DNA of 63,779 nucleotides, counting the filler, from Folioceros fuciformis (taxonomy: Eukaryota): assembly GCA_049999805.1 (NCBI GenBank). It is 9 parts of 9 records of this genome, joined end to end, with 100 filler letters (N's around TTAATTAATTAA, not from the genome) between each part and the next. Parts side by side here need not be neighbours in the genome. Positions count along the whole stretch, not along the records: positions 7,649 to 21,348 come from JBNGIO010001997.1; 8 more parts are not named here. One strand, written 5' to 3'. A program made the translations under genes and the position numbers. The notes beneath the pieces were generated by a model. It saw only the letters and a program-made list of their open reading frames with translations, did not search any database and was not told where the DNA came from. Numbering within the stretch: the first letter of the stretch is position 1; the number at the start of each line of letters is the position of its first letter. Of this stretch, positions 1-63,779 are shown in pieces.

Positions 1-1400
1 AAAGGTGGGACCCGTCGTCAATCAGTGCCCGGGGTTTTGCCTCCACAAAGGGATACCCAAGGAGTGGGAGGAACACAAGATCGAGTTGGAACTAGGAGCA
101 GTACCCCTTAGGATTCCTCAGTACAAGCTGAATCCAAAGTACTCACTGAAGGTGAAGGAGCAGCTGGAACTGTACCTCTGAGCGGACATCATTTATCCTA
201 TTGTCACCTCGGAGTGGGTAGTGCCAATTGTCGTGGTACCTAAGAAGCAATTAGGCAAGATCAGAGTGTGCCAAGACTAGTGGAGGCTGAACAAGGTAAC
301 CCAGAAGGACCACTTTCCGCTACCATTCATTGACAACATTTTGGACTTAGTCACGGGACGGATGATGTACTCTTTCCTAGACGAATACTCAAGGTACAAT
401 CAGCTACATCTTCGAGAGAGTGACTAGCCGCTGACTGCATTCACCACCTACTGGGGAACGTATGCCTACAAGCGCAGTGCTTTTGGATTGACTAGAGCGC
501 CAGGGTCTTTCATGAGAGAAATCGTGAAGATTTTCAAGGATTTTCTCCGCGACTTCATGGAAGGTTTCCTAGACGACTTCTACGTGTTCAAGACAAAGGA
601 GGACCATCTACGACACCTAAGGAAATGTTTAGAGAGGTGCAGGGAGGCCAAGTTGTGTCTACACTCAGAGAAATGCTACTTTGGGATGGCAGAAGGCATT
701 TTGCCGGGACACAGGATCTCAGCGAGGGGGATTGAGGTCAACCCTGACAAAGTGAAGATCATCGCAGCTCTCCAACCACCGATGACACTGAAAGAGTTGA
801 GGGGATTTTTGGGCATGGTTGGCTATTACAGAAGGTTCATCAAAAGCTTTGCCAAGAGGGCTGCGCCGTTGACGAGTCTGTTGAGGAAGGACCAAGAATG
901 GGAGTGGACGTCGCCGAGGGAGGAAGCCTTGCAGGATCTGCGAACAACACTTATCTCAACTCCGACACTCAAAGGGCCCAACAAGAGCAAGAAGTTTCAT
1001 GTGTATGTGACGTCTCTGCCTTTGCGATTGGAGTGGTGCTCAGCCAGCGAGATGAGAAGAAAAGGGATTATCCTATCTACTACTCTGGGAGGCAACTCAT
1101 TGAGGCAGAACGGAAGTACACCACCACCGAGAGGGAGGCGTTGGGGATGGTGTATTCGGTCGGGAAATTCCGCCACTACCTGTTGTCCTATGAATGTTTA
1201 CATGTTGATCACTTTGCGCTTAAGCATCTGGTGAACAAGGTGGACTTGTCGAGGAGGATTGCCATGTGGATCTTGCTGTTGCAAGAGTTCACCTTCACGG
1301 TGGAGACTAGGGACGGACGCAAGCAGGTCAATGCCGACTACCTCTCGCGACTGCATACGAAGGAGGTAGTCCAGGATCAGGAGGATCAGTGTGGAGACCC
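1..1400 (+). mobile_element. Ty3/gypsy (non-chromovirus, Athila/Tat-like) pol remnant: reverse transcriptase + RNase H, degraded, integrase absent
   Basis: Translations give SEWVVPIVVVPKK, KDHFPLPFID, FLDDF (RT YxDD position), LRGFLGMVGYYRRFI, and DVSAFAIGVVLSQ / YTTTEREAL (RNase H). There are several in-frame stops and frameshifts between ORFs 488..1234 and 898..1494. Confidence 0.93.
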
Positions 1401-1549
1401 CATGGTAGATAGGCCTCTTAGAAAATGGGTGATATTTGTTTTTTTTGGAGTTTTGATAGAATTCCTTGGAGAGGTAATTAGGAAACTATGTTAGATAAGG
1501 CTAGATTAAAGAGGATGATCAGGAGATAGTGGTGGTGCAGTTCAGAAAG

Positions 1550-4500
1550 TCAACAATCGTCTAGCTAACCCGTGGCCGTGGAAAATGTGAAGTAGGGGGT
1601 AGGGTGTTCCCGTCGAGAGGGACGCCGGCATGTGTGGAGCCCTAAGTCGGGCGTGTGAGGGCAAGTTGTGGCCTCGGGAGCGTGCAAAAGGGGTTGGGCA
1701 TAGGCGTGTGGGTGCCATGCTTAGACTTGCCATGGCCTAGCCCAAGTGCGCTAGGGGGCTGAGCATCCTGAGAGCAGGCAGCTGGATAAGCCAGGAGCAG
1801 GGCCAGGCTTGGTCGGCAAGTGGGTCGACCTGGTGCTATGGTGGATTCCGATAGGCCAGCTGATCGGCGGCTGCAAGCCTCGGTTGGATCCAACAGGCCG
1901 GGGTGACTGCAAGGTGGCTCGAGGCAGGGAATAGAAGGGAGGCCGGAGGCGGGTAGCTAGGCAAGCTGTCGGGCTAGGTAGGCTGGGTCTCGTGGGAAGG
2001 CAGGCTGGGCCGTGGCCAAGCAGCAGGCGACCAGCAGGCTGGCTACCTGGCCAAGGCTTGGAGCCAGCAACGGCCGGCTGTTCGGCCAGCAACGGCCGGC
2101 TGTTCGGCTAGCTAGGCTGGCCGGCTGGTCAAGGCTGGAGGTGGAGGCGAGCTACAAGGGCTTGAGCAGTCTAGTCGGCTAGCTGGACTATGGTCAGCCG
2201 GCGGCCTGTCGGCAGCATGGGGGACCAGCCAGAATGTTGGCAGGCAGCCAGGAGGGTAGTCGGACTAGCGACGGGCCGGTTGTTCAGCTATCCATGCTGT
2301 ACGGCTGGCTAAAGCTGGAAGAGGGGGCGGTGTGGACCCCGTCAGTTGTCTGAAGGCAAGGTCAGCTCCAATGGCTGCAATCAGGGCTGCTGGCCTGGGT
2401 CATGGTGAGTGGGCGGTAGGTCAGGCAAGCGACGGCGCTGTGTAGCAGGCTGAGGCTCGGCTAAGGACCCGGCGGAGTCTAGCAGGCAGGTGGCGGCACG
2501 GATCCTGCCAAACGGCTACAAACAAGCAGCCCAGTACCGGCTGCAGACGGGCAGCTTGGTCTGGCTGCAAGCAGGCAACCTGGCCTGGTTGCAGGCCGCC
2601 AGCCACTGCAGGAAGGCAGCCTCGCAGCGGCAGTAGGGACAGGGTGGTGTGTGGTTTTGGCCAGAGGGTAGATCCGACTAGGCAACCAGCGGGTTGGGGG
2701 AAGTCTTGGCCGGAGGGAGTATCGGATCGGCAGGCTGGCTGCCTACTAGATCTGAAAGGCAGGCCAGGCGGATCCAGGCGGCGGCGCTGGATCTGCGAGT
2801 GTACCAGGCCGGCAGGCAGGTTGGTCAACCAGATGGGCGGTCTGCCTGGGGAGTCGGCCAGCCAGGGTGCAGGCGGCCTGGCCGGGTGCTCGGGGCTGGC
2901 GAATGGCGGCCGGTTGGAAGGGGTCCTGGTAGGGGAAAGCCTGGCCAAATCGGCGAGGTGGCCACCAGGAGGCTAGCAGGCTAGCCGGGTTGGCTGATTG
3001 GTTGCGGCTGGAGGTGGCATGGCAGGGCCTTGGAGGACGGCCAGGCCAGCAGCGCGGCGGCAGCCGGTGGGAGACTTGCTGGCTGGTAGGTGAACATGGC
3101 AGGCTGGTCGGATCCCGAAGCCAGGCAGTCGCCCGGCCTGCTGGCAACTGGGGCAGATCCAGGCTGGTCGGGATTGGGGCTGGATCCGGAGGTTACCAGG
3201 CAGGCCGGCAGCGCAGGCAAGCCAGGGGTGGCGCCCAATCCTGGCAGGCTGTGGCTGGCCGATCCTGGAGCCAGGCAAGCGGCTGGCTGCTGAGGAGCAG
3301 GCAGCTAGCCGGGCTAAGCAGCAGGCAGGCAGCCCCGCAGCGGTGGAGGTAGGCCAGATGGGGGCAAGGCGCTCCGAGGGGCTGTGGCAGGTCTCCAGGG
3401 CAATCTATGGCAAACCGGTGGCCAGCTAGTGGTCTAGCGGGCTTCTAAGGAGCCTAGCCAATAGCCCAGCGTTCTAGGCAGCCCAGCAGCGTTAGCTGCG
3501 CCAGGCAGCCAGGCCGGGCAGGCTGGCTGGCTAGCCAGATCTGGAAGGCAGACAGCGAGACAAGTTGCTGGAGCGCTGGCTGGAGCATGGCCAGGCAGCA
3601 AGGCAGCCAGGCAAGGCTGCCAAATCTAAGCAGATGCTGGCCGGATGGCCAAACAACCCAACCCGGCCTGGGCAGTAGGAGGTCGGCGGAGCTAGGCCAA
3701 AGCCAGGAAGGTTGGCGGCTGGCGGGCTCGCCGGATTCGGACCAGGAGCGCAGGCAGGCCAGGTGGGTGTGGTCGGCCTCGCGGGACGCTAGAGGCGGGC
3801 TGTCGGTAGGGTGCTCTGGGCATGGCAGACCGGGGCAGGGTTGAGGTAGGCCGCGTGGTGGCGGTTTAGCCGGATCCGCAGGGGTGGCAGGCTGGGAGCC
3901 TGATATGGACTACGGCAGCTGGCCAGCGGGCTCAGGCGGCCCCCTGGCTAGATCAGATGGCAGGCTAGCTGCGACTAGTCGAGCTGGGGCCAATCAGCCA
4001 TTGGGCGGCTGGCGGCCGGCTGGGGGAATCCAAGCAGGTGGTTGGCCTAGCGGCAGCTGGTTGAGGAGCGGGCAGCCCAGCCTGGCCAGGCAGCCACGCA
4101 AGGCTGCCAGATCCAGGAGGCGGCCAGAGTCCAGGTCGCAAGTGGCCGGATTCAAGCAAATAGGGGGTCGCGCATCAAGGCTGGTGCAAGCGAATTGAAA
4201 CCAGACAAGCGGCTGGCTGCAGGGGGCAGGATCCGGTGGAGGCAGGTAGGTTGGTCGAGGCCGGGTAGAGCAGCCCGGCTTGCGGGCAACCTGACTAGTT
4301 GACGAGTAGACTGGCTGTAGGGGAATTCAGCCAGATAGCCAAGCCGATCCGGCTGGCTGGCAGGCGAATCCAAGCCCAGCCGGATCGTTTAGGCTGGCCG
4401 GGATCGCGTTTGGCAGGTTGGCTGGCTAGAAGGCACCGAGAGGCCTGGATCAGGATCTAAGCAGGCGGCTGCTAAGCGGGCGGACTGGATCCAAGTGGTT

Positions 4501-4800
4501 GGCTAGCCTAAGCAGATGGCAAGGCAGTGGCGGTACAGCTAGGTTGCAGGACGGCTAGGCAGTCGGGCAAGGTTGCCAGGTCCTGGGTGGCGGGGCTAGA
4601 AGTTGGGGATTCAGGGACAAGGTGGAGGGGAAGCAGCTCGAGTCTGGCTCTGGCTCGAGTCATGCTTCGAGCAGGGAGGCTACGGTGGTGTGGACAAAGG
4701 TTGGGGGCGCAGCCCGCCAGGTGAATGCGTGTAGACAAAGCTGAGGGACCTGCGAACTGCCCCATCCAGGTGGAAAGCCTAGTACAGGTGTGTTGCTAGC
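1550..4800. repeat. G-rich, GC-rich low-complexity region (GGCT/GGCA/GGCC/CTAG motifs), probably the internal non-coding part of the gypsy element
   Basis: Dense reiteration of ggcaggc/ggctggc/ggccagc motifs, with a 22-bp tandem copy near 2065-2108. It lies between pol and the PPT/LTR, and its overlapping ORFs have no recognisable domain. Confidence 0.65.
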
Positions 4801-5091
4801 TGGTGGGAAGCCCAGTGATAGTTATGTTGGCAAAGATGGTGGATTGTTGCTTCGAGTGCCAAGCTTACAAGGTGCCCACTCAAGAGCACTAGATGAGTAG
4901 CTCTACTAGGTCATGGGCCTTGGCCAACAGAATGGAGGGAAGGATCTGAAGACGGTGGGGTCTCTAAAGGATTGCAGATGATCTAAGGGAAAGGAGAGGA
5001 TCAGAGAGGGGAAGAGAGTGTCGAGAGGCACTCACGATTTTTGGTAGTTTTGAGAGGTTGATTATTTTTTATAAGAGCAACCAGGGGCACA

Positions 5092-5154
5092 AGTCAGGGT
5101 TAGGGTTAGGTTAGAGTCAGGGTTAGGATTAGGTCAGACTTAGGTTTAGGGTTT
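5092..5154 (+). repeat. Degenerate TTAGGG-like short tandem array
   Basis: gtcagggttagggttaggttagagtcagggttaggattaggtcagacttaggtttagggtttt. Confidence 0.7.
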
Positions 5155-5219
5155 TGACAAGTGGAGGGTTCTGTCGGAGGCGTGTTGACCTAGTTAGGCA
5201 GTGACATGGGTTCCTGGCC

Positions 5220-5345
5220 AAGGGGGTATAAGAGATGTGAACCTCCAAAGTTTGGGGTAGTAGTTTGTTTTGGTTGAAAAAGGGTTAATAGTGGTATGGT
5301 TTGGTTTTCTTTTTCAACTTATTTTCCCTAATTTTCCTTGATTTT
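5220..5345 (+). mobile_element. Polypurine tract and start of the 3' LTR (TG at 5236) of the gypsy element, truncated by a gap
   Basis: Purine-rich aagggggtataagaga is immediately followed by TGTGAACCTCC. The following ~110 bp are nearly identical to 32751-32860, and the match begins exactly at the TG. Confidence 0.85.
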
Positions 5346-5445
5346 NNNNNNNNNNNNNNNNNNNNNNNNNNNNNNNNNNNNNNNNNNNNTTAATTAATTA
5401 ANNNNNNNNNNNNNNNNNNNNNNNNNNNNNNNNNNNNNNNNNNNN
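5346..5445. other. Artificial contig linker (N-run/TTAATTAATTAA/N-run); repeated at 7549-7648, 21349-21448, 31103-31202, 33285-33384, 36619-36718, 61027-61126, 62373-62472
   Basis: Identical 100-nt spacer eight times, with a palindromic 12-mer giving stops in all six frames. Confidence 0.97.
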
Positions 5446-6854
5446 GCAGGCCTCAGAGAGACAGGTTGCAGGTGGGGGACCTGAACAAGTTGCGAGAATT
5501 CCTGGGCAGACAAATCACGGCGAGAGGAATGGGCACCGGAGGAGTGCAAAAGGTGGACCTACCCGGGCTGACTGCTGCGATGGTACAGGCCCAAGCAGAC
5601 CTCCTGGATCAGGCTGCTAGGGCCTTGACCTGGTTAAGTGTACAAGCGGAGCAAGAGGCCGAGGCTTGGGGAAAGGAGGAGAAGGCTCATGAGCGAGAGG
5701 CTGAAGCAAGGAAGCAACTGGTGGAGTCGGAGATGGCACGACAACTGCTGGAGGAGAAGCAGCGGGTCCTAGACAGGGAGAAGGCTCAAGCTGAGGAAGA
5801 GGCGCGTGAGGCGAGGGCTGAAGTGCAGGCACTGAAAGAGCAACAGGGGACCCTGCTAGCTCAGGTGAGGGAGGCTCACGAGACTAACCTGGAGATGCAA
5901 CAGGAAATGGCTAGGGCACAGGAGATGGAGATAGCCGCTGTGGAGCAGGCTCAGAAGTTGGCTGACAGATACAAGAGGGAGCGGGATGAGGCCAGAGAGA
6001 GAGTGAAGGGGAAGAGCAAGGCTGGGAGACCGAGTCAGTTGGTGCCCTCGGTAGCAGAAGGGGCTACCGGTAGCCGAACCAGGGGAACGGTAGTTGAGGG
6101 GACTACCGGTAGTCTAGTAGTCCACGGGACTACCGATAGTCGAGTAGCCGACAGGGCTACCGGTGGCCCAGCAAGGCCCAGGATAGCGGAAGAACCAACC
6201 CTAGAAACGAAGGAGGAAGCAATAGGGGCGCCTGCCCCTAGGCGCTCCAGGAGGGTGACCCGTACCAGGAGGATAGAGCCGGAGGAGGCAATAGCTGGGC
6301 AGGCAGAGAACCTTCAGGTACCCCAACAAGAGGGGGAGCAGGCAACCCGAGGTAGCCCAAGGAAGGACGGGGTAAGCACCTCTGTTATGATAGAAGGTCG
6401 GATTGTGTTGCAGTATGAGGAGGAGGCCTCCTATGTGCCTATGCTGTATGTAGAAGAGGCCAAAGTTCTGAAGCTGTTTCTGTATGTACGTATGGGCACA
6501 GGAGGGACGCGGGGCTACGTCCTACAGCTGAGGACGCGCCTGGGACTCTACCACTACAAATGGTGGGTGACAGGACTGCCGCACTGCTATGCGGAGGCAG
6601 TTCTAGAGGAACTAACGGAAGAGGAGGCCCAGCGCTGGGTAAAACGGGGGCCTGTGGCTGTCCTTAGCAACCAGAGAAGGAGGAGGGGTGGTGGACCACA
6701 GCAGCGGGACCCACCTGCGCCGCCAGCCAGGTCCAGCAGCAGCAGCAGTGATGTGGAGATCCTCTGGGAGGATCTGCCGGACCAACGGAGGGGCAGAAGA
6801 GCGAGAGGAGGAACAGCAAGGGGTGACACGCGAAGGCCAGGAGGAAGCCGCTAG
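5446..6854 (+). CDS. Intronless coiled-coil ORF, probably a transposon accessory ORF; 5' truncated; paralog of 37322-38720
   Basis: 462-aa open frame. VDLPGLTAAMVQAQADLLDQAARALT matches VDLLGLTAAMVQAQVEVLDQAARALT near 38190-38270. It has an E/Q/R/A-rich coiled coil and short internal repeats (EGATGS/EGTTGS/HGTTDS/DRATGG). Confidence 0.6.
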
Positions 6855-7648
6855 CGGCATGGAAAACGGCGACAGTAAATGCAGGCTAGAATAGGATTTT
6901 TTTTAGCGTGCTTTATTTGGACCTAAGTCGCTTAGGATTTAAGAGCGCAGCTCCCCTGCCTGACAGACTTTCTGGCGGAAAAACTGCCATCACCGTGTAC
7001 AAGAGGCCGGTTTGGAGGCCTAAGGAATCAGCAAGCACCAGCCGAACAGTCGACCTTGCAGGGACCTAGCGATGGCCGTTGCTGGATAGGAGGTCCAGGC
7101 AAGCGAGCGCACGTAGTAACCAGGGGTGCGGGTGTAGGTGGTGGGCGCTCCGTGATCAGGTCCGGGGACGAATCGGGAGGAGGAGCCTCGCCGAGTGGGA
7201 GAGAAGCTCCCCAGCTATCCTCGAGGTGGTCACGTGGGGTGGTGTGGGTGTCGGAGCCGAATCCGCGAGTGCGGAGTGGAAGGGACTCCTCTTCCCTTAG
7301 CTCCGGTACCTCACCATTCCTCAACGTTAATTGGAGCCCATGAGGGGGCATCGCTGAGAAAGAAGACTGAAGAACAAGAGAAAGGAGAGCGCGGGCGCGC
7401 GCGTGTGTGAGAAGGAGGAGGAGCGAGTGGCCGAGTAGGGGGGATAAGAGAGAACAAAGCCGGGGCGACCCCGGAGGCGAGGTGTGTAATGTGTGTGGGG
7501 TGCACGAGACGCGGTGTGTATGAGTGACTGGTCGCGATGAGACTGGAGNNNNNNNNNNNNNNNNNNNNNNNNNNNNNNNNNNNNNNNNNNNNTTAATTAA
7601 TTAANNNNNNNNNNNNNNNNNNNNNNNNNNNNNNNNNNNNNNNNNNNN

Positions 7649-8659
7649 TCATTTCTTCGTCCTAGTGTGTGTTTTTCGTGGGATCCTTTATCAAAACAAT
7701 GGCAGCCTATGCCACCTTTGTCATTTCTTCCACGTTGTACGGCACGTCCAGATTTATCACCCAAGATTTTGGCGAGTGATAAAGGTTTATTAGTCACAAA
7801 AAATTACTTTCAAGATTTCATGTATGTTTGTAATCCCATGACAACTTTGTACAAAAAACTGTCACCCATGGTTGGGTCTATCAATCCAAAGGTAGTCCAC
7901 ATGATTACCGACATCAAAAACAAAACATACAAAATCTATGCAATCTCATTCAAGGATGACACCACTTGGGGAGGCTGGAAAAAATTAGACTCTGATTTCA
8001 TAGATTTAAACAACAGCTTCTCAAGAATCGAAATGTATGACTCTGCAATCGGTTCATGGACTTTGATGCCCAGCACTGCTCCTACTTCACATGCCGCAAA
8101 AATGATGCAAGATTTCTTATTTTTTCCATTATGCATAGGCAGTGTGTACTATGGTGGACAAATCTATTGTCTGTGTCAAAGAACAACAGGTGATGTACAA
8201 TGTTGTTTGCTCCGGTACAACATTGAACAATGCGAATGGAGAGGTCCTGACGAAGTTCCTGTCAAATTAGGTTGGTTTCCTGAGATAGTTGTCTGTGGAG
8301 TTCACGTGTTTTTATTGGGTTATCATCCTGAACTTTTTGGTCGAGGGTTTAGTATCTATAAGTTTAACCCAAAGCTAGAGGAAGTTAAGCTCGAAGTAGT
8401 AGCACCTCCAGATAAAAATGAAATAATTGTGCAGTGGAATGGTTTTAAAGCTGTAGCATTCAACAACTTTATTTGCATATCCTCTCCAAATTACGAACAT
8501 GGAATTTTGTATAATGTGATTAATAAATCTTGGGAAAATTGGGACCATCCTAGTTCACTCATATGGCCCAGAGATGATGAGTTTTTCCCCTTTGCACCTG
8601 ATACTGTGACAACACATTTTTTGGCATTTGAAGCAAGCATCACTGCGTCTGTAGATTAA
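7649..8659 (+). CDS. F-box/kelch-repeat-like protein, C-terminal beta-propeller region; 5' end lost in the gap
   Basis: Plant F-box/kelch signatures: WDPLSKQW..P.LSFLP, LASDKGLL, YVCNPMT..YKKL.PM, EMYDSAIGSW, LYNVINKSW, and a terminal AFEAS. Intronless. Confidence 0.78.
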   Translation, partial: SFLRPSVCFSWDPLSKQWQPMPPLSFLPRCTARPDLSPKILASDKGLLVTKNYFQDFMYVCNPMTTLYKKLSPMVGSINPKVVHMITDIKNKTYKIYAISFKDDTTWGGWKKLDSDFIDLNNSFSRIEMYDSAIGSWTLMPSTAPTSHAAKMMQDFLFFPLCIGSVYYGGQIYCLCQRTTGDVQCCLLRYNIEQCEWRGPDEVPVKLGWFPEIVVCGVHVFLLGYHPELFGRGFSIYKFNPKLEEVKLEVVAPPDKNEIIVQWNGFKAVAFNNFICISSPNYEHGILYNVINKSWENWDHPSSLIWPRDDEFFPFAPDTVTTHFLAFEASITASVD

Positions 8660-8898
8660 TTTGTGCATATTAAAAAATATTTAGTGGAAAGTTTAAGAAG
8701 GTGATGTAAAAGCATATCAAGAAAGCAACAAATAAATATGGCTGGTACAAATTGTTTACCTATTTGTGCAACAAAGAAGTTTGAAGAAATTAATTATGTT
8801 TTAAAAATATTTGAGTATAATATTTTGTTTTATTATTGTAGAGTAAGTGGTATGCATATGGAAATGAGACTTATTTAAATTGCTCAAAGTTTAAGAGC

Positions 8899-10347
8899 AT
8901 GCCTATAACACCAGTGTATAAGTGGAAAGAGAGCAAAACATGGGTGACAATTGATGTGAGCTTTGGATCTGTTACTCCAAATTCGGCAGATATTACGTCA
9001 ACTGAGTGTTTCATTCGAGTAACATGCTTTCCTTATCTTTTCCAAGTTGATCTTAAAGGAGAGATCAATAACCAGAAAAGCTCGGTATCTATAGGAAGAA
9101 ATCATGTGAGTTTCTTTTTAACAAAGAAGGAAGAAGGGTTATGGGGACGACTCACAGCCACAGGTGACAAGGAGAGGTTGTTAGAGAGACGCGAAAGTTC
9201 ACTAGAAGCTTATAGATTACACTCACAACAGGCAAAGGAATCAAGGAAAGCTAATGTCGCTCAATTAGGAAGAGCTATAGTTGGGAAGCAGATTAGTTTA
9301 GAGGATTCTAAGCGTCAAGTTATTGAAAACCGGAAAAACCAAGAGCTCAACCTTGAAAGGAATGTTTTACAATCTTGGCAAACGTCTTCCAAGATTGTGA
9401 AAACTGCACATAAGAATTGTAATGCAGCAGTGAAGGTTGGTTTCAATTGTGATAAGAGAATTGAAGTGGAACAAAAGCCATTGAAAGAAGAAGTGGATGA
9501 GTTGTGTGATTGTGCTGGATTTGAGAGTAAGAGTTGTCAACCTTATGGGAATGAAGAGGAAAGCATGCAAGAAACAATTCTTCCAGCTCCTAGGGCATAC
9601 AATGTTGTTCCTATAAGGTTCTCACAGAAATGCATTCCTCTTCATCTACCAGCTCGAGAAAGCAGGAACAATGAAGTCAAGTTGAAACCCAACACATCTC
9701 ATTTGACAAGTGATGTAGATAAAGTGAATGATGTTTCTGAAATAGTTCCTATCTTCCAACAAGATCAAGCAAATCGACATTTCAAAAATGCAGATTTTGG
9801 TGCAGCTATTGAGCACTATACTTCAGCTATCCAGAAGGACCCTAGTATGACACTTTGTTATGCAAATCGAGCAGCTTGCTATCTGCAAAGAAAGAGCTTT
9901 CAAGCTTGTGTGGATGATTCTACAATTGCAATTGATATGTTGAAAAGGTTGATTTCTACAGCAGCTCAACAGCCTTGGTCCATTTCGACCAAAACCACCA
10001 TTTCTGCACTCCTTCAAGAACAAACATCTTGTTCTTCCAATGTATCTATGATTTCAGACTCTCTTCTAAGGCATGGAGATGCATTATACTTGTTGACTCC
10101 CCTTGTTGAACCTCGTAGTCTTCGATTGAAGAACGATGACCAAGAAATCTATCAATGGAATGTTGTTATGTTGAGTTGTGTTTTACTTAGAAGAGGTGTT
10201 GCCAAGTGTGAGTTGGACCAACTACATGAAGCTTGCTCAGACTTGAAAGAGGCATTGCATTTTGATCCTACAAATGAATGCATTGCCAACTCTCTCAATG
10301 AAGTGCGGTGTAAGATAGTAGTGAAGAGTGATACTTGTCATAACTAA
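8899..10347 (+). CDS. DNAAF4: Dynein axonemal assembly factor 4 (DYX1C1/PF23-like): CS/p23 domain, coiled coil, TPRs
   Basis: N-terminal CS-like MPITPVYKWKES...FPYLFQVDL...FFLTKKEEGLWGRL, a central PAPR...LPARES motif, and C-terminal TPRs (AIEHYTSAI..DP..CYANRAACYL; LLRRGVA..EL..A..DLKEALHFDP). Single exon of 482 aa. Confidence 0.85.
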   Translation: MPITPVYKWKESKTWVTIDVSFGSVTPNSADITSTECFIRVTCFPYLFQVDLKGEINNQKSSVSIGRNHVSFFLTKKEEGLWGRLTATGDKERLLERRESSLEAYRLHSQQAKESRKANVAQLGRAIVGKQISLEDSKRQVIENRKNQELNLERNVLQSWQTSSKIVKTAHKNCNAAVKVGFNCDKRIEVEQKPLKEEVDELCDCAGFESKSCQPYGNEEESMQETILPAPRAYNVVPIRFSQKCIPLHLPARESRNNEVKLKPNTSHLTSDVDKVNDVSEIVPIFQQDQANRHFKNADFGAAIEHYTSAIQKDPSMTLCYANRAACYLQRKSFQACVDDSTIAIDMLKRLISTAAQQPWSISTKTTISALLQEQTSCSSNVSMISDSLLRHGDALYLLTPLVEPRSLRLKNDDQEIYQWNVVMLSCVLLRRGVAKCELDQLHEACSDLKEALHFDPTNECIANSLNEVRCKIVVKSDTCHN

Positions 10348-10537
10348 GTGAGTGTTCTAAGATTTGGTATAAAATATTCCTCTATCTCAATACCTTCAAA
10401 GTCTCAAAGATGTTGTTATGGCGTAAGATAGTAGTGAAGAGTGATACTTGTCATAACTAAGTGAGTGTTCTAAGATTTGATATAAAATATTCCTCTATCT
10501 CAATACCTTCAAAGTCTCAAAGATGTTGTTATGGCGT
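10310..10537 (+). repeat. 113-bp tandem duplication spanning the DNAAF4 stop codon and 3' UTR
   Basis: gtaagatagtagtgaagagt...gatgttgttatggc occurs at 10310 and 10423, with one visible mismatch (tttggtat vs tttgatat). Confidence 0.95.
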
Positions 10538-11103
10538 TCCTGTTATTTCATGCTTGTTCCTACTCTCTGATGATGCAAGTTTGCAAATCATCTACCCAAG
10601 AACAAAGGGGTACATACTTGCTTCAAGAAGGGTTCAGTGTTAGTTTAGATTAAGTGTTTCGTTAATCTAATCCATTATTAACCTGCCACAAAGACGACGG
10701 ACCGTTTGATTCGAATTACGTGAACTCCGTTGTTGAACAATCGCGTTGCCCAGCTTCGACTCGTCTCGCATTTGGTCTAAGCAAAACTGTATGTGGCGTC
10801 GTCAGTATTTGTTGTGACATGTGGCAGAGACACTGGGCTCACGTAAGCCTGGGACGCCACGCAATTCGCAGAAAGCAGGACCTCCCTTAGGTCAAGTCAT
10901 GAGTCACGACTTACACACAGTTCATGGTTTGCCATGGTAGCAGCCTGTGAAGGCTGGCGACTCGGCTCTTTGCGATCACTGCTCCGCTCTGCTTTGCTCT
11001 GCCGCCGGCATGGCAAGTTTGCCATTTGCTGCCAAGCTCGCCGCCAGGTAGACGGAGCGATTTAGCCGGTGCCAAGGCGATTTCCCGCTGATCTGGCCCC
11101 GCC

Positions 11104-13596
11104 ATGGATCGCGCTTTCGGGCGCCTGCTGCGCTCGCGGACTGCGCTCTCCCGCGCGGTCCGCCATGTTGCCAAGGTGCGCGTACGCGTCCCCCCTGCTG
11201 TCCGTGTGCATTCCTCGATCCCACCATGGATCGCGCCATGGCAGCTCTCTGTTGTTGCTTGCCCGTGTTTCCAGGGGGGCGATCTGTAGGCTGCAATTTT
11301 GCGCTCTGCTCTGTTGTGCTGTGATGGAGGCTCACGGTGTGGTTTGTCGATCTGTTTGCTTGCAGCCGAAGTCCAAGCCGGCGACAGCGACAGCTGTGCG
11401 ACATTTGTACGTGCTTTCCTCCTCAGGTGTGTGCATCCCTGGAAACGCTGACTTGTGATCTGCAGTCCGATCGTGGCTGTGGCATCCGGGGCTTTGGCCT
11501 TGGCTCATGTATTGTCCCTCTGTTCTCCAGGCACCGGGAGAGTTGGAGCTGAGCTAAGGTATGCTCTGTCAAGCTGAGGTGCGATGGGCCAGATGTCTGA
11601 CTCCGCCGTTGCTCATTGTTGGACTTGAATGGACGTGGAATGTTCGGCAGGGGGAACGCGCTTGTGTTTCAGCGAAGTGCTGCTTGGCAGGGATGCATCC
11701 GCAATTTTGCTTCCGAAGGTGCGCGCCTTGTGCTGTCTCCCGTTCTGGATGGTGGAGGAACCTGTGCTCGTGCCCTAATTCAGCAGTGTCAAGTTTGCAG
11801 GCGGTCCGTTGGATGTTGTGGTACCATTCATGGGGGATTCTGTGCCAGATGGAGTACTTGCGGCATTCCTGAAGCGTAGGTTCTATTTTCCTGGTTGTGG
11901 TTGATCTCTATTTGTGACCTGCTATGGTTTACCAGTGGCTTTGCGCGTGCTCTGTAAGTGCCCCCCCCCTGCACTACTGCTGACCTGACCGGTAGTTCAC
12001 CTGGGCTGAATTGCAGAGGAAGGAGATGCGGTGGCGGCTGACGATGTCATTGCGCAGATTGAGACGGACAAGGTGACGATTGATGTGCGCGCACCTGAAG
12101 CAGGCGTCATAGAGAAGGTATGTCGAGTGGCACTCAAGTATTTAACCTTGTTTCTGCTGCAGCTACGAGTTTTTTCACATTTACGGGGCGCATTCTGCAG
12201 CTGACAGCTAAACAAGGTGACACCGTGACACCTGGTACGAAAGTCGCCGTGATTGCTAAAGGCCAAGGCGGTGGGAAGCCTGCTGAGAAGAAAGCAGCAC
12301 CGAAAGCATCCGAAGCTCCTGCTAAGAAGCCAGAAGCCCCTGCAAAGAAAGAACAAGAGGCAGCACCACCTCCACCTCCTCCTCGTCCAAAGCCAGCTGA
12401 GAGTGCTGCATCACCTCCACCTGCTCGAGCGACTCCCAGTGAACCTCAGCTCCCTCCCAAGGACAGAGAACGAAGGGTAAAGCTGTTTTTTTTGCTATGA
12501 AAGATCTCTGGAGCGGGTTTAGCGCGATGCAAGTTTTGAAGCCCTATGAATTTCTGAATGTTTTAATGTTTGAAGTCAATGGCTGATCATAGATACCCAT
12601 GACGAGGTTGCGGAAAAGAGTTGCTACACGATTGAAGGACTCTCAAAACACATTCGCCCTCCTCACTACTTTCAATGAGATCGACATGTATGGTTGCCCC
12701 ACCTTCTGGTTTTTATGTTGTCTGAAAATATTTTCTTGTTCTCACAGGCTTGGTTTTCTGCAGGACTAATCTGATGGCCCTTCGTAGTGACTACAAAGAT
12801 GCCTTTCTGGAAAAGCATGGTGTTAAGTTGGGGTTTATGTCCGGGTTCGTCAAGGTGAAGCTAATTTTTTTTTTATGAGTTTACTTCGAGCACTCTTACG
12901 CTTTGGTTGAGCTGATGAGATGAGGGTCATACAGGCGGCTGTCAGTGCGTTGCAGCAACAACCAGTTGTCAATGCCGTCATAGACGGAGACGACATCATA
13001 TATCGGGACTACATTGATATCAGTATTGCGGTTGGCACTTCAAAGGTGAGTTTCGTTGGATGCCGTCTTATGAGGGGGCATAATATGCTTGCCTCCCGAT
13101 TATTTAAGAGCATGGCGATGTATCTTGCAGGGTCTGGTTGTGCCTGTTATTCGGGGAGCGGATAAGATGAATTTTGCCCAGGTTGAGAAAACTATCAGTG
13201 CCCTTGGGAAGAAAGCAAATGACGGTACAATCTCCATTGATGATATGGCGGGAGGCACCTTCACCATATCCAATGGCGGTGTCTACGGGAGCTTGATTAG
13301 TACTCCAATCATCAACCCACCTCAGGTATTTCTTAAAAAACTGTTCGCTGCTAAAGAGAAGTCCCAGCTCAAATTTTTCCTTAATCCACTTGCTTGTGAT
13401 GCAGTCAGCGATTTTGGGGATGCATTCAATCCAAAAGCGTCCTGTGGTTGTCGGGGCCAACATCGTTGCAAGGCCCATGATGTACATCGCCTTGACCTAC
13501 GATCACAGGCTTATTGATGGCAGAGAGGCGGTGTATTTTCTCCGTGCCATCAAGGATGTTGTCGAAGATCCTCGCCGGCTGCTACTGGATCTGTGA
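11104..13596 (+). CDS. DLST: Mitochondrial 2-oxoglutarate dehydrogenase E2 (dihydrolipoamide succinyltransferase), multi-exon
   Basis: Arg-rich presequence [12 protein letters not shown]; lipoyl domain [12 protein letters not shown]...[11 protein letters not shown]; Pro/Ala linker; [33 protein letters not shown]; catalytic [12 protein letters not shown] and RLLLDL*. GT-AG introns. Confidence 0.95.
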
Positions 13597-14031
13597 GGCG
13601 CTGGGCAATCATTCCTTAAGAACCTCCGGGTTTTGATAGTATATCTATCTGCAGAAATTGAAACTTTTTGTTTTGAGGGTAAAACGTCTGTGTTATGAGC
13701 AACCTGGTTCCGGAGCTCCGTGCGGAAAGGTATTCTTCCGTCTGTGTAACCTGGAACTTGCAAGAAAAAGTCCGTAGCCCTAATCGGACACTGTACAAGC
13801 CGACGCGCGGCTTAGAAGAGAACAGTCCAACAGTCGAAACTACGGCCATTTCCACTATGCACACGGACAGCTATGTTATATCAGACAGCAATCATATCCG
13901 AAACCAAAACTTCTCCACTACTGGCCATCACGATAACTCAACGCATGGCGCATGAAAGCTAGGCCATGCCACGTAAGTTCAAGGATCACACAAGATGTGT
14001 CCGCAGTGACTCAACTTATACATCCAACATC

Positions 14032-14783
14032 TCAGATCCCCTGCTCACTTAGGTAGTCACCAAGGCGCTCGACAACTACATTGCATTCACCAGGCTGGAC
14101 CGGTTCCTGGTAGACTCCAATAACCAACGCACTGTTGGTCTTCTTGACTGTAATCCCTCCAGAACCCTGGTGCAAACAACCAAGCCCATGAATACTCAAC
14201 AGCAAACACTCGATATTACAGATAACAACATTATCACCACCCGAGATTTTCCTACTTTTTTCCCGCGGACAACAGCACCGGACTCTCCCTGGATCACCAT
14301 GTACTTCTCGCCACCAAGAAGGAGGCCTGCCTGTGCGAGGGCAGGTACACCAACATCGGGATCCACTAAAGCTTTCACGATCTTTTCAAGCTCGCCTGGT
14401 TTTGCCTGACACAACAGCCAATCACTGATTAGGTTCCAGCACCGCAAGACCGGCAGTAGGGTTTTGAGGGAGTACATGAAGGGCAAGTCAACATGATCAG
14501 GATCTGCATCAAGGACCACTACCAGAGTAAGGCATCCGCAGCTCACAGCACGAAACAGCAACTACTCAGCACACTAACCAACCCTGCAAGTTGCCAACAG
14601 TAGCGCAGATCAAGTCCCCTCCAACAGCAGGAACGCATGGCAAAGGAAAGTGCGTACAGTGGGAAACGATGCGGACTGCGCCCAAACATTGCCATCCTGG
14701 CCGATGATGGCGGCACTGGTCAGACCGTGGCCGTGGCCAAGGTCACACATGAGGTGATCATCCACGTACGACTGCCACGACAT
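14032..14783 (-). CDS. PRF: Profilin, 3 exons
   Basis: Minus strand gives [14 protein letters not shown]...[18 protein letters not shown] / [24 protein letters not shown] / [10 protein letters not shown]...[20 protein letters not shown]. Confidence 0.96.
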
Positions 14784-16399
14784 GGTTAGCTCCTTCTAAA
14801 CCAATTCCTGTGCGCGGCAGAGAGGGTCGGCCGCTGGCAGGATGAAGGAGAGGGCGCGGAGATCAAGGGCGCGGGCGCGCGCGGAAATGCGGATGGAAGC
14901 GTGTGCTGCGTACTGAGCTTGGCAGTGAGAAGTGGCAGCGAAACTCCGGAAGAGACAGCCGATTCTCAGTCTTCGCACTGCTTCCAATATCACCAGTGGA
15001 AAGAGAAAAAGATGCAGCACTACCGAAGTCGATATTTTGCGGGGGAAGATATTCAAGCACTGCAACACCCTATGTATGTACTAGGGTCAAGTGACTACGA
15101 AACGGAGTCACGGCCCACGCGGGCTTTAACAGGAAAAGAAATAAGTTTTTCGCTCACACATATCGCAGTCCATCGTGCCTACTTCTGCACTCAAACAAAT
15201 CCTGTACGGGCACAAGAGGGCTGGATGGAGCAGTGGGTGCTGCATTCTGCATTTCTCGTGCCATTATTTACATTTTCTCGATTAATCCAACACTACCTTG
15301 CCCGACCTCATATGCTTCAATATGTAAGAATCCTTCAAAGTGTATGATATAAATTGTGGTTGTTCATTATCCTTCTATCTAAGCCTTAGAGTTTGATTTC
15401 CGTGCGGTGATTCTATGCTTTCACATATCACTCTTCAAGTAAGTTTCAAGCTTACAATACAGCTCCAACCTTGGATGTCAATACAATGCAACAAATGACC
15501 AAAAGGTAGCAAGTTTCAAGGAAACACCATAGTCACAACTTTCCTTCATTCCCAAGGTTGCCCGAAGTAAATATGGACGATATTTTGCATCTCTTAAGAT
15601 GTAGAGCATTTTCCATCACCCTAAGCAACAGAAAAAGATTATACTTCCAAGTCCCTCCATTCATAGCAATTTTTAGCTCATTATGTTTAGCACATTAACC
15701 AATGTGTGGAGAAAAAAAACCCAGTTGAAAACATATGCAAAGCCCAGCCAAAATCTGATAGCTAGCTAGCTTTCTTGAAGAGCAAAGGCGGACAGAGATG
15801 GATTCTTCAAATTTATGCCTACCTCAGGCACACCTGAAGAATTTCATAAAGTCACGTATCTACTCAAACACGTATGGTGGTTCCCCACCATGGAACTCTT
15901 CGCACCTACAAAGAAAACATAGTATGTGCCCGCTCATGGTGGTTGCCCACCATGGAACTTTGCAAGTACAGATGTATCCAGGTGACAGCAAACGCTTGAT
16001 GTACGTACGGTGACAGTGATGGATAGACGGAACGGTGTCGTGTGGGTCGGATGAGAGTAGGCGAAGTGTGTGGATCACTCCTTGGATGTGGATGCTTAGA
16101 GGGAAGGGCAGCGTGCTTGAGCATTTGAAGCACTTGCTTCGCGTGGTGGTTGGGGGGAGGAGGCTTGTTTTGTTGGTGTTCGAGAAGCCAGAGCTTGTCC
16201 TGGGTGTCTCGTATGATGAAGGCGCGCTCTTCTTCGTTCGGATGGTTCTCCCAACACTGGGCGGAGCATCCGGAACAGGAATCCCTTCATTCCGTGTGCT
16301 TACAGTTCAGGCGGAAGAAGGCGTTTTGAGGTTCCGGGCTCCCGCTTTCTCGTGTGGTCATGCTCTGAGACTGGAGCTGTGGCTGTAGGGATTCCTCGG

Positions 16400-19180
16400 A
16401 TGGATCAACTGGATGAAGCGAAGAAGATTGTGGATAATAATAGTGCAATGCTGCGCTTTGCAGCCATTGCAATGACAGACTGGCTTGGGTTACCTTCATT
16501 CCCTATGGTAGCCAGTGTTGCCCCTCCTCGTACTGGTCCGGTTCCGCTTTGTTCCAAATGCTGGGGAACGTCTAGGGCAGGGACTCGTGCCGTGCAAGTT
16601 CCTGGACTCCAGCCTGGACATGGGCTCGGCACCACTGCGTCGGCGGAGTTCCACCCATTGATGAAACTGGTGGAAGAGTATGTGGCTGGAGGTCAGTACA
16701 GGCTCGAAGGCTTCGGGAACAGGAAGCCGGAACCGCTTTTTCAAACTGTGCGAAAGCGAGGTGTGTCCAGTACCTCCCGCCGCCTTCTGCGGGGACTACA
16801 CCGGCTTGCATGCAGACATCAGCGGTAACCTCATGGTAGCTCGAACATTTCCCTGGATCTGGATGCTTAAATTACGCTGGAAGCATCTTGGAGCCTGTTA
16901 TGTGAATTCGATGGGGGTGGTGGTGTTGTTTCACAAGCTTGAGCAAGCGCCTGTGTGTGTTGTACCGTAAAAGGAATGTTGCCCACTATGATGCGTGTCT
17001 GTTTACAGGGACATGCGTGTTGGAGTACACGTCGTGCATCTGTCAAGTGGCGAAGAAGTATCCCTTCGGAGTCGTGCAATTTTCCCTCTGGCCAGCATCG
17101 CCAAGCTGCCAATCATGGTCGAGGCAGCTCTGCAGTTGCAGGAGTCAGAGGTGAGCTTGAGACGCTGCTGTTTAGTGGGAATCGGATGAGCTACCTTAGC
17201 CACGGCTAAAGGTTAAGTCTGATGTATCTACGACGATACTACACTGCAGGAAAGAAATGGCTCATTGAAACTGAACTCGGCCATCACTGTGAAAGAAGGA
17301 GATAAGTGCATTGGTAGTGGCCAACTGTGGAAGAGGCGCAGGTTTTGCGTGCTATGCAGGCCCTGCTTTCGCTGGAGTTCATAGTCTACTGTCCTGTTGC
17401 AGCATCTCGGGCTAATGCACTTTTGTGTTCTCCGTTGTGTCACTGCCAGTAATTCTAAAGTAAGTTTTGGAAAATGTTTGGAGCTCATGCAGACAATTTC
17501 TGACAACACAGCAGCCGACCTGGTTAGTGACACCTTGTCTTCTATTTGTTTCTTTTAAGTAGGCAGATTCTTGTTCAAACGAAATGCCTAGAAGCGATGA
17601 AACTTGTGTGTAAAGTTGTAGCTGTTTGATTTCAGGTGCTGCAAAGAGTAACCCTTCCCAGTGTCCAGCAGCGGATTGTGAATCTTGGCTTGACTGCAAC
17701 GGATATCTGTCTTTCTCAACGGCAGGTGACGCATGTTCTACTGTACTTCTGCTAAGCCACTCTATCGTTGGCGTGAATATCGAAGCAGTCGTTAGCCAGT
17801 GATGCTAGTCAAGCTTCTGTGCAATCCATCTTAACATCAATTTCTAATGTGTTAGCATTTTGGACTACAGGCTTACCTCGTGGCTATGGGCAAGGCTCCC
17901 AGTATGAAGGGGATGTCATCCCGGCAGATAGCCAATATGTATGTTCCGTAACAGGCAGTCTTGGGTGATCATTGTTTGCTCTTGTCGGTAAACAGCGTTT
18001 GTTTTCATTTCTCATCCTTTCCCCTGCAAGTATTTCATGTTTGCTCTCTTGTAGTTACGACGAAGTCGAAGTCAATTTTTTTTTGCTTCTCCTCTTGACA
18101 TGCTTTCTAGCTCAGGTGGAAAAGATTGACACCAGATGAACGCCTGCAAGTAGCGCAAGAAACCGAGGCTGCAAATAGAAATTTAAGCTTCCTTGAGTTC
18201 AATGGGATTGAGGTCTCTGCTGAGAAGTTACTGGAGGTACTGATTGTCAAGGCTGGTATTGATTGACACTGCTGGAACTGATTGACGGATCTGATTGACA
18301 CTCTGGGTACTGTCCACATGGTGGCGGTTATTATCTTAGTTGCTCACCACGTGTGGACGGCTGCAGTTGGAGAAAAGTTCCCGCAATTGGAGAGACAATC
18401 TAGCAGTTGCTGCAGCTGTGGACAACAGCGGCTCTCCTGCCGATATAGCACACTTACTGTCGATGCTGGCACGTGGAGAAATTCTTTCGCAAGCCTGGAC
18501 GAGCCACTGCTTGTCTATTCTCGCGAAACAGGTTTGCATTTCAGAAACACAAACTAACTTTTGCTGTCCCCAAACGACCTTCAGACTTCACGTGCATTCA
18601 ACTTAAGCTGCTTGTTTCTACTGATGCCTAGGAGCTTTCTGCATGTTGAACTCCCTTTGACCTCTGTTTGCTGCAATTGCTGTGACAAACAGAAATGTGG
18701 ACAACGACGGCTCCCATGTTACCTTCCTGAGTCCACCCCAATCTACCACAAGACCGGCAGGTAACGTCGTGATTGCAACCCCTTTTTTTTTCATCCTTGC
18801 TGTGAGGAAAGGATATCTATCCACTGCTCTACCGAACAATTCGGCAGTGTTTTGGTAAATCAGCGTTGCAGGGGTTGCACATGATGCTGGCATTATTCAA
18901 GTAGAAGGTGGACGTGATCATGTCGTTGTCTCGGCCTTTGTGGATCGCATCCAGCGGGTACGGCCAGGGTCCTTCTTTCCAGCTGTTTGGCGTCTTTGTG
19001 TTGTGGACTCATTGGGCGCCACGCCTTTGTCATATTTCTGAATGTTTGTTTGAACTTCTCATTTTTTCTCTGGGTTCTGTGCAGCATCGCGAGCGGGAAG
19101 CTGAGGCTGTTATTGCGCGAATCGGCCGCCTGATTTACAAAGCATACTCAACCCAAGAAATGCGCCCGAGAGCCGTCTAA
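16400..19180 (+). CDS. Class A beta-lactamase-like / PBP-fold serine hydrolase, ~11-12 exons; start codon uncertain (ATG 16400 or 16448)
   Basis: Hand-spliced GT-AG exons in consistent phase: ..16677, (16816-16824), 17009-17150, 17250-17341, 17450-17522, 17636-17725, 17871-17938, 18117-~18237, 18367-18531, 18693-18760, 18864-18957, 19085-19180. Motifs: FPLASIAK (SxxK 17094-17105), ISDNTAAD (17499-17507), DNSGSPAD, HKTGS (18750-18758), AHDAGII. Confidence 0.88.
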
Positions 19181-19353
19181 AGTAGACTTCGCGTTTCGCC
19201 CCCATGGGATTCTTGTACCAATTCTTGCCCACGTATGTGGCTCATTTTTTTGGTCAACTGTATATTCTGTAAGAACGAGCACTACCCAAATGGATTAACG
19301 GTATTCCGTCTGTAGTCCATTTGCCCAAACTACTCCAGCACCCTCTGTAGTCC

Positions 19354-21005
19354 ATGGCGGTCGTGGAAGCTCTGCCTATGCTTGTGGAGACCGACGAGTC
19401 TCGTTGTGAGGATAGAGCACCAAAACCTCTCCGTTGCCCTCCCAGTGAGTGTGCTAGTGAGGACCGAGCTCAGAAGCCTCTCTGTTGCCCTCCCAGTGAG
19501 TGTGCTAGCGAGGATCGACCTCAGAAGCTTGTCTGTTGCCCTCCTAGTGACGATGGAGCAAAGAAGCCTGTCTGTTGCCCTCCCAGTGAATCTGCTTGTG
19601 GAGATCGAACACCGAAGCCTCTTTCTTGCCCTCCCATTGCAGGAAGACAAGGGATAGCAATGGCCAAGGCACTTGCACAGACGAAATGGGAGGGTGAGCC
19701 CTGGGAAAAGCTGGAGTTGATACACAAGGAGATTCCCCTTGGTGCAAAGCCAGGATATGTGCTTCTGAGGATGCAAGCGCGGGGTATCTCGCATATCGAT
19801 ATAGATCTCATCCGCTTCAACCACTTCGCAAACACAAATGTTCCCCAAATTGTCCATGGTGTCGAAGGCCTGGGCGTCATAGAAGCGGTGTGCGAATTCT
19901 CGGGGGCCCACATGTGCAGCACAGTGTTGTTACGCATCTTTCGCCGTTTTGACTGTTGGATGTTGTCATTAGGTGGGAGATGGCGTGACTGGCTTCACAG
20001 AGGGCCAGAGAGTATGCCCTTTTCAGCTTCACAGATTCCAGGCCACAGGCCAAGGCACATGGCAACAGTATCTTGAGGTGCCTGCAACCGAAGCCTTTCC
20101 CGTTCCAGAGCACGTCACCGACGAGGTTGCAGCCCAGATCTTTGGAACTCCCTTCACGGTGGTCTCCCTCTTCGAGCAGCTGCAGATTCCCAAGGGCGAG
20201 TTTCTGATCCAAGCCGCCACCAACACTGTAGCTGGCAGGTACGTGCTCCTCTCTATCCAGGAAATGCTTAGTGCAGCTTCACGTGGTAAGGGGGTGGCGG
20301 TGGGTTGGTTTAGGATGGTTATCCAGTTAGCCAAACACCTCGGCATCAAAACCATCAGTATCATCAGAGGACTTCGAGGCGGCGTGAAGGAGGAACTGCT
20401 GGAGCTGGGAGCAGATGAAATTATCACAATTGCAGACGGTACGTACTCCCGGTGAACGCTACCCAGTCGAACCGATATCGTTCCATCCAAGCCTCTCAAC
20501 TGAAGTCCGTCGATGACTGTGTGCAGACATACCGGAGCGTGTGAAGCATATCACCGGCGGCAAGCTTGCTTATGCTGCTGTAGATGGAATGGGAGGAAAA
20601 CTCACACAGGTTCGGTTCATGAAATGCATCCGCAGCTAGCCACTCTCATGTTCCAGTTGTACAAACTTTAATATTTTTATGGCTTGGTGGGACTGTGGCC
20701 AACAGAGAGTGGCAGCTTCCGTGAGAGACGGGGGACAGCATTTCGTCTACGGGCTTCACTCTGGAAACGACTTCAACGTGCCGGGGTCTGAGCTAGCTCG
20801 GCATGTTAACGTCCGAGCCTGGTCGCTAGCCAGCCACTTGAAGACGCCTGGAGATTGCTACCGGCTTGGCAACATCGTACTGGACTTGTCCAAAAGTGGG
20901 GTTCTCCACCTTTCTGGCAAGAAAACGTTTGGATTGGAAGCTTTTCGGGACGCTATCAGAGAGTCGATGATAGCTAAAGAAAGCAAAGTTTTGATCGTTG
21001 GCTGA
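19354..21005 (+). CDS. Medium-chain dehydrogenase/reductase (enoyl-thioester reductase / quinone oxidoreductase-like), multi-exon, with a Cys-rich repeat N-terminal extension
   Basis: GxEGxGVIEAVGDGV motif (HGVEGLGVIEA|VGDGVTGFTEGQRV), GTWQQY, FLIQAATNTVAGRMVIQLAK, LLELGADEII, ITGGKLAYAAVDGMGG, and C-terminal KVLIVG*. Confidence 0.87.
19405..19636 (+). repeat. ~51-bp (17-aa) in-frame tandem repeat, 5 units: EDRxxKPLCCPPSECAS
   Basis: The tgccctcc core recurs five times (aagcct.tctgttgccctcccagtga in the best-conserved units); one unit is shortened. Confidence 0.92.
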
Positions 21006-21295
21006 AACTTTTGCACTCGTCCAGTTCCCTGAGTGGCTCCTTCAGCTACACAGGCAAATTCTGTTGCAGTAGGTGAGATGAGCTCGTGCTGGTTTTCATT
21101 CCTCCTGGCCGCGGCCACTGGCACTGTTCATCACGAAAGTCCAGCACAAAAAAATACACCAAGAAATTTTCAAATTTCGAGAGGCAGCGCTATAGAGGCT
21201 CACCTGTCTCATAACGGTATCCGGATGAAGGAATGATGCGTGCTTTCCAATGTGGACCCACACCGGCCTTCGCGTCCCAATCTGTAATCAGCGGG

Positions 21296-21348
21296 TCCCG
21301 ACTCCCAACTCCCGACTCCCGACTCCCAACTCCCGACTCCCGACTCCC
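21296..21348 (+). repeat. 7-bp microsatellite (ACTCCCR)n at a contig end
   Basis: tcccgactcccaactcccgactcccgactcccaactcccgactcccgactccc. Confidence 0.9.
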
Positions 21349-21448
21349 NNNNNNNNNNNNNNNNNNNNNNNNNNNNNNNNNNNNNNNNNNNNTTAATTAA
21401 TTAANNNNNNNNNNNNNNNNNNNNNNNNNNNNNNNNNNNNNNNNNNNN

Positions 21449-24400
21449 GATTCGGCATTGCGGTGATGGCGATGAGCCTTTTTCCTCACAGGTTATTGGT
21501 GGCGCGTGCCATTGCTGCACCTGCGGCGACTGTGGAGAGAGTGGGAAGGGAGAGGGATGTGGAGGAGGGCGGCAGTTTGACCGAGGAGGACAGGGCCAGG
21601 TTGGCTGAGGAAGCTGGGAAAAAGGCTGTCGAGAGGCAGCTCAAGCTTTTCTCCGAATTGCAGCTAGATGTGAAATTGAAGGAGCTGGACGGGCTACTGA
21701 CGGAGGAAAATTTGGTAGGTGCGAAGAGTGACGAGGTTTTGAAGCGGATTGATGATTTGAGAGTGTCGGCTGGAGCGGAGATTCGGCGCTGTCGAGGAGC
21801 TGTGATTAGGAAGACAGAAGCGGTGGTGAGCAGGCTCCTAGCTGAGCAAGTCGCTTTGCAGAAGGTGCTGGACAAGGCTGTGGCGGGTTATGCCGCGTTG
21901 AGGAAAGACTTGGAGCGGTTAGCAGGACCTGAGAAGGTGGCGAGGGAGAGAGCTATTAAGGACGCGGAAAGGAGGTTGGGGAATCTGTGGAAGAAGAAGG
22001 TGGAGCTTGGGGCAAGGGCTTATAAAGAGAAGTTGGACGGCTTCCGGACTGCAGACAAGGATCTGCCTCGGGTACAGGAACGAGTAAATGAAGGTCTCGA
22101 GAAGTTCTGGGAAACCTGGAACGAGAACGTCAAAGCGAGGTGGGCTTTGTCTTCAAATTCAGGCTGATATGTGGGTTAGGTTTGATGCTGAGAGGCGTAT
22201 TTGGACGGAGTATGCTTGAAGGGGTTGTGTTGTTGAATGAGTCTTCGGCTCGGAGTTCAGGTCGCATGCTGAAGAATGTTGGTTATGTGTGCTTTATTTT
22301 GCCTGCAACGTCAAAGCTAGGTGGGCTTGTAACGCTGGTTTATGTTTGGGTTAGGTTCCATGCAGAAAGGCATAGTTGGACGAAGTCTGCTTGAAGGTTG
22401 CGTTGTTTAATGAGTCTTCGGCTGGCAGCTCAGGTCGCAAGCTGTGGAATGTTGGTAATGTTTGCGTTGTTTTGCCTGCAATGACGTACTTATTTCAGTC
22501 TCATACCTGTAGGGAAGCGAAGAAGGCCGAAGAGGCGAAGGAAAAGGAGCTGGTGGATAGTTTAGAGGCTGCGAATAAGCAATTGTTGGAACAGACTGTC
22601 CTGCCTGTTGCAGTTGGTGTGGAGGATGCAGGGGATGAAGGTGTGCCACTGGGTCCGGAAGCGAAGGATCTTGTGCTTCAAATCAAAATGGAGGAAGAAA
22701 AATCTGAAAAGCTTCAACAAATCATGGACAAGATTGCTGAGAATAAGGCTGCGAACCATGAAAATATCATGGAAGGCTTGTCACAAGACGAAATTGACTT
22801 CGTCATGGAGCAGAAGGAAGATTCTGTATCAGACGATGAACTTCCTAGCATGTCATATGGCTGGAGTAAGTACCGAGACAAGATACGGGAGGAATATAAT
22901 GAGTTTTTGCAAGAAAATCCCGAGGTGTCTGAGCAGATTGCAGCAGAAAAGCAGGTATTCGCCTGTAGCCAACTTACGGAAAGGATTTGGTTGCAAGTTT
23001 TGAACAGCTTGTACTAGCATTTTTTCCAGTCGGCAGGTTGCTTTTCTGAGGCCACAGTGACCATTCTGTCACTGTCTTGCATGCCCTTTTTTGCATGGAA
23101 TTTCGGCCCTGCTTCTCGTTTTGCCATAGCTCCCCGTTGGTTGCTACACAAATCTTCTTGTTTTGAACAGGAGCGAATTCTGACTGCCAGAGACCGAGTG
23201 GTAGCAGAGACATACTACAATGACAAGCAAAAGAGATGGGAGATAAACTCGCCAGCTGTTTCTTATTCCGTGACAAAGGGTCTGGCAGATAAAGCCCGCA
23301 TCCGGCAGGACCGTAAGGTTATGTATCTTACTTTGAAGGGAGACGATCGGGAGTACTACGTTGACCTTCAGGTGAACATTTATTTGCTTACTTGCATTTG
23401 CATATGTTGCAGATCGCAAACTATTTTGCTTAACCTGCAGACTTTTGTGGAAGGCTTTTGAAGCAGAGTACCACATGTACGGAGGCTTCGAGAAGTTGTA
23501 TGTGAGGATGGTCTCTGCCGGAGTGAAGGTCAAGGTCGAGCTCATGTGGATCCCATTTGCCGAATGGGATGCTAGGGAATTGTTTCAGCTTCCCTTCAAG
23601 ATGATTTGGTGGACGCTGCAAGACGTGTGGAATTCACGTCTCATGTCTGTAGTACGACCCTTCTATTGGAAGACATTGTCTGAAGCCTTTGAGGAAATTA
23701 TGATAAGATTTGGCTTTCCTCTGGTTCACGCTGTTTTGCCCCCAAAGGTACTCTATCCACGTGCATACTGTGTTGTCCGTGCGTATTCTGAATTTTTTTT
23801 TCTTTTCAGGTGCTTGTGTTGCTGGTTTGTTTTGGGGTTGAACCTGGCTGCTGCTCTTCTTTCTCTTGTTGAGATGTCTTTTGTTTCTTTTGTTCAACGT
23901 CAGGTAGTCGTCTGAATCCTTGTTTTCAGGCACGTGTGGCATTGCGGTTTGAGCTTCCGGAAGGTGCAGAAGCTGCAGAGCCGACAGAAATAATGGCCTG
24001 GCAGCAAGAAGCTCAGAAAAAGGTGGATGCCAGGTATGGGGAGGGCACCGGCTCCCCCCAGTGGTGGATATCACTCCCTGTGCGAGCATATGCTGTTGGG
24101 GCTCCGCTCTTCTATCTTGCAAAATATGCAGGTCCAATCCTTCTCTTTCCATTTAAGCCAAAACCACTCGACCCAAACGAAGTTGAATACAAAAAGAACA
24201 AGCAGGTAAGCGTCTGGGACTGATTGGGTCGTAGGCTTTGTAAGTCCAAAAGACCTCTTGAAGTGACTAGTATTCTGTTTGTATTTTGCAGAGAAAACTG
24301 CTAAAAGACTTGGACAAGCAAACCAAAAAGGAGAAAAAGGACCCGATTAGGAGTGTCTTTGACAAAATGAAGGTAAGTTCAAAGACATTGGGTTTGCTTT

Positions 24401-27400
24401 TTTCCAGGGAAGTCGAACGTGCTTGAGGGTACATAGTTCAGATAAGATCGTGGTTTGCAGCATCTTCAGACGAATTGTTTTCACAGGAATACTCAACTTT
24501 TTGAGTGCTGTTTCCATTCAGAGAGTGAAAAGGCCTCAAGTCAGCTTGAAAGATTTTGCTGGGATTGACGCTGTGAAAGAAGAGATAAGTGAAGTCGTGA
24601 CATTTTTGCGAAACCCAAAACTTTTCAAGGAGATGGGAGCCCGGCCACCTCGAGTATGTCACTAAGATAGCCTTCTGTACACGTCCTTAAAAGTCATCTC
24701 ATCATTATGCAGACATTCCTGGATCTTGGGGATGCTGTGGTTGTTGCACACTTTTGTGGCTAATTCTACGAGGGTGATGTCAAATCGGTCCACAACAGGG
24801 CATATTAATTGTAGGAGACTCAGGTACAGGAAAGACCACACTTGCTCTAGCTATTGCAGCAGAGGCAAGAGTTCCTATGGTAGAGCTACAGGGAGCTGAG
24901 CTAGAGGGAGGATCATGGGTTGGCCAGGGAGCTTCTAATGTGCGAGAGCTTTTTAAAACTGCCCGGGAACTGGTATGCCTTAAACTCATTTCCCAAATCC
25001 AGCTAAAAGGTCTTGAGTTTAGAGGGACGTCTAAATCGCGGTGTCATGCAAATTCAGGCTCCCCTCATTATCTTCATGGATGATTTTGATCATTTTGCTG
25101 GAGTTCGTGGAGCTACAGCAGACACAAGAAAGCAGGATCACGAATCATTGATCAATCAGTTGCTAGTTGAACTTGATGGGTACTGTGGGTTACCCTTGAC
25201 CTGGAACTTGTGACTGTTTACTAGCCTTATCTGTGGGATGACGTAGGTCTTGGACTAGAGACAACAAAGCTCTGAGCTTGAATTGCATAACCAATCTGAA
25301 CATGGTATACTTCTTTCATAACATACTGAGCGTACGGTTGCATGTCAGGTTTGAGACACAGGAAGGGGTGGTGCTTATTGCAACTACAAGCAGACCATGG
25401 GCTATTGATGAAGCCCTACGGAGGCCAGGTCGTATGGACCGCACAATCAATTTGCCAATGCCAAATCGAAGGGAGAGAGAACAGATTTTGCGGAAAGTGG
25501 CTCAAGACTCAATGGACGCCCATCTCATTCCTCTTGTAGATTGGAAAACGGTAAGCCAAGTGTGAAAATGTTTTGCGATTAAACGAGTGTGAGTAAGCTC
25601 TGCGGTCTCTTTTGAGAATTGAGTTAACTCGGAAGGACGTAATCTTGGTTGTTGGCTCGTGTCTTCTCTGGTACAGGTAGCTGAGAAAACGGCTGGGTTA
25701 ACACCAGCTCAATTGAAAACTGTGCCTCAAGGCCTTGAAGGCAGTGCAGTATCGTGCAAAATCAGCGATGATGAGGAGCTTTTCAGCTGGTTTGGCTGGC
25801 TCGCAGTACGATCCTGTGAACCACTACTAATTTTTTTGTGACTTGTTGATTCTTATAAGCACTGCACCTGGTCTTTTGTAGAATTTTGCACTCTCTCTCA
25901 TCAGTTCTCCCATCTAGGGTTGTTGAAAGTTGACCCATCCATTGCAGACCTTCAACAGCTTAACCCCACGATGGGTGAAAAGGACTGGGATATATAAGGG
26001 GCTGAATGAAAGATTACTAGATTGGCTGGATCTTCGAGTGACAAAAGCAGAGATCGAAGCAGCGGTTGATGTGATGGATGTTGCGAGCCAAGCAAACGTC
26101 GGGCTGGAGCTCAGGGAGCCCCCATATGTGGTCAGTTTTCCAATTCACCGCTGGACCATCTCACGCTCTTGCTATTCGAAATTTGTTAGTTTGATGGCAT
26201 CCATTGTTTTCTCTCCTCAGTGGACACGTGAATTCAAGTATCCACACGCTGTGTGGGCTGCTGGCCGAGGTTTAATTGCTCTTTTACTCCCCAATTTCGA
26301 CGTTGTGGATCAAATATGGCTCGATCCAACCTCCTGGGAGGTGGGTTATTGTTCCAAAAGCTGTTGGTCTCCTGGATTTGTCCGACAGAGAGGCCTTCGC
26401 AGGATGCGACACTAATAAGAACGCATGCCATTCCTCTCAAAAACAGGGAGTAGGATTTACGAAGTTGACTAAACGATTGGAGGGAGGTTATCAAGAAACA
26501 GGGATCATGACACGGTCGTATTACGAGAAAAAGTTGGTGCTTTGCTTTGGCTCGTTCATTTCCGCACGGCTGTTCATAAAACCTGGAGACAACAACAACC
26601 TGTCGAGATTTGAGATTCAAGATGCCGTGGAGGTGGGTTCTCTCCCATGAACAGTTTTCTCATTCAATTCATTCCGTGTCTGTGCATGCGAAACAGGTTC
26701 GTGCTGATGGGATGTTCTCTTCCTTGGTTGTACCGCATCTTGCGAGTGTACTACATTACTCACGTTTTGACTTTTCAAGTTCCTTCCAACAGATAGCTAC
26801 GCGCATGGTTTTGGAACATGGTTGGGCTCCTGATGACAGCCCCGCAATTTACATGCCTGACGAAGCGGTGAGTACAAGGTGCCTGAGGTGGTCATGCCAA
26901 TGGCATTAGCTTATGCATGAACGTCTATGACGACTTCCTTTTTCTTGTTGCCATGGTATCCTTCATCACGAGATGTTGATTTCTCTCTCCGTCATCAGCT
27001 TGGAACTCTTCCAATGGGTGAAGGTCACGAATTTGAGCTGGAAGACAAAATCGAGAAGGTGCATGCTCGTGCTCCTTCTACACGCCGTCGCGCTATCTTA
27101 CCAAACTTAGGATCTCTAATTCTGGTGACTCCTGTGCAGCTGTTCTACGCCGCTTGTGATAGGGCGACGAAGATGATGCTGAAAAACCGCAAAGTGTTGG
27201 ATGCGCTACTTGAGCATCTCCTCCAATTTGACATCGCAACGAAGAAGGTAAGCAGACATTCAAACACCCTGTTCTCAATTCTGAATTGACACAGCTCTAG
27301 CACAGAGTCACCAACCGTCCCATCTTTGAGTAGGATCTGAAGAAAATACTTGAAGACAACGAAGCAGTGTTCGAAGAGGAACCTTTCGCACTTGTAGAAT

Positions 27401-27597
27401 ACACTCGAAGTGAGGTGATTGCTGTTGCCCACTCTCCCTGCAGAAGATATCTGAGCAAAACAGCCGTTCTGAGCCGTGAAGTTCTTTCCAACTGTCACGT
27501 AAACTAATCGTGATTTTGTGTTCATCTGCAGACGACTGCTCTCCCTACCAATGGCACCAGTAGATCCCGGCTATTGTCCGCAGGACCTGTCGCTTGA
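21449..27597 (+). CDS. FtsHi5: Proteolytically inactive chloroplast FtsH-like AAA protein (FtsHi5-like), multi-exon; 5' end probably in the gap
   Basis: GGFEKLYVRM...LMWIPF; SLKDFAGID..KEEISEVV.FLRNP; Walker A GDSGTGKT; GSWVGQGASNVRELF; IIFMDDFDHFAGVRG; ALRRPGRMDR. PHAVWAAGR replaces HExxH, followed by IWLDPTSWEG. Confidence 0.9.
22165..22483 (+). repeat. Diverged tandem duplication (~175-bp period) in the first visible FtsHi5 intron
   Basis: ttggacggagtatgcttgaagg...aatgagtcttcggct...tcaggtcgca...ttttgcctgcaa at 22201 is repeated at 22376. Confidence 0.8.
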
Positions 27598-28000
27598 GAA
27601 AGCTTCGACCTAGTACATAGCAAAGCTATTATTTCAAATTCTGACACACATCAGTTTTGGCTTCCGCCGTTGTTGAGTTCGCCTCGGAGAGAATTTTGCA
27701 TAGTCAGCGCACTCCGCCTAAAGCGCGCAAGCGTCGAGAAGCGTTGAACGTTGTCCGCCCGCAGGCATCCCCAAGGCCCGGAAAGCGAAACCCCACTCAC
27801 TGCAATTTCAGTGATAAAGTCCCCCGGCCCTCCATCACTGCAGATCTCGAGAGGCCTGGATGCTACTGAGGGGCCGTTGTCCCTGACATGATCGGCTAGA
27901 AATGGAGGTCAAAATGTCGCTGCGCTTGTCGCAGTCTGAGCGGCTGCCTCCTCGGATGATAGTGAAGGAAAGTGGCTGACGCTCTGGTGAAAAGAGGAGA

Positions 28001-30711
28001 ATGGAGGCGCATGTCCTGCAGCTGATTCTGTGTGTAGCCTGGTTGACGGGGCTGCTGCTCTTGGGAGTATCCCTGCAAGCCACAAGGATGCTGAACGAGC
28101 CCCGTACAACCAGCGGTCAGGAGAACAGGAGCCTGAGGCTTACTGTGTACACTGCTCCCCTGCCTTTCGAAGGATTACAAGGACTGCGGCAGAGTGTGGC
28201 CATCAATTCATGGCTCAAGCTCTCACCGTGTCCGCAGGTTGTGCTGCTTGGCCAGCATCCCTCCCTCCACTCTTTTGCCAACGCGGCGGGCTCCAATGTC
28301 ACGGTGGACAGTGAAATTGATTTCACGTAGGTGATCCTCTGGAGGTGGAGTGATTTTTGCATTCCGCTAGAAGTGAGTTGGAAAATCTTGGTCGGGATCT
28401 CTGTTCCTGGCTTGATTTGCGCACGAAATAGCTGTGGATTGTAGTGTGGTTAAGCTGGGTATTAATGTTGTTCGTCTTCGTTGTGCGCAGATTCTTAGGT
28501 GCCCCGTTCTTCCACAGCATGGTAGGGAGGGCACGGGCCTCAGACGGGGATGTGGCTATCCTGGTGGATGCAGAGTTGGTACTTTTACAGGATGTTATAG
28601 AAGCTGTGGACAGTATGCAAAAGCTTAAGGGAGACTGGCTCTTGGTGTCCATGTCGCGTTCCGTTCCCAACTTTCCCTTCTTCCTGGAGTCTCGTAAAGA
28701 TGTGTGGAGAACTGAAGACGGAAGATTTGTTGAACTTGAAGAGGTGGAAATTGTGGCTTGCCCTTTTTCTTTTCTTGTCTGGAGTGTTGGAGGTTTTGTT
28801 GCAAGTTTTTGCTGGTGGAATACGACGTGCAGACCCCAGCATACTGACAGGTTCGTCTGTACAGATGGCAGGGCATGTAACAGAGACTGGTCTGTGGGAC
28901 GAGTGCGAAGGCAATCGTCTGTGGGTGTGGAATGTTGGAGCGGTTCCACTTCATGCAGGAGTCATGCCGCCCTTCGTATACAGGCAAGGGCACCATAATC
29001 AATGGCTCTTGAACGAGGTTTTATCATCCGGTTTCAGGACAGTGGTTGACGGGAGTGAAGCGGTTTCCGTGATCTATCCTTTGCAAATGTCGAATGACAC
29101 GGGTGCTTGGCAGAAAGCAGATGGACGTCGGCATCTTTTGGAGGAAAGGCCTTGGGAATTCCAAAGCAACTCTCTGTTTTCTTCTTTGTATGGCTCCTTT
29201 CTGTTCAAAAGAGCCAACTTTTCAAACATTCAGGTGAAACTGGTTCGATGCGCTGGAAGTTTGTGCTTCTTAAAGGCATCCGAGAAGCCTCCTCCTTGTA
29301 TATCGAACCGAAGGAGGACTGTGATGGAAGGCCACAACTCTGGAAGATCTTCACTTTTGCGATTATCCCTTCCGAGCATCTCGTCTTCCACTATGGAGAT
29401 GGCTCATAGGAGACAGCTCCTGCTCGAGGAACACTACAACAGTTTCGGAGGTCAACTATGGATACACGATATATATAGGAGGGGTTCAGGGTTTTGGGAT
29501 AAGTTTACGGGTGGAAGGTTTTATGAAAGACAGGCATGGCAGCAAGGACCATGGAGTGGATGCAGTACAATCCCTAGAGATCGTAGGGTTGAATGTGCTG
29601 ACCCTCAAGTGGATAAGTATCCTGGCCTCAAGTCGAGCTTGTCTATGCCCTTTAAGTTAGATTCGCTTGCTCAAATTGTTTGCAGCGAGGACAAGGTAGT
29701 GGTACTCGCTGTGGTGGGAAACAGCTACAGGGATATGCTGATGAGCTGGGTTTGCAGGCTTAGAATGCTAGGGATCTCAAATTTCCTCATATCCGCGCTA
29801 GATGAAGATCTGTACCAGTTCGCAGTCCAACAGGTAATTGTCTCGACAGTGGATGGGCTCTTTGAGGTGAGAAGCTCAAAGTGATGTGTATGCTTCCAGG
29901 CGCTCATCTTGGTCCCTGTTTCTTGTTCTGCAGGGTTTGCCGGTTTTTAAGGATACACACACAATGAATGTCAGCAGGAACGACTGTCATTTCGGATCAA
30001 AATGTTTTCAAAAGGTGACCAAAGTAAAGTCACGAACAGTGTTGAAGCTATTACGACTTGGTTATCATGTGCTCTTCAGCGATGTGGACGTGTACTGGTT
30101 TGAGAACCCCCTCCAAAAGTTAATGCAATACGGCCCAGGCAATCTTGCTGCACAAACAGATCAGTACAACTCCTCTTGTAAGAAATGAGCAACCTGCTGG
30201 ATATTGACCCTTGTGATTACTTTCCTCACTCTGCCACAACTGAACAAATGTTTGACTCTGTCCAGTTCCTGACAATGAGCCTCGGCGGCTGAACTCGGGG
30301 TTCTATTTCGCATGGTCCGATAACGAGACCATCGCCGCCTTCGAAATGATTGTGAAGCATGCAGCGAAGTCCTCCATGTCAGAGCAGCCGAGCTTCTACG
30401 ACGTTCTTTGCGGACCTGAGGGAAAGTATCGAGTGGGGGACACGAAGTGCCGGGAGCCAAAAACCGGACTCACTGTACATTTCCTCAAGAAAGACGATTT
30501 CCCCAACGGCGCCTACGCTGGCCTGTGGGAGACGAAAGATGTGAAGAAGGAATGCAGGAAACGTGGGTGCGTTGTTCTGCACAACAACTGGATCAACGGA
30601 AGATTGAATAAAGTCCAGAGGCAGGTCGAAAAGGGTCTGTGGCAATACGACGTCAGCAGTCGAATGTGCCTCAGACGGTGGCAGGGACCCAACTCCCAGC
30701 ATGCGTATTAA
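28001..30711 (+). CDS. RAY1: Beta-arabinofuranosyltransferase RAY1-like (GT77 / nucleotide-diphospho-sugar transferase), multi-exon; start uncertain
   Basis: N-terminal TM segment; TVYTAP..RQSVAINSWLKLS; GVMPPFVY..GHHNQWLLNE; SYRDMLMSWVCRL; CHFGSKCFQKVTKVKSR; FSDVDVYWF (DxD); LNSGFYF; SEQPSFYDVLCG; LHNNWI.GR..K. Confidence 0.88.
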
Positions 30712-30812
30712 CGTCTTACTTCGACACGCATCTGTAGATTATGTTCTCTTGTAGCATACCGTAAGGCAGGTCCTGCATCCTCGAAGCACAGACAATAGGA
30801 GCTTGGAGGCAG

Positions 30813-30862
30813 CTGCAGGTACCGGCAGATCTCTGCAGGTACCGGCAGATCTCTGCAGGTAC
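30813..30862 (+). repeat. 20-bp tandem repeat, 2.5 copies (ctgcaggtaccggcagatct)
   Basis: Directly visible downstream of the RAY1-like stop. Confidence 0.9.
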
Positions 30863-31202
30863 GTAGGCATCTAGAAGATCGATAGTCTGTAAGCGAAGTA
30901 ATGAACTTTCGCACTCAGGGCTGGCCCACGGCGTTCTTTGGATAACGTGGGATTCGACAGGGAGAATGTTGACACTGCCAGCATCTTAGGCGCTGCGCAC
31001 GTACGTCGGTATCGACTATCCACAGCCCATTCTTTCGCTTTGTGGTCTGATGTCATTGTGCGCGGGAGTTGTGATGCGTGTGCCAGATGACTATAGTGAA
31101 CTNNNNNNNNNNNNNNNNNNNNNNNNNNNNNNNNNNNNNNNNNNNNTTAATTAATTAANNNNNNNNNNNNNNNNNNNNNNNNNNNNNNNNNNNNNNNNNN
31201 NN

Positions 31203-32750
31203 TCTCCTCTCCTACACTTGCACGTAGACTGGAGTCGATCCTATTGACAGGGGGGTGGGGGTGGTGAAAGCTGCATTTGTTGGAAGTGTTTAGATTAGCA
31301 ACTCGTATTAATTAGGACTTATTAAGGAGGCGGTTAATAACCGTTTTCATCAAACTTCATATGCGCCACGTCGTGCAAACTCTAATAACCGTTTTTTATT
31401 GTTCTTGCCTCAAGTTTTGCTCACGCACGATCGCTGCTCCCTTGCTCAAGCGTGCTATGATCGATCCTACCTAGCAATCTTGATTTATCGCGATATGGTA
31501 TTAGAGCTAGTGGAGATGGCGCACTTGGGTGTGTTGATTTCTTGACCTGGCGGCCGCTAATCCGCGCGGCGCACACGCACTTGAGAGCGGCCAGAATTCG
31601 TCTATGCAGGCAGCACGGCTGAGATGGATTGTTGGATGCAGCGCGGCGGCGTGTGGCAAAGGCGCAGGCGGGCGGCGACCTGGTTGCGCACTTGCGTGAG
31701 GGGCTGCCGGGCCTGGTGGAGTGTAGCTAGGTGCTGGCGGCATTGCTAGGTTGTTGTATCCAGCAGTGTACGTGCAGTAGTAGGCAGCCCGGAGTGAGGC
31801 AGCAAAGGCGACGTTGCAGCCAGACCTGGAGCACAAAATTTGGTGGATAAACTACCTAGCGCAGTTCATAGATCAAGACCTGGCACTACTGATGGATCGG
31901 GCAGTTGAAGCCATGCCGGCGAGAGAGGAGACTTTGTCCCTACATCCCAAGCACTAGTGCTTTCCCGGTGCGCAAGCGTGCAAGGCTTGTGCTCCGTCGA
32001 TCAAGTGGGTGCTGGAAGCTCTGGAGATTGTGGTTTCTTGAGAGGATTGGACGATCCAAGATGGGGAGAGCAGCGATACCGCTGCTGCTGATGCTGACAT
32101 GCATCAGGTGACCATGGAGCAATCTCGGCATTGGTGGTTTGCTAATCGGCGTCAAGAGAGGAGGCCAACATGCTTCGATCCTTGCGAATCCAAGAGAAGA
32201 GGGCGCTACCAGTCCTATGACCCCCCGGTGTACAGTTGATGCACCTGCTGCGGGTGCAACTCAAGACACCTCATCTTAAATCCTGGAGTACGGCTCAGAT
32301 GAAGGCTTCGATCAGGCACTTGAGTACCAAGTTCTAGCGAGCATTAGGGGCTTGTTCCAAGAGGGTGCCGAACAATCAGAAATGGACGAGGAAGCCGACC
32401 GTAAGCGTGCAAGGAAGGAACAGGAGAGGTTAGAAAAACTGAGAGCGGATAGAGAAAAGGAAAGAAGAGAAAGGGAGGAGAAGGAACGTGAGGAAAGACT
32501 TAACCATGAGAGACTCCCATCTGTGAAGGTTGATTTCAAGGAAAAGGACCGCCTTACCAACGGAGCCAACTATGATGTGTGGGTGATGCGCATGCGTGGT
32601 TTCTTGAGGGAGGCTGGCTTGTGGGGACACGTCACAGGAGAAACTCCAAGGCCGGATGATGACATCCTTAGTTTCCGAAGCACTTCACCTGGACAGCAGC
32701 GCTGGTATCAGCTGGATGAGAGAGCACAAGGCATTATTCGTATTGGCTTG
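31203..32750 (+). mobile_element. Ty1/copia 5' portion: putative LTR end, primer-binding site (31496-31507) and gag N-terminus, interrupted at 32751
   Basis: TGGTATTAGAGC is one mismatch from the tRNA-iMet PBS TGGTATCAGAGC. The gag motif LTNGANYDVWVMRMRGFLREAGLWGHVTG...W.QLDERAQGIIR is present. Confidence 0.85.
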
Positions 32751-33284
32751 TGTGAAACTCCAAAGTTTGGGGTAGTAGTTTATTTTGGTTGAAAAAGGGT
32801 TAATAGTGGTATGGTTTGGTTTTCTTTTTCAACTTATTTTCCCTAATTTTCCTTGATTTTCTGGTCATTTTTCCTATTTTTCTTTGTGCTAATTAGGTTA
32901 ATTGACCAGGAAATAGTTGGTTTGGTTATAAGAGTGGGTATAGGTTTGGTCCCAGACCTGGGAAGGTTTAGGTTCGGTACCAGGCCATAGGGTTGGGTGA
33001 TTAGTTTAATATTAATTAAAGATATATAATATTAAATTAGTAAATAATATAATAATGTCAAATAAAAATAATATAATAATGGTTTGAACATAGGAACGGG
33101 TATCTGGGTATGTCAGTGTCAGGGGTCAGGGTCTGACGATAGGCTGGCTGATTGCTTGGCTGGCATGACCATGCCCTAGCTTGAGCTAGAGGCAGGGGTT
33201 GCGGCCGCCTCCATCCCTTTCCCCCCTCTCTCCCTTTCTCCCTTCCTCCTCCATTCCCTTCTTGCCCCCTCTCCTTCTTCTTCC
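32751..33284 (+). mobile_element. Gypsy-family LTR inserted into the copia gag
   Basis: Begins TGTGAAACTCCAAAG. The first ~110 bp are nearly identical to the LTR start at 5236, and gag similarity stops exactly here. Confidence 0.85.
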
Positions 33285-33641
33285 NNNNNNNNNNNNNNNN
33301 NNNNNNNNNNNNNNNNNNNNNNNNNNNNTTAATTAATTAANNNNNNNNNNNNNNNNNNNNNNNNNNNNNNNNNNNNNNNNNNNNGTTATACCTTGACCAC
33401 ATAGTATCTTGACGTTCTTGATATCTCTGCCATTATGGATATCCTTAGGATTTGTTCTGGTTGCAAGAAACCCTTATTACATCGCAAGTGGTGGTATTTT
33501 CTAGGCTGTCATCCTGCACCATTTACAATTGTTGTACAAGACAATAATGACTTTATTAGAATATGACAAACCTAATAATTTTATTTTATTTTATTTTGCT
33601 TTGAAAGTAATTCTCACTATAACTCAAATGCATGCCACACC

Positions 33642-33793
33642 TACTACATAAGACAATAAAGACATTATCAAATGACTTCGATCTTACTATGATCTCTTAT
33701 CGTGCCTTTGGGACATTCTTACTACATAAGAGAATAAGGACATTATCAAATGACTTCGATCTTACTATGATCTCTTATAGTGCCTTTGGGACA
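33642..33793 (+). repeat. 78-bp tandem duplication
   Basis: tactacataaga.aataa.gacattatcaaatgacttcgatcttactatgatctcttat.gtgcctttgggaca occurs at 33642 and 33720. Confidence 0.93.
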
Positions 33794-34769
33794 AGAATGT
33801 GTAGTCTTAATTATTGTTCATCATTCATGGAAAGCTTCAAAACATGGAATAGGTCCGATATGGCTAAAGCAAACCCATAGTTAACGTAGTTTTTGTCACC
33901 CATGTTATGTTACTAGGGTCTGATTCTCATTACTTTAGACTATTTTCAAATTAAAAAGCCATTGTCAAGTTGAAGTGATACGGAGGCACAGACTAGACTA
34001 GGAAAAGTGTCGTGCTGTGCCGCTAAACATCGTACTCATGCATGGTTCATTAATTAATAATATTCACACAATGCTACATTACACACAATAAACATTGCAT
34101 GATGGTGTTGCAGCTCGATAAGAGTGAAGCGTTTGCTTCCTTCTGACACCACAAAATTTCCTCCACCTGCATCCACACTTTTTAGAGCTGTAACTTGGCT
34201 TCTCAAATCCTCGATTAGGTCACATGATCTTGCACATTGCGCACACACACACCTCAACTGGATTTCCAACAAGAGAATGCTGCTATAAAACCCTAAGCTT
34301 ATTCTCAGTAGGCAAGAGAATACAAGCTTACAACTGTAGTAGACACTATTGAGCTAGGCTTTTATGCTTGCTACTTGAGACCTATTACAACCACATCCAC
34401 ACATCTAGTTGTGTGTTTATCTAGTTGAATTTATATTATATTTTTTAATCATTTTCCCTAAATAGTTATTAATTACTATTAATGCTATTGATTAGTATCA
34501 CTTAATTATTAACTAATTACTATTTGCATGCATCTAAGCGATAGCACACAATCATGCTTGTTAGTTGTCATACCTTAAAACTTGGACACCCAAGGAGGTC
34601 TTGAGCATAAATACTCTAGCCTATTCTCAACTTAAGCCGCTTTCACATTCATCTTACCAAAAAAACAAAAAACCACAAAGTCTCGTACTTCCTGAGGCGA
34701 TTTCTAAACATTTTTTCATCTACAATTGGCTATCATAAACCACCCCAAAATGTAGTAGCGAATTTTGCT

Positions 34770-35540
34770 TAGGTTTGGCCCACCGCTTAGCGTTTTCTCT
34801 CTCTAAATGCGATTGTGGGGTTGCCATTGTCGACACAGGCTCCCATTTGGGGCATTGTCTCACTGGGGGGCACCATATTGCCATCTATGATACAGTTCAG
34901 GATGTCATCTTCTCAATGGTTAGGAGTGTGGGTTTCTTCCGTACAAGGAGCATCCATATGTGCAATGGGGATTCATTGAGAGCCGACCTTTTTTTCACTA
35001 GGGGGGAACAAGTTTATGTCGTTGATATGGTTGTTACAAATTTCGCTAGGAAGTCGATTTGCAAGCACATCATCATCAACCCCCTTGAATGGTCAGCGGA
35101 GGGTTGTGCAATCGCCAAAGTCCATGAGTATTTTTTTTGCAAGATGGGCATGTTTTCATCCCCTTACTCATGAGATTTATGGGGCTATGGGCAAGGATTT
35201 TTCAAGGAGTGCACCAAGGTTTATCAGAGTCACAGGAAGGATGTTCTCCCTCTTTCCTTTGTGGTGGCCTTCTTTCGACAATGCATATCCACCGCTTTGC
35301 AAAGAGCTTCGGCCAACGTAGTTTTAAGAACAGCAACAAGTGCAGGTTGAGTAGCTTTTTCAGCATTGGTGGTACGTAGGCCTTTTGTTATTCCACATCA
35401 TAACATTTTAGATAGTTTTTGAAAATATTGTTTGAAGGGACTAGTACCCCCTTTGGCCTTGCTCGGGTTGTTCCTCCAATCTTTGGAGTAGATAGGACTT
35501 TTTATCTCTTTTTCAATAATAAATAATAATAAATAAGAAC
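34770..35540 (+). mobile_element. 3' remnant of a non-LTR retrotransposon with restriction-like endonuclease (CRE/R2-type), frameshifted
   Basis: CDCG..(8)..HLGHC..GG CCHC knuckle, IYDTVQD (degenerate RHD/RHN position), RADL...VVD (PD..D), AIAKV (K), then FHPLTHEIYGAMG in a shifted frame. An AAT-rich tail follows at ~35514-35537. Confidence 0.7.
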
Positions 35541-37321
35541 TAAAGACATGCACACTTAAAGAGGCATTAGTTTCAATTTTAATAACTACTCTTATGTTTA
35601 AAGTTTATACTGCTTACTTAATTGCTTTTGCTCTTACACACAATTGCTTCTACTTATACGTTGTGTCATAACTCCATGACAATAGATTTCCATCACATTG
35701 AGAGTCATATAGCATGGAACTTTCATTCTCTTTTGCTAGTTTCCATCACCTTAAAAGTCATATCGCATGGAACTTCCATGCCCGTTTTGATGGCTTCATT
35801 CCTAAGTGGCATAGATTGCTTCTTGTTGCACAATTTGTTTGATAGGGTAGCTTCTGGGTTTGTTGGGCCAATCACTAACATAGTGTTCTAAGCTTTTATA
35901 AAAGCCTTCATGCTGTCATTGTTCTACTCCCTTGTCCTCTTGCTCTTGTGCTCTTGCCCTGGTGCGCTGAGCTGATACGGTGCAATATGATTATTAACTT
36001 CCATTTTTTACCAAAATAAAAATTAATATCATCACACCTCTAGACAAAAATGGCCGCGCAAAAATTGCTGGTGCTCATGTAAAACATTTCAAACTACGAA
36101 TAGTTTTAGCGTGTACATATGTAGGTAGGTTGTTGCTCTGGAATTACATGAATACGAGGCAAAGCCAGTCGGAGGCTTTTCATATGATAGGCTCGACAGC
36201 AAGAGCCTATGACACCTTTCAGACGCGGGTCGCAGTGAGACAGAGAAGTTGGGAATAGTCACGGCTCAGGTCCTCGAAGGAGCTGCGTCGCTGCTTGGCT
36301 GGGCCCCCGTGAAGGCGGCTTGCAAACCCTCCCTTCAATCGAACCGATCGCGGGAGGCCATCAGCCGCTCACTGGATCCTGAGGCCAATTTGAGCGGAAG
36401 CTACTGGGAAGCTCCACGCAAGGACGAGAAGGGCGAGGCGAAGAAGCAATCGAGGGAAGCGTGATGGCAGATCCGAATTTCCTCACATTTGTGGCAATTT
36501 TGGACACACCATGGCCTGCTTTCTGCCGGGAATATGATAGTGGAGCGCAGATTCCGGGCTGGGTGGACATGTTTGCAATTCGGCCCCTTTGCATTTAGAT
36601 CAGTGGTATGAATTGAAGNNNNNNNNNNNNNNNNNNNNNNNNNNNNNNNNNNNNNNNNNNNNTTAATTAATTAANNNNNNNNNNNNNNNNNNNNNNNNNN
36701 NNNNNNNNNNNNNNNNNNGTTGTGGACTTAGGCTAGAAAATAGGAATGTTGTGACTTAGCGACGGTGGTGGCAGCCGAACCATCGTCGCGGAAAACCAAA
36801 CGGCGGTAACTGAACCCGGATGGCCTGACAGGGATAAAATCCAGAGAGAAAACTCAAGTTTAATTTTCAAACAGGAGCGCAACCGTGGTAAGTGGAGAGC
36901 GATCGAGGTGGACGAGCGACGGTCAGGAGCGCAACTGCGGCCAGTGAAGGCAGGAGCGGCGGCGGTCGACCAGAAGAGCGCGGAGCATCGGCGACCGAAC
37001 CCGCGACAAGCAGACACAGGGAGAGATGGCGCGTGAGGGAGGAGCATCGCGGCTAATATGAGTGGACGGCACATAGGAGCAGCCTCATCCGCCAAGGGTC
37101 GAAACGGTCTTCTGGCCAAACATAAAGCACTAGTGGGTTAGGGTCGGAGGACTGGTGGAGGAGCTGGGCCTCGGGTCATGACCCAGCGCTGAAATCGCGC
37201 AGCCCCAAGTTTGGTGCAGGAATGCACTTAGTGGCTTAGGAGCCTGGCTAGAGAAGAGGGGATTCGAGGGAACCCGTAGGAGTGGAACCTGAACATGGTG
37301 AGGAGGGTGTAAAGACGCAGC

Positions 37322-38720
37322 GTGGAGGAGGAAGGGGGACTTGTCCTCGAGTCTCTGAAGAAGATGAGCACGGCAGCAGCGGCGCTGGCGCTGTTCAAAA
37401 CGGGAATCGTGAGGGAAGCCAATGGGTGGCTGGACAGGAATTTGCCGACGGCCCAACTGATGGGGCTGGTGAGGTGGCTCCTCTACTTCCTACAGATTTG
37501 GAAGCAAGACTACCTCTCTGACCAGATGCTGCTATTTGTGCATGAGGTGGTCAAGGGTAGCCGGGTGGATTGGGGCAGGATCCTGTATGACATGATGAGT
37601 GAAGAGAGGCAGAACCTGGTCTCGTACTCACCCCGACCATCCCTGATTTCTCCATTTCTTGTTCATTTTTATTGCCATGCTAACCTTCTGTCTGAGGTGG
37701 AAGTAATCGCCTCATTGCACATGTGGAAGCCCCTCCGGGAGATAAAATGGAAACCTGTGGAGCCAAAGGAAGTGGACTCCAGTAGCTGGGAGGCTGAGGG
37801 GACAGAGAGCTCAAAGGAAGAGATCCCGTCTAGCACGAAAAGGAAGGCAGGGACAGGACGGAGGACCCCTGCCAAGCGGCAGAGGAATGTTGGCCAGGTT
37901 GCCAGGAGAACGAGAGAAGCTGCGCAGCAAGAGGCTATCCATAAGCAGGTCGAAAGGGAGCAGGAGGCGCCCCAAGAACAGTCACCAGAGAAGGATACGA
38001 CCCCGGCAGAGGTGAAGGCCGAGTTAGGGCCGGCTCAGGTGCAAGAACCCTTCCCGGGATGGGAGGGGATTTTTAGGAGTGGCCCTTTGACAACCAGGCT
38101 GCAAGTGGAGAACCTGGCAAGAGTTTGTGAGATGCTGGGACAACAGGTCAGCGGGAGGAGAATGACATCGGAAGGTGAATCGCAGCAGGTAGACCTGTTG
38201 GGCTTGACCGCGGCGATGGTTCAAGCCCAGGTGGAGGTGTTGGACCAAGCTGCCAGGGCTTTGACCACGTTGATCATGTAGGGTGAGAAGGAGGCCGAGG
38301 GCCGGTAAAGGTTAGCCGAGTCGGAGGCGAGTCGACAACTCTTGGAAGAGACCCGACGGACCTTAAGTGCGGCCAAGGAGCACGTAGAGGAGGAAACCCG
38401 CCAAGCAAGGAGAGAGGTATAGGCGCTGAAGAAGCAGCAGGAGACACTCCTGGCTCAGGTGAGAGAGGCCCATGGGACTAATCAAGTGATGCAACAGGAG
38501 TTATTAAGGGTCCATGAGCAGGAAGCATTTGCGGTGGAGCGAATGCAGAAACTGGTGGAAAGGTACAAGTAGGAGCGAGACGAGGCCCAAGACAGAGTGA
38601 AGGAGAAGGCCCGGGCCTGGCAGAGTAGTCGAGTCACAACGTCGGTAGCTGAAGAAGCTACCGGTCGTGGAGCGGCAACGCCGATAATCGAGACCCCAAC
38701 CCTAGTAGCTGAACGACCTG
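37322..38720 (+). pseudogene. Degraded copy of the TE-associated coiled-coil ORF (paralog of 5446-6854)
   Basis: Similarity continues past the stop at 38281 through further in-frame stops (e.g. 38420, 38570): TLLAQVREAH.TN..MQQE...YK.ERDEA..RVK.K. Confidence 0.72.
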
Positions 38721-40083
38721 TCTGAACGTATATGGTTGAATTGAGGTCCTTACACTATGACCGTTGGATTGAAGCATAAAAATTGTGAAACTTTTGTTAC
38801 CTAAGAAAGGTGCTACAAAATCAAATGTAATTCAAAATTCAGAAAAATTAGAAAAGAAATGATATAATATAGTACCCTCTTCAGGTTGTTACTCTTCATG
38901 TTCATAGATGGGTTTCCCTTGAGTTTTTCCATCAATGCAATCCCTCTTGTTCTTACTCCTCTTCTTTAGGGTAGATGGGATTTTCCATCAGTTTTTGAAG
39001 AATGTATATCACCTCTTACAATATAACATTGAGAAGAACACAAACAAGTAAGTCTGAATGCCAATTATAGTTATGTTACCAATGAGGAAAGAGGAAAGTT
39101 AGACCACATGAATGCAAGTATCTACGACTAACCCAAGATAATAAAGCTCATGGCATATCCAAATCATACCCAAGGTAACAATCTTCAACTTGAAAATATG
39201 CAGTAATTGAATTAAGACATTTTTTCTTCAGCAACTCATCTCGGATGTATTGAATACAATATTGACATTGACGCTTTGTGTGCATTGTAGGTTTTGTATC
39301 TCCTTTTGAGTAACAAGCAATAGTAACATGAAGAGTGACATGTAGTTCTCTTATGTCTGGATTTTTTTGCAACTCAGTATTATATGTCAATCTAATTGGA
39401 ATCTTGTCTGGAAATCTTTGATATGCTTCATTGCTAGATTGAACAAGCCCGAAATTAATGAATTGTATTACTTGCGAGGTAGTGACATTGAGAGCACATG
39501 ATCTTGCAACAAAATCCGTTAGAGGAGACAAATCCGGCCCGAACACTTCGTCTGAGGTGATTATGGTCTTCGAGAAAAAATTCCGAATTAATGAGAACCC
39601 ATATCATAATACCGAGGATCATAGTTGTTGTTGATGTTTTGATTAGTACATGATTTTATCAATCATTTTTGCTAATATTTAGAAAAATATTGATGTTTAA
39701 CAAATATAATATTTATCAATTATTTTTGGCTGATAGTTAGAAAAATATTAATGTTTGACAAGCATAATGACACTGCTAAGTGTACAAGGATGTTAATGTT
39801 GAAAAAGACAAAATGATACCTCTAAAATGAACATAAGTAATGAAATAGCCCTTCATCTATTTACGGGATTGCAGTTTCATAAAATGAAAATCTTCGACCG
39901 GAGAGAACGTGAAACATGTATGATTATATAGAGGGAAAGAATTTTATTTATGCTAAGAATATCTTGGAAAAGAAAGGTATAATGTTTTGTTTTAAAATAT
40001 GTTTTTATATAAAAGATTGAAATATGCATTTATTCCAAGCATCCAATAGACCTACGTTAGCGGGGAGCAGCTGGGAGCTGCAG

Positions 40084-40448
40084 GGGAGAATCTCGTGGCC
40101 GTCAGTCTGGACTGTTGCCCTTTTACTTGGATCCCGGAATAGTGTACTCGATGTGCTGGAACTGTTGCCCTTACTGGATTGATCCCGGACTACAGCACTC
40201 GATGTGCTGGAGGAAGTGGGGGAAGGATCTTGGAAGCCTTGCGGGAGGTGAAATCGTAATGCCGCCTGGTCTCCCAGCGTTGTGTGAAATGGTGCTCTCG
40301 TTATCGGATTCTTTCGCCGGAATGTCGTTTTCCAAGGTTTCCTGATGGAGTGATAGACCTACCGGCAGCCTCCTCGCTGCCAGCTACTGTTCGAGCCGCT
40401 GGCCCACCGGGAGAATCCTCGTGGCTGTCAGTCTGGACTGTTGCCCTT
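40084..40448 (+). repeat. Short direct-repeat cluster: ~50-bp tandem pair plus a ~38-bp repeat ~325 bp downstream
   Basis: ggagaatc(c)tcgtggc.gtcagtctggactgttgccctt occurs at ~40084 and ~40410. ctgga(a)ctgttgccctt...gatcccgga...actcgatgtg occurs twice in tandem at 40107-40210. Confidence 0.75.
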
Positions 40449-41047
40449 AATGGCTTTGGCAGATGGACAAAAAAGACATTCCGGGCAATCGCGGAAGGTC
40501 ATTACATGCAAGAGGCCAAGGGCATGGATTAAAGGCCACGTCATCCGCGATGAACGTCCTCCGAAGACGGATGGACGTGGCTGTCCTTTCTGGGTGAGCG
40601 CACATGTGTCTGGCCGGCCTTCAGGGATCGATATGGATGTCTTCCAAAGCTGTCTGGAAATCCACTGAGGAGTGCTAGTGGCCGCACTGATGGTGGATTT
40701 TGCGCACTATGTGACATTTCCAACGTTTTATGGCCTAAAGCCAGCGCCCGTATGTGCTGCGTTGTGGCAGCCTGGTTTTGTCGATAAGCGATGTGATTTT
40801 CGTACAGTTGCCTGACTGTGTTGGCTCATTAGCAGACGAGAGTTGCAGAACCATCTGTGGGGCGCTTCGATCTCGGTTCTCGACCTAATTGTTTCTTCCA
40901 CCAGCAGTTCTTCTAAGAAGGCTGCTGAAACGTGGGCATGCGCTGAAGAGGGACTCCCAGGTTACTGTCCATGCATGGCTACAGACGGGAGTGCGCGCAG
41001 AATTTTCGTCGCCGTCAGCTGAATGCTTGGGCTTGAGCTGCAGGAGC

Positions 41048-42807
41048 ATGGCATTCAGATGGCAGGTTCCGCAAGGAGTGGTCTTGGGTGTCTTGAACTT
41101 GGCAGCAATGTTGGAGCACGCAGACGAGGCCTTGGTCCCAGCTGTGTATGCGGAGATGGGTCTGGTTTTTGGAGTAGGACCCACGGCACTGGGATCCCTT
41201 ACGTTTGTGAGAGCTCTGGTGCAGGCTCTCACGTCGCCCTTGTCCGCGTATTTGTCAACCCGGTACAACAGAGCACACGTGATTAGTATGGGGTGCGTGG
41301 TCTGGGGCACTGCTACTGCGCTTGTGGGCCTTTCCACTGCCTACTGGCAGGTCTTCAACCCTACTCCAATTGTTCTGCTGTCTGATGCCATGGCTTCAAT
41401 GCGACTGCTTCGATGTTTCTGCGTCTCTCAGACAGTAGTAGGCTTCATTTTGCGCAGGCAATTCTGGCCCGGGCTGTCAACGGAGTAGGTCTTGCGGTGG
41501 TTGTTCCAGCCATGCAGTCGTTGGTGGCAGATTTCCACAAAGACGAGGATCGGGGAATGGCTTTTGGATGGATGCATGGAGCTGGACAGATTGGGACTGT
41601 TGCAGGTGGTATATTCGCCACTGTGATGGGGCCTCACACCGTCATGGGAGTTGGCGGTTGGAGGGTTGCTTTTGTTGTTGTGGCTCTGTTGGGCTGGCTA
41701 GTTGGTGCTGCAGTCTCCACTACTGTGAACGATCCCTTTCACTCTCAACAAAGTTACGATCGGCTCGGGTGTGTATTTTCTGGGATGCAGTTGCTTTGTA
41801 TATGCTTTTTGGTGCTTGTGAGATAGCATTGGGAAATCGGGTTGTGATCAGCCACTTGAATGCTTGTCAACAGTGTGAACCCGGAGCTTGTGGTGGACAC
41901 GGTGGAGCAGAAGGAGACGAAGCAGCAGCCATTCACGCACCAGGAAATATGGGATGGGACCAAGACTGTCTTGTCTATCCGGACATTTCAGGTGATTGTT
42001 GCCCAAGGGATTGTGGGTTCCACCCCATGGAATGCAATGGTCTTTCTCACATTATGGATGGAGTTGCTAGGATTTTCCCACGGTTTATCTGCCTTTCTTG
42101 TAGCCCTACTGTCCCTGGGAAATGCAGGGGGGTCTGTATTCGGTGGATGGCTCGGCGATCAAGCAGCATACCACTTCCCTGATTCTGGCAGAATCATGTG
42201 CTCTCAGTTCAGTGCAGGGATTGGCATTCCCCTTGCTGCCCTTCTCCTTTTAGGACTTCCTAAAGATTCAGGCGCTGCATGGATCTATGCAATAGTGCTT
42301 TTGTCCATGGGATTCCTTATGTCCTGGAACTCCCCTGCCACTAACTGGCCAATTTTCTCCGAGATTGTTCCCGACCAGCTTCGTACCACAGTGTATGCAT
42401 TGGACATGGCCCTGGAGAAGTCACTGGCGGCGGCAGGGGCACCACTGGTGGGGATTCTGGCGGAGCATGCATTCAGCTTCCACAAGGTTGAGAAGGATAG
42501 AGATGGAACCGTTTCCAAGGATCTGGTCAACGCGAACGCTTTGGGCCATGGGCTCTATTTCTGCATAGCGGTGCCGTTCCTGTTGTGTGTTCTTGTCATC
42601 ACGCTGTTGTACCGCACGTACCCAAGGGACAGGGATCGGGTGCGGACCATGAGCACCTCATTGGACGATGGCAAGGCCCTGCAAATGGAGGACATTTCTA
42701 GGCAAGTTTTGCGAGACTGGGATGAAACTTGGAACGCTTTGTTGGAGGACGCGGCAGAAGATACTGCGTTCACAGACAGATCTACGCTGATAACACCTAC
42801 GCCCTGA
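41048..42807 (+). CDS. Major facilitator superfamily transporter (Spinster-like plant MFS), 3 exons
   Basis: NLAAMLEHADEALVPAVY, RYNRAHVI..G, RAVNGVGLA.VVPAMQSLVAD, DRGMAFGW, FQVIVAQG..GS.PW, P.TN.PIFSEIVP, LYRTYPRDR, plus multiple hydrophobic segments. Confidence 0.92.
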
Positions 42808-43163
42808 AGCACTCCTTGAAGGTGTACTCTTAGTCAATTTTTGCTATGTATAATGGAAAGTTTTCAACAGTGTGTAAGCAAAAATTCTCTTTTCCACAGG
42901 GCGATTTCAGAAACTTCCGTTGGAAATTGTCGGCTCTACAACGTGTTTCAACAACACCCTTGCTGCAAATATGTCTTTCATGCCTCATCTTCCTAAGATT
43001 TCCTCATAGCACCACGTCATAGCGAAAGCCTCTACCAGTTTCCAGGCACTCAAAATCCAGAACCTGGCCAAATATGCCACCATCTGTCAGTCATGGCAGT
43101 TTTGTTTGAAAATTACGATCCTACTAGTCCTGTGGAATCTGATATCTTTCCACCAGAGCGGCT

Positions 43164-45540
43164 TCATCCCATCGTGTAAGACGCCGATGGGAGATTGATG
43201 ACTGTGCTTTTGGTTTTCGTCATCATGTTTATACTGTTGGTGATACCTTGTGATCCGATACCACTGTCTCGCAGCCCCTGTGGACCATGGACACAAATTT
43301 TGTTAGAAATCTGTCGCGGATCAGACACCTCAAATCTTAAACCAGGAGAGCAGAGAGACATGTCCCGACCTGGAAAGGGAAATGGTCAGGTCCTCTAGCG
43401 GGAGCAGAATTGATTTGTACAGTTCCTGTCTCCATTGCGTCACTGATCAGGATAGCTTTGTTGATATCCTTGGTGAAGACACAACCCTGTTCCATCCCAT
43501 CCAGTAGTAGTCAGCGTGGTACAAGCGAGGTCGGAAAGAAAGCGACTGAAGTGAGGAAGTTGTAAGTAATTGCTCAAGCAAAAGTCACAAAATCAGAGGC
43601 CATGCCTGAAGGGCGAAGTTGTTGGCATTGCAGTGGTGGATTCCCTCCTCCACATTCTTGATGCGGATGACAGGCAGGACAGGGCCGAAAGGCTCTTCCC
43701 AAGCCAGCCTCATATCAGGTCTAACATGGTCAACAAGCAAAGGCCAGATTAAGTTGCCATCACGCTTGTAGTCCTGCCAGAATTTGGCACCCTTGTCCTT
43801 GGCATCCTTGACAAGGCCCTCGATAAAGTTGGCAGAGGATTCGCTGACAACAGGGGTAATGTCGCAGTCATCCTCTGGGGCACCAACAGTCAGCTTAGAT
43901 ACTTTGTTGTTCACCTTAGACACTAGGGCATCAGCAACAGCCTCCATAACAAGGACAACCTTCACGGCTGTACATCTTTGGCCACTGCAGTGACAAGAGG
44001 ATTCGTTGTTAGCAACTGACAGCAGATTGTCTCAAAAATAGATACTCTGATACAAGATGCTCTCGAGAAACACGTACCTGTAGGAGAAACCCCCCTTGAC
44101 AATGTTAGCTGCTGCAAGTTCAAGGTCAGCGTCTTCTAGAACAATGCAGGCGTCTTTCCCACCCAGTTCCATCTGAAGAGGCACCATGCCTGCTTTCTTA
44201 GAGATGGCGATGCCGGTATCCCCTCCTGTGAAGCTGCGCATAGCCAAAAAAAACCAGTCCATCAGTAGACATAGACAAAGAGAGCGGAAAAAGCATCGTG
44301 TAAGGGCAGGAGCTATCGACCGAGGACCTGATGCAGTTCACCAATGGGTGCATGGTCAGAAAGTCCCCGATCTCGGATCCCTTGCCCGTGATGGCACTAA
44401 TCAACCCCTTGGGGAATCCTGCGAGATGGAAGCAATGCACCATGTGCAGGGCAGCAACCGCGCCCTGGGCACGAAGCAGACAACGTTAGGCACATTGGAG
44501 AAACACACGACCGTCCTCGAAGGGGGCATGCCACATTTTCACCTGCGTTGGAGGCTTCAACACCAGGGCATTGCCAGCTATGAGGGCTGGCGCAATCTTA
44601 GAGACGGCCAAATTGACGGGGTAATTGAAGGGGGGGATAGCGAGCACAACTCCCAAGGGGATCTGCACATCCTCATGCATATGAGTAACCAGAAGCAAGC
44701 ATGGCATGACAAGGACGCATCTCCAAAATGCACGACACACACAAGAAAACAATACTCACCCTGGAAGCCAAGCACAACTTGTTTCTGTCATTTCCAGGAA
44801 AGCTGTCGGACGCCAAGAAGCGGCCTTCCACCAGAATCCTAACCCCCTCTTCCGCCGTGTACGATATGAGATCACCAGACCGCACGACCTGCCAGCAACA
44901 GCAACAGCAAGAGCATCGAAGGTGACCAGGTGTACCACACCACGCCACACCACACGACCGACATGTATCCGGTCCTAGACACGCTGCCGCACACTCACTT
45001 CTGCACAGCATAGTATTACCTCAGTGACGGAGTCTTTGGCGGGCTTGGACACCTCCTTCACCAGGCACTCGGCAATGGGTCCTTTATTCTCCTTCAAGAT
45101 AGCAGCGGCCTTGTGCAGCGTCTCCGCCCTCTTCCAGAGCGGCGTCTTGGCCCAGAGCTTCTGAGCTGCCTTGGCACTCTCCATCACCTTGTTCACCTCA
45201 TCCTGGGTACAGGCTGGCGCGGCCCAGGCAAACAAGAGAGCGGTGAGCAGCGACGCATGCAAGCAGGTGGCTCCCAATCCCGGCCCCACAGGCACAGGCC
45301 CATGCCCAGGCCCAGGCGCCCGGCCTGGGCCCGAATTAGCCACACCCGGGCACGGCTCAAGGCTCAAGGCAAGGCAAGGCAAGCTCCTCGCTCACCTTGC
45401 ACCTTGTACTGCACTTTCCGAGTGGCCGGATTGAAAATCTGCACGGAGGCCTTGGACGCCGACTTCTTCCACTCGCCGTCGGCATAGTACTTGTACACGT
45501 CCCCGTCGATGATCTCGCTGAAGACCCCAGTTCCAGCCAT
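43164..45540 (-). CDS. GAPN: NADP-dependent non-phosphorylating glyceraldehyde-3-phosphate dehydrogenase (ALDH11), multi-exon
   Basis: MAGTGVF...[60 protein letters not shown] (catalytic Cys); [21 protein letters not shown]. Confidence 0.96.
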
Positions 45541-47278
45541 GGTGGCTCGGGTGATGACGCCTAGACGATGGCAACCCGACGGCCTGCAGCCCGCTGGCAC
45601 ACTCCCGATCCCTCCCCCTCCCGATCCAATTCCAAGCAGCGCCAACTCGCCTCGCCCGCTCGCCTGCTAAGGCAACGAGGCAGGGGAGGAGCGCGGGCAG
45701 GCACGTCGACGCAGGGCAGGAGGAGGAGGAGAAGGCTGGTGCGCTACAACGGGCAGGGGCGGAATTGGCAGGCGCGACAGCGAGAAGAACGAGACGTGTG
45801 GCTGGCGAGCAGAGATTTAGCCGGGCGCCGCGGACAGGGGAATTGGAGGAAGGCCCGGGGCAATCATTCAGTCAGTGCCTCGGTGTGAAAGCGCAAGTGA
45901 GCCCCACATGCGCCCGGGAGAGAGAATGTGCGTGCGAGAGCGAGAGGAAGAGAGAGCAGCTGTGCAGCAGCAGCACCGGCCGCAGGAGCGGGAGGAAGCA
46001 ACAGGACGAGCACCAGGAACAGCAAAGGAGCATCGTCCACACAGGCACCTTCGAAGAAACAGCAGCAGCAGACGCCGGGAGCCTCGGCCTTGACTACACT
46101 GCACTGCACTGCACTGGAGGCGAGCAAGGCTTGCAAGGCCAGGCCAGGCCAGGCCAGAGCGAACGGTCTGCACCACGATTGGCTCTCGGCCTCTGCAGCC
46201 GGGCCCCGCCTCTTGTCCACGGCGGTTATTCCACCATCGCAGCGCTTTGGCGAACGACGCGTCTCCTAAACTTCTTCAACGCACCTCTGCCACTAACTTG
46301 CCTGTCGCTTTGTCCCAATTCCACCCATATTTCACCAACAAGTATTTTTATTGCGCGTCTCTTTTCTGACAGTTATAGGACGTACGGTCTACGGTTTACA
46401 GCAAGTTGCAAATCTGTCGTAATTGCATTGCCTGCTGTCTTCATTACCAGGGCCAGGGCCTGGGACTGGACCGGGCTTGCCTTCCATGTTTGGTGCTCTC
46501 GTACTTGATGCAACATATCCGTGTACCTTCGCCGCCTAGGTAGGTGGCCGCCACTCTGTGCCGGGCTGCGCTGGTATGCCATGTACACGGCCTCTCGTGA
46601 GACCGCGCCATGCCCACACAAAGTGGCTCGTTCACCTGCACTGCTTTCCATACACTAAGTTGCGAGACATCACCATGACACCACGTCGTCAGCAGAAGGA
46701 AGCTTCCCCAGAACCTGCCTCTCCAGCTGTCTCGTTTTCATAGACTGTGGCTACATGTCATGCCATGTTGTAAGATGCCACAGACAAGGAAGCGCTGATG
46801 CTTCCGGTTGTCGGAGATTTGGCATCTTTGTTGAGCATATTCGCTGCTCACCTTCTCCAGAATGGCTCCCTGAACGTGTCAATATCCATGCAAGACGAGC
46901 CGGTCTGCAGTTCCACAGCTTTTGATACGCAGGTCAAAGAGTGGACGACGGAAACGGTGTATGTTTGGTACAGTTGAGCAGGATTAAGCTCGTGACCCGA
47001 CCCCCCCGGGTTGCTGTGGATGAAGTGTCTTTCGCTCCATCTTCCTCCTGCCGAAGGAACACGTGGTCATGGCACCGACGCAATGCCTACGTTTCTGTGT
47101 TGTTCCACCTGAGCTGCTAAGCTGGAATAGCAAACAGCAACCTGCTTTCCACACACCTGCTTATGCAATATGTACATACTATTGTGCTACAGCCTGGAGT
47201 GAGTGAGAATGTCTCATGCACAGCTCCTGAGGTGATTCTGGTTGGCACCACCAAGAACAGGCGGCAGCAGCAGCAGCT

Positions 47279-49419
47279 TCAAGCGCCAGTCTCTTCTCGC
47301 ACATGCGGAGACTGGATGTGCTCCAAAGCAGGAATAATGGAGGAAGGGCATCTGTCATCGCCAGGGCCTTTCACTTGACAAAAGCACTCCGGCCAGGGAT
47401 TGGTGTAGAATGACTCGGGTGGTGTTCGACGGTGGGGGCCTCCGGATGGACTGCTCTTCATGACTTCCCTCACTGACGCCTCAAAGCTGCGTTTGCCCAT
47501 CCAACCTGACTCCATTTTCATGAACACTGGAGCAAGTGCTTTCCTGTCAGGCCGCAGACTTGTTCGGAAGCCATAATACAGGCGGTGGCCCAGAAGATTG
47601 TTGGCAAAATTGCTCGGTCCATCGTACGTCGGTAGGAAGATATCTGCAAGGAGGCACACCATGTAGTCCACGGCTGGTCCTAGCAGACCCTTGCCCTCGG
47701 CATTAACTTTAGCCAACTCCTGGGGAGTGGCCAGAGTCAGGCGGCGTTCAACGTGAGGAAACAGCTTGCGGAAAGGCGCCATAAACCGCTCCCCACCAAA
47801 TATTTGCCCGGCGGCCACGTATATCCTAGTGCTGTTGTCGAAGCCCATGGCCCTCAGGATAAGTCCTACCTGCGGCCACACACATTTCACGTCAGCCACG
47901 TACCGCAAAGGGTACCCAGAGTAGCCTTTGCAAGACGGTACCAGACCGGACCCGTTACCTCCTCTGGAGTAAGAGGGCATTTTCCGATCTGCCTTCTTTC
48001 CTTGTACTCTAATTTCTTGGCTGCAAAGTTCCGTTTTCGATACTCTCGCAAAATCTTTTGTTCCTCTGGTGTGAATATGTCCAAGCACCTTCACCCACAT
48101 GACACACATACACAGCTTTCAGCAAAGGAACACATCAAAACAAGTTGTCCACATCGGACGACTGGCTTGCAAAGTAATCGCCGTACCCAGCAAAAGCAAG
48201 CATGTCCTGTTCGAAACGGAGATGAATTGCCACAAAATGTCCCTCAGACCGAAGCCGTTGAACAATGAGCTTGCTCAGGTCCATCACTTCCTGTCGAAAC
48301 CGTAGGGCATGGAAGTTTACACGACATCTCAGTCTTTGATACTCATGATTGTCAAGCTCCTCTGCCAAGCGATGCGAAAAGGGAGTGAGATACACAGCCC
48401 CATGCTTCTTCATCTTCTCCAACGCTTCTGTCTCATACCAGCTTGGCTGAGCATCTCGAGGAGGCCTTAGCTGTGGCCACATTCAGGACGACGAATTTAA
48501 GGGACCACAGCCATCATCGTTATTCTCTTCTTAGGCTACACCGCCTGGAAAACGCGTACCTGAAAGGGCCTCAGTCCACTTCTCCTTGGCAGTCTTTCCA
48601 CAATCCTCACATCATGTTTCAATGTCCGGATGAAGTGAGGAACGTCATAGATACCTGAGAAGTTACTGAAAGGAGAGGTCCAGTCACTGCAACTGTATTC
48701 TCTCAGATCAAACTACACCGGACCCTAACGGACAGCACCTAACCTGTGATCGTGCCAAAAGGAGTTTGTGTCCAGCTCTGGGATCACTAGTGTTGCATTC
48801 ATGATGCGTGCAGCCAGCACGGCATTACAAATCTGCATGCATAGAGGAAGCAGCATTCTCAACCAAGGCAATATACACCATAAAAAAAAGAAAAAAAAAC
48901 CCTAACGCCCTGGAACATGAGAAAGATCTGAGGCCAGCAACAACGGAGCGGAAGACAACAACTGCGCACTTACAGCCGTGCGCTGCTGATTTAGCCCGCC
49001 ATTACAGCGGACAATCAGGTAGCCATTACCCCGCTTTGAAGGCTCTGCGGGAACACAGCAGCGATTATAATCGAAGCCCACTACTCTTCCCACCCCCCCG
49101 TTCCCACCTTCACCTCCTATTTCAAACGAATAAGAAGAGCAAAACAGTCCCGTGGTACAACTCACTTACCAGGCCAGCTCGCGGCTCTCAAAACCGATGA
49201 TGGTCTCCAGTCATCCGATGCTGCGGGAAGCCACAGTTTATCCACATCTATCCTCGTCTGGTCAATACGTCGGTCCTCTTTCATCCGAACCAGAAGAGAC
49301 AGGGAGACGAAAAACAAGAGCAAGTAAGCAATTTGCGGTGCCATGCAAAGCGTCCTCAAGCTGGCTGTCGCCTGCCTCCATTTTCGCCTCCCTACTCTCA
49401 TGCCGACACCTGTCGGCAT
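47279..49419 (-). CDS. O-fucosyltransferase family protein (DUF246/GT106), multi-exon; start approximate
   Basis: N-terminal TM; GYLIVRCNGGLNQQRTA; YQRLRCRVNFHALRF; HLRFEQDMLAFAG; GKCPLTPEEV; IYVAAGQIFGG; AVDYMVCL; NNLLGHRLYYGFR. Confidence 0.93.
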
Positions 49420-50158
49420 GCCGGACGGAGCCACAGCTAATGCACTTCACTGCAGCAGCAGCAGCTCTGAACCATAGTCTCCACTCCAAGCATCACAATG
49501 CGGCATGGGACGCCCTCTGAGGCAGCTGCTGAACATATTGACGAGCCCAACTCTTGCACGACAGACACCCATATGCATATGCATAAGCACACAAACGAAT
49601 TGAACCCAGCTCCCCGAGCTCTCCAACCACACCACACGCACACAGAACGGGCACTGAGCTGCACGACTCGAGGTTTATTCAGCACGCGCCAGAGCCCTCG
49701 CCAAGCCTTGATGCAAGAACTCCGTACACAGCGTAATAACAGCAACGATGGCAGATCACAGGGAGCAAGAATTCATGACGGCCTTCACAGTGCGATCGTG
49801 ATGCCGCATGCCAGAGGCAAGCAGCAGCGGCAGCCCTAGAGCTACCCAGTCTCGCTTCCAGTCCATCACATCAAGTCCAGGCACGGCTAGCCCGGTCGGT
49901 CCGACCCCGAACTAGGGGACACTTCATGAACATGACACACTGTCCCTAGCCGAACCGGGAGGTGTCGGGCTCCGTTTGGTCACCGGCGATAGCCGGTCAC
50001 TCACGTCGGGGCTTCCTAACGTCTCTCTTTACTCGTTGCGTTGTGAATCGGGCGTGGGTCTCCCGCCGTCGCCTCGGCTTTGAACGATTTGAAGTCCGAG
50101 AGAGGAAAGGAAAGGAGGGGAGAACGGAGGGCGAGATTCTGTCCTGGGCGATGAGAGG

Positions 50159-53100
50159 ATGGCGCTGAGGGAAGCCAGTGTGCAGCAGCGGCGACAGGCC
50201 AATGCGAGCGCGAGTGCCAATGCGGTGGAATGTTGGAGCAGCGACGCGATTCTCCGCACCGTGCAGGATCGAGGAGACGGTGCTGCTGGCCTGTCCGCGC
50301 AGTTGAAGCTCTACCTGGCCCCTCTGGCCGCGTCCCGCATCCGGCCGGGGGGGAAGGAGAACGGTCAGGGCTGCCAGGAGCACGCCCTGGCCAAGCAACA
50401 TCTGCCGTTTCTAGTGCAGCTGCTCAAGCTCTGCTCGAGCTCGCTAGCTGCAGGGCCCGGGGGATGTGACGGGGTAGCGCAGGGGAAAGCGGATGAGCTC
50501 CTTGCGGCCATGGCTCTGGCCCTGGACTGCCTCCACCAGCTCCGGACCTGGCTAGCTGGCCCCTGCTTTGAGATTGAGATTCAGAGGTACCGGCTTGTGC
50601 GGCTTCTCATCACGTGGAAGCGGTACAGGGATGCGGGTAGCCAGTGCTGGGAGCTGTATAGGAGCCTCTGTTCCACGGTGTTGGGGAACAAAGGGGTGGT
50701 AGGGGAGCCAAAGACCGCTGCTTCCGGGAAGGGGAGCCGGCAGCGAAGGGTGCCGGTGGATGTGCTTGAGGATGTCAGCTTGCCGCCCCCGCAGCCGGAA
50801 GACGATTCCTCGGCGCTTCCAACGCTGGTGATGGGGGTGGCAATGGACCTGTTTTTTTGCACGGCTGAGAATGGGGATTGCTCGTCAGACCTTGTGCGAG
50901 TGCTGTTGTCGTTGCCGGAGCGTTTAGATCCGTGGTTCAGGTGGGAATTGGATACTTGTGTAAATTCTCACGGAATTCTGTAAATGTTGGTGAAACTCGA
51001 ACTCAGACATGATGTGATGCATCCAGGGAGTTGGTCTTCATGGACGAAGACTAAATTTTGGCACTGTCCCACTCGACTTTGTTTGTGCGCAGAATTCTGC
51101 CTCCGGCGAGTGCTGAGAAGCAGCGAGACAGCTTGTTCAGGGGAGTGTACAAACTGGCATCCAAGTTGGCAGAGGGAACTGAGAGCCATGAAGCAGAAGT
51201 TGTACAGAAGTTTTGTACCCTTGCACTCCATTGTTGTGCTCTTTCTTCTCAATGTGGACAGTATGCAAGAGTATGCAGCCAGTTCCTCCTGTGGAAGTCA
51301 GCACTTTTTTGGAAAACACTAGTGACTGCTCCACCGTAGCGTGTTTAGTCGTGCTTGGCCATTTTATCACTGATTCGGGCAGATTTATGGCCCTGCAGGT
51401 TGCCCGAAGGCTGTGTTCATTTTTGTCCAGCCACGCGCCCATGGTAGCGGTTAGCGTCAGCCGGGCATGCCTATCTGAAATCTGTCAAATGAGTCAGGTT
51501 AGGTCTCCGACATGGGTCTTGATGCTTTGCTGTTCAGCGACCTGCTTTTATTTCCCTGTCTGCCCTCTGAGGGCCCCATGGCTTATTTGAGTCTTGAAAT
51601 CTCTGCAGGAGTCTATCCTGTGGGACAACCCCGAAGTCGGAGACTTTTTGGATTCCTTTGCCAGGCTGTGCCAAGCTGCAAATTGCAATCTGCTTGGTGC
51701 TGAAGACATTCAAGCCCTTTCGCACAGATTCGGCAAGAATGTGCGTGGCTTACACCGAAGTTCAGCTTCATCTTGTTTCGAAAGGCCCCTCGACGTCGGC
51801 CAGTTGAACATTGCAGCAGATTTAACTTTTTTCGCCTGTGCCATTTTTCTGTTGTGATAGACTTCCATTTTAGCTGGAGTGGGTGGCCTCTATGCCGTGG
51901 GGCTGTTATTTGCGGAGACTGAACAGTTTGGAGATGGGAAGAAGATTTCTCAATTGTTGAGAGCCCTCGACAAAGCAGCGGAAGGTGTTCAATTCCTGCT
52001 CAGCCAAAAGCCGACGGAAGTGACAAACAGGAAAATTGCCATGGAAGAGCATTTCAAGGTGGTTGCAGGTCACTGCTCAGTGAAGATATTGGCATCCGTC
52101 TTCAAAGCGCTGGACTTTGTACGAAGGTCGTCAGCCAAGTTCGTCCAGGCACAATGGAATGCGTATATTTCAAGTTCCTGTTCCGCAAAGATTGAGGAAC
52201 CCTTCAGCGGATTGTTGGAGTTGTTGGAGCAAATCTTGCATCTGCTGTGTTTGGTTGTACAGGGTGGTTTAAGGTAACTAAGTGCTCTTCTCTGAATTTA
52301 TCGTTTGTAATCGTGATAGATAAAGCTACTCTTTGGTGTATCAGAGCCATACATTTGAGATGTCTACGTGTGCCTGCCACAGGAGCACAGACACAAAAGA
52401 CGCCGAAAGAGAAGTTCTTGAGAAGGGCCATAAATGTGTTTCAGCCGCAGCAGTTGCAGCTTTGAAACTTGCAGTTCTGACAGAAGAGAAAACCGAGGTA
52501 CGAAAGACAAGTACATAGGAATTATGTTCCAACCTGTCTAACTTGCATTTTCCTTCCTCCCTAATCTGCATCTGCGGTATGCATCTCAGAGACATCTGCT
52601 AATTTTGGGGGATATTCTGCGGAGGACTGAAGCAGACGAAGAGGAGCTTCGTTGGTTGATGTCATCAACTTACAATGTCGGTGTCCAGATGTTCAATGCT
52701 ACAAAGTATGGGCTGGTGAGTGGAAGAATTCGTTGAAATGTGGATACTTGAACAACTGAGTGGGCACAACTGACAGATGCAAGGTGTGCAGGCAGTTGGT
52801 CCCTTGCGCTTGGCTTATGAGTCTGCCTGTGCCACTATGAACTTGAGGTCCCTCCACAAGAATACAGCACTCTCAGACCTGGAATCTATAGAACTTTCAA
52901 GCGCAGTAACGGAATGTTTGGGCAAGTGTGTGGCTCTTGTTGATGCTCTCACACGATGTGAGGACTACGAGGGTTCATCCCAGGCGCTTATAGATGGTTT
53001 GTATCGTTGGGGCAAAGCGCAAGCACTGATGGTGCAAGTGCCCAGACCTCGTCAATTGATTCGTCTCTGGGTCAAGGTATGTGCAATCTGGACTTGGAGG

Positions 53101-56100
53101 TATCTAGCTTCTCTATTACCGTCTGTATTGCTTACAGATAGTCTGTGCCTCCATAACCATTTCTGTTGCTGCTTAGGGTGTGTGCACACGGAGTGGAGCA
53201 TCGCATCTTCCGTTGCTCAACTTGTTGTGCAAGCTGCAGCCACCTCTGCGGCCTGACATTTTAGGATCAATTATGGAAGAGGTGCTGCCTTTCGCTCAGC
53301 ATTAGAAACCTTTGAAACGTGAAGTTTCTGTGTGAAGCCTAACAGTGGTCTTTGAACAGGAGCTCTCAGTGTACGATGGCATGGAGAATGAATTGTCAAA
53401 GGATATGAGAGGCCGGATTCTTGATTTGTTGCTTGAGCAAGTGTATACGGCAAGTGAATTTTCGTATGAAAGATCAAGAGTTTTGCTTGAAATAAGTCGA
53501 AGATCCCGGTTCGAAGGACCAGAAGAGTCGAGAAAGTGTACAGTTTATCTGTCGGAGGCAGTATCGTTGCTGGTAAGGTTTACAGTGTGATCGGGTCAGA
53601 TGACGAACAGTGCAGCATGTCCTCTGGTGATGCGTGTCCAATGCCCTGTTGGTATATTTCTCCAGGACAATGCCTTGGGCCAAGAAAGGACAACAGATTC
53701 AAAGAGCATGAAGCTGAAAAAGATTTTACATCAATCTGGAATGACACGATGCGTGAGAGCACTGTACATGTTTGAAATTGATTCCAGCACTGAAGTGAGC
53801 GCTCCTCCCCTCGTTGCCATTTCGTACATCGCATTATTTCTGCCAACAGGTCTGTGCTTCCTGCCTCATAATCTCAAACTTCCAACAGATATATTTTGAT
53901 GACATCATGGTGGCTATCAGTCATTGGCGGGAAGCTCTCAAGTCTAGCAACACGAGCACAAACAAGCTGGATTCTGAGAAAGCTTGGTTATCATCTTTTG
54001 GGAAGGATGCCGTATGTGTACTGTGTAATGTTGCTGCTATGACCTCACTAAAGGTGAGCCACCATCAGGACCTTGGCTACCTGCAACTTTGTAGTTTTGC
54101 GTACCGAGGAACTAATTGATGAAGGTCGTCATAGTAGGCAACGGACAATAAAAATTTCCATACATGCCAAGACAACGGGTGATGATGGGTTTTCTGCTCG
54201 CAGGGGTATTCGGTGTTACAAGATGATTTGCATGATCTGATATTTGATATAGTTGCGGGTGAAAGCCTCTCAAAGGAAGACATTTTCACGTCATTTTTGG
54301 TAGAGAGACAAGTTGGTCATGCTCTCTGTCATGTACCTCATTCAGGCAAATTGTCTGCGTCCTTGTCTAAGAAGTTTGGGCTGGCAGTAGATTCTATTGA
54401 AACCTGGCAAAGAAATGCTGACAATTTCCCAACATCTGAATTGGGTGCCCTTATGAGACTAGTTGCCATAGATGTGTCTCCAGATTGCGCCAAAACATTG
54501 GTACCAGAAACATTCTTGAAATTGAAGGTGAGAGACAGGCTACCTTGCGTCAGTTATTTACTGTATACAATTTCCTGAGCTGCGTATAAAGTGTGACTGG
54601 GCAAGGATTTGTGCTTATCTTGGATCTTCTCCAACAGACTGAAAATTCTTGTCACTCAAATCTGGGACTTTCTCAAGTCCATCACAGTCTTGCTCAGCAA
54701 GCGCTTGGAGAGGGGAACCTCGTACAGGTAAGGTCTGAGGCTTTCATCCCCTAGAAATAGGCTTTCGTGAATGGTCGACGTGCTTTGTGTAGAAGTCTCT
54801 CTGAGTACTGTCTTTTCTTGAAGCCGTAAGTTAATCAGCTACACTAGTCGTACCGAACTCGATGTTCTATCATTGTGTTGCAGGCACAAGCGTATGCAAA
54901 GGAAGCTCTCCAGATAAGATACAGATGCTTTAGTCGGGCATTTATGGCTAGCACCGCAATACCAGTTCCAGTGGCTGAGACAAGCTCGACAGCAGTTGGT
55001 AGCCAGTGGCATGTATTGGGAAAGTACCTTGAGAGTCTCTATCAGGTAATTCGGTGTCATGTTGAAAGAATAGAAGATGCATAGGGTAGGATGTGTATTA
55101 CGGGATATGCCGATGATTGCTGACAGTCTTCTTTACAGGTCGGGTTGATTCTTGAGAAAGCAGGAGCTGTCGATGATGCAGAGAAGAACCTTCGTGAGGG
55201 AATGCGCATAGCAGCTGCTCTGTCATTGCGCTTGGCACAGGCGACGTTTGCATCAGCAATAGGTGAACGTATAATGCATTTAGTTTATGAATGCTATCAT
55301 TCATGTACTGGTGTCACTCATGGATTTCTATTAACGGGGCTTCTGTCTTCAGGTGAGCTTCATCGAAAACGGCATCAATGGAAATTGGCAGTCGAAAGCT
55401 TTGCAGAAGCCAACAGGGTATATAATCACAGTGACATGACCTTGGCTTGCAAATCCTGTATTCAGGCTGGAAGGGCCTTGTTGCGGATCCGAATAGGTGA
55501 TTTGGTACGGCATTGCGACGAGCAACAGCTCGTTTCAACGTGTCTCAAGGAACTTCTGGCAAGGCCATCTTTCCCTGCTAATCCTTGGCCTGAGAACCTG
55601 GATGATGTTGCCTTACGGATTTACACCCTTGCCCAAGAGGATCTGCTCCCTATAATTGGGAGTGGCATCACAAATGCTAAACTTTGCAGTTGTGTCATCG
55701 ACAAATTTGATATTGCTTCAAGCAGCCAAGAGTCTGGAAGATTTCCAGGGGAGCACCCTCAAACAATGGTCACGACAAAGAAGGCTGACAACAGGCCCAG
55801 GAGATCAACAAGAAATGCTGGTTGTCAATCCTCTCAGAAGTCAGAGTCAGACTTGCAGGACCTTCTGTGTGAAAGGCTGGAGCAAGTTTCATTGGGGGTC
55901 GACACAGGACCAACAGTGGTGACTCAACAGAAGGAGTTGGCAACTACTCGGACTGGACTTCCAGTGAAGCGAAGTGCCCGTTTGAAACTAAGAGCTTTAG
56001 CTTCTGCTGCTGCCTCTGAGATTGCTAGTGGACGCATTGATGAAGGCACCAGCTCGTCGCTGGGCGAGACCCTGAGGAATCCTCAAAGAAGACCGAGATC

Positions 56101-59100
56101 CCGCAAGGTTGTCTTGTGTGAATCAGAACCTGTACCAGTATCAGCCAAGAGCCTCACAGGACTAGAAAGCACAGGAGCTGCAAAGGGCGGGAGACGACCT
56201 TCCAGGCAGAAAGCTGCTTCTTTTGAACCGCGCTCTGGTTTCAGTGTTCCACCAGACAAAGACGCTGGCTGTCACGCTTCTGCAAAGGGCACCGAATTTT
56301 CGCCGGAGGCAGAGTGGCTGCGGAATACTAGCCATGAAAGCGCCAGCACATCTGAAAAACGTTGCGACTGCTCGAGCGGACGTGGTACACTGTCACGTAT
56401 ATCATCCATGCATGAGTGGACAGATTTCAAGTGGGAACAATCGGGGAGGCTGTTGTTGGCAAAGGCATTCACTCAAAAAGGTTTGCCATCCATGACTAAG
56501 ATGTTCAGTCTTCATTGCACGGATTTTGAAGTAAAATCCTGCGTTTTGGTCCCTGCAGGGAAGACGCATTCAGCTCGGGGCCGTCACGATCTTGCAGAGA
56601 CGTGCTTCTTGGAAAGTTGGGCTTTCCTTCATGGGTGTCATACAATGCAATTGCAAGGTTCTCAAGCTTGTACAAGAATACCTTCATCTCCCAGTAGCTT
56701 CTTCCCGTTGGAGGAAGCTGCTCTACTTTACCACATGAGCTTGCTTAGGCTTAGGAGAGAACTGGCAACAAACAGCACAAGGTGATTCGTGGGATGGTGT
56801 TCTAATGAGCTAGGTACAGTTGTGGCTTCGGTCTGAACTAGGTACTCTTGTATTGTAACTTCGGTCTAAGGTTGGTTTCTTGTGCAGAATTGATGGAACA
56901 GGACTTCAGCGGCCACTTACGTGGTTATATAGATCATTCCTACTTTGTCAGCAAACTCCACCTCTTCTGCGTAAGGTATGCCGCTACTAATAACGAGATG
57001 CTGCGGTTTTCGCTTATTCGGTCGTAGGTTCCTTGTTCCTCTGCATCTAACGGGAAATGTCTCAGGTTTCACAGCTTCTGGCTCTTATGCATGTACCTCT
57101 CTCTGCTGGAGGCATTTGTCACCATTCAGGAAAGTGTTCTGGGGACTTGCATGCTCTGGCAGCGTATTTCCAGCAGACCTCTCTGGGATCTACAGCACGC
57201 CAGCAGCACCTAGCAGTTGTGAATTCCAAGATGACCTTCGAGACTGATTCGGTAAGCACCTTGCATACAAGCCAGTTGTTATGGTATGCAGCTTGGTTCT
57301 GTCAGATCCATTATAAGTATTCACTGTGTATTTGGTGAGCAGGGTCTCCTTTCGCTTTTAAGTAAGAAGGGCCTTGAGGAAATGCAGCAAGCTCTCAGGT
57401 TGGCGTTTTATCACTCTTGGGAAGTCTCTCCTTTGCGCAACTGTACCCTGCAAACCATGATCTTTGCTCTGGCTGCCATGTGTAGGGTAGTGCCGGAGGG
57501 GCTGAACGCCGTTGAGGCTTGGGCGGATGGGTTCCACAGTGGTCTGGAGCAATCAACGGTTTGCTGTTTAGGATTTGTGGATACAGATCATGTTTTTCTC
57601 ATTCAACGGGAACATCCAACCAGCTGCGCCTGGCTCTTTGTGACGCGTATTGGAGCTGAGCCCTCGGTGATACTCTTGCCTGCTGCTCCTCTTACGAAAG
57701 GTGAGTGAGGTCAAGTTATGCTGTGCTCGATATCATAGATTTTCAAACTGAGGCTGATAAGTTGCATCTGTGGGTAGGGGTGGCTTCCCCGTACCATATG
57801 GAAGATGCAGGTGTCCATTCGAGTACTTCGCCTGAAAATGGCGGCAAGCATGTGCTGGACATGCTGCAGAAAACCATTCCAGAGTTTATTTCCATAATGG
57901 ATGAGAGTCGTCAGTCCACAGCTGAAACTGGGCCGGTGACAACCACTGAGCAAAAGACTGCATGGTGGAAATGGAGGACTGACCTCGATTTCAGACTTTC
58001 CTTGTTGCTCAGGTCCTCGCAACAGCCTGGCTCTCGTATTGCGTCATATATCCTTGCAGGCGTCAGGATGGGACCTCACGTGCGTTGTTACACTGTGCAG
58101 CACCCTGGAGGACCTGTGGCTGGGACCGTGGAAATGCCTTCTATTGGGAAGCCCTTCGGACTCAGGTGTTACTAAATCTCTGAAAATGTCTGCAAAGGCT
58201 CTTTCCAAGGAGCTGAACGAGATTTCGAAGCATGGCGGACTGGAGAAGCAAATAATGGAAGTCGATGGAAACCTCGTCCATCTTCTCTTACAAGGCTTGG
58301 GCTGTCTGAGTAGAAGCCAGCTGGAGGCAGGTCTAGCTTGGCTTATCGGGTGGAACAGGTCTGGCTTCTCCTTACCTGGTGAGGCCGGCAGGTCAGTTGC
58401 TGCTCACCGTCAACCATGGATCCGTCAGGTTGCGGAGGGTTTCGCGGCAGCATACAGAACTTCAGTCGGAGGTGATAGAGCTGCGTCAGAAGATGAAAGT
58501 GATGGTCGCACCCGCGGGAGACCCAGGATAAGGAGGCAAACGCAACAAGACGGTGCCCAGTGCAAAAGATCTGTGCCACAGGGGAACGACTCTCCAGATT
58601 CTCAGCCTCTGGATAGACAAGCTGTGGAGCTTGTTCTTGACAGCAACCTCCAGGTAGGATGACCGAAACATGGGTAGGAGCAAGCATCTTTACCCATGTG
58701 GCCGCTCGTGTCGGATTTTCAGACTTGCCTTTTTCTCGTTCCTTCTGCAGAAACTGCCTTGGGAAAGCCTCCCATGTCTCAGAGAGTACGAGACGTATCG
58801 TATGCCTTCGGTAGGCAGCTTACGGGCTCTCCTCATACATCGGAGCACTGTATTGCCGACCAATTGGGTGAATGCTTCCGATGGCTACTACCTCCTCAAT
58901 CCAAGTGGAGACCTGGCCAGCACGCAGGCAGCATTTGAGGATTGGTTCTCCCAGCAAAAAGGCTGGAAGGTACGAGTTTGTAAAAGGTGCGATGGTTGCA
59001 GTTCAGCTACCCACTTGAGCACTGACCAGGCATCGGGACCGAAATGTGTGCAGGGAAAAGCCGGTGAGGTGCCGAGTGTCAACGATGTCTTGGAGGGCCT

Positions 59101-59660
59101 CACCGACCATGACTTGTTCGTCTATTTCGGTCACGGAAGCGGTGAGCAAATCAGTGCTCAGGCGTCGTTATTTCTGTGAGTCGAAATTCCTCCATGTTGA
59201 TGTATGCTGCTTTCTTTGGATGTGCGCAGGCGAGCAGTACGTACCCGAACGACGAATCAGACGGCTACGGAAATGCGCGGCGGCGCTCCTTATGGGATGC
59301 GGAAGTGGACGTCTCGCCGACCGCGGCGACTATGAGCCCGTGGGGATTCCGCTCTCGTATCTCATGGCTGGCTGCCCCACCGTCATCGCCAACCTGTGGG
59401 ACGTGACGGACGGCGATATCGACCGCTTCAGCCGCGTTCTCCTCAACTCCTGGCTGGCAGGCTCCAATATGGGGCCCGCTTCCTCCTCAGAAGATGCTCA
59501 CCGGGGATCTATCTGTAATAACAAGGCACAACAACCTAGGTCCGGGGTCCACATGGGCCAAGTACAAGCCGGCAGAAACTCGTGCAAATTACCTTTCCTC
59601 ATTGGAGCAGCTCCCGTGAGCTACGGCCTCCCCACACCCATTCAAGCGAGGATTGAATGA
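50159..59660 (+). CDS. ESP1: Separase (peptidase C50), large multi-exon gene
   Basis: C-terminal exons: WWKWRTDLDFRL, LEDLWLGPWKCLL, LPWESLPCL..YRMPS, YYLLNPSGDL, FVYFGHGSGEQY (catalytic His), LLMGCGSG (catalytic Cys), ANLWDVTDGDIDRF, CKLPFLIGAAPVSYGLP. N-terminal helical exons start at ATG 50159. Confidence 0.93.
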
Positions 59661-60095
59661 ATCTGTGAGGTGCGCCCTGACTCCTTGCTACTGTACATAA
59701 GGATTGCGCTTGCTTGTGAAGGACGCAACCGGAGACTTTTATGACTTGCCGTAACCACTTGTACTTAGCCCAGATGAATGGGATGTGACGTGGCCTCCTG
59801 GTCACTCCCTAGTGCGGTAGCAGTGATTGGATGGGGAATCATGGGGATGGACATTTTTCTCTTTCCAAGGTTTGTACAATAGTTTGTAATAAATGGTACA
59901 CGGCACGTAAAAATGGTTGAATCATTGGGTAAAGGACGCTGATTAACTAACTATTCAAACCCATCAGGTGAATGGGTGCGTAGCCATACAAAACCTCGAT
60001 GGCATTAGATCTAAAAAGTACATGGAGGGTACAGTGGAGCGGAATACCTGTGGCCGACTTTGTCGCCAAATGAATAAGTGTAACGACCTAACGAA

Positions 60096-61026
60096 CTAAC
60101 CTGAAGTGCTGCTGAATGGGAAAGGGAAGCAGAAAGCTCCCCGGGAATACTTGTCTCGCAGATGCGGATACGAGCTGAGAAGGCAGTCGGGCGCAAAATC
60201 CTTCCTCGTCAAAATTCCGACGATGGGCATCTGCCCAGGCTGCGCATTCCTCAAGACGAACAGGTAAGTCATGCTAGCAAGAACGGAAAGGAAGAGTAAG
60301 GAGATGACGGGGAAGAGTGAAGCGGACCTCAGGGGACGCAGGGAGGATGCAGAGATGGCGGAGCCCCAGTTGACGGAAGAGTGTGTAGGTCTTGGCCAGG
60401 GACATAGTTTCGACGACGGTGTAGGGCGAGGTGTTGCAGACGGGATAGAGGTCCACAAACATGTCACGCTGCTCAGGAGTGAGGTGGACGTCTTCGATCC
60501 GCAGCGCCTGGGAGGTGGCGGATTTGTCCAACACCGCGCTGCAGAGCCAGGAGTCCGCCGCCGTCCCATAGGAGCTGTCGCTGCTCTGCAGGAAACGTTG
60601 GTGGCGCAGCAGCAGCAGAAGCTGCTCCCGGAGGACCAGGCCGGTGAAGGATGTAGACCCCCCAGCGCGCGCCTCCAGCACAGGAAAGGCGTTGTGCTCC
60701 GTCTCCCAGAGCGCGTCGTACACCACCCCGGCGCGCTCCAATCGCGAGAGCGTCACCAGCGGGCCCTTCACCATGGCGTCGCGCGCCGTGAGGTGCCGCA
60801 TGAAGGGGTGCGGAGACGCCGGCAAGAAGTGCAGCCCCTTGAGTAGGACGTGCGACACGAAGATGCCCTGGTTGAAGTAGTCCCCGAGCGTCTTGGAGAT
60901 GAGCAGTACCAGCATGATGAGAGGCAACGCATGCAGGTTGTTGGTGAGCTCCAGCAGGATGACCACCAACGCCGCCGTCATCCGCATAGAACCCCCGAGA
61001 AACGCCGCCGCCCCCAACACCGCATA
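60096..61026 (-). CDS. CLC: CLC chloride channel/transporter, C-terminal part (last TM helices + 2 CBS domains); 5' lost in the gap
   Basis: YAVLGAAAFLGGSMRMT, ELTNNL..LPLIMLVLLISK..GD.FN, HNAFPV, GLVLR, PYTVVETMSLAK...FRQLGLRHL, PIVGILTRKDF. Confidence 0.94.
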
Positions 61027-61126
61027 NNNNNNNNNNNNNNNNNNNNNNNNNNNNNNNNNNNNNNNNNNNNTTAATTAATTAANNNNNNNNNNNNNNNNNN
61101 NNNNNNNNNNNNNNNNNNNNNNNNNN

Positions 61127-62372
61127 TCCTGGTCGTGGCACAATAGACCTGCCAGTTCCATCAGGGCATGTGTCAACATTACATGATGTCTACTATGTTC
61201 CAGACATGACTCGGAATTTGATTTCAGTCAGAAAGCTCAATGCTGACAATCATTGTCACATTCTATTCACACATGCAGAATGTCAAGTACTAGATGCATT
61301 TAATCACAATAAAGTACTTGCCTATGGGTCATCAGACAAAGACTTGTTTCGTCTCTATACAGACAGTAGTGTACCAACTTCAAATCTAACACAAGATGCC
61401 AACACTGTATCTACACAACAGACAGAAAAAGTTAAGTTGTGGCATAAGCGATTAGGTCATCCACATTCAGCAAAACTTCAGAAACTTGCTGTTTGTAATC
61501 TTTACCAGAATGGGCCTATAGGGCAGTTGGCATCACTTCCCTTGTGTGAGTCTTGTGTTTTTTCAAAGAGGCATCAAGCAGCCTTCAGAAATAAGGCTCC
61601 ACATAGAGCCTGTGAGGTTCTAGAACTAGTACAGACAGATTTGTGTGGACCTTTATCTCAAGAATCCATAGGAGGTGGTAGATACTTCCTAACTTTTACT
61701 GATGATAAGACAAGGTTTGTCACCACCTACATATTGAAGCAGAAAAGTGAATGTTTCAGTCACTTCAGAGAATACATCAAGTATGCTGAAAGATGGACTG
61801 GAAAACAACTCAAAACTTTAAACCCAGAAAACGGGGGAGAATTTACCTCCAATCAATTTCAGGCTTACTGTGTAGCTAAGGGAATTGGGTGCCAGCTAAC
61901 AGTAGTTTACACTCCTCAGCAAAACGGAGTTGCTGAGTGCCTTAATCTTACCCTGCAAGAAATGACATCTTCTTTGTTATATCAAGCACAACTTCCATTG
62001 CCATACTGGGCAGAAGCTATAATGACTGCAACTTATCTTAAAAACCGGTTGCCAACTGCTTCTGTCATAGGCCAGACCCCCTTTGAAGCCTTCACAAAGC
62101 GAAAGCCTTCTATTCTTCACTTGCGCACATTTGGATGTGTTGCATATGCTTTTATACCTAAAGAGAAAAGGCAAAAGCTGTCAGACAAGGCCAAAAAGCT
62201 ACTTATGTTAGGCTACACGGAAGGAATTAAAGCTTTTAAGCTCTATGATGTATCTAAGAACAAAGTTGTTTATGCAAGGAGCGTTACCTTCAAAGAAAAC
62301 CAAAATTGGGTCTTAGTGGGAGCTATTCAAGATGTGGACACCGCTCCAATGGATGATGACACTTCTTTTGAT
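61127..62372 (+). mobile_element. Ty1/copia pol fragment: end of protease region, GAG-pre-integrase, integrase core
   Basis: VYYVPDMTRNLISV, LWHKRLGH, CESC, LELVQTDLCGP, YFLTFTDD, NGGEF, YTPQQNGVAE, WAEAIMTATYLKNR, HLRTFGC. Confidence 0.95.
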
Positions 62373-62472
62373 NNNNNNNNNNNNNNNNNNNNNNNNNNNN
62401 NNNNNNNNNNNNNNNNTTAATTAATTAANNNNNNNNNNNNNNNNNNNNNNNNNNNNNNNNNNNNNNNNNNNN

Positions 62473-63779
62473 CCAAGTGGCTACATCACAATGGAATTGC
62501 CATGGCTATCCTCATCAATGGCCTGGATGCAGATCTTGTGCCTGATATTGAGTTCTTGGACACAGTAGAGGCCATATGGCATCAGTTGGAAACCACTTAT
62601 CACTCAACTAACATGATGTCCCTATCTGCTGTAAGAATGGAATTTTACGCCTTGAAAATGAAGGAGGGAGAGAAGATTGCTGTCCATACCAGCAAGTTCC
62701 GACATCTGCGTGCCCAGATCACGTCGCTGACTGGAAATAAGATGGCGGAAGTCGAAGCTGTATCCCAGCTCCTTATTAGTCTCCCACCCTCATATCAGAA
62801 TTTCGTCACAGCCCAGAATGGCCCTGTTAAGCCTGCTGCTGCTGGAGGTGTCGCTACTGCTGCCCCCACTATTGAGGACATCATTGGCGCTCTCTACCAG
62901 GAAGAACAGGCGCACACTCTCTCTGGTCATGTTCCTAAGAACAAGGCACAGCGAGTGTTAGCTGTGAATTCTCGTTTTCTCAAAGGAAAGGGGAAATTCA
63001 AAGGGGAAAGTAACCAGGCTGGACCTGGAGGCTTTTTTGGGCGGACTGGTCCATCCAGCAGTTCAGCTAAGAGACCAGGATCGTGCAACTGGTGTGGCAC
63101 CCCTGGCCACTGGGCAAGAGAATGCCGAAGAAAGAAGGCAGGTGAGCCACAGCGACAGCCGAAGGCAAACTCTGCTGTCAAGGAAAAGAACTCTGGAGAA
63201 ACAAAGGCGCCAGTTAAGATTCTTACTGTGTGCTTGTCCAGTTCCTTAAATGATGATGGCAGCTGGTACTTGGATTCCGGAGCCACGACTCATATCTGCA
63301 AGGACAGGGAGTTGTTTACTACCCTTAACCTTAGTCATGTTAGTGACAAGGTGCTACTCGGAGATGAGCAAAGTACAACCAGTCTGTGCATTGATGGCAG
63401 AGGTACTTGCATATTTCGGCTGCAGGACGGTACACACCTTAGTTTGAGTGATGTCTTGTATGTCCCAAGTATGGCTAAAAATCTCATGTCCATGAGCCAG
63501 CTCCTCTGCCTTTGCACCTTCTGTATGCGTGCTGATTCTAACCACTGCTCCTTCTACAGAAAGGCATACCCAGATACATGTGTCTTCAAAGGTATTTTAG
63601 ATCACGATCTGTATCGGTTGAATATCAATTGCGGCCCTGCTGTCGTTCCCCAGCCTGTCGCTAACTCAACCACATTGAATACAGTTAGTGCACAACAGGA
63701 GGCAGTGTTATGGCACGCTAGACTAGGTCACATTAATAGGGCTAAGCTCATTGATATGTCCGTCACCGAATGTCACAAG
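62473..63779 (+). mobile_element. Ty1/copia gag-pol fragment (gag, zinc knuckle, aspartic protease, GAG-pre-integrase); frame appears open to the window end
   Basis: LLISLPPSYQNF, CNWCGTPGHWAREC, WYLDSGATTHIC, VLYVPSMAKNLMSM, LWHARLGH. Probably absent from the ORF track because no stop is reached. Confidence 0.93.

Follow-up and report, generated by a model that had tools for sequence, protein, structure and literature searches.

Serine penicillin-recognizing enzymes with the class A/PBP-A fold are regarded as proteins of bacteria, and the omega loop is the element that separates the beta-lactamases from the DD-peptidases. Among the systems closest to the one described here, PBP-A is reported in the available portion of PMC11189452 to be both a DD-carboxypeptidase and a DD-endopeptidase that is specific for amidated muropeptides, and its family is described there as confined to cyanobacteria. 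The plastid peptidoglycan toolkit, as set out in the available portion of a review (PMC10784329), comprises ten proteins (MurA-G, DDL, MraY and PBPs), and the words 'lactamase' and 'carboxypeptidase' occur zero times in that portion.

The gene described here lies on a 63,779-nucleotide stretch of Folioceros fuciformis DNA, to which we refer as the window. Its product has the class A/PBP-A fold, yet the gene is part of the nuclear genome of a eukaryote, with ten introns, an intact catalytic set and evidence of expression in two species. The subfamily to which it belongs is unstudied, and its members have a helical insert of ~77 residues in place of most of the omega loop. We consider it probable, with some reservation, that this is a functional, expressed streptophyte gene that was acquired once from an Eremiobacterota-type soil bacterium, not from the ancestor of the plastid, and that its product is a DD-peptidase-like acyl-enzyme hydrolase rather than an efficient beta-lactamase.

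Gene structure, splicing and genomic surroundings

The sequence-only reading had proposed about 11 short exons joined at canonical GT-AG sites into one stop-free protein. We rebuilt the gene model from the sequence and obtained 11 exons on the plus strand between positions 16400 and 19180 that together encode a stop-free protein of 477 amino acids (Table 1). The coding sequence is 1434 nt long (477 codons and the stop), and all ten introns are of the GT..AG type with consistent phases.

Table 1. Features of the PBP-A-like gene, with positions counted along the whole window
Feature	Positions	Strand	Content and basis
5' UTR (at least)	16118..16399	+	X3 contig extends to 16118
Exon 1	16400..16824	+	Start codon and N-terminal extension of ~130 aa; first domain helix starts at exon end
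11 nt kept with alternative intron-1 donor (GT at 16836)	16825..16835	+	X3 versus X5 joints, translation
Exon 2	17009..17150	+	Catalytic Ser171 (17094-17096) and Lys174 (17103-17105) of SxxK; PF13354 30.5 bits alone
Exon 3	17250..17341	+	Conserved C-I-G-S-G loop; C209, G211 and G213 nearly invariant in subfamily
Exon 4	17450..17522	+	Ser237-Asp-Asn239 (17499-17507)
Exon 5	17636..17725	+	3' end is Gln272-Arg273 (17717-17722); Gln272 aligned to Ambler 166 of LRA-5
Exon 6	17871..17938	+	First part of helical insert
Exon 7	18116..18236	+	Mid-insert; subfamily-conserved Trp298, Arg306 and Glu329 (18210-18212)
Exon 8	18367..18531	+	Insert end, invariant Asp356-Asn357 (18421-18426), next helix; PF13354 28 bits alone
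Exon 9	18693..18760	+	Lys412-Thr-Gly414 (18750-18758)
Exon 10	18864..18957	+	Beta strands after KTG (H-D-A-G-I-I); acceptor AG at 18862-63 (frame, X3 joint)
Exon 11	19085..19180	+	C-terminal helix and stop codon (19178-19180)
3' UTR (at least)	19181..19251	+	X3 contig extends to 19251, X5 contig to 19306

Spliced contigs bear this model out. Contigs of X3, which carry the same species label but come from another sample and study and are 100% identical, show exact joints at nine of the ten model junctions. Contigs of X5, from a species that is ~90% identical, show joints at all ten places, six of them clean GT..AG joints and four offset by ~1 letter beside substitutions, and so confirm the tenth junction as well. 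Both runs are RNA by the tool's guess, and we relied on them through their spliced contigs. The DNA runs X1 and X4 contain no joints.

The exception in X3 is intron 1, where the sole contig listed uses a donor 11 nt downstream (16835|17009). The joints are 16834->17008 in X3 and 16823->17008 in X5, each with a cut of +1. On translation, the alternative donor brings a TAA at 16826-28 into frame and truncates the ORF, while the productive donor at 16824 is observed in X5 and implied by the orthologue P0001. We also considered a short protein initiated at the ATG at 16810 of the alternative-donor transcript and thought it unlikely, since this ATG lies downstream of the one at 16400 and of four further ATGs in the 5' UTR (16213, 16216, 16242 and 16360), none of which is in frame with the main ORF. 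For exon 10, we discarded an acceptor at 18870-71, which would disrupt the reading frame, in favour of the AG at 18862-63, which agrees with the frame, with P0001 and with the X3 joint (18757->18861, cut +3).

Comparison with P0001, a protein of 482 amino acids, gave 326 identities over 476 positions (68%). The alignment is gapless over residues 114-469, and therefore no gap falls at any junction. P0021, an unspliced form from the organism of P0001, continues into sequence at two points that coincide with introns 1 and 2. Thus, the PBP-A-like gene is a confirmed, spliced nuclear gene with evidence of expression in two species.

The surroundings of the gene match the neighbours that had been named for it, with motifs or an ORF located on the same stretch for each of profilin, DLST and DNAAF4. 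From sequence motifs, we take a minus-strand segment at 14760-14780 to be a profilin-type N-terminus, and the lipoyl and catalytic motifs at 12061-13521 to be those of a DLST-type protein. An ORF of the CS plus TPR (DNAAF4-like) type spans 8842-10347, further flanking ORFs are of the O-FucT, separase-TPR and MFS types, and copia-type elements are also present in the flanks. Rfam returned no matches and a tRNA scan no genes.

Bacterial contamination, or an artefact of assembly or annotation, is scarcely credible as the source of this gene. The identity of the protein to the bacterial Xenobia protein P0189 (44.7%) is as high as that to the other eukaryote orthologues (44-48%), as contamination might produce. 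However, the ten GT..AG introns are present in DNA contigs and absent from the RNA-like contigs of two species, the flanks consist of eukaryotic genes and retrotransposons, and orthologues occur in three named algal genera. The earlier statement that the gene is not bacterial contamination holds, since the contigs are spliced and the neighbouring genes are eukaryotic.

Fold, catalytic residues and the helical insert

The Pfam, NCBIfam and structure comparisons were made with P0001 or with single exons, which stand in for the window's own spliced protein. P0001 matches PF13354 across profile positions 1-213 of 214 with an E value of 8.3e-46, and its score of 156.5 bits compares with a cut-off of 22. 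Exons 2 and 8 exceed this cut-off singly (Table 1), exon 4 alone falls under it with 18.5 bits, and no match was obtained for the seven other single-exon pieces scanned, from exons 1, 3, 5, 6, 7, 9 and 10. The PF13354 check that had been suggested for this protein thus came out above cut-off for the orthologue and for two exons. With the NCBIfam class A beta-lactamase equivalog (NF033103), P0001 scored 108.9 bits, below the threshold of 200. In a protein atlas, PF13354 was represented by generic bacterial and archaeal clusters alone.

As had been claimed, the three catalytic motifs stand in class A order. SIAK places the nucleophile at Ser171 and the lysine at Lys174, SDN begins at residue 237, 66 residues after the serine, D-N-S-G-S-P begins at 356, and KTG at 412 is followed by AHDAGII. 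At the positions checked that are invariant or nearly so in the subfamily, the window protein carries the same residue with three exceptions, V68 (I172 in the window protein), L173 (M280) and N306 (H421). The conserved set includes S171, K174, S237, D238, N239, R273, W298, E329, D356, N357, K412, T413, G414, D422 and G424.

In the AF2 model of P0001, pLDDT is mostly 96-99 over residues 131-477, with four ten-residue blocks at 83-92; residues 3-27 are predicted to be helical, and pLDDT is under 50 over residues 34-118. The modeled P0001 has the two-domain alpha/beta and all-alpha fold of these enzymes. Foldseek matched it to PBP-A chains with TM scores (target) of 0.86-0.90, and VIA-align matched it to LRA-5 with a Z of 35.2 (263 of 268 residues, 1.7 A, 27% identity) and to PBP-A with a Z of 33.7-33.9 (262-264 residues). 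Z values of 32-35 extend over 50 listed entries, true class A beta-lactamases included. The fold alone cannot separate the two activities, because class A beta-lactamases score like PBP-A and LRA-5.

The feature that PBP-A and LRA-5 lack is an insert of ~77 residues in the omega-loop region, which the P0001 model builds as five helices with pLDDT 85-98. It lies outside all top structural matches, which align ~263 of ~346 domain residues. SDN and the D-N motif are 119 residues apart in the window protein and 110-115 apart in the subfamily's bacterial members, compared with 46-51 or 76-80 for other homologues and ~42 for PBP-A.

The residue aligned to Ambler position 166 is Gln272 rather than Glu, an assignment taken from the very end of a single stretch of HMM alignment and thus based on sequence rather than on three-dimensional comparison. 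The position at which the V166E mutant departs from wild-type LRA-5 is the one aligned to the N of 'l-t-N-R-q' in the profile. At this place, 38 of the 43 bacterial rows have N-R, and Q-R is found in 9 of the 11 eukaryote rows. Entry titles show that depositors have added a Glu by mutation at the equivalent position of both PBP-A (L158E) and LRA-5 (V166E). Of the earlier label, class A beta-lactamase/PBP-like, the fold and the three motifs stand, but the 'beta-lactamase' half is weakened, because there is no Glu at the aligned position and the equivalog score is 108.9 of 200 bits.

The proposed mechanism follows from these residues. Ser171 would attack a D-Ala-D-Ala-type peptide bond or a beta-lactam ring, assisted by Lys174, Ser237-Asp-Asn239 and Lys412-Thr-Gly414. 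Glu166, the general base of true beta-lactamases, would correspond to Gln272, followed by the conserved Arg273, and the five-helix insert of ~77 residues would replace the remainder of the omega loop. Because of these two replacements, a DD-peptidase-like activity is expected, and the protein would resemble a penicillin-binding DD-carboxy/endopeptidase in which deacylation of beta-lactams is slow.

It is very doubtful that the protein is instead a true beta-lactamase that hydrolyzes the beta-lactams of neighbouring microbes and thereby protects a penicillin-sensitive plastid division or shapes the microbiome. The PF13354 match, the class A motif order and the Z values of 32-35 to TLA, PER and ancestral class A enzymes agree with such an activity, and Glu329, a nearly invariant residue of the insert, might stand in for Glu166. 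Were Glu329 to serve as an alternative general base, the protein could be a real beta-lactamase or another enzyme. Against this are the Gln at the 166-aligned position, the sub-threshold equivalog score, the lack of a clear signal peptide for secretion in the window protein, and the nearest solved relatives, PBP-A and LRA-5, both of which were given a Glu by mutation.

Bacterial relatives and origin

We searched for relatives with the insert alone and with a profile of the subfamily. The insert-only search found 48 of 401 genomes of Eremiobacterota, the phylum of the query genome, and 0 of 401 genomes in each of two other phyla, and none of five further genomes had it. Of the 120 subfamily-profile matches listed, about a quarter carry names, and the named best matches are Eremiobacteraeota, Vulcanimicrobiota, Xenobia, UBP9, Bruticola and SCN 62-11. 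Other matches listed are labelled just 'bacterium', and two Armatimonadetes and one Nitrosotenuis are odd labels among them. No cyanobacterial label appears among the matches listed for the insert-bearing subfamily.

In a careful tree, built like the quick one from rows that include neither PBP-A nor any known cyanobacterial sequence, ten eukaryote rows group together in a single clade (UFBoot 99, SH-aLRT 89) that lies within the insert-bearing group, which is itself split from other homologues at 100/100. The corresponding supports in the quick tree of 94 rows are 96 and 100. The window protein stands beside the Klebsormidium row (95/68), and the nearest bacterial sister of the eukaryote clade is Xenobia P0189, with a weak support of 77/86. 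Five of the ten eukaryote rows are named (Klebsormidium, Mesotaenium and Closterium); P0001, P0022, P0023, P0039, P0051 and P0055 are called eukaryote-like by their N-terminal extension and their place in the tree. All named orthologues are from streptophyte algae, of at least three genera. P0096 and P0092 had been candidates for PBP-A stand-ins and were rejected, as the Sphaerobacter enzyme 4EWF is a better match to both than PBP-A is.

Bacterial descent, one part of the earlier proposal, is supported by this nesting of the eukaryote clade within a bacterial insert-bearing subfamily. The option of an endosymbiont (cyanobacterial) origin finds no support, because the derived ~77-residue insert is shared with a subfamily that is, as far as its members carry names, mostly Eremiobacterota/Vulcanimicrobiota and in which the clade nests in these trees, while PBP-A is without it. 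Which lineage was the donor and which way the gene moved are inferred from these relationships. The history would begin with one horizontal transfer into a streptophyte from a bacterial lineage of the Eremiobacterota type, after which ten spliceosomal introns would have been gained and an N-terminal extension of ~130 residues would have taken the place of the bacterial signal peptide.

Possible roles and comparison with known systems

Bacterial members of the subfamily have signal peptides, and the eukaryote members have long N-terminal extensions instead. In the ~130-residue extension of the window protein, the first ~33 residues are conserved and the remainder is rich in Ser, Thr, Pro, Ala and Arg and poor in acidic residues. 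Four of the first 15 residues are acidic, and no clear signal peptide or membrane span was seen at the N-terminus, where the top 19-residue hydropathy is 1.23. Residues 16-90 have 2 acidic and 6 basic residues, with 15% Ser/Thr, 13% Ala and 12% Pro. The matching stretch of P0001 has 1 acidic residue and 25% Ser/Thr, and P0006 of Closterium and P0022 start with Met-Ala and are similar in composition. The composition of residues 16-90 suggests something like a transit peptide. Our best guess for the compartment is an organelle, possibly with plastid peptidoglycan as the substrate.

A role as a plastid peptidoglycan enzyme, imported into the envelope space to trim or cleave stem peptides at division and either inherited from the endosymbiont or recruited later, is worth weighing, and we regard it as possible though unlikely. 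PBP-A, the closest relative to have been characterized, acts as a DD-peptidase on peptidoglycan, those eukaryote carriers that have names are streptophyte algae, the N-terminal composition just described is compatible with import, and antibiotics against peptidoglycan synthesis inhibit division of the chloroplast in Closterium, according to the available portion of PMC3398972. Set against this role are the acidic first 15 residues, the lack of support for the endosymbiont origin, the toolkit review (PMC10784329), whose available portion names neither a lactamase nor a carboxypeptidase, and the fact that the 20 matches of a search that needs exact shared words include no named protein from a moss, a liverwort, a lycophyte or a fern. 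A specific form of this role, in which an early streptophyte took a periplasmic DD-peptidase from a soil bacterium of the Eremiobacterota type and redirected it to the plastid as the missing hydrolase that trims or opens plastid peptidoglycan at division, is rather unlikely in our estimation.

The insert also raises the prospect of a hydrolase or binder that has turned to a substrate other than peptidoglycan, be it an esterase or amidase for other D-amino-acid or ester compounds or a sensor of muropeptides from bacteria, with the insert as a new specificity lid; we hold this to be quite doubtful. The ~77-residue insert covers the omega-loop region in every member, is confidently helical and lies outside every top structural match, and the conserved N-terminal helix (P0001 residues 3-27) suggests a partner or a membrane surface. 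Two Eremiobacterota loci (L001 and L005) lack a peptidoglycan context; their neighbourhoods hold an LRR protein and squalene/phytoene synthase pieces, otherwise no family, and share no gene context with each other. Nonetheless, the full DD-peptidase catalytic set is kept among eukaryote orthologues at 44-48% identity, bacterial members carry signal peptides like periplasmic wall enzymes, and an alternative substrate is without positive evidence.

The preferred reading, a DD-peptidase-like hydrolase of Eremiobacterota-type descent, bears on the enzymes that remodel plastid peptidoglycan, for which the toolkit in the available portion of PMC10784329 is without a hydrolase, on the share of streptophyte biology that was gained by gene transfer from soil bacteria, and on how the omega-loop region tunes acylation versus deacylation. 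If the plastid-retargeting proposal were true, part of the plastid wall machinery would be neither host nor endosymbiont in origin, and the helical insert would act as a lid that gives specificity for the thin wall of the plastid. In the literature searched, plant or algal members of this gene family are not the subject of any paper that we found, although supplementary tables on horizontal transfer might list the family, and we found no study of the Eremiobacterota/Vulcanimicrobiota serine hydrolases.

Class A beta-lactamases such as TEM, CTX-M, KPC, PER and TLA have the same fold and the same three motifs in the same order as the window protein, but the latter is without Glu166 and has a helical subdomain in place of the omega loop. 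The top structural match is LRA-5, a 'class A beta-lactamase precursor' from an Alaskan soil metagenome (PDB 8EO5, 8EO6 and 8EO7), which is likewise naturally without Glu166. LRA-5 differs in being bacterial, in having no insert and in carrying Val rather than Gln or Asn at the 166-aligned residue. The nucleophile motifs are closely similar, being P-L-Y-S-V-F-K in LRA-5, P-L-A-S-I-A-K in the window protein and P-L-A-S-V-F-K in the bacterial subfamily. By sequence, the best solved relative is PBP-A (Tll2115 of Thermosynechococcus elongatus; PDB 2J7V, 2J8Y, 2J9O and 2JBF), with an E value of 2.3e-22 to P0001 and 192 bits to the subfamily profile. PBP-A has the same SxxK, SDN and KTG set and likewise no Glu at the 166-equivalent position. 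However, it is a periplasmic bacterial protein, compact at ~265-275 residues, with a short omega-loop region and only ~42 residues from SDN to the conserved Asn against 119 here, whereas the window protein is encoded in the nucleus with introns and a long N-terminal extension. PBP-A is cyanobacterial, and the nearest named relatives of the window protein are of the Eremiobacterota type.

These relatives, the Eremiobacterota/Vulcanimicrobiota 'serine hydrolase' proteins (P0182, P0189, P0208, P0215 and the protein of locus L001), are 40-45% identical to the window protein and have in common with it the insert, both the N/Q-R and the D-N motif, and the complete set of catalytic residues. They differ in having signal peptides, no introns and a length of ~350-390 aa, and in carrying Asn at the 166-aligned residue where the streptophytes carry Gln. 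The orthologues in Klebsormidium nitens (KFL_000850290, P0002), Mesotaenium endlicherianum (ME000133S00545, P0005) and Closterium (CLOM_g13275, P0006) are annotated as hypothetical or by an automatic domain name. Their N-terminal extensions differ from that of the window protein, and P0006 has extra low-complexity inserts, but all three fall into one clade with the window protein (99/89), at 44-48% identity and with the same insert and Q-R motif.

Structure, splicing and surroundings of the gene

We rebuilt the gene model by hand from window positions 16000-19600 and the stop-to-stop reading frames, and checked it by script. The model comprises the 11 exons tabulated below, separated by introns of 99-184 nt that all begin with GT and end with AG (10/10) in compatible phases, and its 1434-nt coding sequence specifies 477 residues and a stop. 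For exon 10, an acceptor AG at 18870-71 was rejected because the frame is lost, and the AG at 18862-63 was used instead. The product contains Ser171-x-x-Lys174, Ser237-Asp-Asn at 66 residues C-terminal of Ser171, Asp356-Asn-x-x-Ser-Pro, and Lys412-Thr-Gly followed by His-Asp-Ala-Gly-Ile-Ile. This confirms the sequence-only reading, which had described about 11 GT-AG exons joining into one stop-free protein with the class A motif set and SDN about 66 residues after the serine.

Features of the gene and its surroundings (window positions)
Feature	Position	Strand	Basis or location
Exon 1	16400-16824	+	rebuilt gene model
Exon 2	17009-17150	+	rebuilt gene model
Exon 3	17250-17341	+	rebuilt gene model
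Exon 4	17450-17522	+	rebuilt gene model
Exon 5	17636-17725	+	rebuilt gene model
Exon 6	17871-17938	+	rebuilt gene model
Exon 7	18116-18236	+	rebuilt gene model
Exon 8	18367-18531	+	rebuilt gene model
Exon 9	18693-18760	+	rebuilt gene model
Exon 10	18864-18957	+	rebuilt gene model
Exon 11	19085-19180	+	rebuilt gene model
CS+TPR ORF, DNAAF4-like	8842-10347	+	ORF domain match
ADH_N ORF	19351-20076		domain match
Copia-type LTR retrotransposon ORFs: Gag, pre-integrase, integrase core	61083-63779	+	window end
Reverse-transcriptase fragment	428-1234	+	window start
MFS transporter ORF	41860-42807	+	domain match
O-fucosyltransferase-family ORF	47279-48118	-	domain match
Separase TPR repeats ORF	50093-50983	+	domain match

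The gene is real, spliced and expressed, as three independent lines of evidence indicate: Pfam matches of single exons, an orthologous protein and RNA-like sequencing runs. When exons 1-10 were scanned singly against PF13354 (cut-off 22 bits), exon 2 scored 30.5 bits and exon 8 scored 28 bits; exon 4 fell below the cut-off at 18.5 bits, and the other seven pieces gave no match. A search with exon 8 recovered one longer protein, the 482-residue orthologue P0001 from a 2380-nt contig, with which the gene model shares 326 of 476 positions in an alignment that is gap-free over 114-469 and hence has no gap at any junction. In P0021, a second record from the same organism, the sequence continues unspliced where introns 1 and 2 lie. 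We also compared the gene with four of the ten sequencing runs listed, two of DNA (X1 and X4) and two (X3 and X5) presumed, though not recorded, to be RNA. X3 carries the window's species label but comes from a separate sample and study; its contigs are 100% identical to the gene and join exactly at nine of the 10 model junctions, with unspliced pieces across introns 3, 6 and 9 also present. X5, from a species about 90% identical, has joins at all 10 places, six of them clean GT..AG and the remaining four shifted by a letter or so next to substitutions. Spliced contigs are present in both of these runs, and no joints were seen in X1 or X4.

Among the joints listed, the X3 contig spanning intron 1 splices at a GT lying 11 nt further downstream, which ends the exon at 16835. 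Use of this donor places the TAA at 16826-28 in frame and would cut the protein after 142 residues, whereas the productive donor (16824) is used in X5 and implied by P0001. The alternative donor could reflect regulated unproductive splicing or a minor isoform retained by the assembler.

Judged by its domain matches, the window around the gene is eukaryotic. Short motif matches give DLST-type lipoyl and catalytic motifs at 12061-13521 (+) and a profilin-type start at 14760-14780 (-); together with the ORF matches they agree with the neighbours named earlier (profilin, DLST and DNAAF4). The DNAAF4-like ORF is a hint of a flagellate stage. The next downstream gene (19351-19700, +) opens with four to five tandem Cys/Pro-rich units, each some 13-14 residues long and of the type C-C-P-P-S-E/D, ahead of an alcohol-dehydrogenase GroES-like domain (ADH_N, E 3e-4), an unusual N-terminal repeat for that family. 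Paired runs of 44 N lying 12 bases apart (704 N over eight sites) are the filler between parts, at 5346-5445, 7549-7648, 21349-21448, 31103-31202, 33285-33384, 36619-36718, 61027-61126 and 62373-62472.

Family, fold and insert

The gene, with its introns, is a eukaryotic member of a PBP-A-like subfamily that is marked by an insert and has not been studied before. We found no report of a class A or PBP-A-like gene in plants or algae in the literature covered; supplementary tables of horizontal-transfer surveys might list the family. For profile and fold work P0001 served as a stand-in, being 68% identical overall and 76% over the catalytic domain. It matches Beta-lactamase2 (PF13354), the profile suggested for this purpose, end to end (E 8.3e-46), and scores 108.9 bits against the NCBI 'class A beta-lactamase' model, which requires 200. 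Its best solved relatives by sequence are PBP-A (Tll2115) of Thermosynechococcus (E 2.3e-22) and also LRA-5, both of which match in two stretches that skip P0001 residues 275-363.

An AlphaFold2 model of P0001, built from 54 aligned sequences, has pLDDT mostly of 96-99 over residues 131-477 (83-92 in four ten-residue blocks), and N-terminal to this it predicts residues 3-27 as helical (pLDDT about 70) and residues 34-118 as disordered. Foldseek ranks PBP-A chains first (target TM 0.86-0.90). VIA-align gives Z 35.2 for LRA-5 (263/268 residues, 1.7 A), 33.7-33.9 for PBP-A and 32-35 for true class A enzymes, values that are effectively tied for this predicted model. Each structural match aligns about 263 of about 346 domain residues, and the remainder is the insert. 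The assignment to the class A beta-lactamase/PBP-like family is supported by the PF13354 match, motif order and fold matches.

The insert also appears as spacing. From SDN to the invariant Asp-Asn there are 119 residues in the gene product and 110-115 in bacterial subfamily members, compared with 76-80 or 46-51 in other homologues and about 42 in PBP-A. The insert follows the position aligned with Ambler 166. It is modelled in P0001 as five helices (pLDDT 85-98), and Trp298, Arg306 and Glu329 (numbering of the gene product) are nearly invariant within it.

Relatives and ancestry

The eukaryotic homologues that carry a name come from Klebsormidium nitens (whose protein shares 48% identity with P0001), Mesotaenium endlicherianum and Closterium (two records); this word-based, non-exhaustive protein search listed 20 matches, none of them from a named land plant. 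In an exhaustive HMMER scan, 4743 proteins reached E <= 0.001 but only 38 reached E <= 1e-30, and the bacterial-looking matches have signal peptides and already possess the insert. The best 120 matches to a subfamily profile are all bacterial in appearance, with the names Eremiobacteraeota, Vulcanimicrobiota, Xenobia, UBP9, Bruticola and SCN 62-11, some labelled just 'bacterium', and two Armatimonadetes and one Nitrosotenuis as oddities; none of the named members bears a cyanobacterial label. Among the matches listed from species-representative genomes, the six closest loci lie in four Eremiobacterota/Vulcanimicrobiota MAGs, one unclassified bacterium and one 'Burkholderiales' MAG contig. An 83-residue query of the insert alone was positive in 48 of 401 sampled genomes from the phylum of G001, the Eremiobacterota MAG with the closest bacterial homologue among the matches listed, and in 0/401 from the phylum of an Acidobacteriota-labelled genome, 0/401 from that of a Chloroflexota-labelled genome and 0/5 other genomes. 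The insert occurs in just one of the three separate PF13354 genes of G001 (L081, L082 and L083, whose open frames measure 335, 265 and 446 aa).

In a quick tree of 94 rows (11 eukaryote-like, 38 insert-bearing, 21 other representatives and 24 of 80 loci), ten eukaryote rows group together in a single clade (SH-aLRT 96) nested in the insert-bearing clade (100). In a careful tree of 67 rows, made after removal of 27 outgroup rows, support for the eukaryote clade is UFBoot 99 and SH-aLRT 89, the gene product pairs with P0001 (100/100), Klebsormidium adjoins it (95/68) and the outgroup is separated at 100/100. The nearest rows outside are P0055 (76/84), the Xenobia protein P0189 (77/86) and the bacterial locus L002 (67/90). 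The gene product is roughly as close to P0189 (44.7% identity) as to the other algal orthologues (44-48%). We read these trees, which contain no known cyanobacterial sequence, as suggesting one bacterium-to-streptophyte transfer from an Eremiobacterota-type donor, with a weakly supported sister relation. Of the earlier interpretation, family and bacterial ancestry hold, the eukaryote clade being nested in a bacterial insert-bearing group; an endosymbiont origin is not supported, since the named best profile matches are mostly Eremiobacterota-type and none is cyanobacterial.

Eukaryote-style N-termini also occur in P0055, which the tree places, weakly supported, immediately outside the main eukaryote clade, and in P0051, a strongly Ala/Arg-rich protein whose long branch lies within that clade. 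The family may range beyond the named streptophyte algae, or there may have been more than one transfer. The 902-residue orthologue P0023 has some 550 low-complexity residues N-terminal to its catalytic domain, a much longer extension than the roughly 130 residues of the gene product.

Proposed activity and known relatives

The mapped invariant and nearly invariant subfamily positions are kept in the gene product, bar three conservative changes, so an active serine enzyme is expected. Its predicted mechanism has Ser171 as the residue that becomes acylated, Lys174 and Ser237 as proton shuttles, and Lys412-Thr-Gly414 as the binding site for the substrate carboxylate.

Glu at Ambler 166 is the deacylating residue of true class A enzymes. 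In the PDB, a profile built from 30 insert-bearing sequences matched wild-type LRA-5 and its V166E mutant in alignments that differed by a single residue. Ambler 166 is thereby paired with the Asn in a conserved Leu-Thr-Asn-Arg motif. By pattern search this position reads Asn-Arg in 38 of 43 bacterial rows (one misplaced match, four without a match) and Gln-Arg in nine of 11 eukaryote rows (one fragment without the segment, one without a match). The gene product has Gln272-Arg273, and thus the deacylating Glu is absent. From this alignment we expect that the enzyme is not a beta-lactamase; the main weakness of this view is that Glu329 or Arg273 may reach the active site.

While bacterial members have signal peptides, the gene product instead has about 130 extra N-terminal residues. 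The first 33 or so are conserved, residues 16-90 hold two acidic and six basic residues and are rich in Ser, Thr, Ala and Pro, and no clear membrane span was found in the extension (maximum 19-residue hydropathy 1.23). By composition it looks like an organelle-targeting region behind an acidic cap. A reasonable candidate substrate is plastid peptidoglycan: the eukaryotic carriers with a name belong to the streptophyte algae, and chloroplast division in Closterium is described in PMC3398972 as sensitive to peptidoglycan-synthesis inhibitors, although the plastid peptidoglycan toolkit, as outlined in PMC10784329, includes no such enzyme.

PBP-A and LRA-5 likewise lack Glu at the 166-equivalent position, and Glu-adding mutants at that position have been deposited for both. 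By analogy, the closest precedent for an enzyme without Glu166 is PBP-A, described in PMC11189452 as a penicillin-inhibited DD-carboxypeptidase and DD-endopeptidase specific for amidated muropeptides.

Follow-up and report, generated by a model that had tools for sequence, protein, structure and literature searches.

A textbook example of a single loop residue dividing two activities is Glu166 of class A beta-lactamases: it sets the destruction of antibiotics by these enzymes apart from the peptidase activity of their PBP-like relatives on the cell wall. By Ambler numbering, canonical class A enzymes have 104 residues between SDN and KTG, and the stretch from the Arg to the Asp that flank the omega region takes up 16 residues.

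Several proteins of this fold that lack the glutamate have been described. PBP-A of Thermosynechococcus elongatus (TLL2115; 2J7V/2J8Y/2J9O) is presented as a DD-carboxy/endopeptidase without the omega-loop glutamate which turns over peptide substrates (PMC11189452). LRA-5 from a soil metagenome (8EO5-8EO7) is class-A-like and carries Val166 in place of Glu166; its beta-lactamase activity was judged biologically insignificant (PMC12777564). MSMEG_6194 of Mycobacterium smegmatis is reported to be a class-A-like DD-carboxypeptidase without the omega-loop Glu and not a beta-lactamase; we liken it to our protein by description, and the abstract mentions no large omega insert (bioRxiv 10.1101/2025.11.20.689485).

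The gene considered here is of the PF13354 type and is located at 16400..19180 on the plus strand (as are all features below) of the window, i.e., the whole stretch of Folioceros fuciformis DNA that was analysed (63,779 nucleotides, filler included). Rebuilt from the sequence, its coding region consists of 11 exons: 16400-16824, 17009-17150, 17250-17341 and 17450-17522 (exons 1-4), 17636-17725, 17871-17938, 18116-18236 and 18367-18531 (exons 5-8), 18693-18760, 18864-18957 and 19085-19180 (exons 9-11). All ten introns are GT-AG and the frame is open over 477 codons, followed by a stop. The 477-aa product is collinear with a 482-aa orthologue, P0001, which is 75-81% identical over the domain and was used as a stand-in for the window protein in database searches and folding. 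The 5' leader (16118..16399) is covered by transcript contigs, X1 record 1 beginning at 16118, and contains four upstream ATGs (16213, 16216, 16242 and 16360). Residues 1 to about 120 (16400..16760) form an N-terminal extension absent from bacterial homologues; in the P0001 model it is predicted to include a conserved helix (residues 3-26) and to be disordered after it.

Two sets of contigs, X1 and X2, were used for checking the exon structure. All 12 X1 pieces are at least 99% alike to the window, with no differences listed, while X2 comes from a relative (90-99% alike). Both are taken to be RNA-derived only because their contigs carry GT..AG joints, the run type itself being a guess. Each of the ten joints was seen in spliced contigs of X1 and/or X2, although at four introns the X2 joints either have no listed GT..AG ends or show one extra letter between the two sides. 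Spliced contigs of both sets carry the joints of 17522 to 17636, 17725 to 17871, 17938 to 18116 and 18236 to 18367; exons 5-7 are therefore kept, which answers the earlier concern that transcripts might skip them. Intron 1 is more complicated. The X2 joint (16823 to 17008, cut +1) corresponds to the donor of the gene model, whereas the X1 joint (16834 to 17008, cut +1) uses a downstream donor with its GT at 16836. The 11 bases retained in this way (16825..16835) include an in-frame TAA (16825-16827), so that the alternative donor in the sole X1 contig spanning intron 1 leads to a stop codon after residue 141. It is therefore only conservation with P0001 that backs a full-length protein in the window's own organism. 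Some transcript contigs keep introns.

The premature stop in one transcript form and the intron-keeping contigs, along with the fact that the closest non-algal relatives of the protein are bacterial, might be taken to indicate bacterial contamination or a decaying pseudogene with mis-spliced filler sequence. We regard this as extremely improbable. The gene has ten GT-AG introns with joints present in contigs of two organisms, its neighbours in the window (retroelement, separase-like and O-fucosyltransferase genes) make up a eukaryotic setting, and its 477-codon frame is 75-81% identical to the orthologue, with the insert described below conserved like the core. Orthologue collinearity, spliced joints and insert conservation contradict such an origin. 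This locus is nuclear, is expressed and belongs to a plant-lineage eukaryote. Scans for tRNAs, Rfam families and tandem repeats in the window brought up nothing that concerns the gene.

Membership in the broad family is clear. P0001 matches Pfam PF13354 (Beta-lactamase2) with 156.5 bits against a gathering cut-off of 22, and exons 2 (30.5 bits) and 8 (28 bits) of the window gene each pass this threshold alone. By contrast, the NCBIfam bla_class_A model (NF033103), an equivalog with a cut-off of 200 bits, is not reached by any of the four proteins tested: P0001 scores 108.9, P0002 122.1, P0004 106.8 and P0012 124.9 bits. As in the canonical class A enzymes described by the latter model, the fold is accompanied by the three acylation motifs. 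The catalytic Ser-x-x-Lys, S171-I-A-K174, is encoded at 17094..17105 (S70/K73 of the Ambler scheme by homology), S237-D-N at 17499..17507 (Ambler 130-132 by homology) and K412-T-G at 18750..18758 (Ambler 234-236 by homology). Within the long-insert family both the catalytic S and K of the first motif and the KTG are conserved in 53/53 proteins; SDN is conserved in 52/53, the lone exception being a gap in a truncated protein. Judged from the sequence, the acylation machinery (S171, K174, S237-D-N, K412-T-G) is intact. The remaining class A hallmark is missing: as had been noticed earlier, there is no E-x-x-[LM]-N (ExxLN) motif anywhere in the 477-aa protein.

PBP-A is the best PDB sequence match to P0001 (phmmer E 2e-22), and a top match of the predicted fold (Foldseek TM 0.89-0.90 on target; VIA Z 33.9, with 263/265 residues aligned). 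LRA-5 (8EO5) aligns with the model at VIA Z 34.8 over 266/270 residues. The window protein and PBP-A both have SxxK, SDN and KTG, and neither has the omega-loop glutamate. The window protein thus resembles the PBP-A family in its modelled class A fold without that glutamate (there is no acid at residues 274/275); it differs in lacking a short omega-like loop and in not being placed in the cyanobacterial clade. The first-pass annotation had remarked that PBP-like relatives lack Glu166, and this holds for the nearest solved structures, since PBP-A and LRA-5 are both described as lacking the Glu and as not being effective beta-lactamases (PMC11189452, PMC12777564).

The major difference from these proteins lies between SDN and KTG. 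The distance from S237 to K412 is exactly 175 residues, against 97-109 in the short relatives of our alignments and about 97-103 in the short cyanobacterial forms. The first-pass annotation had put it at about 175, or about 167 with an alternative exon-7 donor; as the joints in the X1 and X2 contigs show the donor giving 175 to be the one in use, the second figure can be dropped. It had also correctly located the excess at 17700-18430, between LGLTATDI (residues 261-268, 17684-17707) and DNSGSP (residues 356-361, 18421-18438). More precisely, about 68-78 extra residues lie between the invariant R273 (17720-17722) and D356 (18421-18423). In profile comparisons, the NCBIfam class A profile is matched over 249 positions by 326 residues of P0001 (an excess of 77), and PF13354 over 213 positions by 294 (an excess of 81); between two stretches aligned with PBP-A, P0001 has 89 residues where PBP-A has 11 (an excess of 78).

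Linear offsets from the SDN serine and from the conserved proline suggest that this excess occupies the place of the omega loop, in agreement with its earlier assignment; the Ambler positions behind this placement are those we take to apply. The same kind of offsets would make R273 and D356, which flank the omega region, equivalent to R164 and D179 of class A. We refer to the stretch delimited by them (17720..18423) as the omega domain. Its coding sequence begins late in exon 5, takes in exons 6 and 7 and ends early in exon 8. The domain is 84 residues long, whereas class A enzymes have the much shorter stretch given above. LRA-5, with 270 residues in total, has an omega loop of normal length and no helical omega domain.

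The omega domain is predicted to be well ordered. The AlphaFold2 model of P0001 contains five confident helices in it (block-mean pLDDT 87-98), and the same five-helix layout is predicted for the bacterial P0012 (block-mean pLDDT 90-97), in line with the helical look ascribed to the insert from the window sequence. No matched structure covered the insert when the model was compared by VIA-align with 48,161 PDB representatives. In the class-A-type matches at most 270 residues were aligned, out of a folded part of the model spanning approximately residues 121-480; one longer alignment, with 2XEP, extends over 323 residues (model range 1-477) at rmsd 4.8. When just the insert (P0001 residues 275-363) was searched against the ESM Atlas, the best score was 0.84, under the lead level of 0.9, and the matches were PF13354-type clusters only.

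Conservation of the omega stretch is comparable to that of the remaining domain. Identity to P0001 is 76% in the omega stretch vs 75-81% elsewhere in the domain, and identity to the bacterial P0004 is 42% vs 41-43%, which argues that the stretch is not there by chance. R273, W298 (18117..18119), D356 and N357 are invariant in 53/53 long-insert sequences aligned; in a set of distinct long-insert sequences R273 and W298 are each found in 75/76, and D356-N357 in 76/76. We therefore define a long-omega subfamily of PF13354 by an SDN-KTG spacing of at least 160 together with the invariant Arg, Trp and Asp-Asn of the omega stretch. The window protein belongs to it, having a spacing of 175 and all four residues (R273, W298, D356, N357), and its E329 provides the acid typical of the main clade.

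Whether anything replaces Glu166 is the central question for the function of this protein. Sequence offsets from the SDN serine lead to R273 or Q274 as its equivalent, and those from the conserved proline to N344-N348. Residues 274/275 are Q/A, most of the main clade has Q/P/A/T followed by A, and no invariant acid is found there; on the linear alignment, then, no acid stands in the place of Glu166. The earlier statement that the insert has no clear Glu166 equivalent is borne out for residues 274/275, but it overlooked E329 (GAG, 18210..18212). An acidic residue occupies this place of the omega domain in all main-clade sequences (58/58, streptophytes included), within a motif of approximately F-Q-x-[ILV]-E-[DN]-x-S (FNGIEVSA in the window gene); the place is non-acidic in 17/18 basal-clade sequences. 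The two basal clades have a Glu at position 274 instead, directly after the invariant Arg, so the two patterns are complementary. E329 may have a structural role, or it could serve as a relocated general base.

If E329 did reach the active site and activate a deacylating water in place of Glu166, the protein might effectively hydrolyse beta-lactams, or be a fast hydrolase of another kind, and the fully intact acylation motifs would suit such an enzyme. We find this unlikely: the complementary pattern rests on few tree branches and therefore represents at most a few evolutionary events, the bla_class_A scores fall well under the cut-off, and the three characterised close relatives are, as described, poor beta-lactamases (PMC11189452, PMC12777564, bioRxiv 10.1101/2025.11.20.689485). 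A more far-reaching speculation, which we hold doubtful, is that the omega domain represents a new solution to deacylation within the class A fold. The base would have shifted from the Glu274 of the basal clades to the Glu329 of the main clade, algal proteins included; the result would be a closed-pocket hydrolase, acquired by early streptophytes from bacteria, with a kind of substrate so far unseen for this fold. In that case the general base would be supplied from a helix of an 84-residue domain and not from the loop beside the invariant Arg.

The first-pass annotation had instead proposed that the protein binds or traps its ligand without hydrolysing it. Such a non-catalytic binder or sensor would form a stable acyl-enzyme with beta-lactams or muropeptides and keep it beneath a lid of helices, as might be suggested by the lack of an acid at the canonical 166 position and by the large, ordered helical domain predicted at the mouth of the fold. 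The catalytic motifs, however, are all invariant over a deep divergence (bacteria to algae, 25-43% identity), as expected of an enzyme, and the 8 proteins scanned show no fusion to a signalling domain. PBP-A, the closest model, is reported to turn over a peptide substrate (PMC11189452), which likewise speaks against trapping. We thus consider a purely binding role very improbable and prefer an enzymatic one.

The first-pass annotation proposed a search for bacterial homologues sharing the insert. Such homologues exist, and the insert is not peculiar to this gene: it is common to about 45 bacterial or metagenomic protein clusters and to all streptophyte-algal homologues found. The subfamily is nevertheless rare, accounting for 31 of the best 150 representatives from 23,280 matches at E <=0.001; a spacing of at least 160 was found in 49/61 aligned rows. 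Its named records come from poorly known soil bacteria, including metagenome-assembled genomes labelled Vulcanimicrobiota/Eremiobacterota (also Eremiobacteraeota) and Candidatus Bruticola, and from streptophyte algae. The named relatives of the window gene are all streptophyte algae, with none from land plants so far.

The bacterial long-omega proteins (e.g., P0004 and P0012) have equivalents of R273, W298, D356, N357 and E329, a spacing of 165-170 and 25-43% identity over the whole domain. They are about 350 aa long and mostly have signal-peptide-like hydrophobic N-termini, as judged by eye. The algal proteins differ from them in that their genes are interrupted by introns, their N-termini are extended by 120-210 aa and their domain is longer by 6-9 residues. 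They form one clade nested in the bacterial long-insert clade, with SH-aLRT values in two trees of 99 and 98 for the streptophyte clade and of 100 and 99 for the bacterial one. The two trees, both from 'quick' searches, disagree on the exact sister group among the bacteria. The short cyanobacterial forms sampled, from Nostoc and Calothrix (loci L032, L034 and L047), were included in the first tree only and group apart from the algal clade there. The nesting of the algal clade among long-insert bacteria, away from the cyanobacterial short forms, suggests an old horizontal transfer. The omega domain is no lineage-specific insertion; it came down from a small clade of bacterial proteins, most of which look secreted.

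In the open literature (subscription papers being outside our scope) we found no paper or assay on the long-insert subfamily, and none describing a class A-like gene from streptophyte algae. 'Beta-lactamase' is named, without detail in that part of the source, among plant horizontally transferred genes (PMC9667741).

Pfam scans were run on 8 long eukaryote-like relatives, among them P0135 with its 902 aa; PF13354 alone exceeded its cut-off, and there was no fusion partner. Scans of the neighbours at 8 long-type bacterial loci showed no consistent partner (L063 was left out and L082 is cut upstream). The bacterial gene neighbours of the homologues do not point to peptidoglycan.

At three loci (L001, L002 and L003) a squalene/phytoene synthase gene lies directly upstream, its end abutting or overlapping the beginning of the homologue, and at L002 a CrtC gene is also close by. 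This would fit a hydrolase or acyltransferase of a non-peptidoglycan substrate, such as the ester or amide of a lipid or of an isoprenoid-linked compound, with the omega domain forming a closed hydrophobic pocket. The beta-lactamase fold does include esterases, and VIA matches of the model comprise the cephalosporin esterase 2XEP (Z 28.9) and family VIII carboxylesterases. We nonetheless see this as rather improbable. The synthase adjoins only 3/8 long loci examined, all three from one subclade, while the others have unrelated neighbours (LRR protein, histidine kinase, DUF885, HAD hydrolase, alanine dehydrogenase), and the best structural matches are PBP-A-type proteins and not esterases.

Overall, the window gene probably codes for a PBP-A-like acyl-serine hydrolase of the class A beta-lactamase fold which is not a canonical beta-lactamase, is of bacterial origin and has its omega loop developed into an omega domain. 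Such an enzyme would form an acyl-enzyme with D-Ala-D-Ala-like or ester/amide substrates, and beta-lactams would acylate it as well. By analogy with PBP-A, the natural substrate would be released without the canonical Glu166. The omega domain may serve as the floor or the cover of the pocket and set substrate specificity, with R273 and D356 presumably tying its neck like R164-D179 of class A. As for the origin of the gene, bacteria of the long-insert clade would have passed it horizontally to an early streptophyte.

If the models are right, the omega loop is represented here by a folded five-helix domain with invariant residues of its own. For enzymology, this makes the protein a test case for a general base supplied from elsewhere. 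In terms of plant evolution, the gene is a further candidate for an old transfer from bacteria to streptophytes, with possible relevance to plastid peptidoglycan or to the handling of bacteria.

Three-frame translation of 16200-19250, combined with exon-border checks, yields an 11-exon gene on the plus strand with GT-AG introns throughout and a product of 477 residues. The exons occupy 16400-16824, 17009-17150, 17250-17341, 17450-17522, 17636-17725, 17871-17938, 18116-18236, 18367-18531, 18693-18760, 18864-18957 and 19085-19180. The product carries S171-I-A-K174, S237-D-N and K412-T-G, and exactly 175 residues lead from S237 to K412, where the first-pass annotation had estimated about 175. Its landmarks were also correctly placed: LGLTATDI (residues 261-268) lies at 17684-17707 and DNSGSP (residues 356-361) at 18421-18438. 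No E-x-x-[LM]-N motif occurs anywhere in the 477 residues, so the original observation of an enlarged omega region lacking ExxLN is confirmed.

When the 11 single-exon translations were scanned against Pfam, exon 2 (30.5 bits) and exon 8 (28 bits) each passed the PF13354 (Beta-lactamase2) cut-off alone, and exon 4 fell slightly under it (18.5 bits). Exons 5 and 6 had no Pfam match and exon 7 gave only sub-threshold chance matches. A search with exon 8 led to one longer protein, the 482-residue algal orthologue P0001, which is 80% identical across the exon and, between residue 143 and about 476, runs collinear with the gene model with no gap. P0001 served as a stand-in for the window protein in searches and folding. 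The next downstream reading frame (19351-20076) has no Pfam match; at its start, a coding tandem repeat with a Cys/Pro-rich unit spans 19426-19634 (51-base period, 2.5 copies; a 90-base period can also be read).

Contigs of two coded sequencing runs, treated as RNA-derived since they carry GT..AG joints, were compared with 16000-19600. Judged by its likeness, run X1 comes from the same organism (12 of 12 pieces at least 99% alike, zero differences listed), and X2 is a relative (90-99% alike). X1 has GT..AG joints at nine of the ten junctions of the model: 17150|17250, 17341|17450, 17522|17636, 17725|17871, 17938|18116, 18236|18367, 18531|18693, 18760|18864 and 18957|19085. X2 has joints at all ten introns, 16824|17009 included; GT..AG ends are not given for four of these, and in three of the four a single additional letter separates the two sides. 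Since the joints match the model, the transcripts retain exons 5-7, and the donor used at exon 7 is the one that yields 175 residues. Exon skipping, which would have undermined the original reading, is thus not what the contigs contain, and the alternative exon-7 donor (about 167 residues) is not the one they use.

The sole X1 contig across intron 1 splices from a GT at 16836, which lies 11 bases beyond the donor seen in X2. The longer exon 1 adds an in-frame TAA (16825-16827), so that the reading frame from the ATG at 16400 ends after 141 residues; in this form a 344-codon frame for the catalytic domain begins at the ATG at 16810. Unspliced X1 contigs cover introns 3, 6 and 9 (17312-17476, 17911-18145 and 18731-18871, at depths of 10.5, 34 and 11.8) and X1 cover is zero in bins inside introns 1 and 8, which suggests partial intron retention, not general DNA carry-over. 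The transcribed 5' leader (from 16118) holds four ATGs (16213, 16216, 16242 and 16360) before the start codon at 16400.

The bacterial homologues with the same insert that had been proposed as a check were sought and found. In an alignment of the window protein with P0001-P0060 (61 rows), the SDN-KTG spacing is at least 160 in 49 rows (166-170 in bacteria, 166-194 in streptophytes), 130-140 in eight and 101-109 in four. Five of the 72 loci scored (of 80) in GTDB genomes are long (L001-L004 and L063), the spacings there lying near 97-103, 114, 128-136, 140-149 and 165-168, as are four of the 75 scored on metagenome contigs (L081, L082, L097 and L110). A profile built from 39 long bacterial members was searched against 1.84 billion representatives, with 23,280 matches at E <=0.001 and 2,671 at E <=1e-30; among the best 150 representatives of the 23,280 matches, 31 have a spacing of at least 160. 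The long-insert subfamily is small.

Across the PF13354 relatives L001-L160 the spacing classes are discrete (about 97-103, 114, 128-136, 140-149 and 165-170), and the omega region is therefore a place that has been enlarged stepwise more than once. Sequences of the 130-140 class align with the long insert over its first half. Several representatives of 580-770 residues (P0129, P0136, P0138-P0141, P0143 and others) have four profile-matching stretches each and seem to be short-type proteins with two domains in tandem.

The omega stretch, from R273 to D356, is conserved as strongly as the core: the window protein shares 76% identity with P0001 there, against 75% and 81% in the two core parts, and 42% with the bacterial protein P0004, against 43% and 41%. 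The helical look of the insert was borne out by AlphaFold2, which predicts five helices in the stretch of both proteins folded. These are 280-287, 299-308, 311-324, 330-346 and 350-362 in P0001 (own numbering; 82-sequence alignment, mean pLDDT 82.8, block means 83-99 in the catalytic domain and 87-98 in the omega stretch) and 165-172, 184-193, 196-210, 215-224 and 230-240 in the bacterial P0012 (own numbering; 39 sequences, mean pLDDT 96.4, pTM 0.93).

P0001 places 326 residues on 249 positions of the NCBIfam class A model, 77 of them extra, and has 81 extra residues relative to PF13354. The stretch is flanked by the family-invariant R273 and D356-N357, R273 and D356 being 84 residues apart inclusive. 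A residue count from the SDN serine and from the conserved proline that follows DN would put R273 and D356 at about R164 and D179 in Ambler numbering. If this holds, the insert would be an expansion within the omega loop, not beside it.

The best PDB sequence match of P0001 is TLL2115, the PBP-A of Thermosynechococcus elongatus (E 2.3e-22), followed by LRA-5 and 4EWF. PBP-A also ranks first in Foldseek (TM 0.89-0.90 on target; the alignment has 343 columns and the target 265 residues; targets listed are 255-283 residues long). Compared by VIA-align with 48,161 representatives, P0001 matches LRA-5 (Z 34.8, 266 aligned), 6V4W (Z 34.7) and PBP-A (Z 33.9, 263/265 aligned), and the class-A-type matches align at most 270 residues of the folded part of about 357. 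Relative to PBP-A, P0001 has 78 extra residues: in phmmer, P0001 134-274 corresponds to residues 18-152 of the PBP-A chain and 364-477 to 164-273. P0001 scores 108.9 bits against the NCBIfam class A beta-lactamase equivalog, whose cut-off is 200, and the three other proteins tested also fall below it (4/4). PBP-A is a DD-carboxy/endopeptidase without the omega-loop glutamate, and putting a glutamate into it raised beta-lactamase activity 90-fold, yet left it five orders of magnitude under a natural enzyme (PMC11189452). Wild-type LRA-5 is reported to carry Val166, to lack a deacylating water and to have insignificant activity (PMC12777564), and MSMEG_6194 is described as a class-A-like DD-carboxypeptidase without omega-loop Glu (bioRxiv 10.1101/2025.11.20.689485).

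Across 53 distinct long-insert sequences, the stretch between residues 266 and 362 has just four invariant positions, R273, W298, D356 and N357. In the window protein the invariant Arg is followed by Q274 and A275; of 41 sequences from the main clade, to which the algal proteins belong, 37 have Ala at position 275. Acidic positions were counted in a larger set of 76 different sequences, 58 of the main clade (every streptophyte included) and 18 of the two basal clades. Position 329 (GAG, 18210-18212) is acidic in all 58 main-clade members and non-acidic in 17 of the 18 basal ones; the same 17 have Glu at 274, directly after the invariant Arg. In the main clade, 51 of 58 have no acid at 274 (17723-17725) and seven are acidic at both positions. 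The pattern is complementary, but few tree branches stand behind it, which makes it a lead rather than statistical evidence. The clade-invariant E329 is a specific residue of interest and a candidate for a deacylation role.

Among the 120 matches listed of 166, the named eukaryotic homologues all come from streptophyte algae (Klebsormidium, Chlorokybus, Mesotaenium, Spirogloea and Closterium), with no land-plant protein. Two quick maximum-likelihood trees were built, one of 85 rows (P0006 counted twice) and one of 82 rows with 21 further representatives. In both, streptophytes form one clade (SH-aLRT 99 and 98), in the second together with P0135 and the long-branched P0037, nested within the bacterial long-insert clade (support 100 and 99); in the first, the short forms from cyanobacteria (L032, L034 and L047) stand apart from the streptophytes. 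Its sister is a clade with Vulcanimicrobiota MAGs and P0012 in the first tree (support 93) and, setting aside the long-branched P0164 placed next to the streptophytes, a 41-row bacterial group including those MAGs and P0012 in the second (85, drawn open). In each tree the long-insert sequences group together (91 and 95), with the exception of L063, a Halomonas protein on a long branch that falls elsewhere. We read this as a probable single old transfer from long-insert-clade bacteria to streptophytes, whose direction and date we infer. P0135, a protein of 902 residues, is sister to the Chlorokybus protein and has a 547-residue N-terminal extension that matches no Pfam family.

The window is clearly eukaryotic. 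It contains remnants of retroelements (part of a reverse transcriptase and a gag-pre-integrase/integrase reading frame of copia type, 428-1231 and 61083-62417), a separase-like TPR gene (50093-50980), an MFS transporter (41860-42804) and an O-fucosyltransferase (47282-48118, minus strand). G+C is 0.67 in the 2-kb bin 2001-4000, against about 0.5 elsewhere, and the bins 8001-10000 and 32001-36000 are A+T-rich (0.37-0.41).

By eye, most bacterial N-termini are hydrophobic and signal-peptide-like, those of the two basal clades are not, and algal proteins have extensions of 120-210 residues instead; in P0001 AlphaFold2 predicts a conserved helix (3-26) followed by disorder (27-124, pLDDT <50). Gene neighbours are inconsistent among eight long bacterial loci. 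Immediately upstream in L001, L002 and L003, all of one subclade, sits a squalene/phytoene synthase gene (PF00494) whose end meets or overlaps the start of the homologue (L001:73-990; L002:2947-4005; L003:2985-4011, split into two reading frames); L002 additionally carries a gene for a CrtC carotenoid hydratase (389-1555). In the basal-clade metagenome loci L097 and L110, an alanine dehydrogenase gene is divergently upstream (1231-2364 and 71-1321, both minus strand); neighbours in L004, L081 and L082 are unrelated genes. No fused extra domain was found by Pfam in the eight proteins scanned. It is therefore homology to PBP-A, and not gene context, that underlies the putative reading as a peptidoglycan peptidase.

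The first-pass annotation had proposed a protein that binds or traps beta-lactams or peptidoglycan peptides rather than hydrolysing them. This interpretation is supported in part, PBP-like relatives being nearest and ExxLN being absent, but the insert is not peculiar to this gene and is common to a bacterial subfamily. The description that fits the protein best is a PBP-A-like acyl-serine hydrolase with an inherited 84-residue omega domain, shared with a rare bacterial subfamily.
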